Assembly: GCA_004431415.1 (NCBI GenBank)
Contig: QPMI01000631.1
Location: 1-64,000 of the forward strand
Direction: 5' to 3'
Source of the DNA: Cyanophora paradoxa CCMP329
Lineage: Eukaryota; Plantae; Glaucophyta
DNA: 64,000 nt
The notes under the pieces were generated by a model, which saw nothing but the letters and a program-made list of their open reading frames with translations, was not told where the DNA came from and searched no databases. Made by a program: the position numbers and the translations under genes. Positions within the stretch are counted from its first letter, which is position 1. Each line of letters opens with the position of its first letter. Shown here piece after piece: positions 1-64,000 of this stretch.

Positions 1-56
1 TGATGCGATATAAACGCGGTTTATAAAAATTATCTCTCATTCTAATAAAGATACAA

Positions 57-619
57 ATGCCTCCCCAAACGAAAAGATAGGGATCCCAGCTGGGGCTGTT
101 GGCTATTCAGGTGGTGGAAACAGTGGATCTATTAACACTGAACCAATGAAATTCAATGGTATGAATGAAGTCCCCTCAACCCCAAGAAGAACCCCTTAAT
201 GCTGCCTATGAGGAATCAGTCGATGACAAAGCCCCAGTTCAACTGCTGACAACTCAACATCTCACCAGAAGCCTCAAAATGAAGCTGTTGCTGAGGGTGC
301 CAGGCGAATTATTGGTGCTGCTGATGATAAAGGTTTAGGCTTGCAAGATCTTCACTGGCTCGCAAAGGTGAGGGTCTTAGTAAGGAATCGACAAGGTAAT
401 CAGTCTATGGCTGGTGAAGTCACATACAAGACTGCTCCCACTCAAAATATTCATCGAATTCCCAAGGCTCAATGGGATGAGATGACTGCTAAACTCAAAG
501 ATCTGGAAGCCAAATCAAGTGCCTTGGAGCAGTATGTTACTGAGAAGAAAGAGAGAGCCAAGCTAAAGGAGATGCTTCGAAAGGAAGTTTATAAATGGGA
601 TCACTGGTGTCCCAGATAA
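57..619 (+). CDS. Hypothetical element protein with coiled-coil C-terminus; frameshifted 5' half
   Basis: ATG at 57 behind the element promoter-like motif. Reading continues by frame-hopping (MPPK..IGIPAGAVGYSGG..QEEPLNAAYEES..GARRIIGAADDKGLG) into ORF 341-619 (WDEMTAKLKDLEAKSSALEQY). May continue to ~1089. Confidence 0.45.
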
Positions 620-1094
620 ACAGTTTATTGCTAAGAAGAGAACCAAATCGATGAGCAAGCAGTAGATTGAAATGAAACAAAGACCCAGAAAGGAACCATT
701 GAACCTGGTGCCACCAAAGCTGAGTAGAAAGGGAGTTGCCCCCAAAAATATAGAAAGACGAGTTTGGCTTTAATTATCTCTGTTTCTATTAGAGACATGG
801 ATATAATACGAAAGTTTTCGAGATGTTCAGTCTGCATGTGGTGAGCAATTGCCACAGTGGATCGCTGTGAGACAAGAGTGGAGTTTTGAGATGTCAGATA
901 ATGAGGATAATGCTTCTGAAAGGCAAGAGAGAGAAGGAGATCAACAGTTTCTGTGGAGTCAATGCAAGCAGACCCACAGAGTATACATATGAGCAACAGG
1001 AGTATCCAAGGAGAAGTTCTTTACCTGGTGAAACGTTTTCTCAGCAAATATTAATGGAGGATACAATTAAGTTTGATCGAGTTTACTAGTGATG

Positions 1095-1268
1095 ACTTTA
1101 ACTGAGGGTGCTATTAGACACATTCTAGCAAAGCAGAAACGATATAGAGAGGACCCAGCATATAGAGAGTATAAGAAACAACAAGCCCTGGCATCCTATT
1201 ATCGCAGAAAAGCCCAAAAAGAGGAGAGAGACCCAGAGGGAGACCGATTAAATATTATTGCCTACTGA
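1095..1268 (+). CDS. Small basic protein, possible AT-hook in an alternative frame
   Basis: Manual translation MTLTEGAIRHILAKQKRYREDPAYREYKKQQALASYYRRKAQKEE... A shifted frame at ~1229 reads RPRGRPIKYY (AT-hook core). Confidence 0.45.
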   Translation, partial: TLTEGAIRHILAKQKRYREDPAYREYKKQQALASYYRRKAQKEERDPEGDRLNIIAY

Positions 1269-1444
1269 TAGTAGCAATGGACCCACAGGTCTATAAGATA
1301 CTTGAGAAAAAGCGTCTCAGTATGCTACTGAGGCAGCTATTAAAGTTTACAGACAGGAACTGGTGTTCGCAACAAAAAATGACTTAAGAAAAAGTAGATA
1401 GGTTGTATTGAGGAAAAATTATTTCGTATCTACTATTAAAGAGA

Positions 1445-1836
1445 ATGCCGAATATCCGCAAGATACTCACAGATGATGAAAAAGCAGAAAGCAACTGAGA
1501 AAAGGAGCAAGATGCCAAAGAAAACGCGAAGCCTATCATAAAAAGAAGGAGGAACGATTATCCCAAGGAGCGCTACAGTTCACACACCAGAAGAACTCAA
1601 AAGATGCCCTCAGACACCAGAGGAAATACAGGGAAAAATGAAGAATATCGCGAACAGAAAAAGGCGAAAGCGCTGGAATACTACCACAAGAAAACGAACT
1701 ACCAAGACACCCAAAGAGCATAAACCGGTTGGAAGACCTCGGAAATATATCGAAGAATAAATTCTCGATCGAAACAAATTTTGTAGAAATCGATTTGATC
1801 GGAGGCAAAAAAATGACAGCTTTCTTCCCTTTTTAA
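1445..1836 (+). CDS. Small K/R/E-rich basic protein, frameshifted
   Basis: ATG 1445 behind the same promoter-like motif. Fragments MPNIRKILTDDEKAE, RHQRKYREK, EEYREQKKAKALEYYHKK resemble the upstream small ORF. Confidence 0.4.
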
Positions 1837-1973
1837 AAACTGTACCTATATAATCGAGACAGTATCCCGACCCAAAACTACTTAAGGACTTGGCAAATAA
1901 TAGGTATATATAAAGACAATTCTCCTTCCGAAATTATTTTCTTCGTAAAGGTAGAAGTCCCCCAAAATCGAAA

Positions 1974-4547
1974 ATGAACAAAATCGAGAAAATCGCCACC
2001 CTGTTGAAAATGCTACATTCCTTAGTACTCTCATTGGTGATCGCAACAAGGTCACCCATGTATGATTTCTTGAAGATGCCTTGAAGCCATTGATAATAGC
2101 AAGGTTAAGACCTGGGCTGAATGCATTCAGCCTGAACAAGTCACCAGAGTTTACCTGGACCTGGATAAATTCGCTGATTTGAAGGAGAACATTGCTTGAA
2201 AACTATGCTGAGCTGAAACTGTTGTAAGAGAGATGAGAGATAAGCTATGGAAGCGATCTGGACCATTCGATTAACGATATTGCTGTTGCAGTTCGCCATA
2301 GAAGGGTTTATTTGATCAAGGAGGATGTCACCAAGTTCAAGATCTCAGCCCACTTATCATTAAATCGCTTGCATGCAAACATGAAGATATCCCAAGCTTT
2401 TCAAAGCTATGGGATTGGTGAAAAATGAGGATTATGACAGTGGAGTTTACAGCTCCACACAGAACCTTATCTGCCTCAATTGCTGCAAAGGTGAGACTCT
2501 GGATGCTCAAAATAAATCAAAGAAAGATGTTGATAAAAACGTTTGCTTTAAGAAATTCGTTGACTGTGACAAAGTGTTAATGCGAAATGAGGACTTCTTT
2601 GTATCTTTCTTCTCAGCTTCTACTAAACTTGTGATGAATCGAATATTTCTGCATTCGCAAATTATAGCCTGAGCCAAAACCAGTTAAAAAGGAGCCAAAA
2701 AGTGATAAAGTGAAGACTGAGAAGGTAGAAGCTGAAAAAGACACTGAACCGAAAATCCTGTTACTTTCGAACTGCTACAAAGTGTTATAATGGGTCTCAA
2801 TGCTGAAAGAGCCAGCGAGTATAAGACTTGGATTGATGTTGGACTGGTCATCATCAATGTTGGGGAAGACAACAAATTTACCCTAAAATGCAGGCTGAAC
2901 TCTTCCACCAATTCTCAGAACAGAGTGACAAGTATGATTATGATGAATGCCAGGAAAAGTTTACACAGCTTCGCAGAAGCAAGAAGAAGGCTGAGCCTGG
3001 CAAAGTGTTGACCTTCAAATCCTTGGTTTATTGGTTGAGCAAAGATAACAATGAGCTTTTCAAGGAACTCTTCCCCAAAAAGTATGCATTCCTACCAGAG
3101 GACACAGATGAAATCGATTACAAGACTGCAAGTATCCTCCTTTGGCTGAACATTACAATGTGCATAAGAGGTATTTCAATGCTCGCATGCATCATGTTGA
3201 AAATGTTGGTTGTGTGATGCTCTGGGATGAACAACTACTTTGCTGGATGCCCAAAGACATTGGAAAACTGTCTACAAAGCATTTCCCCCACTTGATGCAT
3301 AAGGTGATTGTGAATGAGGGGACAGATAATGAGAAAGAGAAATGGGAGCAATCATTTAGGAAATGGATTGTGGATCCAACAGCCACAAGATCAACTTACA
3401 TGGATTTCCTCCACTCCTGCTACTCTCAGTGCAAAATGCAAGTCTGTATTTAATCTCTATCCAGGAATGAAGGTCGACCATCAGCAATTCGAAAATGCTC
3501 CAGAGGATGTAACTGCTGAGATGATTAAGCCTTTCCTTGATCACTTGTTCTTAATGTCTGGTGAGGATCAAAATACCTATGAATATCTGTTGAAATGGTT
3601 TGCCCACATGCTGCAAAGCCTGGGGAACTCAATGGAGTATCCTTAATCTTCATTGGTGAACAGGGAACTGGTAAGAATGTGTTGGTTTGATACTTTCCAA
3701 AAGAAGATACTTGGAGATGCCCTGAGTTATGCAACTGGTAAGCCAAAAGAGATCTGTTTGGTCGATTTGCCCACAATAGAGAGGATAAGATCTTGATTGT
3801 TTGAATGAAGCCTCAGGCAAGGACACATTCGAAAATAATGATATGCTTAAAGATCTCATTACTTCTGATAAGATTGTTATTGAACACAAAGGGATAGATT
3901 CATACACAAAAGCAACTTTGCCAGGATTATATCACCAGCAATAACAACATTCCAGTTAAAATTGAAGCTGGAGATAGGCGATTTGTGGTTGTTGAAGTTA
4001 GTAAGAAATTCGCAAAGGATAGGTCATACTTCCTTCCACTTGTAAAATGGCTTAATGATCACTGCAATATTCGAAACATTGCCCACTATTTGAGAACCAA
4101 AGTTGAATGTGAGGATGTGAACTGGATTGCTGATAGACCCCTTACAAATAAATACTATTTAGCCAGCAGGTGTGCGCTCCAATCATCCTTATGTTCACTA
4201 AGTGGCTTGTGGATCGAGGCTTAATTTCCGAGAATAAATGCAAGTCTGGTAGCCTTGTGGAAACCTGGAAATGGTTCCAGGAGTTCATTACCAGCAATAA
4301 ATATAAAAACGATTATAATAGTCGCAGATATTATACAGAAATGCGAAGTGTTACATATATCCAAGTGAAAACTACAAATGGTAAACAATACTATCATTTC
4401 CTATTCCCACAAGTATTTGAGGAATTCAGAAAGATGAAGCTTGTAGATGATGAGACCATTGAGGAAGAAGCTAATCCAAGGATGAAACAAGAACTACCTG
4501 CTGCTGATCCTGATGCATCAGATTATGACTCTGATGTTGAAGTTTAG
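1974..4547 (+). CDS. D5-like primase-helicase: AEP primase + PriCT-2 + SF3 helicase (multiple frameshifts in this sequence)
   Basis: AEP motifs RVYLDLDK (~2146-2170), KISAH (~2339-2353), DYDSGVYS (~2430). PriCT-2 EYKTWIDVGLVI..LFHQFSEQSDKYDYDECQEKF..LTFKSLVYW (2790-3040). Walker A GEQGTGKN (3655), Walker B ILIV-NEA (~3790), motif C ITSNNNIPV (3931), GDRRFVV (3970). Split over at least 8 ORF pieces. Confidence 0.9.
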
Positions 4548-4555
4548 GTTTACTC

Positions 4556-4738
4556 AAAAGTGGACTCACAGTTGACTCAAATTTATCATAAAAGACCCAA
4601 ACAGTCTTTTATTTATGGTTTATTTATCGATTAGGTTGACTAAGTGGGGGGAGTTGACTCATTTTTTCACAGATTCTAAAAGAGGACTCTGCCCTAAAAA
4701 GAAATAAAAAGTGCCTCAACTCCACCACTAAGTCAACC
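4556..4738. promoter_or_regulatory. Origin-like iteron module, copy 1 (inverted 25-bp arms around an AT-rich spacer)
   Basis: GGTTGACTAAGTGGGGGGAGTTGAC (4634-4658) and its imperfect inverse (4714-4738) lie immediately downstream of the helicase stop. The left arm is the exact reverse complement of 10926-10950. Function is inferred. Confidence 0.6.
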
Positions 4739-4789
4739 AAAAAATGATTTAAGAGATAGAAAAATATATTTATATGTAACTAGTAAGAA

Positions 4790-5194
4790 ATGGCTGGAAC
4801 AGATCATGATTCTGGATCGATCTATATGATTGAGAGTCAGGAAATGAACAAAGTCTACATAGGAAGAACCTCACAGCCACTTCAAAAAAGATGGAGACAA
4901 CACAAATCAGGTCAAATGCCATCTACAGCAGACCTATGCAAGGCTTCTGATGTGAAGTTCTCAGTCCTGTATTCAAGTAAGAAGGGTGGGCATGAAGACC
5001 TAATGAACAGAGAAGCATATTACATGTATCTCTTTGAACCTTGGATAGTCAATTTACAAAAACCGAAATCCCGATTTAGGATTAATAGGTTTTTGCGATT
5101 CCATTCAGAGGAAGCCAGTGATCCATTAAAACATTTTAAATTGCGTTTAGAACATCCTAAAATAAAATATCCCCTTAGAATAGGAACAAGTTAG
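4790..5194 (+). CDS. GIY-YIG endonuclease
   Basis: GSIYMI-x8-VYIGRT, conserved Arg (KRWRQH), Glu (NREAYY) and Asn (IVNL). Confidence 0.9.
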   Translation: MAGTDHDSGSIYMIESQEMNKVYIGRTSQPLQKRWRQHKSGQMPSTADLCKASDVKFSVLYSSKKGGHEDLMNREAYYMYLFEPWIVNLQKPKSRFRINRFLRFHSEEASDPLKHFKLRLEHPKIKYPLRIGTS

Positions 5195-5199
5195 GAATA

Positions 5200-8100
5200 A
5201 TGCCCCGAATTACCAACAAACTCATAAGGGAGAAGAAATGGGAACTCATGGGATTGCTGGGAACACTTTATGCAGCCATGAAATTACAGAGGCTGAATAT
5301 GACCGGGAAATAGATTTAATTGCAAAGGGCAGACCCACTTTAAGCAGATTAACCAGAAAAGCAAATAACCTATATGATAAAATTGAAACCTTGGATGAAT
5401 TGGATAGGCTTAGGCAAATAGAACCAGATGCAGAAGATGGAACAGCCATGAATGAATTATATCGCTGGCTCACTTACAGAGCCAGAAGGGAAGTTGTTGT
5501 AGATGTGATTGAATTCCTGGATAGAATTGCTACATCCTTCCAAATCGATTAAAGCAGGGTTTAGATCAATTCAGGGCAATCAAGGTTCGCTTGTCTTTTA
5601 TCTGCAAGTTCGTTAAAGTGAGCAATCCACAGGTTTGGATATCGAAATACATTTACAGTGATTACTTTGTATTAACCAGGTCGAGAAATATTCGAACTGA
5701 GCTGAATAAAGCAGCCCAAATGTGTCAGGAGCAGATGAATGTGGTTGATAGCTATCGCTTAGAAAGAATTGAAATACTCAGAGTGGCTATTATGAGTTAT
5801 GCTCCAACTGGTGGATGCTTTCTACAAACCCCAGAGTGGATTGCTAGGAAGAGAGCCACAGTAAATATTCGAAATATTGATGATTCCTGCTTCGAAAATG
5901 CAATTTTGGCATATATTCACAGAAAAGCGATAAACTCCCATAAGAGGAATGAGCTTTCACAATATCGCAAATGGAAATACTCAGCAATCGCTTATAATCC
6001 GCTGGCTCTCAATTTCGATAACATCCATTCCCTGTTGCCTGTGATGCTGATATTATTGATAAATTCGAGGCTCAAAATGCAGGCATTAGCATTAATATAT
6101 TTGGAATCGATGGAGAGGTTATTTATCCCTGCATCAATCAAGTAACCCAGGCAGAAAGCATAAGGTTAATCTCATGCTGATATTTGATGATGAAGGGAAT
6201 GGTCACTATATTACAATCATGTCCCTTTCAAGGCTATTGAAAGTAAACCATGAAACATACAATGATCAGAAGTTACACTACTGTGACACATGCTTATCTC
6301 GATTCAGGTCTGAGGCTAAACTCACTGCTCATGTGGACTCAAACAGATGCATTGATTGGAGACTCTCAAAGGGAATCACACCAAAACCTGAGACCACCAT
6401 AGAGTTTGGACTGAAAAACCTCAGGAAAACTGTTTGGCTTCCTGTTGTGGTTTACTGCAAGATTGAACATAGAAGCATCCCCATTGATGCATCGAAATCC
6501 AAGAGGGAAGTCTCAGCAGTCAACATTAGAATAGTCACTGGGGCAGATGTTCAGGAGTTTCGATTTGAGGGTCAGGATCCAATGGGAGGTCTGTTTGAAT
6601 GCTTGGAGTCCAAAGCAAGAGAGCTAATCGATTTCCTGTTCACCAATATTCCCATGAATGAACTCACAGATGAGCAAAAGGCTATTTACAGAGCTACCAA
6701 ACACTGTTACCTTTGCAGTGAGAGGTTCACCAAGGAAAACTTCAAATGCAGGGATCATGATCACCACACAGGTAATTACATTGCACCTGCATGCAGAAAC
6801 TGCAATCTCCATAGGAGAATCTCAAAGCAAACAAAGTAGCAGTGGTTGTTGACCAAATGGATGACTGTGGGACATTCATTTTCAGAAAAATAGCAGGCAT
6901 GGGTGATAAAAAGCGAATCGAAATCCTTTCGAAAAACTTTGATCAATACCTTTCATTGCAATGGGGTCTTTACAAGTTCATTGATGCAAGTAATTTTATG
7001 GACTTTGGGGCTGCTGATGTAGATGAGTTAATGAGCAAATTCCAGGCTTTCAGAAGGCTTTCACACTCAGTATATGGATTGGACCCAGTTCATTATGTAT
7101 CTGCACCTGGGTTATCTTGGGATGCTATGCTTAGGACCACCAAGGCAAAAATAGAGCTTATAAGTGATGTAGAGCAATACGAATTTGTTGAGAGGGGAAT
7201 CAGGGGTGGCTTTGCAACAATGCCTTGTAGGTATGCTGAGGCTGATGGTGAGAACTCCCATATAATGCTGTTTGATGCTAACAACTTGTATGGCTACTGT
7301 TTGAGTCAGCCAATTCCAGTTGGTGATTTTAGATGGGAGACCGAATTCAACCCACAAGATAACAGATCCAGTTTCCTAGAAGTTGATCTGGATTACCCAA
7401 TTAGGCTATATCTAGACCACAGTGATTTCCCCCTAATTATTAACAAGAAAATAGTAGAATATGCAGAATTATCACAATATCAAAAGAGCCTATTAGATCT
7501 CTCAGGAGAAGAGCTTGATAAAACCCCAAAGCTAACTGCAACCTTTGGTTCTGTGACAAACTATGTGATTTCTGAGCCTCTCCTACAGTATCTGTTGGAC
7601 AAAGGGGTGAAATTAAAGAAAATTCACAGGGTCCTATCATTTACTGTGGCTCCTGTAATGAAACCCTATATTGAACTGAACACTGAGATGAGAAGGAAAG
7701 CAGTGAATAAATTCGAGGCTGATTTCTATAAGCTCATGAATAATTCAATCTATGGAAAATGCATTGAATCTTGCAGAGGTAGATCTGTGGTTAAGATTGC
7801 AAACAGTGAGAAACTGTTTATGAAATATGCAGCCTCCCCATTGGTGAAATCAACCAGCCCCATAAACGAAAAAGCAGTTGCCTTTGAGTTTTACATAAAG
7901 CATGTGAAGCTAGATAAGCCAGTTGCTATTGGGGCTTATGTTCTGGATGCAGCCAAACTGCATAACTACAAGTTCTTCTATGATACTGTAAGGTCCCAAT
8001 GGACAAAAGCAAAGTTACTATTCCATGATACTGACTCCTTTTGTCTATATATCGAATCTAAGACCCTACAAAAAGATATAGAGAATATATCCTATGCATT

Positions 8101-8440
8101 AGACCTTGGAGGTGATTCCAGAATGACCCCAGGTAAATACAAAAATGAAATGCCTGGCTCTGCTATATTGGAGTATGTGGGTCTGAGAGCTAAAGTTTAC
8201 AGTTTCAGAACTGCTGAGATTGAGAGGAGTAAGCTCTCTGGGACTTCAACTGAGGAACTCCAATTTAATGATTTTAAACAGTGTTTATTTGCAGGTATCA
8301 GCAAGACTGTGACTGCAAAGCAGAAAAGAAGGGCAGATCACACAATAATAGACACTGTGAGTAGAAGGGTTGCCCTAAACTGCTTTGATGCAAAGAGATA
8401 CATCTTACCAGATGGTATTAATTCTGTTCCTTTTAATTAA
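5200..8440 (+). CDS. polB: Protein-primed family B DNA polymerase (Polinton type) with C2H2 finger, EndoVII-like Zn insert and degenerate exonuclease; frameshifts near 5255, 5552, 6040 and 6835
   Basis: N-terminal GGCFLQTPEWIARKRATVNIRNIDDSCF, C2H2 CDTC..H, CYLC..RDHDHHTG..ACRNCN, YGLDPVHYVSAPGLSWDAML, GIRGG. Motif A DANNLYG, motif B KLMNNSIYGK, motif C HDTDS, GLRAKVYS. Long A-B and B-C spacers are typical of pPolB. Start at 5200 is inferred; the core 5591-8440 is secure. Confidence 0.93.
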
Positions 8441-8443
8441 GAG

Positions 8444-9828
8444 ATGCCAGCAACTGGAAGAATAGTTAGGAGAACCACTGAGCAACTACAAGGTAACCTA
8501 CTGCCTATCACAGTTCCCAAGGAGGAAAAGGGAGAATCTCGAATTGTAAAAAAGTCAGAGATGAAAGAGCTTGTCCCAGTAGAGATCCCAGTTGCTATTG
8601 CAGTGAAAGAAACCAGCAAGATTGCCAAGAGATTCTATGATGTGAGAACTGGTTACAAAGGGCTTCAAGCTATGAGGGCTGAGTTACCTGATGAATCCTA
8701 TAAGCAGTTGCAAGAGTTCTATAAAAACAAGAAGTTGTTCAGATCAATGCACCTGCTATATCTAGGAAGAGAGATCCCATGGTCCCAATTAGGCAACCCC
8801 TTGATACCTATGTGATTGATTTGCTCTTTTTCCCAGCTTATAAGAAACAAAACAATGGCTATGATACCTTTATGACTGCAATGGAATCTACACTGAGAAC
8901 TGGGTATATCATACCTATAAGGGATAAATCAGCTCTCACTACATTAGCTGCATTTAAACAGCTTGAAATGAGAGTGGCAAGACCCATAGTAAAAGTTCAA
9001 TCAGATGCTGGGAGTGAATTCCAAAATCGAATATTCCAGGAGTATTTATCTAGTAAATTCATAGAACACCAAGTGAGTGGAACTGCAGACCACAGAAGCC
9101 AAGGTCGAATTGAAGCCTTTAACAAGCAGATTAAGAGACTGATCACAAACTACTGCATAGCTAATAACACAGCTAGATTCTTTGATGTGTTAGGTGATAT
9201 TGAGTATAATTACAATAATACAGTCCACTCAGCTACTAAGATGAAACCAGGCGAAACTACAGAGGAGCATTATAGGTATATAGTGGGATTAGAAGATGAA
9301 AGATTCAAGAAATCAATAGCTTACCTTGATACCATGCAGCCTGGCATGTTTGTTAGAGTGAAAGTTGAGAAGAACCCCTTTGCTAAACAGGGTAACAATT
9401 GGTCTAGGATGGTTTACACTGTTGATAGTAGGGAAGGCTTTAAGTTTAAGCTAAGGAGTCCCACTGGTGAGATCATAGAAAACAGGTTTGCTTTCCATGA
9501 GCTGTTGCCTGTGAATGCAGTTGAATATCTAGAAACCCCTACAGTGGATGCCTTGGAGCAAGCTAAAGAGGAAGCCAGGGCTGATGCTGCTATAAGGAGA
9601 GAAGGCATAGAAGCTGCTAATGAAGTCCCAGATAAGCCTTTGATAGAGGCTAGAAAGGAGAAGGCTGGGAAAGTTAACAGGGAACTCAAAAAGCTCACCA
9701 TAGCAGGGACACAGAAACTTTCAGAAGTGAATAGCCAGAGATGGTATAATGACTTTCAGACTACTAAGGAGTCATATACAGCTCCTAAACCTCAAAGAAC
9801 ACTAAGAGAAAGGACCAAAACTAGCTAG
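8444..9828 (+). CDS. int: Retroviral-like (rve, DDE) integrase of Polinton type
   Basis: Catalytic triad YVIDL / QSDAGSEF / GRIEAFNK, YNNTVHSATKMKP, and an SH3-like C-terminal domain. One base missing in the A-run at ~8723-8727 would join ORF 8444-8815 to ORF 8779-9828 (FYKKQEVVQINAPA). No chromodomain. Confidence 0.93.
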
Positions 9829-10199
9829 TTTGCTAGGCAAAAACTCGTTTTTTCCAAATATATGTATGACTGATATACATATATGCATATGATATACACA
9901 TAGTCTTGTAGATCTTATCAAGCGCTTCACAGCGATATGCAGAACGTTGCGTTTTGATGATCTGGTGATGAGATATAACAGTTTGAAGATGCAAAAGTCA
10001 CTTGCCATAGTAGACTTGGTGAAAGACTAGCCCAGGAGTCGACTCGACGGTAAGCCGTTTTTGGCTCAGAGAATAGAGCGCTTGATTTCTGACTCCAACC
10101 TACGCGGTTCAAATCCGCTCGGGAACCTTTACTTCGTTCGCCGTGAAACTTGAAAAGTAAAAAAAAACGCGGTTTTTTCTAGATTAATGCTGTACCCGT

Positions 10200-10720
10200 C
10201 TAGAAAATCAATATTCACGTTTGCTACGATATCTCAACACCAACTTATCAAATCGATGCGCTTAAAACGTCATAAAATCGAGCATTTCAAGGCGGTCACA
10301 GCGCTTATGAGCCATATCGGAATTTCACTAACTGTAACTCCAAATCGCGATGAAACCGATTTTGAATTTTGATTTTAAATTCGATTAAAATCCATTAAAC
10401 GTGAGTTTTTAATATAGATCACTAGGAAGTTATCAAATCGATGCACTGACGGTCGAATATAATCCCATATATCATACATAACAATAACTTGCAATCACAT
10501 ATACGAATCGCAATGTGTATAGATCGCTATTACGATTAAAGCGAGTTTTGAAAATTCAAAACTAATTCGATTAAATTCGATTATAACGAAAGAGTTAAAG
10601 ATCTACATCAAATACTTATCAACTCAATCACCTGATAACATCGAATAATCAACCCAAATCTACTTTAGAGATAATCGTGATTACATATGTGAAATCATCA
10701 ATCTAACACTGCATTTAGTA
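10200..10720. repeat. About three degenerate ~185-bp tandem repeats in the element terminus
   Basis: TTATCAA(A/C)TC(G/A)AT anchors at 10245, 10430 and 10616. TTTTGAA..AATTCGATTAAA anchors at ~10360 and ~10545. Confidence 0.65.
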
Positions 10721-11480
10721 AGCATCTCCCCTTGATTCCCCCTATTATATTATATTTATATTTAAGTGGACTCAAGGTTGACTCATATTAATCGTAAAAG
10801 TAGTAAAAGTATATGGATTTTGTTACGAATTCAATGCAAGGGTTGACTAAGTGGGTTGAGTTGACTCAAATTTCACAGGAAATATTTGGGACCTAAAGTT
10901 TTCTAAAAAGGATTTGAAAAAATGTGTCAACTCCCCCCACTTAGTCAACCCTGACCATAAACAGTAAGGATTTGAGCTAACAAGTATCACAAAGTGAACA
11001 TTTTGAGTCCACTTAGAAGATCCACCTAACAATTTAGAGTCAAATTTACTTGGGAATTCGATTTGTATGAAAAAGTGAGTCCACCCTGACCATATTCAAT
11101 AAGCATTCCTCTTAATCCCCTTGTTTATATTTACATTGATTAATATTTAATACTAAGTGGACTCATGGTTGATTCATATTAATCGTAAAAGGAGTAAATG
11201 TATATAAAAATGTGACCATTTCAATGCTAAGGTTGACTAAGTGGGTTGAGTTGACTCAAATTTCAGAGGAAATTTTGAGATCCAAAGAATATTCTATAAA
11301 AGATTTTGAAAAATGTGTCAACTCCCCCACTTAGTCAACCCTGACCATATACAGTAAGCATTAGAACTTAAATGTATCACAAAGTGAACATTATGAGTCC
11401 ACTTAGAAGATCCACTTTTGAAATATAAGTTGATTTTGCTTGAAATTTCAAAGTTGATCTAAAAGTGAGTCCACCCTGAT
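10717..11480. repeat. Two ~390-bp direct repeats, each containing the origin-like iteron module (copies 2 and 3)
   Basis: TAAGTGGACTCA at 10763/11154 and AAGTGAGTCCACCCTGA at 11073/11463. Inner inverted arms at 10841-10865/10926-10950 and 11231-11255/~11317-11340. Outer inverted pair at 10763-10775/11003-11015. Confidence 0.9.
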
Positions 11481-11494
11481 TGATTATGGTAACA

Positions 11495-11866
11495 AAGTTG
11501 ACTAAGTTGACTAAGTTGAGTCATCTTAAGAAATTCAAGAAGACTAAGAGTTCAAAATGTTTATGAAAAGTGAGTCAACTTAGACCACTTATGGTAACAA
11601 AGTTAAATATTTAATTGATTTAATCGGAAAAGAACATGATTTAATCGAATTTATTGATATAATTCCGATTAGATTCATTTAGGATTCAATTAAGATTAAT
11701 CGAAGTTATAGATATAATTCCGATTAACTACAATTAAGATACAATATCGATTAATCGAGTTTATCGATATAACATCGATTAAATTAATTGAAAATGCATT
11801 TAAAAATATGAAAATTCATGTGAAAATTCAAATAAATTAATCGATTTTATTGATATAACATCGAAT
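11495..11866. repeat. Subterminal 9-bp iterons (AAGTTGACT x3) and four ~32-bp imperfect palindromes
   Basis: AAGTTGACT AAGTTGACT AAGTTGAGT at 11495. TTAATCGA-n-TTAT-n-GATATAA-nnn-CGATTA units at ~11641, 11696, 11751 and 11837. Confidence 0.85.
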
Positions 11867-11941
11867 CACACATATGAATATTCATATTTTAATCCTGAGG
11901 CGGAACGCCGAGGGATTAAAATATGAATATTCATATGTGTG
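11867..11941. repeat. Perfect terminal hairpin (29-bp arms, 17-nt loop) at the element/host junction
   Basis: 11867-11895 is the exact reverse complement of 11913-11941. The loop contains GGCG-GAA-CGCC, and each arm holds the 16-bp palindrome ATATGAATATTCATAT. Confidence 0.95.
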
Positions 11942-12952
11942 CGGCGGCGGCCGCAGCCGCCGGGCAGCGGAACCGCACTGTGACTCTCCTGGACGGCCTC
12001 ATGACGGCGCTCCGCTCGGCGGAAGAGGTTCTGGCCGCCGCCGCCGCGGCCGCGGTGCCGCCGCCCGCGGCGGCCAACGCGTCAGCATCTGCGCTCCGCG
12101 CAATCGCGGCGGGCCGCATGACCCCTGGCCTCTTCTTCCTCCTTGCCAACTCGTGCGAAATCGAACCCCTTAGGCCTTCAATAATTAATTTCTGCCTCCC
12201 TCCTACATCCTTCGGCTCCTCTGAAGCGCCCCGGCCCAGGATCATGGCGCTTCCCGGCGGCAACTCGGCCGTGGCTGCCAGTTTCACCGCCAGCGCAGTC
12301 CGCACTCTGGCTCTGCCCTTGTCCCCGCGCGCCTCAGATTGCAAGCTGGGCCGCCTGCAGATTCGCCGGCTGGACACCACACGCCGAACCTCCCTTATCC
12401 TCTTCTGCGCCGCCGCCGGCCTCGCCGTCTTCCTCATGCATGCCCGCCCGCCCCGCGGGGCGGCGCTCGGGCCGGCGCCCGCTCGCCCCGCCCTCACCGG
12501 GCGCCCAGATTTGGGGTGATGCTGCCCGTGCTCTGGTACGTGAGGCGGACCCGCGACCGCCTTCTCCGAGTTTTCCTGCAGGCTCGCGCGGCCCGTCCCC
12601 GCCCCTGCCGCCTCGAGTTGAAGACCCGGCTCAGATCCCGCGGAGCACGGCCCGCGAAATTCGAGCGGAAATCCTCGCCCCCCTTTTTCCCAAGCGCGAG
12701 CCGGGCCCCGAGCTCGAGGAGGCGGAACCAGATGCCGCAGGCAGAGAGGCGCAGGCGCAGGCGGGCGGTGTCAATGCGCACGCTAACGGGTCGGCCCCAC
12801 CCAACCTGCGATCGGACGAAGCGGCGGCGTCGTCATCGTCGGAGCGGGAGGGCGGGTCCGAGGGGGACGGGTCGGAGGAGGGGGAGGCCCCCGCGCTCGG
12901 GTCCGAGGCGCCGAGCGGCGATCGCGAGGACGAGGTGCGCCGCGCCGTCTGA
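11942..12952 (+). pseudogene. 3' part of a host gene apparently interrupted by the element
   Basis: An Ala-rich open frame runs right up to the junction with no host start codon. Host-type introns (e.g. GTGCGA ~12152..CCAG ~12239), a hydrophobic segment SLILFCAAAGLAVFL, and an acidic tail ending at TGA 12950-12952. Confidence 0.5.
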
Positions 12953-13186
12953 AAATTTCGGGATTGCGATGGAATTTCGAAGCTCGCCGATAAAGCCTGC
13001 TCGCTGCTCGCCTCTGCACGGCTTCCGCACCTCACTCCCCTGTGCGCCCCACACAGGCCGAGGAGGCGGAGGCGGCAATGGTCGACTACGCCCGCCTCGA
13101 GGCGCGCCTTGCTTTTATGAAAAATGATCAAGTCTTATAAGACATCATAAGAGTTTTGCGCCTCGCTCGGCTTATAGTTACGCTTA

Positions 13187-16100
13187 TGTTTAGCCTCGCG
13201 ATCGCTCATGGGGCGCAGATGGAGGGCGGGAGGGCCCGCGTCTTCGGTCCGCCACGCTCGCGCACCGCCACGTCTTCGGTCCGTCGCTCAGCTGCGCCGC
13301 CCGCCCGCCCGCAGGCCCTCTGGCGGGCCTCTTCCTCCGCTTCTGCCTCGTCGTGCTTCTGGCCCTCGGCCTCGTCGCCGCGTCCTTCGCCGTCGTTGTG
13401 GCGGCCACCCGCGCCGCGCAGCGCCGCAACCTCGTCTCCGCCGCTGTCCGGCCCCGCGCCCCTCCGGATCCGCCTGTTCCCTGGCTATGACCCGCCGCCT
13501 CGGCCGCGGGCGCTCACTCAAATGTCGCCGCAGGCGACAGCGACACAGTACGGCGCCGCGGCACTCGCGGCGCTGTCGGTCGAGCTCGCCGTCGCCCAGA
13601 CGCCCATCGGCGCGCCCTTCTGGCGCGGCGGCTTCAGGCAGGTCCAGGCTTTGATGGGGCGGATTGCGCAGGCGTTCCTCGCGAACGTGCGCCGCAAGGC
13701 CGCTGCGCTTGCGGCGATCCCCCCGCCGCCCATGGCCACCGACGCCGCGTGCAGGGCACCAATGCGATCCTCTTTGGCGGTTCCGTCCTGACACTCCCGG
13801 GGACCATCGGTGAGCTCGAGGGCCGCTCTAGATTCGAGGGCCGTGACTAGATTTTAGATGCGCTAGGCACTTCACCTCTCTCCTAATCGTGACGCTCCCT
13901 TCCAACAGACACCGGTGTCAACGGCATCGACAGTCACCTCTACTACGACGTGTCGGCTGCCGTCGACGCCACCCGCCGCTTCGCCGTCGCCCGTGCGCGG
14001 GCCGGGCGGGCCTGCGCATGAGCCCCCTCCGGTGCTGGCGCCAATCGCGAGCCGCCGCAGTGGCGGCGCAGGCACACGAGAAGACGGACCAGGCGATCGC
14101 GGCGCTCTCGCTCTGCTTCGTGATCGCCGTCCCGCTCCTCGTCTGCCTCTACGCCGCCTCCCTCGCCCCCTCCATTCACGTGCATGCGGCCCCACCCCGC
14201 GGCCATCGCTCACATTGAGCCGAGTATCGAGCCGTGTCCGGATCCGCAGCGGGTCAAGAGCGAGTTCCTGGGCGATGCGAGCATGCTTCTCTACATTCCC
14301 GCCGAGGCCCGGGAATTATATATGGAATTTTGGAAATGTGGTGGAGCTCGAGCCGAGGCCTGAGCGTACGTATACGCGCCCCCGCAGGTCCTCGGGGATC
14401 TGCCGGCGCTGCGGCGGCTCGTGCGGGCGAGCTCGCTGGCGGGGTCGGACCCCCTCGCGGTCCTCGCCTCCACCCGCGAGCGCAACGAAGCCCTCCTGCG
14501 GGCCTCCCTCGGCGCGGCCCCGCTCGCGAACCCTCTCCATCCCGCTCGCCATTTGCAACGCTAACCGACGAGCGCGCGTGCGCAGACCCAACGTTTATCG
14601 TCGACGCGGAGGGCGTCATTCAGGCCCGTCCCGCTGTCGCGCCGCTCTGCTTCGGGGGCCTTTCAGCGCGCCGCAGAAAGCCAACGGGGCGGCGGCTGCG
14701 ATCCTCAACTGCGGTGCCCCCGAGGACCTCGCGGGGTCCCGCCTCGAGGAGTTCTTCCCCTCCCTGCGGCTCGCGCCTCACGGCCGCCGCCTCAGGTGCG
14801 CGGGCCGATGCGAGGCTAGGGCCCTCCGCAGCTGAGGCCGCCGGCGCCCCTCGCAGCGCGGGGTCGATTGAAGAGGTCACCCACAGCGTCCCTGTCCGGA
14901 GCGGAGTCATCGGTGGCAACCCCGAGGCTCGCCCGCGCCCTTCCCCGTCTCTGCATGTTTGTTTGCAATTGGTTCAAGTGCCCGGCAGGAGGACTCGATC
15001 GAAGGGGTGCGGCGGGGCGGCGAGCGCTTCCCCGCGCAGGTCTCCCTCGGCGGGGGCCTCACCGAGAGCACCGACCGCGAACGTGCGCCCTCTAATTCGA
15101 TCCCGAGCCCCGCCTGAAATCGAACCCCGCCCCGCCCCGCCCCGCCGGGCTGCCCGCCTGAGCTCGGCGGCCGTAGGGGAGGAGCCCTTCTTCGTGGTGG
15201 TGGCGAGGGACGTGTCGGCGCTCGTCGCAGAGCAGCGCGCCCTCCGCGCCGCCGTCGTCCGCCCCGCCGCCCTAGGCCCTCGCTCCGCCCCGCTCCGCCA
15301 GATTTGACTCTCTCTGCTCTGCAGGAGCGGGCGGACGCGCTGCTGCGGACGATGGTGCCCGCCGACATCGCGCGCCGCCTCATCGCCGGCGAGCAGCGCA
15401 TCGCCGACGTGCGCCGGCGCCCGCCGCACGGGACGGGACGAATTCGAAGCTTTCTCCGACGGCGCGTGCGCAGCTGCTGGACGACGCCACGCTCGCCTTC
15501 TTCGACATCCCGGCGCGCCGGCGCCCCACGCACTTCGAACTCCTCTCCTCTCTCTGCTGCCCGACCCGGCCTCTCTTCTGACCATTCGAATTCTTTTCCG
15601 GCCTGCCCGCGGCCGCAGGGCTTCGCTGCGCTCTCAGCGGAGATGCCGCCCGCGCAGACGGTCGCCCTCCTCCAGGCCCGCCCCCGCCCCCGCCCCCACC
15701 GCCCCCCGCCCCCGCCGGCCCGCTAAGGCGTTGGGGGCGGGGGCGGGGGCGGCGTGCGTGGGCGCAGTCGGTCTTCCGCGCCTTCGACGCTGTCAACGAT
15801 CGCTTCCGCGTTGAGAAGGCGCGCGCTGGCCCCTAGCCTCCGGGCCGGGCCGCCGGGCCGCCGCCATATGCATCGCCCACCGAGTGCCTCGCTGAATGCC
15901 GCACCCGATCGCTCGCGAGCAGGTGAAGCTTATCGGGGACACGGTACGTAATTATAATCCTTAGGAATTTACTTTCAAGTCCTTACGCACGGCCGGCGCG
16001 CGCCCCCAACGCGGTGCCCCCCGGCCCGGCCCGGCCCGCAGGCGTTCTACATCACGCGGGAGCCACCGGAGCAGATGGTCGAGTTCTGCCTCGCTGTCTT

Positions 16101-17445
16101 CGCGGCCATGCGGGTCCGTTGTATTAGAAGTAGTGCGGGTTGTTATACTAGAGCTATTACTAGAAGTGGGTTTAATCGTTGAATATCGATAGGAAACCAT
16201 TAAGTTCGCGTTGAGCTCACCTCGCCCTCTGCCTCGCCGTCTAGATCTTCGCGACCATGCGGGTCTGTTACATATCTGTTAGCTCTAGAAATTTGTGTAA
16301 TCGTTTGATAGGAAACTTTTATTAAAAAAATATTGAGTTCACGTTGAGCTCACGGCATTCGACCTGGCCCGGCATATGCAGGAGGTCTCCTCGGTGGCGG
16401 GTGTCGATCTCAAGCTCCGGTCCGCCCCGCACGGGCCGCGCCTCGCCCGCTCGGGCTCTGCCCCCGCCCTCGAGCTCGCGGATCGCGCTCTGACGCTCTC
16501 GAGCTCGCTCTCGCTCTCGCTCGCAGCGCCGGACTCAACACGGGGTCCGCGCGCCCATTCGCGCCCCCGGCTCCCTCCCACCGTCTGACAGCCGCCGCCG
16601 CCGCCCCGCAGCTCGGTGGTTGCAGGCGCGCAGGCCCGGTGGCCCGGGACGACGCGGGGGGGCGCTTCCGCCCTTCGAATTCACTGACGCCCGCGGCGCG
16701 CGCGCGCGGGGGCCGCAGGGGTGATCGCGACGAGGAAGATCGCGTGGGACGTCTACGGCGACAGCGTCAACCTTGCCTCCCGGTGCCGCCGGCGCCCGCT
16801 ATAGAAGAAATCAACGAATTCGAAGCTAAACGGGGGCTTTAAAAGACATTCGCTCTTTTCTGAAGACATGTGGTGCCGCCAGCGCCGCCGGCTCGCCCCG
16901 CGCGCCCCTCGCGCCCCTCGGCCCCACGCCCCGGCCCGCCGCGCAGGATGGAGAGCACGGGGGTGCCCGGCCGCATCCAGGTCTCGTCCGCCACCTACGG
17001 TCCGCCGCTGTATATTTATCCCCGCTTTAAGATTTCTATAGCTAAGAACAGCTAATAAGCCATTAAAGAGATTAATTCGACGTGGTTCGGCTTCCTTTTG
17101 GTCGCCTCCGCCACCAATATATAGCTATCGTCCCCGGCCCGCACCTCCTCGAATTCAAAATAAATTTAAAGGTGGTCCGCGCAGAGCGGGTGCGGGACAT
17201 GTACGAAATGGAACCCCGCCAAGTGGAGGCCAAGGGCAAAGGGAGAATCCAGGCTCGCGTTCCCCGTGGAGGCGGCGCGGCGCGGGGCTCACAAGACGCG
17301 CGGCGCGTATCCTGCGCAGGCGTACCTCGTGGGGAGGCGAAGGGTGCGGGAGGCGGAGCGCGACCCCCTCTCTGCGCCCGCCTGCCCCCCGGCCCCGAGC
17401 GCGCGCTCAGCCGCGGGGCCTGCAGCTGAAGCGCCCGAAGAGTGA
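13187..17445 (+). CDS. Two-TM sensor + PAS + class III adenylyl cyclase (multi-intron)
   Basis: TM helices RFCLVVLLALGLVAASFAVVV and IAALSLCFVIAVPLLVCLY; PAS-like PTFIVDAEGVIQ..FFVVVARDV. Cyclase: [58 protein letters not shown], KGKG. Lys/Asp specificity pair indicates ATP. Start is approximate. Confidence 0.88.
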
Positions 17446-17990
17446 TTTGAATTCCCGGGAGTCCGCTGCTGTTTCACGATGAGCCTTGTAATATATAGAG
17501 CTTTCAACGCTGGGGCTTCGAACCCCGCTCGTAACTTATAAGCCGCCCCCGTTTTGAGTCTTGGGAGTGCCCACGCCCCATTATCGACGGCCTGACGTCG
17601 GACGGGCCGTCTCACTGAGTCAGGCACGTCTGTCACACTGTGCGACATGTACTCTGATGTACAGGCCTAGCTATAGGCACTCCTTCGGTGTAGCTGCGCA
17701 TGCCACTATCATAGTATAGCTAGCTGGCCCAACTTGGCAAGAAGACCTGAAGACGCGTCAGTGGCGGCGTCACCTGTGACGGCCCTGACGGGTCGCTTGC
17801 AATTGCACTTGATGCATGCGCACCGATCGCGATCGACGCTCTTGCCAATTTATATTAAAAAAACACCCGGTACCGGTACAGGTACATTGGCGCTGGGGTA
17901 CAGACGCACAGTCTTGAAGCCGCATCGCCGCAGCGCCAGCTGCACCCCCTTTCGATGCCGATCCAGCTTCCTCACAACTAGCGCTAGGGA

Positions 17991-20900
17991 ATGGATGCGC
18001 TGCTGTCGTCGACGCCGGAGCAAGCGGCGCTCGCCGAACTCGTCGCCGAGTGGGAGCGCTTCCGGGCCGGCGGTGTAGCTCCCAGCAAGAAAGCCTACGC
18101 ACTGTGCATCAGCCCCGGCGTCACGGCCCTCCTGGGCGCAGCCGCCGCGGAGCACGACGGCGCCAACGAGCGCGTCTTGCAGGGGGCGGAGGCGGAGCTG
18201 CTCCTCTCGCGTGGGCTCCTGGACTGGTCCTTCGTGCGGCGCGCTCTGGGGTCGGCAGCCGCGGCGCCGCCGCCAGCCGACATCGAGGACGTCGCCGCGC
18301 GGGAGGCGGAGGCCGCCGCCTTTCGGCACGCCGCCCGCAGCGTCGCATGTGCGCCCCACGATCTCGGCCCGCGATCTGCGCACCGCTCACTCACCCGGCC
18401 CGCCGCCGCGGCGACCGCGCGCGCTCAGCGGCCGCCCGGCACGCGCACGACTTCCTCGCCGATGTGGACGCCGGCCGCCTGCGCGAGCTCTACGGGCCGC
18501 AGCTGGAGGCGCTGGGCGACCGCCGGGCGACCGTCGAGCTCCTCTACAGCGCGCACCGCTCGGGGCAGCACGCTCTCGCCTTCCCTGGCCTAGTGCGCCC
18601 TCCCTTCCGGCCGGCCCCGGCCGCGGCTTCGGCGTGCGCTTTCGGGCGCGCCGCGCCGCGCCTCACGCGAGCCGCGCGCGCAGGTCGCGCTGCTGGAGCG
18701 CGTCCTGTCCGACCTGTACTACCGGGACCAGCCTGGGAGCGCGCCCCCGCACCTCCTCAAGGCGAGCGAGCGCCAGACCAGCCCCTCCCCGCCCTCCGCG
18801 CGGGCTCGAATCCCGCGCAGGAGCTTCTCGTCAGCGAGTGCGCGCGGGCGGCCCTGGGAGAGGACGCGATCTTTGCGCTCCGATGCTTCGTGGGGCCCCC
18901 CACCGGCCTCAACCTGAGGCGCGCCGCGCCCCGTACCCCCCGTGCCCTCCGGATCCATACCCCCCTCCCCCTGACCCGGCTACGCGCGCAGGAACATCGT
19001 ATGGTGCGCAGTTCTCGGCGCGCGCATCCTTCGAGCGCGCGTACCCCCCGACACGCCGACATCCGCGTACCCGGCAGGCACGGCTTCCTCTCCTCCTCGG
19101 AGCTCGACGCGACCTTCTCGTGCGGTCCTGTCCCTTCCGTACCCCCCCCCCGCTCATCGCGTACCCAGGTCCCTCCTTTTCGTCGTGTTCTTCACAGTCA
19201 TCTCCGCCGTCTCCGCCGGGCCCCGTGGGCCCCGCCCCGCCTTCGCACGTACCCCCGCTTCCTTCGAACCCCACGCCGCCGCCCTCCGGCGCGAGGGACT
19301 ACCCCCCCTTCCGCTCCCCTCCCCCACCCGCCTCCGCCGCCTCGTCTCGAACTCCCTTTTCGTCCTGGGGGGTAGGGAATCCGACCTCCTGGCCGCTCTC
19401 GAGGTTCGAGCGCCCGTATCCCCTTGTTCCATCGTACCCCCGTTCATCGCCCCCTCCGCTCCTCCAGGACTTCCGAGCGGGGCGATCCCTGCAGAGCATC
19501 GTTCGCCTCCTGCCGCTCTTGGAGATGTGCCTGCGGTGCATTGTACCCCTCCCCCGCCACTCTTGTTCCCCCTCCCCTTCAAATGACCGATGCGGGGGTG
19601 TGGCAGCCGCATCTTCGTCGCAGAGAACGGTCTTCCCCTCGGGGCGATGTGGGCCGAATCTTGCGCCCTCTGTGCGTCCGCCTCCCCCCCTCCACACCTG
19701 TACCCCGTGGGGTTTCCGAAGCGGGGTACGCTTCCAGACACGACGCTGGACGATGTGCTGGGGGCCGGCGTGTGCTTCACAGAGGCTGGCGAGCGCAACG
19801 GGGCCCGTCGGTGGGTGTACCCCTGGAGTCCTCCCCCTGCCCCCCCACCCCCCCCCCCCCTCTCCTGGAACTGGGCGCTGCGGCCGTGTTTGATGTTCGA
19901 CTCGCCGCAGCGCGGGCGGCGGGGGCCCCTTCGCGGGTCCTCGGACAGGGGGGCGGCCCAACCTGCTCCGCCCCGCCATCGGCGCGCCGCTCGCGCCTGT
20001 ACCCCCACCCCGTGGTCGCCGCTGACCTTGTACCCCTCAGGCGAGGGTCTGGTCTGGGCCCTGTACGACGCTGTTCTGGCCTACGACGGACCCCGGCTGA
20101 GGCGCGCCGCGGGCCCTCTGGAGGCGCACGCACGAACCGAAATCTGATACCCCTGCAGGGACCGTGTAGCCCACGGGGAGACCGTTGAGGGCGGCGTACC
20201 CCCCGAGGCGTGCCAGTACCCCTGAATCTCTTCCCACTCTTCTCTGAGCGGCAGTGCAGGTCTCCGAGCTTCTGGTGGGGGCTACCGTTGCGCTCTGCGC
20301 CCGCTTCGAGCCGCCTGCTGCCGGGGAGGGGTGCGAGGAACCCGAGCTCGAGTCGATTGCCGCGCACTTTCGGGGGTACCGCTCCGCGTTCCACCCGCTC
20401 AGCATCCTCCGGAGGGCCATCGAGGCGAGCCGTGTACCCCCCTCCACTCCTCCTGCCCCCCCCCCCCTCTTACTTTTTCGCCGCAGGACGCGGAGGAAGA
20501 GGCGGGGCGCCTGGGGGCGGAGGTGGGGGCGGCCCTCGCGGCGCGGCCCGTCCGCCACTCCTGCCGCCTCCTGGACGTGCGCTACCCCCCCCCCCCCCCC
20601 CCCCCCGGCGGCTCACCTGAGGGCGGACCAGGCGGACCAGGCCGAGTACTTCGAGCTGGCGGCGGACGGCTCCGACGTCCTGTGCGCTCAGATCAGATCA
20701 GATTCGATCTGATCTGGTTTGATCTGAGTCGGCCCTCGCGGTCCGGCCCGGCAGGCCGGCGGCGGGCGCGAAGGCGGGGCCGACCCTCTCGGAGCTCGCG
20801 GCGCGCGCGGCGGAGCTCTGCGCTTCGCTTCGGGCCTCAGGCGGCCCCTTTGGCGTGCGTCGGGTCGGGTCGGGTCGGGACCCGTCCGCTCTGCTCTGAT

Positions 20901-21784
20901 GCGGGTCGCGGCCGCGGCGCCGGCAGGTGGAGGCGCGGGAGTGCTCGGCGGAGGAGCACGCGGCGATCGCGTGGATGCTCAAGGTCCGCCTTCCCTTAGC
21001 CCCGCTGGGCTGGGCTGTAGTCAGCGGCCCCGCTGCGTCTGCCTATGCCAAGCCGGCGCCGCGGCAGGCGGCGGAGGAGCTGTCGGGCCTCGTCCGCGTC
21101 CTCCGCGACCGCGTCGCCGAGGCGATGCCCCTCGCCCTCGCCAGGTCGGGTTGGCCGCCCCCCGCTTAGCCCAACCTTGGCGGGTCCCACCAAAGCGAAT
21201 ATGAGCCCAACCTTGGCATTTAAGTTAGCTCAGAGGCGATGCCCCTCGCCCTCGCCAGGTCGGCTCGCCCCGGCCGGGCCGGGCCGCCCCCCGCTTAGCT
21301 AGCGGGGCCACTGACTGTGGCTTTAAATTTAGCCTGGCTAAGCTGAGCTAGCTGTAATATCGCGGGTCCCACCAAAGCTAATATGAGCTCAACCTTGGCA
21401 TTTAAATTAGCTAAGAGGCGATGCCGCCCGCCCTCGCCCTCGCCAGGTCGCCCCCGCCGCCCTCCGATCCTCTTCGAGCTCAGACGAAGTGGCGGAAATC
21501 CGCAGGAAATTGCGGACGCAGCAGAGGAGGAATCTGGACGTGCTCCTCGGGCTGGGCCGGGTCGTGGCGGCGGCGGCCGCCGCCTCTTCGCCGCCGCCGC
21601 CGCCGGCCGGGCCGGACCCCGGCGCGCCAGGCGCGGGCGTGGCGCGGGCGCGGGCGTCGGACTCGCCCGCGCCGCCTGCCTCGCCCTCCGGCGCATGGCG
21701 GGCCCGGGGCGCTCGGCCGTGCCGGACGCGCAAGCCGTCCACGTATCCCTCGCAAAGGTACACCCACCGTCCAATCAAATTTAA
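17991..21784 (+). CDS. Hypothetical multi-exon protein
   Basis: Protein-like exons on + (MDALLSSTPEQAALAELVAEWERF, ELLVSECARAALGEDAIFALRCF, GLVWALYDAVLAYDG, ELESIAAHFRGYRSAFHPLSILRR) bounded by GT/GC..CAG introns. No family recognised; could be two genes. Confidence 0.5.
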
Positions 21785-23143
21785 ACGCCAAGATTGGGCT
21801 CATATTAGCTTAAGTGGGACCCGCGTTATTTGCTTTAGTGGGACCTTCCGAGTTTACTGGCGTTTTGTTTTTCGCTTTCCTTTCGAAATTCTGACGCTTT
21901 GTTTTTCACTTTCTGTTCGAATGATAAAGAGCTCATGATCATTATGATTTCTTAATGTACGTGTGTATCATGATCACTGAGCTCGTGATAAAAAAGCGAA
22001 AGCGCTAAAGCTTCAACTTCCGAGTTCACTGACGTTTTGTTGTTCACTTTTCGCTCGAAATTCTGAGCGCTAGCTTGAATAAGCTTAAGCTTGCCCTCGT
22101 CGCCATCGAGCCGCTGAGCGTCCGACGGTCTTCGCTCGGTGCTGCGCAGGTGCACGCCCAGACGAGGGAGAGCGCGTGGGGCGTGGCCGCGTGCCGCGCC
22201 AAGGACGTTCTCTCGCGCTTGCATACGCAACTGGGGCAGCCGACGTCGACCTAGGCTAGGCCTAGGCCTCTTCAAGGCTTGTTTAGCACAAGGTTCACAT
22301 CACTATCATACTATGATAGGATCATCAATATTTTGTAAATCGTGATCATTCCAGAACGGTGACTAGCTACCGACGAGCCTACCGTAGACTGGTCCGTAGT
22401 ACGGTCGGACCGGCGGTCACCGGCCGCGGGTCGGTACCTAGTAGCTACGCCGCCGTAACGCCGGCGCCGGATCTTTAATTTCGCGATTGCGGAGCGCGAG
22501 CGTGCCACGCGGTGAGCTCGAGGCCGGCGGGTGAGCCGCCGTGAGCGCCGCGTGATCATGACTAGGGCTGGGCCGGTGGCGGCCGGTGGCAGTGGCAACC
22601 TCCCACCGACCGACCGGGTGGAAAATCTGGCCCACCGCCATACAACGCCCGGTACCATACAAATTAAAATTCTAGGGGGGTAGGCTCGCAAAAATGTCAT
22701 ATTCTCGCGCGCGAAAGTTTCATATTCCGTACTCACCCAGCAAAGTGCTGCTTAGTTCATCTTCCTCCGCTCCTGCCTTGCAATCGTGAATGACGTCGGA
22801 GCCCAAGGAAGCTGACGTCGACGCCATCGATATCGATATCCCGTACCCCTTTTGAGCACCAACCACCCCGGCCGGCGCCTCCCCCACAACTGGCTTGAAC
22901 CCGCCCCAAAGCACTCGCTTTAGATAGTAGGCGCGTAGCGCCTTGAAGCTGTGCAGAATTTAGCGTATTTCCTGTCAATTTTCACGCACTGTAGCACGTA
23001 CCCCCACCTCCACCGACCGCCACCGGTGGGTAACAGTCAGCGGGCCCACCGACCCGGTGGGGGAAAACTCGGACTGTGCCCAGCCCTAAGATTCATGACC
23101 GCACTGGTCACCGCAGTCACTGAGTGCCCCATATGGCATATCA

Positions 23144-23415
23144 TACCGTCGGGCACTAAATTACTGCGGCGTTAATTAACGCGGTTTCAAAAATGGCCCT
23201 CCTCTGAGCGAAATACCGCGGTACCAAATTAACGCGGTTTTAAAAATTTGAGGCTTGTTTGTATGGGGCAGTAATTTCAGGGGGTACTGTATATGAGGCG
23301 ACTTCTCAGCAGCAAATTACCGCGGCACCAAATTACCGCGTTTTAACAAACTTTTGGCGCGTTAATTTGGTACCGCGTTAGTTAAGTGCCCGCGGTACTG
23401 AAGTGCCCTACGGTA
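23144..23415. mobile_element. TA-flanked MITE-like element(s), Tc1/mariner-pogo style
   Basis: TACCGTCGGGCACT (23144) vs AGTGCCCTACGGTA (ends 23415) is a 13/14 inverted match. An inner end GCAGTAATTTCAGGGGGTACTGTA (ends 23291) mirrors AAATTACTGC. Repeated AAATTA(A/C)CGCG motifs. Confidence 0.55.
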
Positions 23416-25064
23416 GTAGTAGTATCGCCGCATACGTATACTACAGTACCCAGCCTGGGTATGCCACCGGTACCGGCGGCCCACCGGCGGGGGCCACCGC
23501 ACGGCGGCGGGCGGCGGGCGCTGCAGCCTGCAGCCTGCAGCCTGCAGGCTGACCGCACCGTGGCACTGTATGACAGTGTATGTACATGTCACAGCTGCAG
23601 TGTCATTGATGTCAAAGCTTACTAGACTACTACCAGACTGTACCAGTACGCTTTGCAACTTATTTGGATTCATTCAAAACTCCCGAGGCCCCAACCGCGG
23701 CCGCAGTGCCGCCCGGCCGCAGTGCTGCCGCACTACCGTAGTATACGTATACTATGATACTCGGATCCGGTCCATCATCCGGATCCGGAGGTATCTGTAT
23801 ATATCCTATATATTTATATATTCTATTCGGAAATTCCCGTTCAATTGCGCAATTTTAATAAATCGCGTGACGACGGTGACGTCGATCGATCGCGATCGGC
23901 ATGCACATGCAGTCACTGAGTCGACGAAACTTGAAACTCCGGATCCGGTCCGGATCCGACGTCGACGTGATTCCTTGTCATGACTCATGAGTCATGACTC
24001 ATGATCTCAGTGCATCTCACTATACTGCAATTGACCCCGGTGACCGGCGCCGTTATTGCAATTGACGTCATGATCACGCATGATCACGGTCGTCGATTGG
24101 CCAAGTGCGATCGGCGTGGTACCCCCAAAGGAGGGGCCCCAGGGCCCAGACTCTCCGGGCCTCCGGCCCTGAGGCTCCGGGTCCAGGGAGTCCGGGACTC
24201 CGGGTCCTCCGGGATCCGATGATCCGGCGCGGGCCGGGCCGCGCGGCGCCGCCGGTGCGGGCACTGCGGGGCCGCGGCCAACCGTTGAACAATTGCAACC
24301 ATCCCAGCGATATCGATTTCTTGGAGCTGTACAGCCTGTACGGTGCTGTACGGAGCCTGTACCATGTACTACCGTCCTGTACCAGGCTGTACCAGCCTGT
24401 ACGTACCGGTAGCCGCGGCCGCCGCCGCGCGCGGAGCTCGAGCCCAAGTGGACACTGGACACGCAACTCGCGGCGAGTGCGCCGGCATGGCACTGCGGCA
24501 TGCGCAGCGCATCACTCAGCACTGGTAGTCACTGCAGCTGGCTAGCGGAGCCTAGATCTAGAGCTCGTCAAGTTGGCGCGCGGCGCGCGCAGGCCTGCTT
24601 CTGCGAATACTAGACAGTGTCGCAAGACTCAGATATAGAGCTCGCGATATCCGCTGCCCGCGGCCGGCCCTATAGCCGCCGCGAAATGGTGCCGTGGAAT
24701 TGGTACAACTTGACGCGAGCTTGCACGCACTAATCTTCACTGTGCGGGCAGGTGTGGGTTTTGTAGTCTGTCGAGGACGCACGCAGCGTGTCCGAGGACT
24801 GCATTAGAGCATTAATCAGCAGTCTTATATATATATGCCTGTGGTACCGGTGCGCATGCTCGGCGATGAGCTTTGCAAGTTTGTGTTTCGGATTTCGCTA
24901 TATATCTATATGTATAAGTGCTAACGTTTTAACCGCGCGCGTTGCTTGGAATAATGGGTCGTGGCCAAGATGTAAACACACACACACACATATATATATA
25001 CATGCATATGGACCAGTAGTATTTCGCGCCGCGCCTCACATTGTTGGCGTTCGGCGCGCAGGCC

Positions 25065-28000
25065 ATGCATATAGACGCAGAACTTCCCACGGACTCCGAA
25101 TTCGAAGACGCTTCTACGGCCGGGAACGGGAACATCGGCGCCGACAGCCCGTTGGTCCTGACGACGCATGTTTCATTCAGGCGGGCGGCGCCAACAACGG
25201 CGGGCGCATCGAGATCCGGCCGGAAATCTTCGAATTCGGTCGGGAAGTGGCTCAAGGACACGCGGTCACTTGCCGACGAGGTCGAACGGAGCAGGAGTGC
25301 AGCGCGAGAAGCAGGCTTAGGCGCGTTCACGCCTGGCGGCCTTCGCGATCCGCGAAGCTTCGACCCGTACACGCCGGGGGCGCTCTCCGGATCCGCAGCC
25401 TCCAGCGCGCGGCGGATCGCTGCGTTCAACGTGCTCTCGGCCGCCTCCAGCGCATTAGCAGCCGAATCTTTCGTCCCAGACCTGCGCGACGATCGCGAGG
25501 CGCAGGCAACATCGGCGGCCGGTATCTTCTATGAGGACATGGACACCAGCAGACCGCCGCCGGCGCCTGGAGATCCGATCAGCGGCCCTGCATCGCCAGC
25601 TGCGCACCGCGTCTCCGTCGTGTCCGTGCAGGAGGCCGTCCTGCTGCAGTTGGCTGGCCGTTCGCGCCATGGCTCGATGGACGCCGGTGTGGTCTCCGCC
25701 CCTCAGACCGAGGCCCGCGCGGCCACTTTGACCGGAAAGCTCAAGACGAGCAAGTCCACCGGCGCCTACCTCGGGAAGGAGGTCGTCGGCCGCGGCGAGC
25801 GCGCCGAGGGCGAGGTCGTCTCGCGGACGTTCGAGGAGGAATGGGACGAGGCGAGAGGCGCCTTCAGGGGCCGCCTGGGCTCTGGAAGCGCGCTGCTGGA
25901 GCTCGCCGCTAGGAGCAGGGGCTCGCCCGCCCTGCCGCCAGCTCTGAACAGCCGCGACGACTTGCGAGACTCCCCTGCAGCCGATCGCGACGACGCTTTG
26001 AGCGAACGGTGCGATATATTTATATCTCGTTAATATTGGAGTTAATTATATAACGCTTAATATTTATGCTTGCAAATTGACGTCGACATCTACATCTACA
26101 TTTGCTGATTTCGCTCGAGAAGCAGGTCGGGGTCCTGGAAGAGGAGCCCTCGCCCTCTTGCGCTGAGGCCCGGCCAAGTGCAGCCCTCGCCGACCGCGGC
26201 GCGGTCTGCAAGGAAGTGGAGGACGCTCACGCGATCCCGCTTCGTGGGCTGGTGGCACGACATGTCTTTACGGTCGAAGCAGTGTTCTACCATCTTCATG
26301 GCACAAACCGTGCTCCTTGGTGCGCTTTTCTTGTTCAGAGCCTTGCAAAATTGCTCTATTTAATCGCCCAATGCATATGCTCACCGCCACGCGCGCTTTA
26401 TCAGTCGTAATTGGCCTTCTGATATTTGCTTTCTTCAACTGGAGGTGAATCTTCGCTTGATGCGGTGTTCTCGCAACTGGCTCCAAATCCTCTAACCGCT
26501 CCTCATTTTCATTGCTTCCACATCCAGGGTGCCAGAAATTCAGGTGCAGGAACAGGCGAGGCAGGAGCTGTCTCACTTCAAGACCGCCGTAGCCGTGGCG
26601 ATGCGGGATGTGCTTCTTCTCGAGAACTTTGACTTGCATTTCCACACTCTCGTTTTTTGACGAGCGCACTTGCATGTGCAGGCTCGTGATCCGGCGCCGG
26701 CTGACTTTGAAAATGCAATCGACGCGACGTTATTGGAGCTGCTGGAAGGATACGCTGCTGTATACAGGATACCCAACTTGCTGTCTACAGATCGACTGCC
26801 GCAGCTGGCATCATCGATGTTGGTTGAGGACGCGAAACGTAAGCTTTTCACGCTTCGAATGGATTTTCGCAGCTTTTTTTTGACACCTTGAATCTACGTC
26901 GTTTGTGCGCGCAGTCAAACGAAACGTCGAGATCGCGAATGATGTTCTGCGGGCACTGTTGTCTCAAATCGCTGAGGGAGCGACGCGGGCGGAGAGCAGG
27001 TGGAGCGCGGTCCGTGAAGAGATGTTGGTGTTGGCCACCATGCACAGCAGCGCCTCAGGCTCGCTCCTCGTGGTGCGGCATTTCGAAAACATGTTAAATT
27101 TTCCTATAGCTACCGCCTGTGCCTTAAAATATGTTTTCCTATAGCTACCGCCTGTGCGTTGTTGGTCATGAGTTCCTCCTGCCGCAGATTCGAGGCACGC
27201 GCACTCTGGCTGCAGCGGATTCAACGCGGCGGGCGTTGTTCGTTGCAATCTGCATCGCCTTGCCCGTGCTCCTTGTTGTCAGCGGGGTGATGGCTTTCTT
27301 GCTTGGCCACGCGCTAGTCAAACCCATTCGGCGCCTGCAAGGTACTTTATAAATTAGCCTATTATCGTGCTTGAGCTCACTAAACGCTCTTCGCGGCCCG
27401 CTGCCGGAGCTCGCGAAGTCCAACTAGACGTCGTGCTCTTTCGCAAATGCGCAGCTACCGTCCAAGCGCTCGCTGGCTTTGACGGCACCCAAGGAAGATC
27501 TTACGAGTATCATTCTAAGGTCCGCGTCGGATCCGTGGGGCCACTTGATAGCGCCTCCACATATATATGCTGGGTTGCCATGGCCGACGTGTGCGCGCGC
27601 AGCTTCCCGGGACCGGAACACGCGCGGTCGTCGAATCTGGAGACGAGATCGGGCGCCTGGCGTTTGCCTTCAATGGACTCCTGGACCGCGTCGACGAGGT
27701 AGCGAAATCGATCTTCCCTTACAGGGTGTGGCGGCATCTAACCATCTCGTGATGACCAGGCTTGGAAGGACATTCGAGGCTTGTTAAAGAAGGCGGCGAT
27801 CCAAGAATTCCGCGCTCGGCAGATCATGGACACGGCAAACGACGCGGTGGTGCGCATTTATACAACTTCTGCGAAATACCAATCGAACACTTACACGGTC
27901 GCACGCATGCGCATCCGGTCATAGATTCTAATCAACGGAGATTCAGTCATACAGTCCCTCAATGGGACCTTCACCGATGTCTTTGGCTATACGGTGCGCT

Positions 28001-31000
28001 ATTGTCCGCGATCGCAGTACTATAGCTAGTCAGTGCATCCGCGGATCGACGGTCTTACTCCGTCGATCATCCCAAACGCAGGCAGACGACCTGGTTGGGA
28101 AGAAGATCAACGTGATCATGCCGCGCCGCTATGCCGACCACCACGGTGCCTTTATCTTCTTCGATGCGCTCACTTCGTTTAATTCGCTTATTCCTAACTC
28201 GCTGCTGTTTTCACAGAGGGCTACGTGAGGCGGTACCTGGACACGGGGGAGAGCCACATCCTGGGGACCATCCGCGAGGTGGAGGCGCTCCACAAGGACG
28301 GCCACGAGTTTCCCGTCGAGCTCTCCATGTCGTGCGCCCGGCCCTTTCGTTGACAAGTCCCGATGCGGAACGAGCAAAGCTTAAGCTTACGCTGCCGCGC
28401 AGGGAGATGATCATCGGCAGCGAGCACTTGTGCGTTGGCTTCGGCCGCGGTCTGGATTCAGATCCGGTCGCATTCACACGCCGCGAATTCCGAACCTGAT
28501 CATGACGCACCCGCCCGCGTCCGCCCGCCCGCGCGCAGCTTCGTCGGCATGCTGCGGAACATATCGGCGCGCAAGGACATGGAGGCGGCCCTGAGGAAGC
28601 AGCGCTCGAAGACGCTCGCGCTGCTTCGGAACATGCTGCCGCCCCGCATCGCGCAGCGGCTGATGGACTCGCCCAACGAGAGCATCGCCGACCGCTGCGA
28701 GAACGTCACCATCCTCTTCGCGGATCTCGGTGCGTTCGCCCTATAGCTAACATCGTGTCGCGTTGGCTTTTGACGCTAGCGCCGTGCGCTTCAGCGGGCT
28801 TCACGCCGCTGGCGGGGAGCATGGACGCCGGCGCGCTCGTCTCGCTCCTGAACGCGATCTTCTCCGAGTTCGACGTCCTGGCTGCCCAGTACCAGGTCGA
28901 GAAGATCAAGACCATCGTGCGCCGCCTCTTTGATTTCCTACAATGGCATCAGAGTTCTGCACTACAGCTGCACACGTGCACGAAGCGAATTGAAGTCGGC
29001 TCGGGGGACGCCATCGGCGCAGGGGGACGCCATCATGTGCGCGGCGGGGCTGCGGGACACGACGGAGCGCCCGATGAGCGCGGACGGCGGCGCTGACGTC
29101 GACGGCGGGAGCGGCCTGGAGCGGATGGCGGTGCGTTGAACCTCAATCTGCCACGGCCGCCGACGCGCGCGCGCGCTTCTCGGGTTCTGACGAATGCGTA
29201 CGTATACCGCGGCGCAGCGCATGGCGCTGGAAATGCACGGCGTCGTCGAACAGCGGAAGGACGCGCAAGGGCGACCGCTGAAGCTTCGCATCGGCATCCA
29301 CCACGGCGTTGTCGTTGCCGGGTGCGCTGAATTGGACGCGCCGTTTCAGGCCTAGGCCCTTCTGAGGAGCGAGCCCGGCTTATGCATATGGTCCTCCGGA
29401 TCCTTGCAGGGTGATTGGCAAGAAGAAGTTCTTGTTCGACCTGGTCCGTACACGATTTGCTCACATATGCATATATGAATTGTCTATTTGCTCGGAGTGT
29501 AGCCTCTGAGCTGATCGTGCGGCCCTCTTGCAATGTTCAGTGGGGCGACGACGTGAACATCGCGAGGTATTATTATATACATTTATTATTACCGGCGCCG
29601 GCCGCTGCCTCTGGCGTCGCGGAATGTTTACGTTGCGCTCACGCTGACTTCGCGGTAACAGCCGCCTGGAGAGCTCGGGCGTGCCGGGAAAGACGCAGGT
29701 CAGCAAAGAAGTCTACGACCGCCTGAAGGACTCGCGGCTCTTCACGTTCGGTTCGCGCGGACTCTGACTTTGAATGAACGAATTTGAGCTAATCGGCGAC
29801 TCGTCATCGACAGAGGAGCGCGGTGCCATTCCCATCAAAGGCAAAGGAGGCGAGCGCGTTTGTTGCAAGTGCAAACGCTTCCATGCAGTCTAATTTGCTG
29901 ACCGAGTCGCGCAGATATGCAGGCGTACCTTCTCTCGACGGGACCGGCTTTCCGCCGGCTGAAATCGCCTGTTTCGGTGAATGGAGGTCTGGGCCGCTCG
30001 CCCAGGTGAGCCAATTGATTCAGTTTGCGTCGCAAGGCTGAGCGTCGTTTAACGAATTATTCGCAGCATGTCTGCCCAGCTAACGAGCATAAACAAGTCG
30101 ATCGTCTCAGCCTGGCAGGTCGGTGATGTCAAATTTGTGATTCTCCCCACGAGCTGCGTTCCGACGGAGTCCGCCGGTGCCGCAGGAGCTTCGCAGCGTC
30201 GCCATGAACAGCGACAACGCTGCGTTCTCGGAGGGGCTCCCGTCGCCCCGCGCGGCGGCCAAGCCCACGGCATCGCGGCGCCACAAGGCGCGCCGGGAGA
30301 CGATCCTGCGGCTCGACCTGGCGAGCATCTCGGTGTTCGACCTGAGGGAGGAGGACGGCGCCGCCCTCTTCCGCCGCCTCGTCGAGGACCTCGAGGTGCA
30401 TTATAAGAACCAAAGCCATTATTTCAATATCGTTCGTGTTGTTGTTGTATGTATCGGAATATCTTAATCGCGCCGCCAGCTGCACAAGACGCTCGGGCTG
30501 GACCTGAACATGGTCGAGGAGCTCGCGGCGCAGGCCCTTGCCGACCACCGCGACGTGCCGTACCACAACCGGCTCCACGCCATGGACGTCTCGCTCACGA
30601 CGCACTCGCTGCTGAAGAGCTGCAAGGCTTTGCCGTCTGGATCTGCCGCCGGCACCGCGGCCGACGCGGAGCAGCACCTGCAGCTGCCCAACGCCGTTGC
30701 TGTCGTCCCCGAGTTCCAGTTGACGGAGATCGACCGCCTCGCGCTTATGCTCGCCGCCGTGTGCCACGGTGCGCCGCGCCGATACCCATGGCCATCGATT
30801 GCTGCGCGCCAGTCGGGGGAAACAAACGTTGACGGGATCCACCGCAGACCTCGACCACCCGGGCCTCCTCGCAAAGCGCCCCGACCCGCAGACCCCGACC
30901 TCCTACGACGCCGCCGCGAAGCTCGAGAAGTCGTTCCGGGACCGCCCGCAGAGCCGCAAGTCGCTCGAGGCGCACCACGCGAACCGCTGCGTCGAGCTGC

Positions 31001-32208
31001 TCGAGAGGCACCTCCGGGCCATCGCCCCCTCCCTCATCGACTCGGAGATCCTCCACATCCAAAAGGCGCGAGCGAAACCGTTTCGCAACATAAGGATATA
31101 TACAAGTTCTGAACGCGCGCGCGCGCGCGGCCGCGCAGATCGCGCTGGAGGGCATCTTAGACACGAACATGGAGATCCACGAGGTGAATTCGCACACAAC
31201 AATCACGCTAGCGCTGGTCACCGGGTTCCGGCGTTAACGTTGAAATTCGCCTCCTCAGGACTTCATGAGCCGCTTCAAGCAGTTCTTCGCGCTCGAATCA
31301 CCGCGGAAACACGTGCACGCGCACGCGGGCGCCGGCGCCGGCGCCGGGACCCCTGGACGGGCGGCCATAGCCAGCCACAGGGCCGAGCTCGAGCTCGACG
31401 CCGGGCACGACGCGCATGTGCACGCGGGCGAGGACCAGAGTTTGAGCGACACTGGCGTCGTGGCCGCGGGTGCCATCATGCAGCACTTGAACGTGGACGC
31501 CGGATCGACCCTCGAGCTCGAGCTCGAGGCCGGCCGCGCGTACGGCCACGTGGACGAGGCGGAGCGCCAGTACGCCGGCCGCCAGCTCCTCTGCGGTGCC
31601 ATCCTCAAGGTCGCCGATCTCGGGTGCGCTCTTTAGTATAATTTCTTCGGATGAGATATTGAAGCTTAAGCTTTCTGCATTTCTTTCTTTCCAACGCCAA
31701 CGCCGTCCCGCCCCGGCAGGAACGCGGCGCGGCCGTTCGCGGACGCGCGGCGCTGGGCGCGGCGCATCGTGCTGGAGCTGGGGCTCGCGTCCGCGGCCGG
31801 GACGGGCGGCGAGGCGACGACCCTGTCCCCCGACGCCGACCTCTCCGCAGAGGGCCCTCTGGCGGACGAAGCGCTCGCCGGGCCGCAGGGTAATAACTAT
31901 TTATCTTCCATCTCTATAAGATTTACCTACCATTTGCCCAATAATAAACGTTCGAATGAAAGTTTGAATTCTTCTTGTGCAGACTCGTTCCTCCGCGGAG
32001 TGGCCTTACCCCTCTTCGAAACCGTGGCCCGCATCCTCCCCGAGGTACGCGTACTTACTTTAACACGCGGCTCTAATTTGATTCATTCAGCCTTTTTATA
32101 TGTGACGCCGCGCTCGCTCGCTCGCAGGGCGTACGCCCGATGCTCGAGCGCGCGACAGTGAACGCAGACGCGTGGCGCTCCCTCAAAGGAGAGCCGAATT
32201 CGAATTGA
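25065..32208 (+). CDS. Membrane sensor-HAMP-PAS-adenylyl cyclase-class I phosphodiesterase fusion protein (multi-intron)
   Basis: TM ALFVAICIALPVLLVVSGVMAFLLG + HAMP (LVKPIRRLQ..GDEIGRLAFAFNGLL), PAS (DLVGKKINVIMP..HKDGHEFPVEL..FVGMLRNI). Cyclase VTILFADL, VEKIKTIGD, FDLWGDDVNIASRLES. PDE YHNRLHAMDV, CHDLDHPG, LEAHH, LKVADLGN, PQ-SFL. Start is approximate. Confidence 0.88.
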
Positions 32209-32813
32209 GAATTGAGTCGTCAATCCTTCCTTTCTATATATATGTATATATGAGATTTAGACGAACAGTAGTCGTCAATCCTTCGAATTCCTTTCTATGA
32301 TTTAGACGTAGGCTTCCGTCCACTGGCAGTTCTTTCGTATCCGCAGCAATCGCATTTAAGTATATATATATATGCATGTTTTTTGCGGCATGCATCTATA
32401 TGCATCAATATCGATGATGTTCATGATGTTAGGATGTAGTTTCAGTGAGCGGCAGATTTCCATCGTATATATCTGAAGCTTAAAAGCTTGTTCACGCGTA
32501 CGCTGTCGGCTGTCGTACTATATGTAACTAATTATAAATATCTTAAGTTTCCATTTTCTCTAGATCTTCCGAGTTCTCTTCACGGTTCACTTCAAGACTT
32601 CGTCTGTGGCACATCGATAAACATAGCCTCGTGCTTGCATGGCTTGTAATATTTTTCTATCGGGCCTGTTATTCGTTCCGCATCTCAGTGCTTGTATAGA
32701 TATCCGAAAATTGGCGTCTCTTTTTTTTTTGGTGAATTACCGGCCACAGTCTCTAGACACCAGCACTGCGGGGGCTGCCCAGGGGGCATAGAGACAAAAA
32801 AGCAAAATAACTA

Positions 32814-34826
32814 GCAGACCGCGCCCGGCCCAGTGCAAGTGCAGCAAGTGCGGGCCGCGCGCGGAGGTGCAAGGGGGGGTACTTGTACACATTGCAGGGT
32901 ACTTGGGGGAGGGGGGGGGGGGGGCAGAGATCTAGAGGCAGGGCGGGCGGCCGGGCGAGGCGGCCGGGGTGGCGAGGCGGCCGGGTGGGGTGGCGAGGCG
33001 GACGGTTGGGGTGGCGAGGCGGGCGGATGGGGTGGCGAGGCGGGCGGCGGCACCAGGCTGGCGGGCAGGCGAGGGCGGCGGGGGGCGGGGAAGCGGGAGG
33101 ACAGACAGGTGGCGCCGGGCCCTGCGCATAGCCTGCACATACGCAGAGCCGAGGCGTCAGCTCGCCCCGGACAGCGGCCGTGCGGGGGCGGGGCCCAGCG
33201 GGGGCGGCCGGGCCAGGTGCGCAGCAGCAGCGGCGGAGCGAACCTGGAGTCGACGACGCTGAGGCAGCCGGCAGGGCGGCGGGTGGGGAAGCGGGAGGAC
33301 AGACAGGTTGCGCCGGGCCCTGCGCATAGCCTGCACATACGCAGAGCCGAGGCGTCAGCTCGCCCCAGACAGCGGCCGTGCGGGGGCGGGGCCCAGCGGG
33401 GGCGGCCGGGCCAGGTGCACAGCAGCAGCGGCGGAGCGAACCTGGAGTCGACGACGCTGAGGCAGCCGGCAGGGCGGCGGGCGGGGAAGCGGGCGGAGGG
33501 GCAGGTGGCGCCGGGCCCTGCGCATAGCCTGCACATACGCAGAGCCGAGGCGTCAGCTCGCCCCGGACAGCGGCCGTGCGGGGGCGGGGCCCAGCGGCGG
33601 CGGTCGGGTGAGATGCGCAGCAGCAGCCTGGCAGCGGCGGGGCGAACCTGGAGCCGACGAAGCTGAGGCAGCCGGCGGGGAAGCCGGCGGAGCGACAGGT
33701 GACCAGGCACTGCGCACAGCCTGCGCAGGGCCAAGGCGTCAGCTCGCGCCAGACAGCGGTGGCGGGGCCAAGCGGTGGCGGCAGGGTGAGGTGCGCAGCA
33801 TTAGCGGCGCGCCGACCAGCGGCGGCGGCCGGGCGAGATGCACAGCAGCAGCGGCGGGGCGAACCTGGAGTCGACGAAGCTGAGGCAGCCGGCGGGGCGG
33901 CGGGCGCGGAAGCGGGCGGAGCGGCAGGTGGCGCCGGGCCCTGCGCATAGCATGCGCAGATCTACAGCCGCGGCCGAGGCGCGCGTCAGCTCGCGGCGTG
34001 TCCTGGAGAGCAGCGCGAATACTTGCGAAGCCGTCATCATCTGCTACGGATCGCTGGCCGCGGGTCAACATACGCGCATGCATATGTGCGCGTGGCGCCG
34101 AGCTAGCGCGCTGGCCGTACTTGCTCACCGGCATGACAGCTCGTCGTAACTGAACTTGAGCTTGAACCGGCCGCGGAGTCCGTCAGAAACCGAGAGCGTA
34201 GGCGGCTCGAGGACGCAGCCGGAAGCGCACCGGAACGCGGCGTCGCTGGCGCCTTCATCCGTCCGCGCCCCCGGCGCGGACGTGGTCACACGCCCCCGGA
34301 CGTGGTCACGGACGCTTCGGCTGCTTGAAGTGCTTCCCGCATCATTGCGATCAACATCGCTTGCTCTTATGCGCCATGGCGGCCTACGCTGTTGTACCCA
34401 GCATGCGGCGTCCATTCCCCCCTGCTCCATTCCCCCCAAGCGGCGTACGGGTACTGCAACACGATTTCGGCGCCAAACTCTCAGGAGCGCTTTTTTCCGG
34501 CGCCCGGTACAACAGGTACTTGAGGCGGTCTAGCGCGCCGCACGCCGCTTCTCGAGCCCGGGCATGTATGACAAAGTTTGTAGAGCGCATCGAGAGCAAT
34601 CATGAGCACGTGGTCCGGCGCGTATAGCAACAGCAGGTGAGGCGCGACCTCGACATGTTTGCGCAGCCCCGCCCCTGCATTTTTTTCCGCCGCTCGCAGC
34701 GGCTACGATGCGATCACACCTATACGAGAGCGCATGCAAAGAATCGCATCTTACAAAAATTGCTAACACAGAAAGTACGCCGCACCAACTCACCAGGGGA
34801 GCAAGGGAGGGGGTACCCCCCCTTGC
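32814..34826. mobile_element. Unclassified non-autonomous insertion with 5-bp TSD and asymmetric inverted repeats
   Basis: TSD AACTA at 32809-32813 / 34827-34831. GCAAGGGGGGGTAC (32869-32882) is inverted at 34813-34826. The right end is a near-palindrome (34801-34826). Confidence 0.75.
33085..33960. repeat. 198-bp GC-rich tandem repeat, ~4 copies, inside the 2-kb insertion
   Basis: CCTGCGCATAGCCTGCACATACGCAGAGCCGAGG at 33121, 33319 and 33517, with degenerate copies near 33710 and 33940. Confidence 0.9.
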
Positions 34827-35548
34827 AACTAAGACAAGAGCACGAAGAAAGATAAGACAAAGAGCCAAAATCGACAATAAGAAAGGAAAGACACAGAGCT
34901 CGAGACAGATCGATTGCGAGAAGAGACGATAAATCGAGCAGATCTAGGGACAGAGGATAACTGACACGAAGAAGAGCCAGAGCTAGAGGATAACTGACAC
35001 GAAGAAGAGCCAGAGCTAGAGATACCATCAATATTAGAAGGAATTACATCACTAAGAAGCGGGGGACAAAATTGAGAAAGATAAATAACAGGAAGAAGAC
35101 AAGTAAGAGGAACAACAAGACGACATGGAGGCGGAGGCGAAGCAGGACGATGCGAAAGGGCAGAGCTACGGCACGAGGTCGAGGAGGACACAGGAGGCGG
35201 AGCAGGCGGATCAAGAGCGTCTCATTTGGCCGCCACGCGTATATATACGTACCTAGGCCTGGGCACCCAGCGTGGTGCCGGTACGCTTTCCGTGCGCATG
35301 CTCAAGCACAGCGTTGAGATCGAAGATCATCGAGCATCGCGAGCCTCAAAAAAAAGAGTGCTGGGAGCTCCCCACTCCGATCCAGCTGCAGATCTAGAGG
35401 GGCCGGGGGCCGGGGCTCGCAATCGGGATACGCGGCCGGATCATGATCAGCGGCTTCATACGCGGCCGGATCCGGAGGCGACGGTTATTTTCAATTGCAA
35501 ATGAATTTATATATATAATTAACTTAGAAAAATCGACGTCGACATGCA

Positions 35549-35752
35549 GAGGCTGTGTCTTTCCTTTCTTATTGTCGATTTTGGCTCTTTGTCTTATCTT
35601 TCTTCGTGCTCTTGTCTTAGTTATTTTGCTTTTTTGTCTCTATGCCCCCTGGGCAGCCCCCGCAGTGCTGGTGTCTAGAGACTGTGGCCGGTAATTCACC
35701 AAAAAAAAAAAATGCAGAGGCTGTGGCCGGTAATTCACCAAAAAAAAAAAAA
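35549..35752 (+). mobile_element. Two nested short copies of the same poly(A)-tailed retroelement 3' end
   Basis: CTGTGGCCGGTAATTCACC(A)n occurs twice. Outer TSD GACATGCA (35541-35548 / 35753-35760); inner duplication TGCAGAGGCTGTG (35545-35557 / 35713-35725). Confidence 0.85.
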
Positions 35753-35894
35753 GACATGCATGCACACCACCGGGGGGGGGGGGGGGGGGCTTCATCACGA
35801 GCGGGGTACTGAACTCTCGTTGTCTGGCGACAGTGCCGCGCGGCACGTATACGTATGCCGCGACTGTAGCGTGCAGCACGTGAGCGAGATATCG

Positions 35895-38800
35895 ATGACT
35901 ATGCCGGTGGAGCTCGAAGCGCTCCTTTCGCCGTGCCCGATTGGCGAGGACGGCGCGCTCGCGGAGTCCGATCCCGCGCATCCTTTCGACGTGCGCGTCG
36001 TGGCGGCCGTGTGCGAAGGCGATCCGGGCGAGCCCGCCACGCCTGCGCACCGCGCGGTGCTCGCCGGCCGCAGCGCCTACTTCCGGGCCATGCTGGGCGG
36101 CGGCTGGCGCGAGTCATCGGGCGCCGGGGATGTCCGCGTGTGCGGCTGGAGCCCCGCCGCCCTCCGCGCCGTCGTCCGCTGGGCGTACGCGGGCGACCCG
36201 GGCGCGCTCCCCGCCGGGGCCGACGAGCTGGCCGAACTCTGCCGCGCCGAGGACTTCTTCGGCCTGCCGGGCTTCACCGAGGCGCTGGAGGCGCGGGCGC
36301 TCCGCTCCACGCCGCCCGCCGCCGCGTGCCGCCTCTGGCGCACCGCGGAGGACGCGGGGCACGAGGCGGTGGCGGGCCTGGCGCGCCGCGCCCTCCTGCG
36401 CGCCGCCGACGAGGCGCCGGGCTGCGCCGCGCTCGGCGCGCTCCCCGCCCGCCTCGCCGCCTCCGTCCTCTCCGACCCCTCCGCCCGCCTCCCCTCCGAG
36501 GCCGCCGCCGCCCGCCTCGCCGCCCGCTGGCGCGTCCTCTAATTTCCCGTACGCTTCGTCGCCCTTTTATCTGACTCGGTACCCCTCCGCAGGTGCCTCG
36601 CGGCGCCCCCCGACGTTCGCGCGGCAGGGGCCGCCCTCCTCTGGCCCGCTGTTCGCGTACCCCTCCTCTCCCCCGCGGACCTCGCCGGTACCCCCTCCCC
36701 TCCCGCGAGCACCCCGCGGCGCCCCTTGCAGCTGCGTCCAACTCATGTACCCGCCGTCTTTCAGACTGCGACATCTCGAGGGGTCTACCCCCCGCCACCC
36801 TCGCCTCCGCCCTTTCCGCCCTCCGCCGGGCCACGAACGCGGTCGCCGCGGATTCCGTAACACCCTTCGCTTCCAACCCCCGCCTCGGCCCCTCCTCCGA
36901 GGTCCGAGGGCGACCCATGCGCCGGGGTACCACAAGCTCGCCTCACTTTCGGCGCAGTCGTACAGCCTCAGGGGCCTCCGGCACGTCCCGGGCCCCGCCC
37001 TCGCGTCCCTCTTCGAATCCGGGCGGGACCGCTTGCCTTCGCTGACCGAGGTGGGTTCGAGCGAGCCCGCCCGACCGCCCCCGCGTCGCCCGCTCACGTA
37101 TCCCCCCCCCCCCCCCCCGCCTCCAGCTGGATCTGTCCGGGTACCCCTCGTCCCTCCCGCAGTCTATCGGCCCTAGCTCGAGACCCGCCTTCCTCAGCTG
37201 CGCGCTGCTGGACGGGGAATCGCTGGTCGCGATCTGCGGCGCCCTCGCCCGCCGGGCCGCTCCGCTCCGCCGCCTCGACCTCTCCGGGTGCCCCCAGGTG
37301 CGCGTACCCCTCCCCAATCGCGTACCCCCCAGCCCGGCTCCTTCGACCTTCCAACGCAGCTCCACGCGGCGGCCATCGGGCACGCGCTCCTCAGCCTCTC
37401 CTCCCTCCAGGCTCGCCCGCCCGCCCGCCCGCCCGCCCGCCCGCCTGATTCGATCCGCGCTCGCCTGATTTGATCTGATTCGGCCGCTTCGCCCCGCCCC
37501 GCAGGACCTCGCGATAGACGACTGCCCCATCGCCGCGTGCGCTCATCTGATCTGATCCGTCTGATCTGAGCTGAACTGATCTGATCTAATCGCAGGCCCC
37601 TCCTCTCCCCCTACGAGCGTCGCCGCGGGTCCCTCCTCCGCCTCTCCGCCCGCCGCGCCGACGTACCCCCCAAGGCGGCCGCCAAGCGCCCCCTGGTCCG
37701 CTCCGCTGGGTACCGCGATTTCTCCCCCTCCCCCGGCCTTCGACTGGGGGTACCGCGAAGGTGGCGGGCCTCCTCTCGGCCGCTGGTACCCGTCTGGCCG
37801 CGCTCGACCTCCGGGAGTGGCGTACCCCCCTCCTGGAGGAAGACGCGGCGGCCCTTGCGGAGCGCCTTCGATCGGGTACCCTCCGCGAGCTCGACCTCTC
37901 CGGGGTACCCTGTACCCCTCTTCCCCTTTCACCTTCCCCCTCCCCGCCTCTGACCGGGGGTACAGGCCTGGCATGAGCAGACGGAGGCGGATCCAGGGGG
38001 GGATGCGGCCGGGGGGGCGGCGGCGGCCGCTGCCCCTTTATGTGCGGGCCTGCGGGGCGCCCCCTCTCTGACCACCCTCCGCCTCGGCCACTGCCCCTTC
38101 GTCTCCGATGACCTGGCGCGCCCCGTACCCCCCCGCTTCTTCCCCCCCTCCCCGCACGCCCTCCGGCGCTCACGCGCCCCTCCGTCCGCAGGTCCGCGCG
38201 GCGCTGCGCGCATCCCCCCTGCGCGAGCTGTCCCTGCGGGGTACGCCGATCTCCGACGCGGCGTTCGCGGACGCACCCCCGTCCTCGCTCTCGGGCCTCG
38301 AGGCGCTCGACCTCCGCGAGACGGGCATCGAGGGGTGCATCCTTTCCCTGTACCCCCCTTCGCCCGCGTCGCTTTTCCGAGTACCCCCCGCCGCCGCGCA
38401 GGACCACGTGGCTCCCCGGGTGCCGCTCCCTTCGGAGCCTGAACGTGCGCGGCTGCAGAGGCTTCAGGCCGCCCGGTCCCTCCTGGCCAGGAGACGCCAG
38501 CCCCCTCCTCGAGGAGCTCAAGGCCGGCTGGGGCATCTCCGACGTGCACCTGTGCGTCCGAAAGAACGCCGTACCCCCCCCCCCGCTCGCTCGTCCATCT
38601 CGTGATTCAAATCGGCGCCCGGCGGGCAGGGCGAGCGCGCCGCCGCTGCGGGCGCTCTCCCTGGGGCTGGGTACGAGCGCGACGGACTCGGGACTCGTAC
38701 CCCTCGTCCGCCGCTCGGGGCGCCGCCTCCGCGCCCTCCGCCTGTGCCCTTCCCCCCCCCCCCCCCCACCACCCCCCCACACCCCACACCCCTTTCCCCC

Positions 38801-40849
38801 CCCTAAACAGCTTCGCAGGTCGTTCGCGCGGCTCAGCGGCCGCGGCCTGCGGGCGGTGGTCGATGCCTGCCCTGAGCTCGAGGCGCGCTATGCATCTTTC
38901 TTTGGCGCGCGTGCCTGACCGCTTCTCGACCCCATACTTCGCCGGGCAGATCCTGAGCGTCGAGTGCAACCTGGATGAGCTGGGCGACCGTTCACCCGAC
39001 CGTTCAAGCAGCGAAGGCGAGGAGGAACAGACGGAGGGGGAGGAGGGGGGAAGGAAAGGGGAGGATGTGGCGGAGGGGCCCCGCCCGCACGCCCTCGCCC
39101 CCCTCCTAGGGGAGGGGGGTACCGGTGCATTGCGCGCCCTCCGGCTCGACTGCGGACGGTGGCGCGGCTTCTGCCGAGGCCTCCCCGCCTCCTGGGTACG
39201 CCTTTTCCATCTATTCGCGCTCGCCCTTCACCCCTCTACTAAAGCGTACCCGGGCAGCTCTCGGGCCTGCGGTCGCTGCGCCTCTTCCAGTGCCGGGACC
39301 TGACCGACGAGCACCTCAGGTGATCCTGAGCTCAGTTCGCCCTCTGCGGTCTTATCTGAGCGCTGTTCGCTCCCCATCCGCCGTTCGCAGGCCCGCCGGG
39401 CCCGCCCCCCTCCTCCCCCTGGAGGTGCCCCCCGCCCTTCCCCCGCCCCCGGCCCGCGCGTGCCTCTCCCTCGAGACATTAGATCGCGCTCCCGATCTCA
39501 CACTCAAACCGCGGATCTCGCGCCTAAGACAACATCAGCTTCAGCTAAATTTTAAGCCTTAAGTCATCCAAGCTAATGCTCCCCCCCCCTCCCCCCCCCC
39601 CCCTCTCCCCCCGCCCTCCCCCGCACCCGGCCCGCGCACGCCCCTCCCTAAGCCTTCGCGTACGCCCACGTACGACTTCAGCTGAAGCCTTAAGCCTTGG
39701 CCGACATCCGATCTCGCGCTCAGATCAGATCAGATCTGATCTGATCCGATCCCGCCTCGCCTCGCCCCAGGAGCTCTCTGTGGAGGAGTGCCGGGGCGTG
39801 TCGGGGGCCGCTCTTCTCGCCCTCGCCGCCGCCTGCCCCGCCCTCCGGTGCGCGGGCGAGGGCGTTCCAGGGGCGTCGACGGCAGATGCCCGCAAACCAA
39901 ACTCAGAGCCGCGGCCCGCGTGTGCACGCGTACATATCTAGGCTCCTGCGCGGCCTACGCCGCCTTCACTTCCTCTCTACGCCCCCAGTCAGCGAGAGCG
40001 CAGCGCGTTGAACGAACCCTGTGACATAGATACTCCACCAACATACCTACAATCTAGACTTGGCCCGGCCCGCCCCCGCTTAAGCTTAAGCTTAAGCTGA
40101 TGTTGTCGTACTCCGCGCGGCGCCGGCACGGCAGGTCGCTGCGGGCGGCGCACCTGGGGCCTACCGGCGTCCCCGCCTCCTTCCTCGAGGACCTCGCCGC
40201 CCTCTGCCCCGCCCTCCGCTCCGCCCTCGTCGACCGGTGCGCCAGCTTCAAGGCTTGGCCTCATGATGGGCGATAATAAGAGGTCATAACAAATCCGGTT
40301 GCTACTTGAACTAAGAAACACGTTAAGCCAACAATTAGGCTGTTAGGAAACGGCTTGCCCTGCCGCCCTCTGCCCCGCCCTCCGCTCCGCCCTCGTCGAC
40401 CGGTGCGCCAGCTCGAGCTTAGATTGCGCCTTGAGCTTAAGCTCAACTTAGCTTGATTAGCTACAAAGGATGATTGGATTTAGCTTAAATCAGCTTAAGA
40501 TTTAGCTTGATTGGCTTAAAATGATGATCGGCCCCGCCCTCCGTGCCGCCCCCGTCGACCGGTGCGCGCGCTTAAGCTTGGATTGATGATGATGATGCGT
40601 CGATTTAAATTAGCGCGCGCTTAAGCTTAAATTAGTTTAAGCTTAAGCTCAGCGGTGCGTCGATCGATGATGATGATGATATTTGGGATCAGGTGCGATC
40701 TGGTGGAGGGGGGGATCCGCGCCCCGGCGGCGCGCCCCGGCCCCGGCCCCCGCCCCCGCCTCCTGCTCAACGCGTGCCGCCGGACGGAGCACCTCACAAT
40801 CCGGTGCGCCGTCAGCAGGGGCGACCCCGTGGACATGTGCGCGCAGTAG
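35895..40849 (+). CDS. BTB/POZ (BACK) + leucine-rich-repeat protein
   Basis: BTB FDVRVV..PAHRAVLAGRSAYFRAMLGGGWRES..ALRAVVRWAYAG. Cys-containing LRRs LRRLDLSGCP, LRELDLSG, LRELSLRGTPISD, LEALDLRETGI, ELSVEECRGVSG. Confidence 0.82.
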
Positions 40850-41700
40850 TCGGCCGTAGATCATAGTTGGCGCAATAGTAGATCTCTATAGCTAGTTATA
40901 GTAGTTGCATGCCGCAGTGCAGTGCAGCCTCAATAACCTCCAATTTGCAATTGCAATTGCAAGACAAGAGAGAGGGCCCGGCCGCGGGTGATTTCTGAGG
41001 GCCCGGAGACAAGACAAGATCTAGACAAGTTAATTTGAGGTGCTCTGCTGCAGCTGCAGCTGGTCGATCGCGAGCTCGTCTTAATGTTTGGATACGTGTG
41101 CGAATCATTCATTATTCGAATTCTAGATCTCCCAATCAATCTCGATCTCGCACTTCATACATGCGCGCATGCATATGCATGCATCATGGGCATACGAGTC
41201 TTTCGTTAAACGAATTATCAGCGCAAGGACTCCGAGGCTCGTTAGGGCTTTTAAAATGTATATATGGTCACGTGATACGGCCTAGAAGGCTAGCTAGCTC
41301 TCGCTAGGGCAGCCGTCACAGCCCGCACGTGCACGTCACGGCGTGCTGCCGATTCGAATTCCGGAGTCCCGGTCGACTCCCGGATCGGGACTCGAGCTCG
41401 GTTCTCGAGCTCGGATTCGGAGCCGGGCCGCGGGGGCCCGGGGGTCTAGATCTCGGCTATGCATGCAAATGTGCGAATTCGAATTCAGCGTTCATGATCA
41501 ATCGCAGTTGTGTACGTACATTAAGCGTACGTTTACGACTCCCGGGCCCGGGCCCCCAGCGCCCCCCTGCAGCTGCCCGATGATGGCCCCCGGCTCGAGC
41601 GAAGGTCGCGCGGGGTCGGATTTATATACGCTCGAATCCTATAGCTAATTATAATTATGACTTTGTAGTAAGGGCGCTATCTCTAGATCCAGCTCAGATC

Positions 41701-43338
41701 TCATGTGAGCTCAGCGCTGGCCTCTGCATGCGCATCTGCAGCCGGGCGCCTGGATCTCAGATCAGATCTGAGCTCGAGGTCGGACCCGAGCCGGGCCGAA
41801 GTTCGGTACGTGTACGCGGAGGCGGACACGGCGGGGTCGACAGAGTCCGGCAGGCCCCTGCACACAGACGAAAGTAGTTCAGTTAAGGTTAAATGTTTTG
41901 GATCCCGGAGCTCTATTCGACCTCGAGCTCGCAAGATTTATAATTACGTGTACGGATCGGTGTTTAGAGTCGAGGCTCGCGGTGCATTAAAATTTATATA
42001 TGAAGCGAGGGGGTGCCCGCGGGCGGCGTGGGAGCGGGGCGCGCCTGTGCCGGCCGAGGAGCATGAGGAGGGACACCGAGACCTGTGCGTGGACACGTGC
42101 GAACGAACCCTTAGTTAACGGGCCAAGCAAAGGCGGGCGGGCGAGCGGCGGGTGATTGATATTTGCAATTGCGCCCGGGTGCCGGCCGCTCGAAATTCGA
42201 GGAGGCCTAGGCCGTCAGCACTAGCTGCAGCGGGCAAGGGCGAGCGAACCCTGGAGACGGGGCTGCGAACGAAAAGACAACAACGAGTCAGCTCGCGGGG
42301 CCAACGAGACAACGGGGGATTGCTTTCCAAGGCCTAGATTCAATTTAGGGCCTAGGCCTAGGCCCGCCCAGCTATAAATAGGTCCAGTCTAATCTCGCCC
42401 CCTGCGGCGAACCTGAAGGCGGCGGAGAGAGAGGCGGGGCGGGGCTCGAGAGAAGAAGGTGGCGGCAGAGTTGAGCCTAGTACTGGGCTGTGCCCTGTCG
42501 GGCAAGCAAGCAAGCCTTGCACTCGCACGCGCGGCTTGCTTCCTAGGCCTACCATTAATTTAGGTCTAGCACGAGTATATTTTCCCTAGGAGGAGGTATC
42601 TAGGAGGCCAGGCATAATCACCCTAGACGTACCTGAAGGCGGCGGAGAGGGAGGCGGGGCTCCCCGGGGCCCCCATCGAGAACCCGATGTTCCCTGCGAA
42701 CGAAGCGGGCGAGGCGCACGCGGACGCGGATCGCAGTGAGCTAGCGGGGGTACGCGACGTCCTCGGGGGGAGGGGGGTACGCATGAGTGCGCCGCCAGGC
42801 GCACCGTACGCCGACACCGCCTCGAAGATGACCTGCGGGGGGGGGGGGGGGGGGGGGGTAGGTTAAGGATGGAGTGGAGGGCTCGGGCCGGGCCGGGCCG
42901 GGGGGCGATGGCGGCGCGTGCCGCGAGACTCTAACCCGAGTGCGTGGGGGCGGCGCACGTCGAGGACGTCGTACCCCTGCGGATTCCGAAGGGATGGCCC
43001 CTCGGCGATGCAGATCTGGGGAGGCTCCCTGAAGGAGACAGCGCGGGGGGGGGGGGGGGGGGGGGGGGCGTGGGGCGGGGTACCACGATTATCCCAAGCC
43101 AGATCCATGCGATGTCGCGCGTGACCATGTACTGGGAGGGGGTAGGGCATTACTAAAGAAATAAAGAAGAACTGAAACAGGGGGGAGAAGGAAGATGGGG
43201 GTACCTGGAGGTGCTTTGTGGCCGCAGCGGCGCCCCCCAGGGGCCCGGGAGCGGGGTCGGGGGTCGGGGGCTCGCCAGGAGGGGGTACCACCAGCGAGCG
43301 TCGCCGGACGAGTTCCGTTGCGAACGAAGCCTGCTCGG

Positions 43339-43372
<34 letters not shown>

Positions 43373-46300
43373 CGAAAGGCGAAGGGCGCGGGCGCGGCGG
43401 GGGGTACGCCACCCACGCACCAGAGAGGCGCTGCGGTGCAGGCGGGCGCGCGAGGGGACGGACCCCGATCGGCCGGGGGCCGAGGGCGGCTCCTCCCCCG
43501 GGAAGGCCGGCGCGGCCGGTAACCCCCTCGCGGAGGCGCCGGTACCCCCCTCGAGCTCCCGGGCCTCTTTGGCGGCCTCGGCGTCCCGCACAGCGCCCGA
43601 GAAGCGAAGGGAGAGGCTGAGGGGGCGCCGGACGCTTAGAGAGGGGGGGGGGGAAGGGGGGGGGCGGAAAGGGAGGGATAGGGGTACGCGCACATGAAAG
43701 GAAAGGGGGCAAGGTACATCATGAGGATGATGACTGGCCCATGGGTTCGGGTCGGGCGAGCGACATTCAAAGTCACTCAACGTTAAGGGGGCGGGGCGGG
43801 GAGGGGGGTACCGAGCCAGAGGGCGGGGCTCATGGCGGCTGCGGAAGGGGCGAGTACCCTGTCAGCTACTGAAGCGAGCCGAGCCGTGTCGGGACTTCGC
43901 GGCCGGGGCTAGCTGCTGGGCCGGGGCGGGGCGGGCCGATGCTGATGTACCCAGGCGGGGGCGGGGCTCCGGGCTGCCCGCGAAGCCTAAGCCCGCGTGG
44001 CCTTTCTGGACCGATTTCGTGGGCTTAGACTAAGCTTAGGGGCGGGGCGGGCCGATGCTAGAGCTACAGATCTAGCCTAGATCGATATCTAGCTATAGAT
44101 GCTAGATCTAGCGGGAGTGCGGCACCGATGCTGAGGGTTGTGAAGCCGGCGTAGCGCGTCGTGACCGCCATGAAGAAGGCGTTCAGCAGCTGCGCGGGGG
44201 GGTGGGGGGGGGGGGCGGTGTCAGCGCGGAGAGGATGGGGGCCAGGAGAGGGCCGGAGAGAGTCCAGCAAAGGAAGGGCGGCCTTAAGGGCTGGCGGCCT
44301 CGAGAGGGAGGCCGCTGTCAGCGCGGAGAGGATGCGAGCCAGGAGGAAGGGCGGCCTTAAGGGCGCCTTCTGGCCCGGGGCGGGCCGCGGCCAGCCTGAG
44401 AGCCAGCCAGCCGGGCCGGGAGCAGGGGAGGGGGGTGGGAGGGGGGGGGGGGGGGGGGGGGGGGCGCCTTGGCGCTGAGGGAGCCAAGCTCGTCGTACAC
44501 GGGCTCATCCAAGTCCAGCGCCGCCGTCAGTACCCTGCGGGGCAGGCCGCGTAGGTGAGGAGGTGCACGTGAGGGGAGGGCGAGGGCGGCGGGATTGGGC
44601 GAGGGCGGCGGATCCGGAGATCAAGATCTAGAGCTCTTGCTATATATATACATTCTCTTGCAGATACCGCGGCATCGGATAGCGGTGGAGAGCACCGGGG
44701 GCGGGCATAGACCATATCTCGAGGCTTTTTTCCCATATTGAAGCCTGCACTAGCCAACAAGCCGTGTTCATAGACTTAGAGAGCCTTTGTTGTTCCTGTG
44801 CTCGCGCTCGCGATCATCGGAGCGCGCATGTGAAGAGCTCTTAGGGCGGGGGCACCCTATCCTCGAGCTCTTGGGATTGTTTGTTTGTTCGAACTCTAAG
44901 CGGGGCGGGCGCGCATGTGAACGGCGAAGAGGGCGGCGAGAGAGCGTGGCGCGGGTCTATAGCTAGTCGGCCAGATACAAGCCTGTGTTCCTATATGTAT
45001 CGTTAGAACCTTGCGGACGGCGAGAGAAGTGCTTTAGGCCTAGGGCGGCGTGCGAACGGTGGGCGCGCATGTGGACGGTGAAGAGGGTGAAGACGGCCGC
45101 GAGCAGCGCCAGCGTCGGGCCCTTCCTGTCCCGGAGGCGGCGGCCGCGCCTCCGGTAAGACGACGCGGGGCGGGAGGCGGGGCGGGGCGGGGCGGGGCGG
45201 GGCGGCCTATCTATGACTGGGCGGGGCCCAGCCTAGTAGGGAATCCCCTCTCCCTCCTCCCCTTCTAGAGGACCCGAGCGGGGCGGGCCCGGGGCGGGGC
45301 GGGGCGGGGCGGGGCGGGGGCGGCCTTTGCGCGCCGGAAGAGGTGCGTCGTGCAGCGGCGCGGGTGCCTGGAGGCGGCGGAGCGAAGCGATCAGTCAGTC
45401 AGTCCCCGTACCAGGACCTCTGATAAAAGCCAGGACCAGGACCGTAACGGCCCGCAACGGGCTCGCTCGCCTGCGTGCGGCGGCGGTAGCGTCAGTTACG
45501 TTAGAGATCTCCTAGAGCCTGCCAGCCAGCCGGGGCTCAAGGGTGGTCCCACGGGCCCAAGGGCCGCCGGCTTCGCCGTTCACCTGATGAGGTAGAGGAA
45601 CGGTAGCTTTGCCGGGCCCGGCGCCACGCGGTGCGCCGCCCGCACCTGGCGGGGGCGTGGGGGGTACGCGTTCAGTGCGTGGCTAAAGGGGCGAAGAGGC
45701 TCAAGGGCGGACCAGCACGAAAAGGCCGACCGGCAGCCTGCGGCAGGGTCGGGAGGGGAGGGGGAGGGGGGAGGAGCCGGGGGGGGAGGGGGGGGTACGG
45801 CGCACAGCTGGCCGCCCAGGAGGCTAAGGAAGGCCGTGAACAGGAGAACGAAGCGGTCGTGCTGGGGTTTCGGGTACAGGACGTGAAGGAGAATCTTGGG
45901 GGGGGGGGGGGGTGGTGTTAGAAGAGCCGGGGTACGCCGCACCCGGAACTGGGCCATGCTGTCCGGCAGGGGGCTCAGCCCAGCTGCGTAGAAGGACGAC
46001 GCGGCGTGGAAGAAGGAAAACCTGCGGAACTCGAATTTTCTCTTCCGGGGGGGGGGGGGGGGGGAATTGGGGGGGGGTACGGCGACGCGCCACCAGGGGT
46101 TCACGTTTGCCTCGCCGAGGGCACGGCGGGCGTTAGATTCGAGGTTGAAGTAGGGAACGAAAGCCAGCAGGGCGATTGACTGGGGGGTACGGCGCGTTGA
46201 GGGGTTACGCCGAGGACGAAGGCGGGGGCGGGGTTGAGGGGGGTACCAGCCAGGTGACGAAGTACCCCACGATGAGAGCCTGCAGCCTCCGGAGCGCGTG

Positions 46301-47194
46301 GTACTCCACCAGATCTGAGGAGGGGGTAACTTGTTTCGAGGAGGGGGTACGCGGGCATTGGTTGAATGGGGTACGGGCACACCGATAAAGAGGGGGTGGG
46401 AGGGATCGGGGAGGGGTTCGCTGATCGCGCTGGCGTGTGAGAGGGGATCGAATGATAAGAATCGGAAGGAGGGAGCCCGAACCGAGCGGCGACGGGGGAG
46501 CGGAGGTACGGAGCCGCGCGGCCCCGGCGCCTGTACAGGAACCGCTTCGCCGAAACGATCGCCAGGACCTTCATCGATCGGACTGGCTCATGCGGAGCTT
46601 GGAATTTGAATTTGAAATTCGATTGTTTGGACGCACCGTTGTCACCTGGCTTCCGAGTGCGATGCAGACCCTGCGGGCGCCGACCGAACCAAGACTAGTC
46701 AGCGGCGGAAACAGCACGAGCGAAGCGCATGCGCACCAGCAGAGGACCTGCCCGTTGACGGAGAGCTTGTTGAAGTCCAGGGGCGCAAGGCCCGTGCACG
46801 TCGCGCAGGAGACGCCGAGGAGCCCTGCGGAAGGAACCGACGAGGCGGATCGGGCGGCGGCGCGGAAGAATTCAGAGAATTTGATGCGCTCGGAGCCTCT
46901 GAGCGATGCTGCGCACACGCGGCGTCGAAGGTGAGCCCGTCGATCGCACAGAAGAGTGCGCCGACGGCGAGCGACCCGAACAGGAAGCTTGCGAAGTGCA
47001 CCTGTGCGCGTATACAAGTACGTACGCGTCAGAGGGAACGCAATTGCAAGCGCAGAGGTGGGGGACCCGCTTAAAAGCTGGGAGCGCACCCGCCAGAAGT
47101 TGAGTCGGCTGGATACTGGACGCGGGAGGCTAGGCAGAGACGCGATTCTGTCGACGAGCGCATCGTACAGGGCCCGGAAGCGTCCGCAGAGCAT
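41701..47194 (-). CDS. Trk/HKT-family potassium transporter (multi-intron)
   Basis: LNFWRVHF.., SCATCTGLAPLDFNKLS, FFHAASSFYAAGLS, LNAFFMAVTTRYAGF, VIFEAVSAY..GNIGFSMG, RGLPDSVDPAV: four MPM pore motifs and the conserved C-terminus. Confidence 0.88.
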
Positions 47195-47255
47195 GGGGCG
47201 CCTGGCCGACTTGCGGCTCTCGCCCCCTACCCCCCCATTCGACCTGACCCCGACC

Positions 47256-49345
47256 ATGCTCCGCTCTATCGCTTCCCGTTCGGTTGCCGTTCGCGGCAAT
47301 GCCCGGCACATGTCGGGTGCGCGGCCTCGTGTTGCCCCATACCGCTTCCTCGCGCCGCTTCGCCCGCTGACATACGCGCGCGTCCCGATCGCAGTGGCGG
47401 CTTCAAAGAAGCCGATGAAGGTCGCAATCACGGTAAGCCGGCGTCCGCCGCCCCGCGACGCCCCGTCGGGCCGATGCCCTCATCGCGCCCCGTCGGCCCG
47501 AGCAGGGCGCGGCCGGCAACATCGGCTACGCCATGGTTCCCCGCGTGGCGAGCGGCCAGCTGCTGGGCCTGGATCAGCCCGTGCACCTCTCGCTGGTCGA
47601 GGTGCCGCAGGGCCTCAAGCCGCTCGGCGGTGTCGAGATGGAGCTCGACGACTGGTGCCGCGGCCCCTTCCTCTTCCGGCAGCGTTCTCCGAGCGTCCTG
47701 ATCGGCCTCCCTGCGCCCGCGCAGCGCGTTCCCTCTCCTTAAGAAAGTGACGTGCACCGCCGACCCGCTCGAGGGCTTCGCGGATGCCGACGTCGGTGCG
47801 CGTCCTTTCTTTTGTACCTTTCGACTCGCCGCACGTCCCGTAAGCTGCGCCCCGGCGATCGCAGTCCTGCTGGTCGGCGCCAAGCCCCGCGGCCCGTGCG
47901 CTCGTGGCGGCGCCTGCATCCTCGCCGGCCCCTTTCTCACACCGTAGCCAGCGGCATGGAGCGCGCGGATCTGATGAAGGACAACGCGAAGATCTTCGTT
48001 GAGCAGGGCAAGGTGCGATCGAATTCGCCCCCGCCCGCTTGGAACCCGCGGCGGCCACGCCCGCCGAGCGCCGGCCGCGCCCGCCGCGCCGCTAACGCAG
48101 CGCTCTCGTCGGACAGGCCCTGAACCAGGTCGCTAAGAAGACCTGCAAGGTCGTCGTCGTCGGTGCGCCACGTGCCGATGGCGTCATGGCGCGCGGCGGC
48201 CGTTCTGACGGTCCTTTGGGCCCCGCGCCTCCGCCGCGCGCGCAGGCAACCCCGCCAACACGAACTGCCTTATCGCCGCGACCTACGCGCCCAACCTCGA
48301 CCCGAGGGTGACACTTCTCCCTCCCCGCATTCCTTTCCCGCAACTTTTGATCCGCCCTAACATTTGATCCGGCAGAACTTCTCCGCCATGACCCGCCTGG
48401 ACCACAACCGCGGGCTCGGCCAGCTCGCGAAGAAGTGCAACGTCGGCGTCGACCAGATTTCGAAGTTCGCCATCTGGGGTACGCGATTCTCGCCGTACCG
48501 GGGCGGGCGGGGGGCGGGCGGGCGGGCAGGCCGGGAGTAGAATCCAGGCGACGCCGTCCAAGCTCTAGAGCAGAATGGCGAGCGTGCACAGAAGTGTTGA
48601 CTCATGGCCCGCTCCGCCCACCCCCCCGCAGGCAACCACAGCCCGACGATGTACCCCGACATCTCCCACTGCCTCATCGACGGCAAGCCCGCCAAGTCCC
48701 TCGTTGACGAGAAGTGGCTCAAGGAGGCACGTACCCCTTTTCTCGCCCCCTTCCCACCCCTTTTACACTGCCTGACGCCGTAACCCCTCCCCGCGCAGGT
48801 TTTCATGCCCTGCGTCCAGAAGCGCGGCGCGGCCATCATCGCTGCCCGCGGCGCCTCGAGGTGCGCCTGCCTGTACCCCTCCCCGGCCCGCAGGCCTCCG
48901 CTACCTCCTCGTGCTGACGTACCCCTCCTCTTCACTTGTACCCCCCGCAGCGCTGCGTCGGCGGCGTCGGCTGCGATCGACCACATGCGGGATTGGGTCC
49001 TGGGTACCAACGGCGCCTGGACTTCCATGGCCGTTTACTCGGAGGGCAAATACAGTGCGTCGCCTCGCTCTGGAAGGGACCGAGATTCGATCGCGCGCGG
49101 TCTGACTGGACCCCGGCCGACCAGACACCCCGAAGGGCGTGTACTACTCGTACCCCCTCACGACCGCCAACGGCTCGTACAGCGTCGTCGAGGGCCTCTC
49201 CGTGGACGCCTTCTCGTGCGCCGAAAAACATTCGATCCGCTTCGTGAAGATTCGATCTCACATTCGATCCAGGGCCGAGTGCATGGCCAAGACGGGCAAG
49301 GAGCTCCTCGAGGAGCGTGACCTGGTGAAGGACTTCCTCAAGTAA
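47256..49345 (+). CDS. MDH: NAD-malate dehydrogenase (MDH1/bacterial type-2 family) with N-terminal presequence, ~13 introns
   Basis: Spliced by eye: [89 protein letters not shown]. Confidence 0.96.
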
Positions 49346-49734
49346 GCGAGCGGACGGAGAAGCTTGACCTTCAGCTTCGCTCGCTTGGCTGGGCAGGCGA
49401 AGCCAGCGTGCACGGGTCCCCGGGCCGCGCTTGTACATAGGGAGCTTTTAGTTCGCCGCCCTCGGCACGTTCAGCTCCCGTTTTTGCTCAGCGAGGCCAG
49501 TTTTTAAGAGATGTCTCTCCTTTCAGCGGCCGCGGGCCGAGCTCGAGCGCGCCACGGGCACGTGCGGATTTGGGGTCCTAGGCCTCAGGGCTTCAGAGCA
49601 CGTGATTTCTCGGGCACGACGATGTGGCACAGACCGACAGACCGCTATTGGCCCGGCCGGAAGCGCCGGCGCCGGCGCGGCCGGCCCCTAGCTAGCCTAC
49701 TAGAGCGTACCCAGAATTTTGATCCCCGTCGAAG

Positions 49735-52700
49735 ATGGCGGCCGGCGCGTTCGTGGCGCCGACGGCAGCGCCGGCGAGCTCCTCTGTTCAGCAGAATGCC
49801 GTGCTGGCGTCTCCGGCGGCGCGCAGCGCTCAGCCGGCCCGCGCACGCGCCTCGGCCAGGCGCGAGCCGGCCCCGCGGCAGCGGCGGCAGTTCCTGGGCG
49901 AAGAGCTGCAGTTCAGACGTCTCATTCTGAGTACACCGCGCGTCCTGTTCGCCCGGCGTGCAGACCCGGCGCGCCCCGCCTCCGTGCCGGTGCGCACGCG
50001 GGCCCTCCATCATGAGCTCGGGCCGCCCGCGAACTTCTCGCGCCGCCGAACGTGTGATGCTCTAAGCTACAGCTTCGCGGCTCACACGGCCCGCGATCCT
50101 CGCAGGCGGCCGCGTCCGCCTCGCTGACCGAAGAGTTCCTGTCGCGGGTTCCCGAGGGCGGCGCCCTTGAGCGCCTGCGCGCGGCGGACCGCGTGTGGAC
50201 CTCCATTCGCGCCCGCGAACAGCCCGCGCCGCCCCGCGTCATCGGTGCGAGCCGACCGGACCCGCCGGCGCCGTGCCCTGCTGAGTCCGAACGGCGGTGC
50301 AGAGGAGTCGAGTGAGCGCATCGGCCGCGAGATCGAATTCGACGTCGCCATCTGCGGCGGGACGCTCGGCGGTGCGGCGCCCCCGCACAGACCGACCTCC
50401 GCCTTCGCCCCTCACCGCGCGCCTCCGGCCCCGCCCCCTCCTCAGTCTTCCTCGGCGCGGCGCTGGCCTCCAAGGGGTACCGCGTTGCCATCATCGAGCG
50501 TGGGGAGCTCCGGGGACGGGTACAGGAGTGGAACATCAGCCGCCGGGAGATGGAGACGTTCACGGAGATGAACCTGCTTACCCAGGAGCAGGCGCGCCGC
50601 GTACCCCTCTCCCCGTTCGCTCGCTCGTACCCCACCTAACTGCGGCATCCCCGCAGCTCGACAAGGCGATCTGCACGGAGTACAACCCGGTACCCCTCCC
50701 CTCCCCTTCGTCCCCGTACCCCGGGACCCCGCAATGCGCCCCTGACGCGCGCCTCGCAGGGCCGCGTCGGGTTCAAGGGCGGCAAGGATCTCTGGCGAGC
50801 GCCGCGTACCCCCTGCCCCCGAAACCTCCGCGGGGCCCTGACACGTGTACCCCCCTTCAGGGTCCGTGACGTCCTAAACGTCGGGGTCGATCCCGTGTAC
50901 CTGCTGGAGCAGCTGAAGGTTTGCGGTACCCGCACCCCTTCCCCTCCCTCTCCTCATACCCCCCGCCCCTAGAACAAGTTCATCTCGAGCGGGGGTACCC
51001 TTCTCGAGCGTACCCCCTTCGAGGGAGCGATCGTGCACCCCGACGGGGTCGAGGTACCCTCCTACTCCTCTTCCCCCCGCCCCCTCTTCGCCGAATCGCG
51101 TACCCCTGCGCAGCTGAAGCTCGGGGAGCGGAGGATCACCGCCCGTCTGCTACTGGACGCCATGGGCAACCTCTCCCCCATCGCCAAGCAGGTACCCCCC
51201 CCTACCAAAAACGCCGTACCCCGGAACGAGCGAGCGAGCCGCGTGCAGGCACGGGGGGGAAGGAAGCCCGACTCGGTCTGCGCGGTCGTGGGCACCTGCG
51301 CCACCGTGCGCCCCCTACCCCCCCTTCTCCTCCCCCCTTCCTTCCTAACTTCTACCCCCCTTCCCCCCCCCCCCCCAGGGCTTCAAGGACGACGCGAACG
51401 AGACGGGGGACCTGATCTACAGCTTCACCGAGATGCAGGTGCCGTACCCCGGCCCGTCGGCGCTCGCTCGCTCCCCCTTCAGCGCTCGGATGTGGGGGGG
51501 GGGGGGGGGAGCGTGGCGGAGGGGGAGATTAAAAGGACGCCCTCCGCTTGCCGCCCCGCCTCCGCTAGTTCCAAGAGCCCGCCCCGCCCGCTCAGCGGCT
51601 AGCTCGCTCTCGAGCCGCCCCGCCTCCAGCTAAGCCTGGTCGGCGGGGGCCGGCCGCTCGGCCTTTGGCCGCCCCTTGAGTCACTGAATTCAGCTCCCGC
51701 CTGAAAGCCCAAAGCCTCTCCCGGCCCAAAGCTGAGGCGCTTCGCGCAGGGGGACCTGCAGTACTTCTGGGAGGCCTTCCCCGCCCGCGACGGCCGCACC
51801 ACCTACATGTCCGCCCCGCCCCGCCCCGCCCCGCCCCGCCCCGCCCGGATCTAGCTCTTGATCTAGATCTAGAGCTAGATATCTAGATCCAGATCTCTAT
51901 CTAGCTCTTGATATAAATCTAGAGCTAGCGCACCCCCTCCCACCCTCCCACCCACCCACCCTCCCACCCACCCTCCTCCCACCGTCCCACCCTCCTGCCT
52001 CACCCTCTCCCGCCTCACCTCCCCCTCCCCTACCCTACCCCCCCCCCCCCCCCCCCCAGGTTCACGTACATGGACGCGGACCCGGCGCGCCCTTCGCTGG
52101 AGGCCATGTTCGAGGACTACCTCCGCCTTCTCCCCGAGTACCAGGTCGGCCCTCAGGAGGGACGCCTTGCGCTCAGAGCCTAGGGACCTGCGTCCTGGGG
52201 TCAGCGCCCTAGGGACCCTAGGGACGTGGGAGGGCCTGGGCCCGGGGAGGGACCAGGGTCGAGGGCCCTGAGAGGGAGGCAGGGAAGGAGGCAGGGTGGG
52301 CCTGGGCCCAGGGAGGGGGAAGGGACTAGGACCGGGGCGCTTGAGAACGAGTGCGGGCATGGAGGAGCCTCAATCTCTTGGGCCCATGCGCGCGCGGGGG
52401 TACACAGCCGCGCGCCCCTCCGCCGACCGCCGCTCTCGCAGGGCGTGCCCCTCTCCGAGATCTCCCCCCTCCGCGCCCTCTACGGCTTCTTCCCCTCCTA
52501 CCGTGAGAGGTACCCCTCCTCCTCCTCGGCCGCCCCAGCACCCGCAACCCCCTCTCACGCCCCATCCAGCCCCCTGCAGACGACCTGGAACCGCGTGCAG
52601 CACGCGCGTACCCCTCCCCTCCCTCCCCTCTGGCCGCTTACGCCCCCTCCTCAGGTCGGGGACAGCAGCGGCAACCAGAGCCCCCTCAGCTTCGGCGGCT

Positions 52701-53686
52701 TCGGATCCATGGTACCCCCCTCACGTCGCTGACCCCCTTTTTCTCTTCTGAAAGCTGTACCCCCCTGCAGGTCCGGCACCTCCGCCGCCTGACCGACGGC
52801 ATCTCGGGGGCCCTTCAGGTAACAGCGTACTCCCCCGGGGTTGAGGGCCGTACCCCCGCAACGAAGCGAGCGAGCACGTACCCCCCCCCCGCAGAACGAC
52901 CAGCTCTCCCGGGACGATCTGGCCCTCCTGCAGCCCTACCAGGTACCCCTCCCCTACCCGCCTCTCCCCCCCCTCTCCTTTCTGATCCGAAGCGCCAGCC
53001 GTCGGTGAGCGTCGCGTGGCTGTTCCAGAAGACGATGTCGGCGCGCGTCGGCCAGGTGCGCTAGCGCTCCCCGCCGGACCCCCTAAGCATGGGCCGCGCC
53101 TCCTTTCCTTGCCAAGGGCGCCGACCCCGCCGCGCCGCCGCGCCGCCGCGCAGGGCCGCTCGCTGTCTCCGAACCACATCAACGACGTCCTCAACGTCGT
53201 CTTCGCCGAGATGGAGGCCCGCCCCGCCCCGCCCCGCCCCCAAACTTGAACTTAGCTTAAGCTTAAAAACAGACTGATGAAATAAGCTTCTAAGCTCTAA
53301 CTGCTGAACTAAGCTTAAACAATCTGCCGAGATGGAGGCCCGCCCCGCCCCGCCCCCAAACTAAGGAAACCAACTAGACTGAACTAAGGACTCTCCGCGC
53401 CGACCGCCTGCGCGGGAGGCGGGAGGCAGGCCCCGCCCCGCCCCGCCCCGCCCCGTCTAAAGCTAAACAAAATTTAAATAAGCTGCTGAACTTGACTTCG
53501 TCTAGCTCAACGTCTAGCCAACTGGACTAAGCTTAAATCGGCGCCCGCCCCTGGAGACAGCTTACCCGCCCCCCCCCCCTTCGCCGCGCAGAAGCTGGGG
53601 GACCCGGTGCTGCGGCCCTTCCTGCAGGACGTCATCCAGTGGCCCGCCCTCACCCGCACCATGGTACGCCCCTCGCCTCTAGATCT

Positions 53687-53729
<43 letters not shown>

Positions 53730-54734
53730 CCCCGGCCCCCGGCCCCTTCTGCTTCTGCTTCTGGGCCCGACTTCCTTCCTTCCGGGGAGAAAGCCCCGGC
53801 TTGTCCCAGCCCTCCTCCTCTTCTTCGCTCCCCTAGCCCCACCTCCCAGAGCTCTAGATCTCCGATCCCGGCCCTCTTCTGGAGGCTTCAGCGTCCTCTG
53901 GGCCTCTCCCGCACCGACGTACTAGAGGCCTTCTAGGTGCCCCCGGGCGGCCCCTTCCGCCTCTTTCGCTTCTCTGGAACTCTCTAGCTTTTCGTGGGGA
54001 AGAATCCCTAGCTTCTCGCAGGCGTACCGGACGGCTGGGCGGCTGAGCTGGACCCCCTTCGGGGCCGGGCGCAGGTGGCGATGTCGCTCGCGGACCCCCT
54101 CCTCGTCGCCCGCGTCATGGCCCAGGCCCGTGCTCCCCTCCCCGCCTAGATCGACGTACCCTTCCCTAAGGCCGAGAGCCCACCCCGCCTTCGACTCGAT
54201 GAGAGCCGCCCTCTCGGCCTCAGGGCCCCCTCCCCTGCGCCCTTCCGATAGCGAGAGCCTTTGGTCCTGCGGGCCCAGCCGCCCCACCCGCCCCGCCCCG
54301 CCCCGCCCCGCCCCGGCCCGGCCCTTCGGCGAACCCTTGCGCGGCAGGTGGGCCCCGGTGCGCTGCTGGACTGGACCCAGCACTACCTCGCCCTCGGCCT
54401 CTACGGCGCCTCGCTTCCCCTCCTCGAGCGCTGTGCGCCCCTCCAGGCTTCCCGCGCCGCGCCCCTTGGCTGCCAAAGTTTCTAAGGGTTCTTAGCTTCT
54501 AAAGCTTCTTGGCGCGGTGCGCGCCGCTCTGCCCCTCCTCCAACGCCGCGCGCGCCCTCTGAGGCCTCTCCTTTCGGTTCTCCGAGTGCGAGCGCTGACT
54601 CCTCGGCAGCGGCGGTGCAGGCGACGGGGCCGCCGCAGGACCGCTGGCGGGCGCGGCAGCGCTTCGAGGGCGTGCGCTTCGGCTGCGCGGGGGACTACAC
54701 CTACCACGCCCCCTCCGGACCCGGATCCCAGTGA
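49735..54734 (+). CDS. cruP: CruP/CruA-family lycopene cyclase-like FAD oxidoreductase with plastid transit peptide
   Basis: FDVAICGGTLG, RGRVQEWNISRRE, VRDVLNVGVDP, LLLDAMGNLSPI, QYFWEAFP, GFFPSYR, VGDSSGNQSPLSFGGFGSM, LRPFLQDVIQW. N-terminus MAAGAFVAP...FLG. Confidence 0.88.
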
Positions 54735-54858
54735 TCTTGTCTAGGTCTAGATCTAGCTAGAGCTCCAGACTCTTTGCTTTTTCATGATATATCTTATCTT
54801 CAAGCACTACAAAACCGTTCGAAACTCTCGCTACGAAACCGGCGGGGGCCCGGCCCGT

Positions 54859-55942
54859 CTAGTGGCCAGCCGACTTGAACTTGTTGACCTGCGCGGGTTC
54901 GAATCCGAATTCGAAGGGTGAGGGCGTGGGCAAGGGAGAGGGGAAGAGAGGGGGGCGCACGTTGAACTCGGTCTCCATGCGGAAGCCCTGCGCCGCGAGA
55001 TCCTCCGCGTACCCCGCGCCCGCCGGGAGGACCTGTACCCCAGGACCCGGATCGTGACCCTGTACCCCCCCGAAGATCCTGGAGGGGTACAGGGGGCGCA
55101 CGAGGACGGAGAAGGGCTCGAGGCGGAGCCAGAGCTTGTAGGGGGTAGAGATGAGGTCCTTGGGCTCGCAGAGGCAGTTCTTGTAGTTCCTGGTACCCGT
55201 CTAAGCCGAGCCGGCAGAGGCGCCCCCGGCCCACACGCGAACGAAGCGCGTGCGCACCACGCCTTGGACATTGAAGTCTGCGCGTCGCGGATCGAATTCG
55301 GGTGAGTGTGGGGTGGAGCGGACGGGGGCCGCCGCAGGCGGGTCTAGCTACGCACCTCCTTGCCGCCGACCTTGTGTGTTACGGTGAGAATGAACTGCGG
55401 CGGAAAGCGTGAGCCCGCGCGGAGCCCCGCGCGAGGGTGCGGGCCGCCGGACCTCGTCCCAGCTCTGCGGGACGCAGCGTGAGCGGCGGCGGCCGGGAGC
55501 GGCGCGACGCGACGCGGTTCACGAGCGCACGGCTATGTGGAGATCCTCGTCGTCGGCGATGCGGCCGCTCTTCCAAATCACCTTGGTCGGAAGCGGTTTC
55601 CTTGGCGTCGAAGAGGCGACCGTCGAGTTAGACCGCGCATCCGCGGCGGCGCCGGTTACGCTCACCGGTCGAGGTAGTTCACGCTCTCTTCGAAGCCCGA
55701 AGTGACCACGCAGGCGATCTGGACGCGGCATATCTCGTCACCTATCACCCCAGCGGAGCGGGTTGCGCGGGCTGCATCAGCGCGAACCTTCGTGGCCGGG
55801 TCCACGAAGACGGCGATGGTGTGCCTGCGGCGAGAGAGACGGCGGTTAGGCGCTGTGACGGCGCGACGCGGCGGCGGGTGTCGGACGGCAAGTCCTCGTG
55901 CTTCACGCACATGATCTGCTTCTTATCGGCGGGGCCCGTCAT
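54859..55942 (-). CDS. Hypothetical multi-exon protein
   Basis: Exon-like pieces MTGPADKKQIM, HTIAVFVDPATK, VIGDEICRVQIACVVTSGFEESVNYLD, GYAEDLAAQGFRMETEFN, VNKFKSAGH* with host-type introns on the minus strand. Confidence 0.5.
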
Positions 55943-56130
55943 CTTTTCGTTGCGTGCTGGCGACAAAGGCTGCGACTGGACGGGTACGGCAACTCGAGCC
56001 CAAACGCTCTCGGACCGCACGCCGCCGCCAGCCGCTTAAGATCAGTCTCTGGCTTAGCTAGCGCTCGTAGCACTCTGCTGGCGACACAGGAGGTACCGAG
56101 CGTTGTGGAGCTAAGTTTGCGGCGGGCGAC

Positions 56131-56865
56131 ATGGCGGGGACGGCGCTGGGCCCGGAGGCCGTCAAATACCTCGAGAATGCGGTGCTGCACCTCAGGAACA
56201 AGCGCTCGAACATTGTGCGTGGTGCTCCAGCCTCCGCCTGGCCGCCCCGCTGACCAGGCGCAGCTGAACCAAATTGCGGCGGACGAGGAAGAGATCAAGA
56301 GGATAGACCAGGACTACGCGAAGATCCAGCCGAAGATAGACAAGCTGACCACGGACCTGGAGGCGAAGATGAAGGAGCGGGAACAGTTGCAGGGCCTTCT
56401 GAAGGTGAGGCGGCCGGCAGCGCGGGGCGCTCGCGCCGGCTGAGCGCGCCCGCAGATGTGGAACACAGAGGCGACGAGCACCATTGCGAACGCTACGAAG
56501 CTGATCAGGCAGAGCAAGGTGGCGACGGGCGTGCTGGCGAGGCAAGAGGCCTCCGCCAAGACCGACAGTGCGCCGCCGCAGCGCGCCCCGCCGAGCGCCC
56601 AGCGCCGAGCGCCACAGCTGAGCGCGCCTGCCCCGCCGCAGTGACGAAGGTGGCGACGAAGTCCCGGCTCAAGTGCGGCGCCGGCTCCCCGCGCCGCGCA
56701 GGGGGCGCCGGCCTCACGCGCGCGCGCGCGCCGTGCAGGTACAACCCCGATCTGGCGGCGAAGCTCCTGTCAGAGACGAGCATCAGCGGCGGCGGTGCCG
56801 GCCCCTCGGGATCGGCCTCCGGGTCCCGATCCGCCTCCGCCTCCGCCGGCAACGCGGCGCACTAG
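56131..56865 (+). CDS. SSNA1/DIP13-like coiled-coil protein
   Basis: Spliced MAGTALGPEAVKYLENAVLHLRNKRSNI/LNQIAADEEEIKRIDQDYAKIQPKIDKLTTDLEAKMKEREQL matches, from memory, the L..KR....QI..EE.E spacing of SSNA1/DIP13. Confidence 0.55.
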
Positions 56866-57436
56866 CGAGGGGGCCGCCCCAGCGCCGTCGGATCAATTAA
56901 TAGTAACGATCAGCTTGTTCTCGCGCACTGGCCATGCATATGGGGCCGAGCCAAGTCCGGCGGGTCGGAGCCGTTACGTATACTGGTGGCCGGATTAAGG
57001 TGGCACCGATCATCGAATATCGTAAATGTATATTTATCTTTCAGAGAAAGCCCGTCAAAAAGCGCCACCCGCTTTCAAGAAAGCCTACGAATCCGCTATA
57101 GACATCATACTATGATATATATAATAACAAGTTAACGTTGCAATAAGATAGTCAGCGATAGCAAGATTTAAAGTTTAAACTGCCATGTCAAAAAGCTCTA
57201 AGCTATTGCTCCAATCCAGCTATTCTAATTCTCTACGTGAAGCGAAGTCGCTACCCACTGTCCAGGAGAGAAATCGACCGAGAAGATAGTACAGAAAAAA
57301 GATAGACAAAGGGACACAGCGTCAAAAAAGCTGCGGCAATGGCGACACTTGTCCAATCCAATCTGATGACGATGGAGAGCATAGGGCGAATGGTATGTGC
57401 AGAGCAACGTTCAAAAGAAGGGACGGGGCGGGCCGC

Positions 57437-60400
57437 TCAGCTCGCCAAGACGGGGTCCGCGAACGGCGCGGCCCCGAAGGGAGGTACGACGACGGCGGGG
57501 GTGCGGGGGGTAGAGGGGATCGAGGGGGGGCGGGAGAGGGCCGTGGAGGAGGCGGAGGCGCGGCGGGAGTGGCCGGCGCGGGGGGTAGGGGGACCCGGGA
57601 GGATGGGGGCTACCGTGTACACGGGGGAGGGGGGCTGGGAGACGGCCGAGGGGGCGCGGATGAGGGGGGTATCGCTCCCCACCGAGGCGGCGGTCATGAG
57701 CCCGGGGGAGGAGTCGCGGCGCGGTAGGTTCGCAAAGCCGCCAAAGCCGCCGTAGCCGCCGAAGCCGCCGCCGCTGCCTCCGCCGCTGTCGGAGGCGCCG
57801 AGGGCGCGGGCGGAGCTGCTCTTGACCGGGGACGAGGGCTGCTGCCCGGCTCCCGAGGCGGCAGCCTCCATCTGCAGCTCGCGGGCCGAGCGCCGCGTGG
57901 CCGCCGGCGTACCCTCCCGGTCCGACGTGCCCGAGGGGGTACGCCTGTGCACGCCCCGCACGGGGGTCGAGCGCCCCGTGGCGCCGCCGCCGCCGCCGCC
58001 CTCGCCCCCGGCGCGCGAGGAGGAGATGGGCAGCTCCGAGAGCGCCACCATACCCCGCGGCTCGGGCGGGGGCGGGCTGTCGCCCTCGCCCCCCACGGCC
58101 GGCCCCGCCCCGTTCGGGCTGTTCACGTCCTCTTCCGACGTGCGGCGGGCCTTGCGACGGGGGGTACGCGAGCGGTGCGGGACGCCCTCCGAGAGAGCGG
58201 CGGCGACGGCCCGCGCTTCAATGTACCCGTCCGCCACGCGGACGTACGAGAGGAGTGGGGCGGACACCAGAAGGGCGACCAGGACGGGTATCATGCCGTA
58301 GCGCTGCCGGGGGGTACGGTCGGTAGGCTGGACGGGTACAGGAAAGAGGCGGGCGGGAGCGCGGCGCACGAGCTCGCCGCTCGCCGCGGCGACGGTCGCG
58401 GAGACGGCGGGTACGACGATGCTGGAGCCCTTGCCCGCCGCCTCGAAGAAGCTAGGGAGGGGGTAACCCGTCAGGCCAGCTGGCCGAGGGGGGAAGGAGC
58501 GCGAGGGGAGTACGGTCGCACCCGAAGAAGGCGCCCTCGCAGCCGTCGGGCGTCATGTGCGCGAGCATGCTCCGCGAGAAGCTCTGCGCGGGCGGCAGAC
58601 CAACAAACAGGTCAGGGCCTCTTACGATCTAAGAGAGGCTAGCTAAGAGATCTAAGAGATCAGAACAAACAGTTCAGGGCCTCTTAACATATCTTCATAG
58701 ACTAGATCAGCAGGGACCTCTTACGATCTAGGGAGGCTAAGAGATCTAAGAGATTAGAACAAACAGTTCAGGGTCTCTTTAACATATCTTAATAGACTAG
58801 ATCAGCAGGGCCTTCATAGAAAATAAGGTTAGACTCAGCAGGGTCTCTTTGACATATCTTAATAGACTAAATCTTTGATTCCAACAGAGTCTTAATAGAA
58901 GACAAGGTCACCGTGAAGGCGCCGAGGGAGAAGCCGTAGACGAAGCCGAAGGCGTACATCTCGGAGGCGGTCCGCAGGCCGACGCGGGAGCCCGGGATGA
59001 CGCCCAGGAGGACGTACCTGTCGGGCGGGCGGGCGGGCGGGAGGTAGTCAGTTAGAAGCTAAGTTAAATTAAGCTAGAAGTTAGTCTAGCAAGTGAAGTT
59101 AGAAGTATATCAATATTTGTCTAGCAAGAAGTTATGTTAGCAGACAGCGCGGCTCGCCAGCGAGGCGGGCGGGCGGGCGGGCGGGTGGGAGGGCGTCAGC
59201 GGAAGGGAGCGCGGCGGCTTCGGCGGTGTCGGGAGGGGAGGGCCCGTCGTTAGCTCTTAGGAGGGGGGCGGACTTTCGAGCTAGGGGCGGAAGGAGCGCG
59301 GCGGCGGCGGCGGCGTCGGCGGCGGCGTCGGAAGGGGGGAGAGAGGGCCCGTCGCTTGTTTTAGGGGCGAGTGCGGCTGGGCGGGCGGGCGGGCGGGCGG
59401 GCGGGGAGGGCGCACAGGGCGACGAGGATCATGGCGACGACGCTTGACTGCACGATCGCCACCGGCCGCGCCCCGAACCGCTGCGAGGCGGCGATGCGCG
59501 GCTCGGTCAGCCGCGGGGTGTACGATCAGGGCGCGTGTGAGGCGGGGCTTCGTAACGTCGCGCTCTATGGGACGTCTCTGTGCGGGCTTCTCTGGGAGAT
59601 GTCCTTGAGATCCTTAGAACGATGCCATCTAAGCTCCTAAGATCCTTTTCTAAGCTCTGTAGAGAGGAGCGGGGGGAGGGCCGCAGGCCACCGTGGCGGC
59701 GCGGAAGGCGGCGAGGGCGCCTTGGATGTTCTTAAGTGCTCCAGATGCCCTCTTCGCTAAGCTTCTCAGCTGCTACGCTTCCTTTTCTATAAGGGGGCGC
59801 GGCTAAGGGGGGCGGACGGTGGCGGCGCGGTAGGCGGCGAGGGCGCCGAGGACGCCGGCGACGGGGATCTCCAGCACCAGCAGCGCCACCAGCATCCCTG
59901 GCGGCGAGGGGTGGCTCAGTTGGAGGGGGCGGGAGGCGGGGGGCGGGAGGCGGGAGGAGGGGGGCGGGAGGCGGGGCGTCCGGCTAAGCTCGGGCGGGCG
60001 AGAGAGACGACAACCGGTGGGGAGGCTCGACCGCTCGTAAGAAGGGAGGGGGGGGGGGGGAGAGCTTGAGCGGCGCCGGAAGGGAGGGAGGGGAGGGAGG
60101 GAGGGAGCGGGGGCGGGGGGCGCCCACCGGAGCGCTCGAGGGTCTGGTCCGCGAAGTAGGCGCCGAGGGCCCTGCGGTGGGTGCTGGAATCAGGCGGGGC
60201 GCTCGGGGTGGGGGACGGGGGGGACGCCGGCCGCCGTCAAGGTAATAATAAGGAGGCGCCGCTGTGGTTTATGCGTGGCGATTACGCAGCCTAGCGTTGC
60301 TCTGGGGGAGGGGGTGGGTCGCGGGCGCCGGCCGGGCGGGCCGCGGGCATCCTTAGAGGTGGATGGATGGGGGCGCGGGCGCCCCAATACGAGCCGGCCG

Positions 60401-62715
60401 CGGGGGGGGGGGGGGGCGGGGGCTGGGGCAAGGTACGCACGCGAGGCCGGCGAAGGCGTCCGAGGCGACGAGGTACGCCAGCAGGAACCGCCCCGCGTTC
60501 GGCAGCTGCGAACGAAGGGATGTCGGGGGGGGGGTGGAGGGATGGGGGAGGGGGGGGGGAGGGGGGGGGAGAGCACCTTTTGGGCGCTGCCGACGGCGCG
60601 GCGGAGGCGGGTGAGGGAGACCCCGAGAGCGCTCCGCGAGACGGCGAGGGGCGGGCCCAGCCGCCGCTTCAGAAGCACCGCCGCGAACACCGAGAAGCCG
60701 GCCCACTGGGGAGGGGGGGAGGGAGCGTTAGAGGAGCAGAGAGGGGGGGAGGGAAAGGGGGGTACCCAGCAGCCGGCGATGAGGGAGGAGAGACGGTACC
60801 CCAGCGCCGGGTTGGACACGAAGGCGAGGAAGGGGAAGCACGCCAGGAGGCACGCGGCGCCTGGGGGAGGAGGGGGAGGAAAAAGGCGCCCGTGAGGCGG
60901 CGTCGGGAGAAAGCAAAACGGGACCCGGCGGGAGTCGAACCCCCGACGAATCCGGAGACGACTCCGCGGACGGAGAGCCAGACGGTGGCCCGCTCCAGAG
61001 CCGTCCGGTGCTCCGAGGGATCCTCCCGGTACTTAATCTGGAGGGGTGGGCGGTGTCAAGCGACAGGGGAGTACACGAAAACGGCAGGCAAGCCGGGCGG
61101 GGTCTACTTGGGGGGTACGTACCTCGGTGTCGTTTCGGGCGAGGATGGGTAGGTACGCGTTGAAAGCCACGACGGAGGCCCCGTGGAAGAACTTGCCTGC
61201 GGCCCCGCTCAGGGTACGCGAAAGGCTGGTTAGGCTCAGGGGTACGACGCGAACCGAGGATGAGCAGGATTCCGACGAGCCAGTAGAGTTGTTCGGCCTG
61301 CGGGACCGGTTCGGTTCAGGGCGCTCTCGGGGCGGGCTAGGGGCGCGTTGCCTTAGGGAGCGGCCTCGGCAGGCCGGCTAAGGCTGCTAGTAGTTCCTTC
61401 TAATAGTTTATAGAATCCCAGGGCCGCGGGCAGCTTTCCGGGAGGCTGGGACGGGTCGGGCGGGGCTCGGGTCGGACCTGGACGAAGGCGACCCCGATCG
61501 TGCAGGTGGCGCCGGCCGCCGCGCAGATCACGAGCGCCCGCTTCCGGTACCCGCTGCGGCGGTACGTCGGCACTGTGCGCATATGTTGGGCGGCGGGCGC
61601 GTCGCGCTGCGCACGAGAAGTCGAGGAAGGCCGAGAAGAGGCCGAACACGAAGATCTGCGGGCGGAGGCATCAGCACGCGCTGCGCCCGGATTCGAGCGG
61701 GATAGCACCTGCAGGGCGCCTTGGATCAGGCGGCACGCGGCGACGAAGGCCGCCGGATAGAAGGCCGACCAGCCGATGGTCACGAGGCCGTCCGCGTTCG
61801 CGGCCTGCTCGCACATCCGCAGCAGCAGATTCGGCAGGAAGCCGGCGAACATAACCACGACAGGCGCCCTGCGGACGGCGCGCGCGTCATGAGCCCACAG
61901 CAACGCGCAGACAGCAATTGCAGGCACTGGAGGCGTACGTGCTCGCGAATTCCTGCGAGGGCGAGTCAGCGGGCGCATCGAGGATCGAGAGAATGCGATT
62001 GCACGCACATAGCTGCACCGGGGGGCGGCAGGGAAGACGCAGGGACGGGGCGACGGTAAACGGACAAGGTCAAGATAGGGCGCGGCGGGAGTTCGCACCT
62101 TATCCACCCGCGCCTCTCCCACAGCCCGGCATCTGGTTCATGAGAGCATTCCACTTGACCGAGCCGCACGGACGAGTGCCGCCGGTCAAGGGGCTGGCTG
62201 AAGCTGCGCTCCGCAATGCCATCGTTCTGCTGGTCCTCCTCGCCTTCGACGAGCACGAAGTCGACTTCTAAAGTCTCCACCGTCCTCCTCGCGCTTAGAG
62301 GTGCCATCCTGGGCGGGGCCTCCCGCTGGTCCGAACAAAAGCACCGAGCTGGCGGCGGAGCGCCGCTGCGGGCGTACGATACAGTGCTCTACGTGGTTTG
62401 CTGCTGGACTGGCGACTCTCTGCGAGGACGCAGGGCGCTCGAGGGCGGTGAGCCGTCAAGTAGAACGCGCTCTCCAGCTGTCAGGAAGGGCGTGCTGGTG
62501 CTCGGGGGGCGCTTTATCGGCACCAGTGAAATGGGCAGCAGTGCCAGACCGCGCTGCTGGCTTGCGCGACGGCCGCTTCGAAAATTCACAGCCGCGCCAG
62601 CGGTCGGCGTACCCCCGCCCCAAAGCTCAGGACTGCCGATTCGATGGGCCGTGCTTACCACCAACTTGAATTCGAAGTGATTCAGGCGGTGCACCTGAAC
62701 CCGAACTCCTTCCAT
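57437..62715 (-). CDS. Atg22/UMF1-like MFS transporter (multi-intron)
   Basis: ERRGWI..EFAST, GYRKRALV, VVAFNAYLPILA, RFLLAYLVASDA, LLGVIPGSRVGLRTASEMYAFGFVYG, SRSMLAHMTPDGCEGAFF, EAAGKGSSIV. Both ends are approximate. Confidence 0.78.
58600..58875. repeat. Intronic AT-rich ~95-bp degenerate tandem repeat
   Basis: AAGAGATCTAAGAGAT-AGAACAAACAGTTCAGGG and AACATATCTT-ATAGACTAGATCAGCAGGG each occur 2-3 times. Confidence 0.8.
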
Positions 62716-63859
62716 GTTGAGCGAACTTGCATGAAGTTGCATCATCAAGCGCGCACTGCGGATGCGAACTATCATAGTATTGATCATCGGATGCGCGCAC
62801 TGCGCTGCCTGCGCATGCCGGCTTCTAGTCGAAGTTCTAGATCTAGCTATAGATCTGCATGCGCAGCTGCGATGCCGCAGTGCGCATGCGCAGCGATGCG
62901 CTTGCTCTAGCTATAGAGTCTAGATCTACTAGCTAGCGCAAATCGATTTCGAATATAAATGCGCTGGGCCGGCCCGCGGCGCCGCGACGCCAATAAAATT
63001 GATCATGATCATGAGCTCCGATCGTGCGCGATCGCGAGCCTCGAAGATCTAGAGCAAATATGGCGCCGCGCGCTCCGCGCGTCAGACTCATGATCATCGA
63101 TCTCGAATCTCGATGATGACCTCAGTGATGATATTGCCGCGCGCGCCGTTACACTGCCGTATGTACATGTGCAGTGCGCGCAACGGCCCATGGCCAACCA
63201 TGGCCAACGTTGAACATTGAACCCAACTCTCTCGATCGCGAGCTCGCGATCGCGGACGTCACGGCGTCCGATCAACGCCCGCGGCCGAAGCACAGATCTA
63301 GAGTCGGATTCTAGACTCTGAGACACACGTGCACATATATCTCGAGCTCTCTCTTAAAATTAAGCTGGCGCCGGCGGCCCGACCCGGTGTGACCCGGCCC
63401 GGCCCGCGGCCGCGGCCGGCCGGTCCGGATCTTCAAGGCTTTAATAATAGGGAGGGGAGAAAGGAAGGGGATCGAGAGCCTTGATCATGATCATGAACTC
63501 TGAATCATGATCATAGATGCATATGACTCTGAACTATAGCTAGAGCTCGAGCGATTTTCGTGGCCGGAGAAGCGCTTTAATTTGCGATCAAATTCATGAT
63601 AATCATGAGTCAAGCTTTTAAGCTTAAGAGGAGAGCTCCAGGCTGCTAGCTGGAATCGCCTGATCATGATCGGTAAATCTCCGCCACCAGATGCATGTGC
63701 ATATGCGGCGGCGGCGTGGTGGCGCGCGCGGCGTGGTCGCGCCACCACGGGCCAAATTAAATCACGACATTCTCCCATGGCCATGCATATATCTGCGCAT
63801 GCGCGCGCGCGCGCGGCTGCGCGCGGGGCATGCGCACGTTGATACGATGATATTCATCC

Positions 63860-64000
63860 TCTCCGCGACCGCTGAATCGCCCGCACAGGAATTCGCGAGC
63901 ACGTACGCCTTGAGTGCCTTGCGGCGTCTGCGCGTCGCCGTGGGCTCATGACGCGCGCGCCGTCCGCAGGGCGCCTGTCGTGGTTATGTTCGCCGGCTTC
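63860..64000 (+). CDS. Start of an inverted paralogous copy of the Atg22-like gene (runs off the window)
   Basis: 63940-64000 is the reverse complement of ~61838-61898, and CAGGAATTCGCGAGCACGTACGCCT (~63887) mirrors ~61931-61955. Confidence 0.75.

Follow-up and report, generated by a model that had tools for sequence, protein, structure and literature searches.

The first 11,941 positions of the window, a 64,000-nucleotide stretch of Cyanophora paradoxa contig QPMI01000631.1, probably correspond to the right-hand end of a multi-copy Polinton/Maverick-class element, in one integrated copy that has decayed. The end module of the element consists of a PriCT-2/D5-like SF3 helicase, a GIY-YIG nuclease, a protein-primed DNA polymerase (pPolB) devoid of exonuclease motifs and a DDE integrase. 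GC content in a composition scan is 0.34-0.41 over positions 1-12000 and 0.54-0.75 beyond, the low-GC block 1-11941 meeting host DNA of 60-73% GC at 11940/11941. Only the right end of the element falls within the window; the left end and the capsid genes lie beyond it. All genes matched by Pfam, which was searched with stop-to-stop ORF pieces, are on the plus strand, in the order helicase, GIY-YIG, pPolB, integrase, element end. The genes, the repeats and the terminal palindrome are real features of this DNA, laid out as follows.

1..1400, plus strand: leftmost part of the element sequence, continuing past the left window edge; ORF pieces broken, GC about 0.41
1400..2747, plus strand: predicted N-terminal part of the helicase gene (frame translations), with K/R-rich YY-type repeats at about 1077-1760
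2748..4547, plus strand: PriCT-2 and D5-like SF3 helicase gene (Pfam, profile, tblastn)
4634..4738, no strand: copy 1 of the stem-loop module, lying after the helicase stop and before the GIY-YIG start (blastn self-match, fold)
4790..5194, plus strand: intact GIY-YIG nuclease ORF, 134 aa, ATG start (Pfam)
5238..8440, plus strand: pPolB whose polymerase motifs are intact and exonuclease motifs degenerate, with a Zn/EndoVII-like module and, by eye, an OTU-like Cys/His region (Pfam PF03175, PF02945)
8444..9828, plus strand: rve-type DDE integrase, about 460 aa (Pfam rve, P0271)
9829..11866, no strand: non-coding terminal region of repeat arrays, about 2.1 kb including the palindrome (repeat and self-match analysis)
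10243-10650, no strand: 186-bp-spaced repeat, three copies (repeat analysis)
10763-11479, no strand: 390-bp tandem, 1.8 copies, holding two stem-loop modules (repeat analysis)
11495-11519, no strand: AAGTTGACT, 2.8 copies (repeat analysis)
11641-11891, no strand: 55-bp repeat, four copies, with TAATCGA...TCGATTA cores (repeat analysis)
11867..11941, no strand: 75-nt palindrome at the terminus, arms 36 nt long, tip CACACA...TGTGTG (DNA fold)

Within the leftmost part, the ORF pieces 227-619, 631-1020 (minus strand) and 1077-1268 have no Pfam match and no usable match in an Atlas search.

The element belongs to a multi-copy family, and the copy in the window has decayed. Sequencing runs publicly available for the organism were compared as assembled contigs with their word depth, which does not equal copy number; this depth is about 1000-19600 over the element (about 6200-14700 over 1-1400) versus 15-170 over the flank, and position 7675 is covered by 12 different X3 contigs. 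Contigs crossing the element-host junction with 0 differences occur in X1 and X11. An X15 contig covers 11383-11940 and then enters a different flank, so that this second insertion stops at the same base. The exact terminus is thus found at two different insertion sites.

In the polymerase gene, DNA_pol_B_2 (PF03175) is matched over 6815-8440 (E 2e-14) and the Endonuclease_7-like module (PF02945) over 6096-6839, and the gene has about four frame changes, near 5540, 6028, 6110 and 6850. Its homologues number 3766, and the best 120 are pPolBs of 958-1438 aa, many of them with PF02945 and many on eukaryote-sized contigs. The sole close relative, P0001, is an intact 1083-aa ORF from another source, 48-50% identical to the window pPolB (41-48% in tblastn with P0001 residues 127-1077). 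Among the best 120 of the 3766 homologues, the ExoI DxE is kept in 118, ExoII in 118 and ExoIII in 117, and P0001 alone is without all three. The window pPolB reads CKIEH and DQMDDCG and has in common with P0001 a deletion of about 190 columns at ExoIII, while the motif alignment shows motifs A, B and C of the polymerase to be intact. Judged from these alignments, the window pPolB has lost its proofreading motifs, a loss common to its one close relative.

The structure model of the polymerase (pLDDT 89.2) has its best viral fold matches in the PolBs of a MELD virus and an adintovirus (TMq 0.88-0.89); those to MELD virus, adintovirus and bidnavirus-like PolBs range from E 1e-33 to 1e-40 and from TMq 0.75 to 0.89. 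Mavirus PolB comes at rank 41 (E 1.8e-8, TMq 0.40, 11% identity), and a mavirus-type pPolB was rejected on that rank and TMq, against Polinton-type PolBs at E 1e-40. By modelled fold and by sequence, therefore, the polymerase is of the Polinton/adintovirus type. Other features point to the Polintons/Mavericks, taken together with the adintoviruses and MELD viruses: the large pPolB combines PF03175 with an EndoVII/HNH-like module and is 33-39% identical to homologues on eukaryote-sized contigs, the element is multi-copy and integrated, and an rve integrase lies directly 3' of pPolB near one end. The same arrangement occurs in IMG/VR contigs L001-L004, which also have an A32-like ATPase. Unlike Polintons, the window element is without all three exonuclease motifs, has D5-like PriCT-2/S3H and GIY-YIG genes adjoining pPolB and ends in a 75-nt palindrome. 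No terminal palindrome was found in four related IMG/VR contigs with a pPolB-integrase end.

The rve match of the integrase (8725-9828, E 1.8e-4) is below the Pfam cut-off, and the gene changes frame once, somewhere in 8725-8815. The D, D and E residues are present, the two Asp columns being invariant and the Glu lying in IEAFN. P0271 (463 aa) is 79-80% identical to the window integrase and matches integrases adjoining pPolB in 29 of 84 loci; the identity of the integrase to these pPolB-flanking integrases is 21-28%.

The helicase gene has at least seven frame changes in the window copy, with in-frame stops at 3688 and 3739. PriCT_2 (PF08707) is matched over 2837-3217 (E 1.7e-5, above the Pfam cut-off), and the DUF5906/D5-like helicase over 3789-3944 (E 4.8e-4, a 51-aa piece, below the curated cut-off). 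A profile built from eight primase-helicase homologues aligns with nine colinear window pieces, profile positions 214-751 falling on 2748-4544, and the best piece (3898-4221) reaches E 3.6e-31. A Walker A motif, GEQGTGKN, is read near 3640, and TSNN and DRRF near 3950-4000. Pfam, the profile and these motifs agree that an SF3 helicase core of the DUF5906/D5 type is present. In tblastn the window helicase is 29-37% identical to its homologues. The best representative matches reach 46-48% identity across about 80 residues. The homologues have the architecture AEP_C962R or Prim-Pol, PriCT_2, DUF5906. The PriCT piece gave 0 matches against longer proteins, and the searches turned up no intact product of the family's helicase gene. 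Upstream of GIY-YIG, at 4738-4759, lies a second copy of a 22-nt motif from 1373-1394.

The sequence-only reading described a co-oriented block of primase-PriCT2-SF3 helicase, GIY-YIG, pPolB and rve integrase. Pfam matches bear out the PriCT-2/helicase, GIY-YIG, pPolB and rve parts of that block, but an AEP catalytic domain was not detected. Indeed, seven pieces between 1642 and 2787, searched with Pfam at E<=10, gave no AEP primase match (the sole match was TonB_N, E 0.26), helicase profile positions 1-213 are unmatched in the window, and blastx against 92 homologue N-termini matched only the PriCT-2 start and no primase domain. AEP-like motifs (DLD, SAH, DSGVY) at 2237-2520 are seen by eye only; their spacing resembles that of pRN1.

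Elsewhere in the family the helicase gene seems better preserved. The main version, found in four runs, has insertions at 3135, 3410 (two of the four runs), 3614, 3750 and 4162, all five of them positions where the window copy changes frame. Frame arithmetic with these insertions places 2837-3944 in one frame, and likewise 3898-4547. The listed main-version differences leave the window stops (3688, 3739) unexplained, as well as one frame change that lies between 3750 and about 3944. The main version thus appears to preserve the reading frame, a judgement made from arithmetic and not from an ORF because the contigs pop bubbles.

GIY-YIG (PF01541) is matched over 4787-5194 (E 1.4e-10, 41.7 bits versus a cut-off of 22.6). 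A minority variant is without it: in runs X1 and X4 contigs join 4726 to 5157 through 28 other letters, at a depth of about 197 versus about 1050-2400 on the contigs holding GIY-YIG. The gene is likely a facultative, homing-type cassette.

A Polinton-type pPolB is seldom paired with a D5-like helicase gene. The helicase occurs in 0 of 84 related pPolB loci, nor does such a pPolB occur in any of the 80 IMG/VR contigs with helicase relatives (25-36% identity), so that the combination is met in 0 of the 164 related loci fetched. These counts speak for a rival reading, in which one subfamily of an ordinary Polinton secondarily acquired the helicase/GIY-YIG stretch, by capture or as a nested insertion, from a polinton-like virus or giant-virus-like source, the stretch having no integrated replication role. 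GIY-YIG is likewise found in 0 of the 84 loci and the Polinton integrase in 0 of the 80, the variant without GIY-YIG exists, and the replication modules of polinton-like viruses are described as mosaic in the part of PMC11296320 available. Moreover, the stretch (about 1400-5150) has a word depth 4-6 times below that of 1-1350 and 5400-9900; therefore many copies may lack it or carry a more diverged version. Absence of the block from other copies was the sign of a nested insertion named at the outset, and the lower depth bears on that sign without being decisive. None of the contigs in five DNA runs connects about 1400 with about 5150, and no loose ends are listed at these places. Nor do a TIR, TSD or long repeat bracket the stretch. 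Its main version, at high depth, apparently keeps its frame, and an exonuclease-dead pPolB makes a role for a helicase plausible. The stretch seems to belong with the rest of the element because it has the same GC content and a stem-loop module in common with the terminal region, because an X2 contig (depth 1220) spanning 4494-5296 links this module, GIY-YIG and the pPolB start, and because the variant without GIY-YIG keeps the module joined to the region upstream of pPolB. A nested insertion is thus unlikely, albeit worth keeping in mind.

Alternatively, the element could be no Polinton but a mavirus-like endogenous virophage that a giant virus would reactivate and that would use a mavirus-style end module. 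Mavirus and low-GC endogenous mavirus-like elements (EMALEs) of Cafeteria have, in the excerpts available, a helicase or primase/helicase, an rve integrase, a pPolB and a nearby GIY-YIG (PMC8547959; PMC11296320; PMC11071308), in agreement with the earlier statement that mavirus combines pPolB, rve integrase, SF3 helicase and GIY-YIG. According to the same excerpts, their module lies at the genome end with GIY-YIG close to PolB, the pPolB has reduced exonuclease function beside a separate S3H, and EMALEs, like the window element, are low-GC elements within a high-GC host. The window element is also multi-copy, and a module of the mavirus style is present beside its end. However, its gene order differs from the mavirus order TIR, helicase, integrase, PolB (PMC11296320, as excerpted), its exonuclease region is a degenerate domain where theirs is a small remnant, the capsid genes are outside the visible right end, and the polymerase, as detailed above, is not of the mavirus type. 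The virophage reading is accordingly quite improbable. The proposal of a distinct endogenous virus lineage outside described families survives in part: the element is integrated and of the Polinton class, with an uncommon pPolB/helicase pairing and a polymerase unlike that of mavirus, but its set of helicase, integrase, pPolB and GIY-YIG is already published for mavirus and EMALEs.

Two other groups are comparable in part. Bidnaviruses pair a Polinton-derived pPolB with a stand-alone S3H (PMC4061559, in the text available), and bidnavirus-like PolBs are among the best fold matches. Unlike the window element, they are small segmented single-stranded DNA viruses that infect animals, lack an integrase and have an S3H of the parvovirus type; the window helicase is D5-like with PriCT-2, in an integrated element of at least 12 kb. 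Polinton-like viruses with AEP-S3H supply the helicase homologues, with AEP, PriCT-2 and DUF5906, but 0 of the 80 loci have a pPolB or rve integrase in the flanks examined. In these viruses pPolB and primase-helicase are alternatives, according to the portion of PMC10120064 available. It has been proposed in published work that pPolB viruses losing the exonuclease domain gain a helicase, an S3H in mavirus and a fused S1H in polinton-like viruses.

As first suggested from the sequence, the replication and integration genes are clustered beside a repeat-rich end with a terminal hairpin; the repeat arrays and the palindrome are both recovered by computation. The stem-loop module of about 110 nt occurs three times (4634-4738, 10839-10952, 11231-11342; fold z -5.3 to -7.4). 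Copy 1 folds at -22.5 kcal/mol (z -5.3), with blastn self-matches to 10764-10950 and 11155-11340. TAATCGA has 15 matches versus 5.9 expected, nine of the 15 in 10381-11844, and eight of the nine window matches of GTTGASTYA are inside the element, versus 0.59 expected. The terminal region has no tRNA and no Rfam family at gathering score. The palindrome folds at -39.6 kcal/mol (z -10.6), its arms are 92% complementary and 0 of 200 shuffles folded equally well; a contig of depth 3746 covers its left arm. It likely serves as the replication and integration end.

In the favoured reading, that of a Polinton-class element, the integrase would act on the ends of the linear double-stranded element to insert it, and pPolB would copy it by protein priming at the CACACA-reiterated terminus. 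Terminal reiterations are used by sliding-back protein priming in adenovirus and phi29, and by analogy the CACACA reiteration fits such a mechanism. Unwinding would fall to the separate S3H helicase, to which the exonuclease-dead pPolB gives a plausible role; the element would then be the third example of the published pattern in which an exonuclease is lost and a helicase gained. Together with the palindrome, the subterminal 55-bp repeats form a putative binding and origin site for these proteins.

A bolder proposal places the element, as a transitional replicon, midway from the protein-primed Polintons to the polinton-like viruses with a primase-helicase: a Polinton lineage that had lost polymerase proofreading would have taken up a D5-type primase-helicase together with the hairpin and iteron origins of that enzyme, and would now start at self-complementary hairpin ends or internal origins, with pPolB only elongating. 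This is speculative and rather improbable. Replication no longer dependent on a terminal protein, from a self-priming terminal hairpin in rolling-hairpin style and/or from internal iterons primed by the primase-helicase, is improbable. The near-perfect palindrome is a family feature, present at the second insertion and in the deep left-arm contig; repeat arrays and three stem-loop modules exist, PriCT-2 usually follows a primase domain in the homologues, and the loss of proofreading suggests a changed replication mode. Yet the searches described above detected no AEP catalytic domain, pPolB keeps motifs A, B and C and a long N-terminal region, and the reiterated tip is what sliding-back protein priming uses. 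It is highly improbable that the high-depth version replicates persistently in the cultures as a virus- or plasmid-like genome outside the chromosomes, with only an old, dead integrated copy in the window: the helicase region does follow a single contig path (depth about 1740-2270 in four runs, despite several-fold differences in flank depth) from which the window copy differs by about 1.7% plus many indels, but the exact terminus is joined to chromosomal DNA in at least two places, the many coexisting pPolB-region variants (the 12 contigs at one site) fit dispersed genomic copies, and the depth pattern can be put down to bubble popping and GC bias.

If the assignment to a Polinton-class element is correct, the element would be an independent case of exonuclease loss and helicase gain inside the Polinton/adintovirus-type polymerase clade, with an exonuclease that is degenerate, not deleted. 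The end module of helicase, integrase, PolB and GIY-YIG would then not be confined to virophages. The organism can be cultivated, many of its strains have been sequenced and the element is abundant in it; this, together with the apparently frame-preserving helicase, would bring the connection of proofreading loss with helicase gain and terminal structure within reach of bench experiments.

A real, decayed copy of a Polinton-class element, one member of a multi-copy family, occupies the first 11,941 nt of the window; the replication module of the element is unusual but precedented. GC content is 0.34-0.41 in the first 12 kb versus 0.54-0.75 everywhere beyond, and the switch from element to host is sharp at 11940/11941, where ...CATATGTGTG joins CGGCGGCGG. 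Public sequencing runs reveal multiple copies, of which the window contains a partly visible, decayed one. The element or part of it is present in 20 of the 24 runs listed, 14 of which contain at least half of the sampled words; 19 of the 20 bear one organism label. Since all runs were seen as contigs, word depth is a rough guide only, at ~1000-19600 on element contigs versus 15-170 on flank contigs. Position 7675 is covered by twelve different contigs of a single run, X3. A contig of another run, X15, covers 11383-11940 and then enters a different flank, and so represents a second insertion with the same terminal base, 11940. Junction contigs (11914/11916-12925) in runs X1 and X11 are each identical to the window, and the window insertion is therefore common to at least two runs. 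An X15 contig joins 8259 to 10238 with TAT between; it is a deletion derivative in which the integrase, the C-terminus of pPolB and 400 nt of terminal-region sequence are missing.

A similarity search detects no further copies of the element within the 64-kb window. Dips in GC to 0.51-0.59 in the GC-rich host region (22000-24000, 26000-28000, 32000-33000, 34000-36000 and 40000-42000) bear no similarity to it. Among 22 long ORFs of this flank, the only Pfam match is DUF4209 (E 1.9e-6), in ORF 17918-19372. An Atlas search with ORF 227-619 and one host ORF gave no usable match. Likewise, neither window 1-2800 (tblastx) nor 9801-11941 (blastn) matches any of 164 loci, namely 84 related pPolB loci and 80 IMG/VR loci with helicase relatives.

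A Pfam run on stop-to-stop pieces places every domain match on the + strand:

2837-3217, + strand: PriCT_2
3789-3944, + strand: DUF5906, the D5-like SF3 helicase core
4787-5194, + strand: GIY-YIG, the sole intact ORF
6096-6839, + strand: Endonuclease_7-like module
6815-8440, + strand: DNA_pol_B_2
8725-9828, + strand: rve

The co-oriented block described from the sequence alone thus stands as regards PriCT_2, DUF5906, GIY-YIG, DNA_pol_B_2 and rve; its primase part has no Pfam, profile or blastx match upstream of 2748. A helicase profile was built from eight full-length homologues of 684-847 aa, in which AEP_C962R, Prim-Pol or no detected N-terminal domain precedes PriCT_2 and DUF5906. Positions 214-751 of this profile match nine window pieces colinearly over 2748-4544, while positions 1-213 find no match in the window. 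Upstream of 2748, Pfam at E≤10 on 7 pieces yields TonB_N at E 0.26 and nothing else, and blastx against 92 homologue N-termini matches the PriCT-2 start only. The primase domain is therefore no more than a candidate, with motifs seen by eye only (DLD, SAH and DSGVY, at 2237-2520). A K/R-rich, coding-like stretch at 1077-1760, with repeated Y-R-E...K-K...Y-Y motifs in shifting frames and no family match, possibly encodes the N-terminal part of the helicase. The PriCT piece has no match among longer proteins, searches of protein collections yield no intact protein of the window's helicase gene, and a cluster look-up of 9 relatives returns 'hypothetical protein' as the sole name.

The helicase gene of this copy has at least seven frame changes plus in-frame stops. 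In four DNA runs, it is represented by essentially one contig path per run (depth ~1740-2270), differing from the window by ~1.7% substitutions. Among the differences listed, the path has insertions at 3135, 3410 (X1 and X4 only, not X2 and X11), 3614, 3750 and 4162, which coincide with five of the window's frame-change sites. By frame arithmetic, without an intact ORF being seen, these insertions would place pieces 2837-3944 in one frame and 3898-4547 in one frame. One frame change between 3750 and ~3944 and the stops at 3688 and 3739 are unexplained by the differences listed. The most plausible reading is thus that the window copy has decayed, whereas the main version of its family is more intact. 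Fixed run-specific differences in the high-depth path (e.g. 3410 +TC) might have pointed to an episome; this reading was set aside since contig bubble-popping can give the same pattern. The pPolB gene changes frame near 5540, 6028, 6110 and 6850, and overlaps in the alignment with P0001, the closest of the homologues listed, indicate simple frameshifts rather than introns. The integrase gene has one frame change, with D, D and E present.

The helicase/GIY-YIG stretch could be foreign to the element. Depth is 4-6 times lower over ~1400-5150 than over 1-1350 and 5400-9900, which could reflect copies without the stretch, a version below the likeness threshold, or variants inflating depth elsewhere. 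Such a helicase or a window-type GIY-YIG occurs in none of the 84 related pPolB loci (504,717 bases, E 1e-4), 29 of which have the integrase; conversely, none of the 80 IMG/VR loci with helicase relatives (1,037,342 bases) has a Polinton pPolB or a window-type integrase or GIY-YIG. However, the stretch ~1400-5150 is not bracketed by a TIR, TSD or long repeat, no contig in the public runs joins its two sides, and its GC content is uniform with that of the rest of the element. Moreover, the stem-loop module next to GIY-YIG is common to the terminal region, a 22-nt motif at 1373 is repeated at 4738, upstream of GIY-YIG, and a contig of depth 1220 connects the stem-loop module, GIY-YIG and the start of pPolB. 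Loose contig ends at 1314 and 5276 were rejected as structural breakpoints, being plain divergence. The second copy of this 22-nt direct repeat (1373-1394 and 4738-4759, 86% identity, CAAAAAATGAYTTAAGA...) precedes the GIY-YIG start by ~30 nt, and the first sits at the left boundary of the stretch with lower depth; the repeat is possibly a shared promoter-like motif. In X1 and X4, a minority contig (depth ~197) joins 4726 to 5157, with 28 other letters where most of the GIY-YIG ORF would be. Copies are polymorphic for the presence of the GIY-YIG gene, which fits a homing-type cassette.

The best 120 of 3766 pPolB homologues are 958-1438 aa long; many carry PF02945, many lie on eukaryote-sized contigs and one is named from a coral. 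Their identity to the window pPolB is 33-39%, except for P0001 (1083 aa, 48-50%). No match to the window pPolB was detected in the phage collection (tblastn). An AlphaFold model of 6815-8440 (pLDDT 89.2) was compared with viral polymerase folds. The best matches are PolBs of MELD virus, adintovirus and bidnavirus-like or 'parvo-like' type (E 1e-33 to 1e-40, TMq 0.75-0.89); mavirus PolB ranks 41 with TMq 0.40. Alignment of the window and P0001 with ten Polinton pPolBs reveals intact polymerase motifs A (DANNLYG), B (KLMNNSIYGK) and C (HDTDS). ExoI is ADFEA in the references, CKIEH in the window and AQIKT in P0001; ExoII is HNLKGYD, DQMDDCG and HDLATYG, respectively; ExoIII (YHDLYxxxD) is present in the references and deleted in both the window and P0001, over ~190 columns each. 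Of the best 120 homologues listed, 118 retain ExoI, 118 retain ExoII and 117 retain ExoIII; P0001 alone lacks all three. P0001 comes from another source and its ORF is intact, and the exonuclease loss is therefore a trait of the lineage rather than decay of the window copy. In the N-terminal region, an OTU-like Cys (DDSCF) and His (GNGHY) are kept, as judged by eye.

The region 9829-11941 contains no convincing ORF. It consists of repeats, including three 186-bp-spaced units, a 390-bp unit present 1.8 times (~80% identity between units), AAGTTGACT present 2.8 times, and four 55-bp units with TAATCGA...TCGATTA cores. TAATCGA (15 matches vs 5.9 expected) and GTTGASTYA (9 vs 0.59) are both above chance. 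A stem-loop module of ~110 nt (z -5.3 to -7.4) has two copies in the 390-bp units and a third in the gap that separates the helicase stop from the start of GIY-YIG. The terminal hairpin noticed in the sequence is confirmed as a 75-nt palindrome at 11867-11941, with 36-nt arms that are 92% complementary (-39.6 kcal/mol, z -10.6). Matches of the palindrome to miRNA precursors are sub-threshold (29-44 bits against cut-offs of 75-100) and were rejected, as was a tRNA-like look of 10040-10130 (ARAGORN, 0 genes; Rfam, nothing at gathering score). In X15, whose contigs lie on 6260-8259 and 10238-11940, the deepest contigs (50-100) cover the stem-loop modules and non-coding repeats of the terminal region at 10238-11940, not the genes; none of the runs with the element is listed as RNA, and X15-X19 are only guessed to be so.

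No terminal palindromes were found at the ends of four IMG/VR contigs with a pPolB-integrase end (L001-L004). Among the 168 ends of 84 pPolB loci, only two are conspicuous, in L039 (30-nt arms) and L037 (23-nt arms, AT-rich), too few for a family trait. The GC-rich palindrome of L039 (L039:15-76, ~30-nt arms) lies 15 nt from the end of this 5.9-kb metagenome contig, whose pPolB is 33% identical to that of the window; it may mark a genome end of bidnavirus- or parvo-like type, or be an artefact of assembly. The portions of the literature on Polinton ends that were consulted contain no description of a palindromic terminus, which may still be in print.

In the proposed mechanism, the integrase, with its D, D and E, would act on the ends of the linear element to insert it, and pPolB would start at the termini by protein priming. 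Sliding-back protein-primed initiation uses a short terminal reiteration in adenovirus and phi29-like systems. This predicted mode is favoured because the element end carries such a reiteration (outward strand, 5'-CACACATATG...). Self-priming by the palindrome folded on a displaced single strand, as first suggested from the sequence, could also occur and is hypothetical. The separate S3H helicase would provide unwinding for a polymerase without exonuclease. This role fits the statement, in the part of PMC11071308 consulted, that in mavirus and polinton-like viruses the loss of the exonuclease accompanies the gain of a helicase. Together with the palindrome, the subterminal 55-bp repeats would serve as the putative cognate binding and origin site of a 'replicative end module'; an excerpt of PMC11296320 puts this idea forward for mavirus and polinton-like viruses.

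The gene set is not new, since the sources, as far as their consulted portions go, describe it or parts of it. Low-GC endogenous mavirus-like elements have genes for a primase/helicase, a pPolB and an rve integrase (PMC8547959), mavirus has the order TIR, helicase, integrase, PolB with GIY-YIG within 800 bp (PMC11296320), and bidnaviruses, a partial precedent, combine a stand-alone S3H and a Polinton pPolB (PMC4061559). A protist genome survey, in its consulted part, treats pPolB or primase-helicase as alternatives (PMC10120064). Unlike the systems described in these portions, the element has a polymerase of the Polinton/adintovirus-type clade, an exonuclease domain that is degenerate but retained, and a palindromic end. 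Elements with the same combination may be listed in published supplements. The element has an unusual but precedented replication module, and its difference lies in the polymerase clade, the exonuclease state and the palindromic end.

Follow-up and report, generated by a model that had tools for sequence, protein, structure and literature searches.

To our knowledge, there is no experimental account of the way in which Polintons, virophages and Polinton-like viruses replicate, including why some of them pair a protein-primed polymerase with a primase–helicase. That question is raised here by one element in a 64,000-nt stretch of DNA (the window), in which a 10-nt word, RGTKGACTMA, recurs in facing arrays right behind a primase–helicase gene and again near the element's end. 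We tentatively favour the answer that these clusters serve as replication origins of the iteron type, for which the predicted reader is the C-terminal domain of the primase–helicase that the element itself encodes.

The element has a GC content of 32–43% and lies inside host DNA of 58–77% GC. A sequence-only reading had described it as Polinton-like, and the matches to DNA_pol_B_2, GIY-YIG and PriCT_2, together with a sub-threshold rve match, bear this out. Several of its genes are frame-broken in the present copy. Its genes and the features of its non-coding end, apart from the site clusters, are as follows:

1950 (start approximate) to 4547, + strand: primase–helicase gene (AEP-type primase, PriCT_2, D5-type SF3 helicase), with at least five frame breaks.
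4176 to 4547, + strand: helicase C-terminal domain, one intact frame of 123 aa plus stop, a candidate DNA-binding domain.
4790 to 5194, + strand: GIY-YIG nuclease gene (Pfam GIY-YIG, 41.7 bits), missing from some family copies.
5525 to 8440, + strand: family B polymerase of the protein-primed type, containing an Endonuclease_7-like insert (DNA_pol_B_2, 53.8 bits, cut-off 25.8; Endonuclease_7, 24.4 bits).
8441 to 9828, + strand: rve-type integrase in two frames (rve, E 1.8e-4, 22.2 bits, below the 32.6 cut-off).
10243 to 10650: 185-nt repeat in three copies, in the non-coding end.
11641 to 11891: 55-nt repeats with a second word, TTAATCGA.
11867 to 11941: terminal palindrome with 36-nt arms and a 3-nt centre (fold z −12.6).

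The element ends at about 11940, where GC content jumps from 32% to 70% and an X15 contig continues with a different flank; its left end lies beyond the window. No capsid, protease or packaging ATPase gene was found within 1–11940, and the ORFs in 1–1900 had no Pfam match. For the polymerase, 3,006 of the 7,997 candidates scored were relatives with E ≤0.001, and the best 120 of these 3,006 were 33–39% identical. The primase–helicase was recognized by PriCT_2 (25.5 bits against a Pfam cut-off of 22), by DUF5906 (E 4.8e-4, under its cut-off) and by the DNA primase family phrog_1156 (E 8.3e-5), and manual reading of the three-frame translation gave a Walker A motif (GEQGTGKN), DRRF and DxD.

RGTKGACTMA has 20 exact matches in the window, all of them in two non-coding blocks, 4547–4738 and 10765–11589. 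With up to one mismatch allowed, there are 36 matches in the window: 6 in the first block, 22 in the second and 8 scattered. For the shorter word GTTGACT, the window has 17 occurrences where 2.99 are expected (shuffle maximum 7, n = 100), 14 of the 17 within 4571–4737 or 10777–11579, and all ten occurrences of AGTKGACTY (0.75 expected in the window) fall inside the two site blocks. The conserved site measures 10 nt and is set in 9-nt tandem units. We found no copy of the module that these sites form in the window's host DNA, which amounts to 52 kb.

The sequence-only reading had seen this module, an inverted arrangement of about 105 nt around an AT-rich spacer, as triplicated. Its coordinates and sequences were correct (4634–4658 is the exact reverse complement of 10926–10950, 25/25), and the repeated inverted modules are real. 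There are four of them, however, not three, and two (M2 and M3) are the two units of one 390-nt tandem duplication. The inverted arms are likewise present, but the block common to the internal and terminal copies extends over about 190 nt and takes in an extra direct site pair to the left of the arms (4559–4579, 10765–10785 and 11156–11176):

4547 to 4579, + strand: three direct sites, one mismatched, from the helicase stop codon; homologous to 10765–10785 and 11156–11176.
4634 to 4738: M1, in which a 49-nt spacer of 29% GC separates two forward sites from the reversed ones (z for folding as single-strand DNA, −5.2).
10763 to 11479: 390-nt tandem repeat, 1.8 copies, 83% matches, with four forward and then four reversed sites per unit.
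10841 to 10950: M2 (fold z −6.5), where summed contig depth peaks.
11231 to 11340: M3 (fold z −7.3).
11496 to 11589: M4, with a 44-nt spacer between three forward 9-mers in tandem and two reversed sites (fold z −2.9).

Each module carries two or three forward and two reversed sites around a spacer of 22–29% GC. This compares with 38.5% for the element and 32.5% for its non-coding end; the spacers are AT-rich, as described, but large parts of the non-coding end equal or exceed them in AT-richness and meltability. Of all 40-nt windows in the element, the one that begins at 4739 is the least stable, and TATA-like tracts rich in A/T lie next to the direct pairs of sites. The internal copy does lie right behind the helicase gene: the first sites lie across or just after the stop codon (4545–4547), the module with its direct pair begins 12 nt past it and M1 starts 87 nt beyond. 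M2–M4 lie 350–1100 bp from the element's end, probably inside a terminal repeat.

The internal and terminal copies, 6.2 kb apart, differ in a selective manner. By alignment, the stretch homologous to M1 is confined to the opening ~190 nt of the 390-nt unit. Within it, the sites are 56/60 and 55/60 identical (92–93%), whereas the non-site columns are 57/127 and 62/127 identical (45–49%; Fisher p 3e-11 and 3e-9). Because the sites are so much better preserved than the DNA between them, this contrast points to selection on the sites. That spacers diverge while arms are conserved had been noted earlier, and we confirm it: the residual spacer similarity is faint (the observed score was reached in 36–66 of 2,000 shuffles), and the M4 spacer is unrelated to the others, although its words are identical in kind.

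We reasoned that the domain following the SF3 helicase core would bind the 9–10-bp sites. Because two or three sites on each side point in opposite directions, two helicase rings could assemble head to head across the 44–55-bp AT-rich spacer and then open it, and the fused primase would prime synthesis. M1 would then be a gene-adjacent origin, as in SaPI, P4-type and pRN1-type replicons, with three further modules near the end, where helicase loading might support or replace the protein-primed start of the polymerase. Protein-primed polymerases should, however, begin synthesis at the extreme ends and require no iteron origin, which speaks against the model. The fuller model, in which a two-mode replicon combines protein-primed ends with iteron origins for its own primase–helicase, one beside the gene and several per terminal repeat, is possible but open to more doubt.

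The helicase tail is the candidate reader of the sites. In D5/P4-type primase–helicases, PF03288-type winged helices come after the helicase core (PMC2777425). A language-model search placed the tail nearest to clusters bearing PF03288 (Pox_D5), with a score of 0.94, which we treat as a lead only. Its AlphaFold2 model has low confidence (pLDDT 51) and the secondary-structure order H-H-H-H-E-E-H, that is, helices followed by a beta hairpin; searches with this model gave no structural match in Foldseek (best E 2.5) or VIA (best Z 4.8). The tail had no match in Pfam, even at E 10, or among PDB sequences, and an exhaustive phmmer search returned just two matches, both spurious, to repeat proteins. 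In BLASTP comparisons, the GIY-YIG protein did not share the candidate DNA-binding domain of the tail, as the nuclease of an origin-directed (Odn-like) pair would (best E 0.44 over 10 residues), and the product of ORF 5238–5552 gave no alignment. We found no relatives outside the source organism with which to compare iterons and helicases.

Counting for an origin, then, are the confinement of every exact word match (20/20) to two non-coding blocks, one starting at the helicase stop, the match to the SaPI ori layout, the site conservation, the D5/P4-type helicase, the PF03288 lead, the parity in depth between M1 and the helicase gene and the published hypothesis of origins in the inverted repeats of Polinton-like viruses (PMC11296320). 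Counting against it are the tail model at pLDDT 51 with no Foldseek, VIA or Pfam match, the depth of the terminal module, spacers that are ordinary for the non-coding end, the bZIP-like core of the word, the broken frame of the helicase and the protein-primed polymerase, which needs no such origin.

Contigs from the wider family bear on this balance, with summed depths that are hints only and not copy numbers. In four DNA runs, no part of the family is deeper than the M2-type unit (18,500–47,000), which is about tenfold deeper than the helicase (1,800–4,600) and two- to fourfold deeper than the polymerase/integrase region, whereas the M1-type module is about as deep as the helicase gene and not above its neighbours. 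Given the roughly tenfold difference, and with the caveat that depths are not copy numbers, many family members may carry the terminal module without the present helicase type. Such hints that the module is the commoner of the two weaken the origin reading, since a helicase-specific view does not predict them. At least four different AT-rich left flanks adjoin the M2-type unit, and several subfamilies therefore share it. Contigs diverge inside the module at 10884, indel variants begin at 4726, and in a variant lacking the GIY-YIG gene an X2 contig joins 4726 to 5157. The X15 contigs are deepest over 10009–11259; X15 is RNA by our guess, yet one of its contigs bears a host flank.

Sharing of the terminal unit among subfamilies, and its being the deepest, would suit a rather unlikely alternative in which the sites, as a feature of terminal repeats throughout the family, are bound by some protein other than the helicase, with M1 as a retained extra site. 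By analogy with viral terminal-repeat arrays, the binder might be an integrase, a helper of protein-primed initiation, or a packaging or tethering protein. The 2.1-kb non-coding end contains 22 of the 28 clustered sites, and with TTAATCGA and the terminal palindrome it is a mosaic of cis sites. This alternative leaves unexplained why a copy with conserved sites stands as far as 7 kb into the element, precisely where the helicase gene stops, and it has no nameable binder. Site sets that face each other across a spacer, moreover, characterize origins and operators more than they do the end sites of transposases, whose orientation is uniform. Operators lead to a further explanation, which we consider unlikely: the modules might be enhancers, promoters or operators at which host or helper-virus factors acting on TGACTCA/TGACTAA drive the genes after M1 and, acting from the terminal repeat, the outer genes. 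This core is like bZIP sites (AP-1/GCN4/Yap-type). The start codon of the GIY-YIG gene lies 52 nt downstream of M1, and in the variant lacking that gene the right arm of M1 is followed by 16 other letters and then by 5157, about 80 nt before the ATG at 5238. The TATA-like tracts beside the direct pairs, the unstable window from 4739 and the X15 depth maximum would also fit, the last only if X15 is indeed RNA, a guess to which the contig with host flank is an objection. Against transcriptional control, the word occurs at two places only and not ahead of each gene, conservation runs past the 7-nt bZIP core to 10 nt and 9-nt tandem units, and M2–M4 have no downstream gene on either strand inside the element.

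The limited extent of M1, the first ~190 nt of a 390-nt unit, would fit a reading in which this internal copy has no function of its own. It could be a recombination scar that joined a helicase-plus-end module to a polymerase–integrase-plus-end module within the shared terminal unit, and the breakpoints at 10884 and 4726 and the several-fold difference in depth between helicase and polymerase, as expected of a mosaic family, are consistent with this. A neutral scar should decay evenly, which the contrast between site and non-site columns contradicts, and we judge the scar improbable. Least probable by far is that a MITE of ~105 nt landed three times in the element. The sequence-only reading had named dispersal of the module through host DNA with TSDs as the outcome that would speak against an origin. 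The 25–35-nt inverted arms around a short spacer and the very high summed depth of the M2-type unit are what a MITE might show, but the three copies have no matching TSDs (...ATTA/AAAA..., ...CAAG/CTGA... and ...CTAA/CTGA...), similarity among them reaches 75 nt left of the arms, the host DNA of the window has no copy, the alternative flanks found in reads share the AT-richness of the element and not the GC-richness of the host, and the M1-type copy is no deeper than its neighbours.

If the two-mode replicon is real, it would work on the principle of SaPI, P4 ori/crr and herpesvirus oriL/oriS. The modules would then be the first cis-acting replication element to be defined for elements of the Polinton/virophage type and a handle for replicating helicase-less copies in trans. 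Under the other explanations, they would mark sites of end recognition or control in an element family that is very abundant. A word of 10 bases is defined here, along with four modules and a candidate binding domain that is intact, which makes the question accessible to simple binding and mapping. Among the papers listed by full-text searches, we found no description of iterons in Polinton/virophage-type elements, the nearest being the hypothesis, already published, that inverted repeats serve as origins for the primase–helicases of Polinton-like viruses (PMC11296320).

A close layout is that of the SaPI/PICI Rep–ori of S. aureus, to which the module had been likened from the start, a comparison that stands up for the layout. 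According to PMC9371898, the SaPI ori lies immediately downstream of rep, the initiator–helicase gene, and has at least two opposed iterons on each side of an AT-rich centre, as do the modules here; the initiator is an SF3 helicase, primase-fused in SaPI5, whose winged-helix C-terminal domain reads the iterons, a role that is predicted for the tail here. The words differ in length (9–10 nt here, 5–6 nt in SaPIs), and the present module is repeated in the element's end. Unlike a SaPI, this is a Polinton-like element with its own protein-primed polymerase and integrase, in a GC-rich and presumably eukaryotic host. The helicase shows no sequence similarity to SaPI Rep proteins. Phage P4 also resembles the present layout: its ori and crr place the same short iteron at two sites several kilobases apart, one of them as direct repeats. 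P4 is, by contrast, a circular bacterial replicon without a protein-primed polymerase. Its alpha protein likewise joins primase, SF3 helicase and C-terminal domain in one chain, the last of these a winged helix in P4 (PMC2777425). The searches made demonstrated no homology of the helicase tail to this P4 domain. A similar arrangement is found in herpes simplex virus, in which inverted sites for the UL9 helicase flank an AT-rich spacer at oriL, which is internal, and at two copies of oriS, which are in end repeats. UL9 belongs to helicase superfamily 2, and this virus, which has a different type of genome, is unrelated to the present element.

The protein-primed family B polymerase with its Endonuclease_7-like insert, the probable rve-type integrase, with its sub-threshold match, and the AT-rich insertion that ends abruptly against host DNA recall Polintons/Mavericks, as described in PMC10120064 and PMC5499653. 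Unlike these, the present element has an extra D5-type primase–helicase and a GIY-YIG nuclease. Those two genes are reminiscent of mavirus-type virophages. The 'replicative end module' hypothesis for Polinton-like viruses holds that inverted repeats double as an origin for the adjacent primase–helicase; it also proposes a modular exchange of helicases and end repeats, with homing nucleases close by (PMC11296320). The elements treated there have tyrosine recombinases and no protein-primed polymerase, and the passages of that paper considered here name no iterons; the defined word, its layout and the internal copy seen here go beyond it.

The AT-rich, Polinton-like element occupies 1-11940, with its left end outside the window. 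GC per kilobase is 32-43% up to 11940, whereas it is 58-77% in the host DNA from 11941 onwards. Going by the type of element, the host is presumably a eukaryote. The following genes were identified:

~1950-4547, + strand: primase-helicase (PriCT_2 above cut-off, DUF5906 below cut-off; phage primase family; Walker A, DRRF and DxD motifs read in the translation)
4790-5194, + strand: GIY-YIG nuclease
5238-5552, + strand: short ORF
5525-8440, + strand: protein-primed family B polymerase with an Endonuclease_7-like insert
8441-9828, + strand: rve-like integrase (Pfam match below cut-off)

In the window copy, the helicase, polymerase and integrase genes are each broken into several frames. Relative to the window, contigs from other copies carry single-letter insertions or deletions in these genes, so the breaks may stem from assembly errors or from decay of the window copy. 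The best relatives of the polymerase are just 33-39% identical, one of them named from a mussel genome, and four loci in IMG/VR encode relatives at 32-34% identity. Its Endonuclease_7 (HNH-type) insert lies at 6096-6839 and is carried by many of the relatives too; a junction-cutting nuclease beside a palindrome-rich genome is possibly of interest. Upstream of the primase domain, two overlapping lysine/arginine-rich frames occupy 1499-1760; neither these nor the ORF at 227-619 matched a known family. A protein atlas search with ORF 5238-5552 gave no usable match, and the nine longest host ORFs had no Pfam match at E <= 1e-5.

The modules are opposed sets of a short site, RGTKGACTMA, around an AT-rich spacer. 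The heptamer GTTGACT is found at 17 places in the window (3.0 expected), 14 of them within the two site blocks. All 20 exact matches to RGTKGACTMA fall in 4559-4661 or 10765-11580; a search tolerating one mismatch finds 36, of which 6 are internal and 22 terminal; the remaining 8 are scattered, 4 of them in the element's coding parts and 4 in 52 kb of host DNA. The sequence-only reading had proposed three modules, one behind the helicase gene (M1, 4634-4738) and two terminal (M2, 10841-10950; M3, 11231-11340), with a 25-nt exact reverse complement between arms, which is borne out. We found a fourth (M4) at 11496-11589. M2 and M3 belong to copies of a 390-nt unit, each containing four sites in forward and then four in reverse orientation, so that the module as first described is the inner four. 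The internal block reproduces part of this unit, including a direct site pair that begins 12 nt past the helicase stop. As single strands, the modules fold far beyond shuffled sequences (z -5.2, -6.5 and -7.3 for M1, M2 and M3; -2.9 for M4).

Conserved arms with diverging spacers had also been described, and the alignment agrees: site columns of the internal copy are identical to the two terminal copies at 56/60 and 55/60 positions, versus 57/127 and 62/127 for non-site columns in the shared block, in a comparison where the word was defined knowing all copies and the alignment was anchored on the site blocks. Between the sites the DNA is only faintly similar (the observed score was reached by 36-66 of 2000 shuffles), and the M4 spacer is unrelated to the others. 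Across modules the words and how they are oriented are kept, as is an AT-rich gap of 44-55 nt, with the remainder free to vary, the pattern expected from selection on protein-binding sites. The spacers, at 22-29% GC, rank in the lowest 2-8% of whole-element windows and are ordinary for the non-coding end (lowest 8-31% of windows there), within which their duplex stability is also unremarkable. Across the element, the 40 nt with the lowest duplex stability begin at 4739, directly after M1, in a segment that is absent from some copies.

The non-coding end (9829-11940) is made up of repeats:

10243-10650: three 185-nt units
10763-11479: 390-nt tandem repeat, 1.8 copies, 83% matching
11495-11519: perfect 9-nt repeat, 2.8 copies
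11641-11891: 55-nt units
11867-11941: near-perfect terminal palindrome of 75 nt with 36-nt arms (single-strand fold z -12.6)

A contig from run X15 tracks the element up to 11940 and then continues into a different flank, which fixes the right end. In one contig the outer palindrome arm stands alone behind different sequence (loose end 11905), so the conserved tip may consist of the last ~36 nt, with the inner arm a fold-back specific to the family. Rfam miRNA matches over 11866-11942 were rejected, being far under gathering scores and a mere reflection of the hairpin. Another repeated word, TTAATCGA, is present in 10 copies across the window (1.5 expected), 8 of them in the non-coding end, inside the 55-nt and 185-nt repeats (11641-11891 and 10381-10574), and none near M1, which suggests a site for a second, different binding protein. 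The stretch 10020-10135 contains a tRNA-like T arm (GGTTCAAATCC). Neither ARAGORN nor Rfam called a tRNA in 1-13000 at normal thresholds, and lowered thresholds gave a single unconvincing call near 9950-10130; the stretch may be a decayed tRNA-derived piece.

Fourteen sequencing runs of one organism contain at least 60% of the sampled words. We compared contigs from five of them: X1, X2, X3 and X14, listed as DNA or of unknown kind, and X15, which, like X16-X19, is only guessed to be RNA. In X1, X2, X3 and X14, summed contig depth is in the thousands on the element versus 16-105 on the host flank, or tens to hundreds of times higher, pointing either to an endogenous family of very large size or to free element copies in culture. 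Summed depths are not copy numbers, and are therefore used only as hints.

Summed contig depth by segment
Helicase: 1,800-4,600
Bin holding M1: 1,200-2,200
Polymerase-integrase: 3,400-19,000
10748-10859, site pair and left arm of M2: 18,500-47,000
10580-10691, neighbouring segment: 300-600
Second tandem unit: mostly near 500 (range 0-830)

At 10696-10721 the 390-nt unit is joined to at least four different left flanks, all AT-rich; contigs also diverge at 10884, inside the M2 spacer, and the loose ends 10915 and 10950 correspond to M1 read in reverse. In an X2 contig 4726 is linked to 5157 through 28 other letters, giving a variant without the GIY-YIG gene, and an X15 contig joins 8259 to 10238, giving one without the integrase region (8260-10237). 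The family is thus a mosaic. The GIY-YIG gene and its upstream AT-rich tract (4739-5156) are an indel in it, and the segment behaves like a mobile nuclease cassette, right beside M1. The depths hint that the M2-type unit is the family's most widely shared piece and that the M1-type copy accompanies the helicase type of the window.

The helicase C-terminal domain (4176-4544), hereafter the tail, is one intact frame with no sequence relatives detectable by phmmer, in Pfam or among PDB sequences: phmmer against 1.84 billion representatives returned two matches, both repetitive proteins, Pfam gave none even at E 10, and PDB sequences yielded designed repeat proteins only. The tail resembles neither the GIY-YIG protein nor ORF 5238-5552, and a word-based search with a piece of the helicase core among longer proteins gave 40 candidates, none significant. 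In a language-model search the clusters closest to the tail were ones with PF03288 in 16-46% of their members; this family is treated in the literature (PMC2777425) as a winged helix following the helicase core of pRN1 ORF904 and P4 alpha. The structure prediction that the sequence-only reading had proposed (AF2, single sequence, no alignment) gave four helices, a beta hairpin and a helix at pLDDT 51. Foldseek found nothing in the PDB at E <= 0.001, and the highest Z in the VIA wide structure search was 4.8, with winged helices not prominent among the matches.

Relatives of the element and its modules were also sought. Megablast of 1-11950 against a phage collection gave no match, and the arm pattern had 0 matches in metagenome contigs. 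In IMG/VR an arm 15-mer matched once at each of 15 loci, with no clusters, which we took as chance-level by an estimate for the collection size; at the four polymerase loci, no comparable site cluster was present among the five largest repeat families and pairs per locus.

We tentatively favour, at somewhat below even chances, the reading that the modules form an iteron-type origin read by the element's own primase-helicase. Opposed site sets would naturally serve to load a head-to-head pair of SF3 rings, as at papillomavirus and polyomavirus origins. Consistent with this reading are the position of a module at the end of the helicase gene, the site-specific conservation, the roughly 1:1 summed depth of M1 and helicase, and the AT-rich gap flanked by opposed site sets, the arrangement by which SaPI origins are defined in print (PMC9371898). 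Counted against it are the tail, whose role as a winged-helix iteron binder is a prediction, and the depth excess of the terminal unit, which suggests many carriers without the window's helicase type. Moreover, a protein-primed polymerase does not need an iteron origin, and the core of the word (TGACTCA/TGACTAA) equals bZIP sites.

The modules could instead be terminal-repeat binding sites for another protein, or an enhancer or promoter; we consider both rather unlikely, the former marginally less so. That M1 is a recombination scar seems improbable. A MITE is the least credible explanation by far: matching target-site duplications are lacking at the copies, similarity between copies reaches beyond the arms, and the 52 kb of host DNA in the window holds no module copies.

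Among the papers listed by full-text literature searches, none described iterons in Polinton-like elements; a published hypothesis (PMC11296320) holds that Polinton-like viruses use their inverted repeats as origins for the primase-helicases they encode. By analogy, and with no membership by descent, the module may be likened to the SaPI Rep-ori pair, to P4 ori/crr and to herpesvirus oriL/oriS. Alongside these systems, the modules, whose function we infer, offer a concrete, testable candidate origin.

Follow-up and report, generated by a model that had tools for sequence, protein, structure and literature searches.

Context-specific CpG depletion in a Maverick/Polinton-like element of the alga Cyanophora paradoxa

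In vertebrate genomes, transposons as well as DNA viruses in a latent or integrated state lose CpG through methylation: CpG becomes scarce as 5mC is deaminated, TpG and CpA are raised and GpC stays normal. RIP-like hypermutation of repeats in basidiomycetes and rusts also acts on CpG and turns TCG into TTG; CpG depletion has reportedly been mentioned for a rust genome. Enzymology and vertebrate methylomes have revealed graded effects of the flanking bases on DNA methyltransferases. In the passages that describe them, these effects reach up to almost 100-fold for DNMT1 (PMC7381644), CTCGAG is the worst-maintained hexamer of vertebrates and TACGTA stays methylated (PMC13082072), and maintenance by DNMT1-UHRF1 is marked by solo-WCGW hypomethylation, with CTCGAG lowest and TACGTA and TGCGCA high (PMC13082072, PMC7381644). 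According to passages on the alga itself, C. paradoxa has DNMT1 and DNMT3, 32% mCG and repeats methylated at CG (PMC12344493), and EM-seq and nanopore methylomes are reported as generated (PMC12344493, PMC12695648); methylation by flank is not reported in the main text or one supplement of PMC12344493. Maverick/Polinton and adintovirus-like sequences are described for C. paradoxa data sets in passages of two further papers (PMC8502044, PMC12220804).

The window, which denotes the whole analysed stretch of 64,000 nucleotides, contains an element that shares features with each of these systems. Like the vertebrate examples, it belongs to a repeated and probably methylated family and includes a spared CpG-rich island, but its depletion is near all-or-none by flank (16- to 36-fold for TCGA versus VCGB) and affects a whole transposon or virus family of an early-branching alga in which the DNA around the element is not CpG-depleted at all. 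Repeat-directed, context-specific CpG loss is common to the RIP-like fungal systems and this element, although TCG is the target there and TCG/CGA is the survivor here. An AT-rich integrated element in which a protein-primed PolB is combined with a retroviral-type integrase agrees with the C. paradoxa Mavericks and adintovirus-like sequences, as far as the passages on them go; these make no mention of CpG content or context (PMC8502044, PMC12220804). Unlike in the reported Mavericks, the portion of the element inside the window yielded no capsid, ATPase or protease gene.

Organisation of the element and its surroundings

The element is a many-copy, Maverick/Polinton-like one residing in a GC-rich alga, and profile matches identified a GIY-YIG nuclease gene beside those for a protein-primed PolB and a retroviral-type integrase. 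An AT-rich upstream module (1-4545, plus strand, ~40% GC), CpG-depleted and TCGA-sparing when CG/(TG+CA) is computed by flank, carries fragmented primase-like ORFs at 2837-3643, of which 2837-3214 matched Pfam PriCT_2 (E=1.7e-5) and 3314-3643 a PHROG DNA primase (E=8e-5). It is followed by a copy of a subterminal repeat motif common to the right-hand tail (4546-4669; repeat families D3, D4 and I1), within which 4634-4669 matches 10915-10950 in inverted orientation at 97% (blastn); this copy may be the border of two modules. The plus strand then encodes the GIY-YIG nuclease ORF (4787-5194; Pfam GIY-YIG, E=1.4e-10), the protein-primed PolB (6096-8440; Pfam DNA_pol_B_2, E=2e-14, and Endonuclease_7, E=2.8e-5) and the retroviral-type (rve) integrase (8441-9828; Pfam rve, E=1.8e-4, under the gathering cut-off), the last of which also matched the PFV integrase catalytic core (phmmer versus PDB, E=1.3e-8). 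The search for PolB homologues found 3006, the best 34-39% identical and including a Mytilus 'DNA-directed DNA polymerase'. The original statement that the ORFs stay open holds only in part for the window copy, which has one-base frame breaks at A-runs near 6833 in PolB and near 8723 in the integrase. In contigs of other copies an extra A stands behind 6832 in the former and behind 8722 in the latter, and tblastn with five relatives followed PolB in frame 3 to ~6830 and then in frame 2 to 8434. No Pfam or PHROG match to a capsid (double or single jelly-roll), packaging ATPase or maturation protease was obtained among the 34 ORFs of 1-9828, and the element may extend past the left edge of the window.

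A non-coding tail (10461-11941) contains a 390-bp tandem repeat (10763-11479; TRF) and, according to a repeat search, 55-nt repeats carrying ATCGAW (11641-11891), and ends in a terminal 75-nt palindrome (11867-11941; inverted repeat I2 with 36-nt arms, 92% complementary). The right end of the element was placed at 11940/11941, where contigs continue into three different sequences; the summed contig depth drops from thousands inside the element to 30-190 beyond 12153. The family is diverged as well as abundant, with 1409-3995 matching contigs per run and identities from 99+% to <90%. Host DNA occupies 11942-64000 (66% GC) and includes an ORF (35679-36539) that is 100% identical to the EukProt protein tig00021441_g21546.t1, whose identifier has the format of C. 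paradoxa gene ids; the assignment of the host is based on this single match. These 52 kb were correctly described as rich in CG of other contexts: CpG o/e is 1.10 overall, ranging from 0.68 to 1.42 in 1-kb windows, and context bias is absent.

CpG survival depends on the flanking bases

The CG-poor stretch 6842-9830 has a CpG o/e of 0.10. Direct counting found exactly the 12 CG that had been claimed, 11 of them in CGAA and one in TTCGAG, and hence all in CGAA or TTCG; all 12 are in CGA and seven are in TCGA context. Binomial tests with the flanks of G and C outside CpG in this stretch as reference gave p=8e-6 for CGA (12/12) and p=8e-10 for CGAA (11/12). Dinucleotide-preserving shuffles (5000) produced a mean of 2.2 and a maximum of 8 CG in CGAA/TTCG compared with the 12 observed, and even the best of the 16 CGNN/complement patterns reached no more than 8, so that the post-hoc choice of the pattern in the earlier claim is covered. 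Synonymous-codon shuffles (2000), run on 6842-8440 and 8818-9828, gave a mean of 49.7 and a minimum of 33 CG where 11 were observed, with a mean CGA share of 0.46 compared with 11/11 and not one shuffle in which all CG were CGA. An artefact of composition, at the level of bases or of amino acids, or of codon usage might be suspected in an A/T-rich element with abundant GAA and GAT codons, the more so as six of the eight CG in the PolB part of this stretch sit at NNC|GAR junctions (frame of 6815-8440). The bias nevertheless stays after codon and composition control, which had been proposed as a check, with 0/5000 dinucleotide and 0/2000 synonymous-codon shuffles reaching the observation, and the probability of such an artefact is negligible.

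Across the element, CpG is kept where T stands at -1 and/or A at +1, and TCGA is kept best. CG/(TG+CA) in 4546-9830 is 22/75 (0.29) for TCGA, 16/334 (0.048) for sites with one favourable flank and 3/365 (0.008) for those with neither (Fisher p=2e-13); the corresponding values are 24/60, 44/306 and 11/289 in 1-4545 (p=5e-10) and 12/51, 14/60 and 2/62 in the non-coding tail 10461-11941 (p=0.0045), which follows the rule too. Upstream CG had been described as lying nearly all in CGA/TCG, in line with 94 of the 108 CG in 1-6841. The spared context itself had to be redefined: it is TCG/CGA with a TCGA core and not CGAA, the A at +2 being a local feature of a small sample. The rule is symmetrical between strands (VCGA 34/408 versus TCGB 26/232, p=0.33) and is present in all three codon phases (16/11/13 CG).

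Codon junctions carry the same signal. NNC versus NNT counts are 11/105 before GA, 2/121 before GC, GG or GT and 282/578 before non-G (GA versus GB, p=0.0075). At synonymous NNY sites the C-ending share is 7/40 for TCGA, 4/65 for VCGA, 2/33 for TCGB and 0/88 for VCGB, with baselines of 82/159 and 200/419 before non-G codons. TCGA is therefore less affected than other contexts, yet not immune, being depleted ~3-fold at synonymous junctions (7/40 versus 82/159, p=8e-5). TCG codons were counted at 7/72, with A next in all, ACG at 0/90 and GCG at 1/110. A composition or codon artefact was rejected by the shuffles, the junction tests, the synonymous NNY sites and the non-coding tail. The rho value of CG is 0.31 in 1-9830 and 0.20 in 4546-9830, those of CA/TG are 1.21-1.23 and those of GC 1.08-1.09, so that the dinucleotide profile is of the methylation-decay type, in which CpG is deficient, TpG and CpA are correspondingly frequent and GpC stays normal. 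The data support a DNA-level, CpG-directed and context-specific bias to the exclusion of codon and composition effects, since it is frame-independent and strand-symmetric, is found in the non-coding tail and survives codon control.

The rule is absent from a CpG-rich island of ~540 bp (9920-10460, CpG o/e 1.66), which holds CG in all contexts (TCGA 7/12, one flank 9/27, neither 20/19). Among the 181 CG in 1-11850, 34 lack both T at -1 and A at +1, and 20 of these 34 are located within 9923-10450, which bears out the predicted return of other contexts at 9920-10500. The island is a variable module, its depth bin (9983-10416) reaching 2.7-4.9k and the bins to the left 9-25k. If part of the element were locally shielded from methylation, an island of this kind would be the expected result. 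That CpG is kept in every context within the same element nevertheless counts against methylation-driven decay, as do the undepleted host DNA and the ~3-fold depletion of TCGA itself at synonymous junctions.

Of 566 copy-to-copy differences, the 40 best supported include four that touch CpG, three in the island and one at position 244; the coding part has so few CpGs left that this comparison has little power to reveal an excess of CG>TG/CA. As only one of these four falls outside the island, the depletion probably predates the copies, which fits the long-term equilibrium that had been proposed. The ratio of TCGA to VCGB retention has a median of 1.2 over 84 related loci (PolB 30-39% identical), compared with 15.9 (1-9830) and 35.7 (4546-9830) in the window. 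The rule is missing from 82 of the 84 relatives; L024 and L016, from one metagenome sample, show weaker hints (ratios of 9.3 and 5.8 on 13 and 14 CG).

Proposed flank-dependent methylation and its alternatives

The pattern is best explained as the long-term footprint of host CG methylation with strong flank dependence, a reading for which belief and doubt are evenly balanced and for which we infer methylation of the element. The family would be methylated, either methylation or T:G repair would differ by flank, and CpG would have been lost by mutation and not by selection. Each CpG cytosine would be methylated and then deaminated to TpG/CpA unless a T preceded it on its own strand. This would shield both strands of TCGA, one strand of TCGB and of VCGA, and neither strand of VCGB; the host CpG-methylation system likely acts poorly at TCGA. 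The original prediction of a footprint of host methylation or defence is retained in part, in that a CpG-directed, context-specific process acts at the DNA level in a host with DNMT1 and DNMT3; CGAA as the spared context was not retained, and the 52 kb of host DNA are undepleted. To judge from the o/e of 1.10 in this DNA, methylation by itself would seem not to remove CpG from the C. paradoxa genome. Both the primase-like and the protein-primed PolB module carry the bias; as they differ in their replication genes, this speaks against the error spectrum of a polymerase as its source. AT-rich flanks reportedly speed the deamination of 5mC (Fryxell and Moon 2005), a direction opposite to the footprint described here.

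The DNMT1-UHRF1 hierarchy, in the passages that set it out, resembles the present rule in that the TCGA core is worst maintained and ACGT well maintained, and its two independent, additive flanks match the gradation from TCGA through one flank to none. The flank effect of vertebrates is one of methylation level, and an evolutionary footprint of such size is not reported in those passages. The unfavourable outer bases there, also in the in-vitro profile of mouse DNMT1 (supplement sheet 6a), are C(-2) and G(+2), whereas W is favoured at both positions here: surviving CpGs have W at -2 in 80% and at +2 in 83%, while C occupies -2 in 10% and G occupies +2 in 12% of them, lower than the TG/CA background of 14-24% and 20-21%. 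The contexts retained here are not the ones disfavoured by mouse DNMT1 (-2 C, +2 G, CGAG/CTCG); only the T at -1 and A at +1 agree with CTCGAG, the lowest hexamer in vivo. ATCGAA, TTCGAA and ATCGAT, which survive most often, do not occur in the examined disfavoured bins (<1) of sheet 6a and would by elimination be preferred substrates. It is tentatively proposed, as a possibility short of a probable one, that glaucophyte DNMT1/DNMT3 or coupled repair is near-binary, so that a T-preceded CpG cytosine is largely invisible, TCGA is 'methylation-proof' and Maverick-like viruses have equilibrated to such CpGs. No eukaryotic CpG methylation system would then be known to have a stronger flank specificity in nature, and this one would be legible straight from genome sequence. 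A methylation origin would provide a sequence-only read-out of an ancient DNMT1/DNMT3 specificity, show how integrated viruses equilibrate with host silencing and predict the CpGs that escape methylation; any other origin would point to a mutator directed at CpG, or to a selective filter, that has not been described before.

Selection is an unlikely competitor. Active copies that shed CpG would escape host methylation or other CpG-reading silencing and TCGA, unread by the system, would be tolerated, which assumes the same host specificity as methylation-driven decay and a different driving force. The extreme loss of VCGB (in 4546-9830 as at synonymous junctions), the undepleted host DNA of the same genome and the coverage of parts of the family by contigs from presumed RNA runs are in its favour, but 36 CpG in all contexts in a 540-bp island are hard to square with evasion, the rule extends to the non-coding tail and the excess of TpG/CpA is the one expected from deamination; selection and mutation are inseparable by sequence alone. 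A methylation-independent cytosine deaminase, or RIP-like hypermutation of repeats or foreign DNA, that hits C in VCG and avoids T-preceded C is rather doubtful. A preference for the base at -1 would produce the per-strand protection by T, the family is highly repeated and the depletion, in our judgement, goes beyond what spontaneous 5mC decay should achieve. However, the island retains its CpGs in many copies, and a GpC rho of 1.08 beside CpG-specific loss points to a CpG-reading enzyme. RIP-type C>T hypermutation with wrecked ORFs was not encountered among the copies, in which ORFs are open save for the two A-run breaks and transitions are balanced (in X1, for example, C>T 61, G>A 50, A>G 61 and T>C 56), and the RIP-like systems known in basidiomycetes target TCG with the opposite polarity.

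The signature might also have been imported from an earlier host or a free-virus phase and have persisted after a recent invasion. The 40% GC of the element compared with 66% in a host that is neither depleted nor biased, together with the hints in the two metagenome relatives, would suit this scenario, which is given a low probability: thousands of contigs with such a range of identities imply long residence and amplification in the organism, the bias is common to two different modules, nearly all relatives are free of it and IMG/VR yielded no exact 26-mer match. Functional retention of WTCGAW under selection, with the motif serving as a binding site of, for instance, a terminal or packaging protein and with ordinary CpG decay elsewhere, is very improbable. 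WTCGAW does account for 30 of the 46 TCGA sites, compared with 51/135 for TTGA and TCAA controls, and the subterminal 55-nt repeats carry ATCGAW. The 46 TCGA sites are nevertheless dispersed over coding DNA in all phases, and the intermediate behaviour of one-flank contexts is explained by a per-strand chemical rule and not by a binding site. Between two subfamilies, moreover, one CGAA site was lost and another gained.

Flank-dependent CpG depletion

Positions 1-9830 of the AT-rich, Maverick/Polinton-like element (1-11941) contain 120 CG dinucleotides at an observed-to-expected ratio (o/e) of 0.31. The dinucleotide odds ratios of this stretch (CG 0.31, CA/TG 1.21, GC 1.08) are the classical profile of methylation decay. 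T precedes 72 of the 120 sites and A follows 80; TCGA makes up 46 of them and just 14 lack both flanks, which places 106 of the 120 in TCG or CGA (p=6e-16). TCGA is found at 1.31 of the expectation from plain base composition. As originally counted, exactly 12 CG remain in 6842-9830, and all of them lie in CGAA or its complement TTCG (11 CGAA, one TTCGAG). All 12 are CGA (p=8e-6 when set against the bases that flank non-CpG G within 6842-9830), and seven are TCGA. The number of CGAA/TTCG sites averaged 2.2 and reached at most 8 in 5000 dinucleotide-preserving shuffles, and even the highest count among the 16 patterns of this kind stayed at 8 or below. Shuffling of synonymous codons (2000 times) always left at least 33 CG (mean 49.7) against the 11 observed, and in none of the 2000 was every CG in CGA.

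Each sequence context was normalised by its own deamination products as CG/(TG+CA). Across 1-9830 this ratio is 0.34 for TCGA, 0.165 for GCGA/TCGC, 0.06 for both ACGA/TCGT and CCGA/TCGG, at most 0.03 for ACGT, ACGC/GCGT, CCGG and CCGC/GCGG, and 0/174 for ACGG/CCGT; the 0.25 of GCGC rests on 3/12, too few for judgement. Grouped into TCGA, one flank (TCGB or VCGA) and neither flank (VCGB), the ratios fall from 24/60 through 44/306 to 11/289 in 1-4545 (Fisher p=5e-10) and from 22/75 through 16/334 to 3/365 in 4546-9830 (p=2e-13); the non-coding tail at 10461-11941 gives 12/51, 14/60 and 2/62 (p=0.0045). The bias is absent from the CpG-rich island at 9920-10460 (7/12, 9/27 and 20/19) and from the host DNA at 11942-64000 (1.30, 1.13 and 1.31). 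No strand asymmetry was detected between the single-flank classes (p=0.33). The outer flanks of surviving CG favour W (80% at -2 and 83% at +2), and WTCGAW accounts for 30 of the 46 TCGA sites versus 51 of 135 in the TTGA and TCAA controls. The sparing of CGAA is thus accurate as a count for 6842-9830, but given the T and A flanks and outer W found element-wide it is a small-sample view of the rule, which is T-CG-A with AT-rich outer flanks.

Each of the three codon phases contains CG (16, 11 and 13). Synonymous NNY sites were sorted by the junction they form, and the share of C-ending codons was determined. The baselines before non-G are 82/159 for NTY and 200/419 for NVY; the share is 7/40 at TCGA, 4/65 at VCGA, 2/33 at TCGB and 0/88 at VCGB junctions. 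Similarly, TCG codons stand at 7/72, with A after all seven, and the other NCG codons at 0/90 (ACG), 1/110 (GCG) and 3/62 (CCG). Arginine is encoded by 97 AGR versus 16 CGN codons, ten of the latter being CGA. The bias therefore persists under control for codon usage and amino acids. The junction counts, together with the shuffles, rule out a codon or composition artefact, and artefact as an explanation is given next to no weight. At synonymous sites even TCGA is reduced about 3-fold, so it is less affected, not untouched.

Architecture and copies of the element

GC content is about 40% in the first 11.9 kb of the window and about 66% in the adjoining DNA. On the plus strand the element encodes a GIY-YIG nuclease (4787-5194), a protein-primed family-B polymerase (PolB) with an Endonuclease-VII-like module (Pfam DNA_pol_B_2, E=2e-14) and a retroviral-type integrase at 8441-9828 (weak Pfam rve match; PFV integrase core, E=1.3e-8). 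Employing five relatives as tblastn queries, PolB was matched at 6174-8434 with a frame change near 6830. The closest PolB relatives are 34-39% identical, and one of them is a Mytilus Maverick-type polymerase. Further upstream, 2837-3643 is occupied by pieces of primase-like ORFs (PriCT-2 and phage-type DNA primase), also on the plus strand; Pfam and PHROGs yielded only these primase-like matches among the other ORFs of 1-6145 and 8441-8815, and capsid, ATPase and protease genes were not found by them within the window. IMG/VR contained neither integrase relatives nor an exact PolB 26-mer. A subterminal repeat motif found throughout the right tail recurs inverted at 4634-4669, so that the element stretch may consist of two modules. 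Terminal repeat motifs are common to the adjacent modules (4546-4669 and 10752-11530), and the primase fragments beside PolB and integrase suggest two replication modules, as nested or adjacent related elements. Data from C. paradoxa were noted to include adintovirus-like contigs with PolB and integrase (PMC8502044) as well as polinton-like viruses (PMC12220804); the accessible text of the 2019 C. paradoxa genome paper does not mention Mavericks. An identity with the Chlamydomonas punuivirus was dropped, as that endogenous giant virus is reported at 60.6% GC and a host protein points to Cyanophora.

Contigs of four DNA runs (label organism A) were aligned to 1-13000, which yielded 1409-3995 matching contigs per run with identities from over 99% down to below 90%. 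Their summed depth reaches thousands versus 30-190 on the host flank; it is not a copy number and was taken only to mean many copies. The element family is thus one of many diverged copies. The copies differ by transitions that are balanced in direction, and only 4 of the best-supported 40 of 566 differences touch a CpG (three in the island, one at 244). This indicates that the CpG-poor state is older than the copies and fits the proposal of a long-term equilibrium. The PolB and integrase frames break at A-runs (6833-6835 and 8723-8727), and contigs of other copies carry an extra A behind 6832 and behind 8722; by frame arithmetic, one more A at each run brings the PolB pieces and the integrase pieces each into one frame. 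The two breaks of the window copy could be private slippage mutations or long-read homopolymer assembly errors.

Another set of four runs is RNA only by guess, and element parts uncovered there were not counted as evidence. One contig connects 8259 to 10238 with 'TAT' at the junction, an integrase-less deletion derivative about 3.5% diverged from the window copy. In three guessed-RNA runs no other contig of the family is as deep (44-53), and the integrase region has a depth of 0-5 there; if these runs are RNA, most transcripts may come from this non-autonomous deletion subfamily. The derivative has four of the window's five CG in 7138-8259, lacking 8053 (ATCGAA) and adding 7821 (TACGAA), and CGAA is the context at each of the six sites. 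Run X17, a sequencing run with a different species label (organism B), contains short contigs of 167-324 nt (depth 2-3) that are identical or nearly so to the element in 4725-9502, which could reflect a species closely related to the host, elements held in common or cross-contamination.

The right end of the element was placed at 11940/11941, beyond which contigs of other copies enter three different sequences; summed depth drops from thousands within the element to 30-190 past 12153. The terminal 75 nt (11867-11941) form a near-perfect palindrome with 36-nt arms and a 3-nt loop, possibly a terminus of hairpin type or what remains of a head-to-head arrangement. Both CpGs of the tail that break the rule sit in its loop. 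Rfam (E<=0.1) returned only sub-threshold miRNA-like matches, which lie on this palindrome, and one weak sRNA match. The island is a variable module with a CpG o/e of 1.66 and a summed depth below that of its neighbours, and it may be a protected promoter-like stretch or a later insertion. A string near 10100 resembles a T-arm, and 10159-10178 reads A9-CGCGG-T6; a tRNA or SINE nature of the island was rejected, as ARAGORN found no gene and Rfam did not recognise it. A smaller cluster of non-TCGA CpGs (5 rule-breakers of 34) lies in the upstream module at 1457-1726, together with minus-strand short ORFs, and CpG o/e is 1.2 in 1501-2000.

Possible origins of the flank rule

The pattern can be described by a single rule, in which a CpG cytosine is spared if the base before it on the same strand is T; acting on both strands, it orders retention as TCGA, one flank, none. 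The underlying process would be CpG methylation followed by deamination, with either methylation or T:G repair strongly dependent on the flanks. Provided that this dependence is strong, such a process fits a pattern that is strand-symmetric, CpG-specific, blind to reading frame and island-sparing. Flank-dependent, methylation-linked CpG decay has an even chance of being correct. C. paradoxa is reported to possess DNMT1 and DNMT3, to carry 32% mCG and to methylate its repeats (PMC12344493). DNMT1 is described as showing almost 100-fold differences between flanks in vitro (PMC7381644); for vertebrate cells, CTCGAG is described as the worst-maintained hexamer while TACGTA keeps its methylation, the effects of the two flanks being independent and additive (PMC13082072). 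The mouse DNMT1 in-vitro profile was rejected as a match, since C at -2 and G at +2 are its reported unfavourable positions (PMC7381644), whereas the element's survivors carry W at both (WTCGAW). Three further observations count against methylation decay: no flank-resolved figures were found in the host methylation literature, host DNA in the window shows no CpG depletion, and the depletion of VCGB is very deep.

Among the rivals to methylation-linked decay, selection to shed readable CpGs is thought unlikely. A deaminase or RIP-like process independent of methylation is more doubtful, an imported signature slightly more so, and retention of TCGA as functional motifs is highly improbable. Both the decay of CpG in methylated repeats and the flank preferences of DNMTs are already known. 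Among the papers listed by literature searches, none showed TCGA-sparing CpG depletion, which is not proof of its being unpublished, and none showed an algal Maverick-like family with a near-binary footprint that spares TCGA. The flank dependence is directly testable with the methylomes already reported for the host.

Distant relatives and host DNA

Across 84 related IMG/VR and metagenome loci whose PolB is 30-39% identical, CpG o/e varies from 0.06 to more than 1.5, with a median of 0.86. Their median TCGA-to-VCGB retention ratio is 1.2, compared to 15.9 (1-9830) and 35.7 (4546-9830) in the window. The bias is thus not general to such elements. Leaving aside L049, a relative with just 2 CG, the nearest ratios are those of L024 (9.3, 13 CG) and L016 (5.8, 14 CG). 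These two contigs come from one metagenome and have a CpG o/e of 0.14-0.16. They may represent a further and weaker occurrence of the bias in a different host; 13 and 14 CG are too few for judging them as a second example.

The host ORF at 35679-36539 contains a BTB domain and is 100% identical to the EukProt protein tig00021441_g21546.t1. Identifiers of the tig000.../tig0002... type belong to genes of C. paradoxa (10.1101/674762), which makes this glaucophyte the probable host. BTB and a weak PDEase match were the only domain matches among host ORFs. The host DNA contains 306 TCGA versus 151 ACGT (2x), and the TG/CA counterparts number 235 versus 196 (1.2-fold). This mild excess has the direction seen in the element, and codon usage could be its source.

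Follow-up and report, generated by a model that had tools for sequence, protein, structure and literature searches.

A perfect nested palindrome at the tip of a multi-copy Polinton-like element of Cyanophora paradoxa, a possible fold-back hairpin end in a virus with a protein-primed polymerase

Polintons (Mavericks) classically have tips of the form 5'-AG..CT-3', and the current replication models for the virus realm rest on protein priming at inverted repeats. The protein-primed polymerases of adenoviruses and of phi29 slide or jump back on short terminal reiterations. Viral ends of another build are known as well: parvoviruses, including AAV, have terminal hairpins and replicate by the rolling-hairpin mode, and the poxviruses, asfarviruses and chloroviruses have covalently closed hairpin telomeres, with palindromic junctions joining two genome arms. 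As regards Polintons, PLVs and virophages, we know of no experiment that has shown how their ends are copied or how they enter and leave the chromosome. The accessible parts of two accounts, PMC12220804 and PMC12721341, contain no mention of palindromes or hairpins, and the former gives the TSDs of Polintons/Mavericks as 5–6 bp; hairpin telomeres of poxviruses are mentioned in the accessible part of PMC11296320. Terminal palindromes were reported only in 2026, from one protist and mostly on elements lacking a protein-primed family B polymerase (pPolB). According to the available text of that July 2026 preprint (10.64898/2026.07.28.741278), virophage subtypes 1, 2, 5 and 6 and PLV subtype 4 of Halocafeteria seosinensis have palindromes at the extremities of their TIRs, beside the TSDs, the one of virophage subtype 5 being 52 nt long; the palindromes occur mainly in elements without a pPolB, and some elements have two replication genes. 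The same text proposes hairpin-primed replication, names accidental annealing as the alternative and calls for experiments.

Here we describe a palindromic tip from Cyanophora paradoxa. It lies within a window, i.e., the whole 64-kb stretch of DNA that was analysed, of which bases 1–11941 belong to an AT-rich element (about 32% GC) and represent its right part, the window beginning inside it. The tip belongs to the kind known from the one 2026 preprint, and it differs in that the element bears a pPolB and that the palindrome is of a nested design. Compared with the virophages and the PLV of Halocafeteria, as far as the available text describes them (10.64898/2026.07.28.741278), the likenesses are several: a palindrome of some tens of nucleotides at the outer extremity next to host DNA (with one end visible here), integration into the chromosome, an rve integrase, and a GC content lower than that of the host; hairpin priming is a proposal in both cases. 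The differences concern length and company (75 nt, with a pPolB and primase remnants, as against 52 nt and mainly elements without a pPolB) and architecture, in that each arm of the Cyanophora palindrome encloses a 16-nt palindrome, the GC loop is structured and the tip is (CA)3. The features of the locus are collected in Table 1.

Table 1. Features of the right part of the element and of its tip, with positions in the window
Feature	Position	Strand	Match or detail
Primase(-helicase) gene remnants, several frames	2385–4547	+	PriCT_2 1.4e-05 (Pfam); phrog_1156 DNA primase 8.3e-05
GIY-YIG nuclease ORF, facultative among copies	4787–5194	+	Pfam GIY-YIG 1.4e-10
Protein-primed family B polymerase (pPolB), three frames in this copy	5525–8440	+	Pfam DNA_pol_B_2 2.5e-14
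EndoVII-like zinc/HNH motif in polymerase	about 6705–6806	+	Pfam Endonuclease_7 2.3e-05
rve-type integrase, two frames in this copy	8441–9828 (8441–8815 + 8725–9828)	+	PHROG transposase 4.2e-11
Longer non-coding repeat arrays	10229–11479	+	rich in GTTGACT motifs
Four subterminal repeats, TTAATCGAnTTTATnGATATAA..CGATTA	11641–11866	+	starts 11641, 11696, 11751, 11837
Degenerate internal copy of arm motif, TTAAAAATATGAAAATTCATGTG	11800–11822	+	11803–11822 vs 11871–11890: 20 nt, 90% complementary
75-nt terminal palindrome	11867–11941	.	outermost element bases; GC-rich host-type DNA from 11942
Inner arm, 29 nt, CACACATATGAATATTCATATTTTAATCC	11867–11895	+	starts CACACA; 16-nt palindrome inside at 11872–11887
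17-nt loop, TGAGGCGGAACGCCGAG	11896–11912	+	GGCG-GAA-CGCC at 11899–11909; symmetry centre 11904
Outer arm, 29 nt	11913–11941	+	TGTGTG end at host junction; 16-nt palindrome at 11921–11936

Judged by its gene content, the element is Polinton-like, combining a pPolB with an rve-type integrase. The polymerase scores 53.5 bits against DNA_pol_B_2, for which the Pfam cut-off is 25.8, and its pieces align colinearly with the pPolB of an IMG/VR relative, L002, where it is a single protein of 1288 aa; L002 has an A32-like ATPase as well. On the integrase Pfam rve reaches 22.3 bits, under the cut-off of 32.6 bits; the assignment comes from the PHROG transposase match and from two homologues, P0002 and P0003, that carry PF00665. 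A further homologue, P0001 (463 aa), spans both integrase frames, with an identity of 79% in the core and of 64% in the N-terminal piece; it follows that this copy, or this assembly, has frame breaks. Within the primase remnants the matches to PriCT_2 and phrog_1156 fall at 2837–3217 and 3314–3646, respectively. The element further resembles Polintons/Mavericks in its long non-coding terminal region and in being present in multiple copies in a eukaryotic genome. Unlike their AG..CT tips, its right tip ends in ..TGTGTG-3', and no capsid genes were found in the part within the window; a search for a capsid module gave no Pfam or PHROG match among the ORFs of 1–2400, the left part of the element lying outside the window. 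In the GC-rich flank, 12 long ORFs gave one match in all, to DUF4209.

IMG/VR contains 4 relatives of the polymerase, 32–34% identical in their best segments, and metagenomes contain at least 515, of which the 80 used here are 30–42% identical. For comparison we used a relative set of 84 loci amounting to 511 kb. The integrase as query gave 25 pattern matches in IMG/VR contigs, none of which was confirmed.

The original prediction, made from the letters of the sequence, had placed a perfect nested hairpin exactly at the junction of element and host, and this was borne out. The outer arm is the exact reverse complement of the inner (29/29), each arm contains the 16-nt palindrome ATATGAATATTCATAT, the loop contains GGCG-GAA-CGCC, and TGTGTG stands at the compositional switch, 11941/11942, with a GC content of 0.318 in 11001–12000 and 0.705 in 12001–13000. 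The right tip of the element accordingly reads ..CATATGTGTG-3', its last letters, TGTGTG, being the CA dinucleotide three times over on the other strand. Complementarity extends to the non-palindromic flanks of the arms, i.e., CACAC/GTGTG and TTTAATCC/GGATTAAA. When the window was searched for the arm, allowing up to 3 mismatches, there were 2 matches, one per strand and both with 0 mismatches (shuffles, 0/100), and scans for the exact pattern of the arm returned 0 matches in IMG/VR and 0 in JGI metagenome contigs. A hairpin scan of all 64 kb for arms of at least 16 nt found the 75-nt palindrome and one other, at 15678–15752, which is GC-rich and of low complexity.

As single-stranded DNA the 75 nt are predicted to fold with an energy of −33.6 kcal/mol (z = −11.4), and 0/200 shuffles folded as well. 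At the base of the loop three pairs of letters, all non-Watson–Crick, stand opposed (T11896/G11912, G11897/A11911 and A11898/G11910); the predicted fold pairs T11896 with G11912 and leaves the other two as a 2x2 internal loop, above which a stem of four G-C pairs (11899–11902 with 11906–11909) bears a GAA triloop (11903–11905). Tandem G.A pairs and G-N-A triloops are stable DNA motifs, and, if both are formed here, A11904 would be the sole truly unpaired base. A loop that would in this way continue the helix, with one base formally unpaired, is counted in favour of a hairpin end, on the strength of the modelled fold. When other loops were placed between the same arms, the observed energy was reached by 11/2000 random loops of 35% GC and by 114/2000 shuffles of the loop's own letters; the structured loop is thus unusual for the composition of the element and only marginal for its own letters.

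Inward of the palindrome, 9830–11866 of the element is devoid of coding. The four subterminal repeats have the fuller pattern TTAATCGA..GATATAA..CGATTA and a spacing of ~55 nt; each is an imperfect palindrome, the last copy (11837) abuts the hairpin, and the copies are 62–80% identical to the reference copy. A search for their pattern gave 4 matches, all on the + strand, with 0 expected. Farther in, the longer arrays consist of ~185-nt repeat units at 10229–10650 and of a 390-nt unit, in 1.8 copies, at 10763–11479. An AT-rich, incompletely paired hairpin followed inward by tandem arrays (~55-, 185- and 390-nt units) recalls telomeres of the poxvirus type. Unlike those, the 75-nt palindrome is joined to host DNA, and no RuvC-like resolvase is seen: none was found by Pfam and PHROGs in the ~12 kb of the element inside the window. 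The perfection of the arms (29/29), set against the drift of the adjacent repeats (62–80%) and of the internal arm-like motif (90%), is expected if one arm was copied from the other.

The stretch is contained in 20 public sequencing runs under one organism label, in all of them as 31-mer contigs (Logan). Runs X1, X2, X3 and X5 are dated 2019–2024; four runs were compared over 1–14000, and four over 11560–12000 with a variant threshold of 3%. The runs are not independent of the assembly, since one of them may be its source. Junction-crossing contigs covering 11914/11916–12925 in X1, X2, X3 and X5 have 0 other letters, as do loop contigs covering 11881/11882–11934, and together the junction and loop contigs of these four runs exclude an assembly artefact. 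Contigs in five public runs give the element a word depth 30–70x (X1) or more above that of the host flank. In X1 the element contigs have depths of 1292.8–3523.3 and the host contigs rightward 49–66, and the element-to-host ratio differs by run (~71 in X1 vs ~200–430 in X5); word depth is not copy number, and the safe reading is hence that the element is multi-copy.

What would have counted most heavily against the original prediction was a hairpin missing from the other copies or occurring apart from the element. The depths speak otherwise: the loop contigs stand at 4721.7 (X1) and 4070.8 (X5), the contigs that run from the subterminal sequence into the inner arm at 4315.6 (X1, 11820–11894) and 3746.2 (X5, 11625–11895), and the host junction contig at 66.2 (X1) and 9.41 (X5). 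From the loop and subterminal depths, ~91–92% of the hairpin depth continues into the subterminal sequence of the element, and no contig over 11560–12000 departs from that sequence ahead of the hairpin. The hairpin is thus present in other copies and follows the element, with different host flanks at its outer arm. Several GC-rich flanks adjoin the last base of the arm (a joint of 29 other letters leads into 11941), and loose contig ends occur before 11865, 11866 and 11868 and behind 11943, 11944 and 11945. Variants at or above 3% are found only at 11697, 11710, 11794 and 11800, and in 4/4 runs there is none in 11801–11941, the last 141 nt; contigs that differ by a single letter within the hairpin are rare and have depths of 5.5–19.4. 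The 75-nt palindrome is the exact boundary between element and host, on essentially all copies, and is invariant among them at the 3% threshold.

The palindrome reads alike on both strands, and the left and right ends therefore give identical contigs; likewise, flip and flop share all 31-mers inside the palindrome, the 29-nt arm hiding the orientation of the loop in 31-mer contigs. By depth, hairpin ends are about as numerous as subterminal sequences, with left and right ends merged in these contigs. Depth ratios as a test of a hairpin on both ends were dropped, given internal X1 contigs ranging over 1292.8–3523.3 and a depth that is not copy number. A loose end of X5 before 11868 (+ strand) might be the opposite loop orientation beside a host flank; with the minimum match length unspecified, we leave it uncounted. 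In 4/4 runs, a contig matches from 11905 outward and has unrelated letters before that position, which themselves have no match in the window. As this contig starts at 11905 and the palindrome is centred on 11904, one genomic variant breaks within 1 nt of the apex. Such a breakpoint would be left if the tip of a hairpin or cruciform were opened, and, being a single event of unknown depth, it is taken as a lead only.

Hence, we propose that the palindrome, the tip of a multi-copy integrated Polinton-like virus, is the fold-back hairpin end of the free linear genome, a reading to which we give an even chance. Briefly, its action might be envisaged as follows. Whether in single-stranded DNA or where a duplex end breathes, the arms would pair to form a nearly fully paired rod made up of 29 Watson–Crick pairs, a T.G pair, tandem G.A/A.G pairs, four G-C pairs and the GAA triloop. 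The 3' end (..GTGTG-3') would fold onto 11867–11871 and prime copying of the interior or, alternatively, the hairpin might serve as a cap. Nicking at 11866/11867, with the hairpin then unfolded and copied, would restore the extended duplex palindrome, and this extended duplex would be the form that the rve integrase inserts and that stands in the chromosome. End-acting proteins would bind at the four subterminal repeats and at the arm-like motif. That the integrated form is a fully extended duplex palindrome is counted for a hairpin end, being the product that hairpin transfer gives. The palindromes of Halocafeteria, as a precedent, and those near contig ends of distant pPolB relatives (below) are counted for it too.

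The nearest parallel for such a course is offered by parvoviruses and AAV, which share with this tip a terminal palindrome containing small internal palindromes, a small number of asymmetric positions from which flip and flop forms would arise, an integrated or duplex form that is the fully extended palindrome, and a 3' end that could self-prime. Unlike them, the element consists of dsDNA, exceeds 12 kb and encodes its own polymerase and integrase, and no HUH Rep/NS1 nickase was found by Pfam and PHROGs in the ORFs of 1–10372. Counted against a hairpin end are, among other points: (i) the polymerase is a protein-primed one, for which a hairpin primer is dispensable, and the palindromes of Halocafeteria occur mainly in elements without a pPolB (10.64898/2026.07.28.741278); (ii) neither an HUH nickase nor a RuvC-type resolvase was found in the ~12 kb seen; (iii) a recent burst from a single master would account equally well for the lack of variation among copies.

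The strongest of the alternatives we consider rather unlikely. It dispenses with the hairpin and takes the palindrome as a duplex end signal, i.e., two inverted protein-binding sites, each comprising the 16-nt palindrome and its flanks, at the tip of a terminal repeat, read as dsDNA by the integrase and/or a complex of polymerase and terminal protein, with CACACA as the jump-back template after protein priming. Both a pPolB and an rve integrase are indeed encoded, and the threefold CA of the tip is of the sort of short terminal reiteration that serves protein-primed jump-back; in its protein-primed family B polymerase, its tip reiteration (CACACA) and its AT-rich tip the element resembles the origins of adenoviruses and phi29, which, unlike the present tip, are no hairpins. 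Further, each arm is partly palindromic, as the sites of dimeric proteins are, and the arm-like motif at 11800–11822 and the four palindromic repeats, all within 230 nt, are reminiscent of binding-site arrays. However, binding sites require neither a complementarity of 29/29 that includes the non-palindromic flanks nor a structured GC mini-hairpin exactly at the centre; the neighbouring repeats, presumably sites too, have drifted to 62–80% identity; and the breakpoint at the apex is not predicted.

That the palindrome is instead a neutral by-product, left by a single event of fold-back copying, or of accidental annealing where one strand was broken, in a master copy and inherited without function, appears to us improbable. 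The near-identity of the last 141 nt in all copies fits a recent burst from one master, fold-back copying yields perfect arms with an untemplated turn, and accidental annealing is the alternative named in the available text of the Halocafeteria preprint (10.64898/2026.07.28.741278). Against this, the same text has terminal palindromes recurring in several Halocafeteria subtypes (10.64898/2026.07.28.741278), and in our set palindromes lie at or near the contig ends of three distant pPolB relatives. The turn, moreover, is a structured element of 17 nt and no minimal loop, and tips are those parts of mobile elements that are under the strictest selection in cis.

A transcribed hairpin processed to small RNAs (miRNA-like or hairpin RNA), for instance in silencing of the element, is a most improbable role for the palindrome. 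Long perfect hairpins are substrates of Dicer-type enzymes if transcribed, and there are sub-threshold matches to miRNA models of Rfam, but all fall far short of gathering scores of 89–100 bits, even the best, mir-3149 (44.3 vs 100) and mir-3118 (43 vs 89); both strands match the models alike, as any palindrome would, and it is left unexplained why the hairpin should stand at the very end of the element. An independent MITE-like fold-back element, or a host palindrome hit by the insertion of the virus, is hardly credible, for although ~8–9% of the hairpin depth lies outside the main contig leading into the element, the composition is that of the element and unlike the 70% GC of the host, ~91–92% of the depth is joined to the subterminal sequence with varied host flanks at the outer arm, and there is no second copy in the other 52 kb of the window. 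Helitrons encode a Rep/helicase, end in CTRR at the 3' side and have a short hairpin 10–12 nt inside that end; a Helitron end was rejected here, with no Rep/helicase found by Pfam and PHROGs, an end in TGTGTG, and the hairpin at the very tip.

To return to the fold-back hairpin end, its nicking would fall to a nuclease, and the original prediction had offered two candidate resolvases, the GIY-YIG protein and an EndoVII-like insert. The former exists as an ORF, though it makes the poorer candidate for the nickase, given that some copies lack it: one X2 contig has 28 other letters in place of 4727–5156, and the contig depth is reduced across 4671–5137. The latter stands as a candidate nuclease domain, though not as an insert. 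Its match to Endonuclease_7 reaches 24.6 bits against a Pfam cut-off of 23.6, and the polymerase of L002 likewise has an Endonuclease_7 match, just ahead of its polymerase domain. In an alignment of 13 members covering the EndoVII-like region, C, C, H, H, G, C and N are invariant. With a strict pattern the motif is found in 3/84 loci and with a looser one in 14/84, one of these (L014) being spurious and located in GC-rich DNA; thus, by the looser pattern it lies upstream of the polymerase in 13/84 loci, many loci being too short for it. Colinearity with L002 and the conservation of the motif together indicate that the EndoVII-like part is a native domain of the polymerase clade and no insertion. 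Against the PDB, the profile of this region gives a weak match to T4 endonuclease VII (E = 0.008) beside Hpy99I and zinc-finger noise, and a sequence search of the PDB with the single ORF gave 0 matches. A literature search for endonuclease VII in connection with Polintons found nothing related.

Where the poxvirus type has its resolvase, this element therefore offers an EndoVII-like HNH domain in the polymerase, together with the GIY-YIG ORF. The EndoVII-like domain as the candidate nickase is a guess from domain content. The fuller proposition, that a pPolB virus keeps its ends by hairpin transfer in the style of parvoviruses or poxviruses, with nicking by the polymerase's own EndoVII-like domain, seems to us unlikely; were it true, the polymerase would bring its own end-resolving nuclease, in a domain conserved across a large metagenomic clade of pPolBs. 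If hairpin ends should prove general, the replication models of the whole virus realm would need revising. In this regard a uniform, multi-copy tip on a pPolB element, in an organism with many public runs, provides a practical system for questions about hairpin ends.

Searching the 84 loci for palindromes with arms of at least 18 nt and at most 2 mismatches, we found 15, 3 of them no more than 200 nt from a true contig end (L032, 132–194; L034, 15–75; L048, 15–76), all three upstream of the pPolB. The density of palindromes is 0.098 per kb near contig ends vs 0.025 per kb elsewhere, a comparison that rests on these 3 cases. The ends of L001–L004 have no terminal palindrome, and none lies at the junction near 5190 in L014, an AT-rich pPolB element in DNA of 62–73% GC; an apparent hairpin of L014 and L016 was rejected as a direct repeat of a palindromic unit. 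The palindrome of L048, built from CCGGAAGTG repeats that precede a TATA-like box, may instead be a promoter. In L034, a predicted 90-nt hairpin (z = −12.0) begins with the first base and carries a small GC hairpin at its tip, a terminal hairpin that in its design resembles the tip of the Cyanophora paradoxa element.

A variant with a breakpoint in the hairpin at the right tip of the element is seen in the short-read data: in each of four public sequencing runs (X1, X3, X5 and X6, seen as 31-mer contigs), one contig has a match to the window that begins at 11905 and runs outward, with unrelated letters ahead of it that occur nowhere in the window. This breakpoint lies at most 1 nt from the centre of the palindrome at 11904. 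We also compared depth over positions 1-14000 of the window in X1, X2, X5 and X6 and found a strong run-to-run difference, with the ratio of hairpin-contig to host-junction depth (a word depth, not a copy number) being about 71 in X1 vs about 200-430 in X5. This could stem either from GC bias of the libraries or from additional non-chromosomal copies.

A structure of like design, albeit of unrelated sequence, is seen in L034, a metagenome contig whose polymerase is 34% identical: its positions 1-90 form a 90-nt hairpin (z = -12.0) that includes the very first base and is topped by a short GC hairpin. The element of L014, another metagenome contig, resembles that of the window in host type, meeting DNA of 62-73% GC near 5190; this junction is devoid of a palindrome, and an integrase is absent downstream of the polymerase. 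The host part of the window has a GC-rich, low-complexity inverted repeat of its own at 15678-15752 (21-nt arms with GCCCCC repeats), which is probably simple-sequence DNA.

Within the protein-primed polymerase clade, which has at least 515 relatives in metagenomes, our alignment of the EndoVII-like region from 13 members (A2) revealed a conserved zinc/HNH domain, matching Pfam Endonuclease_7, directly N-terminal of the polymerase domain. Its motif, CxxC..HH[DCN]H.TG..CxxCN, was recovered by a motif search in 13 of the 84 related loci, many of which are too short to hold it. We found no description of such an endonuclease VII domain-polymerase fusion in the literature searched for 'endonuclease VII' and Polinton.

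Coordinates of features in the window element and its relatives
Feature	Position	Remarks
Zinc/HNH (Endonuclease_7) domain	window 6705-6806; L002 (IMG/VR relative) 9374-9583	Pfam and alignment A2
GTTGACT-type motifs	window 4546-4669 and 10752-11600	both orientations
Primase	window 2385-4547	split over several frames
Polymerase	window 5525-8440	split over several frames
Integrase	window 8441-9828	split over several frames
L014	1-10402	metagenome contig; AT-rich element with 1254-aa polymerase of the same clade

The GIY-YIG ORF is facultative. One contig, from X2, has 28 other letters in place of the 430 nt at 4727-5156, and depth across 4671-5137 falls to about half that of the adjoining bins; the pattern fits a mobile homing-type nuclease.

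The frame splits in the window copy reflect either its decay or indel errors of the assembly in a repeat; between 1700 and 4300 the short-read contigs differ from it by many single-base gaps (12-23 per contig). Finally, GTTGACT-type motifs (e.g., GGTTGACTAAGTGGG..GAGTTGACTCA) recur in a 390-nt tandem repeat close to the element end and in the intergenic stretch upstream of the GIY-YIG ORF, and may be promoter or protein-binding motifs.
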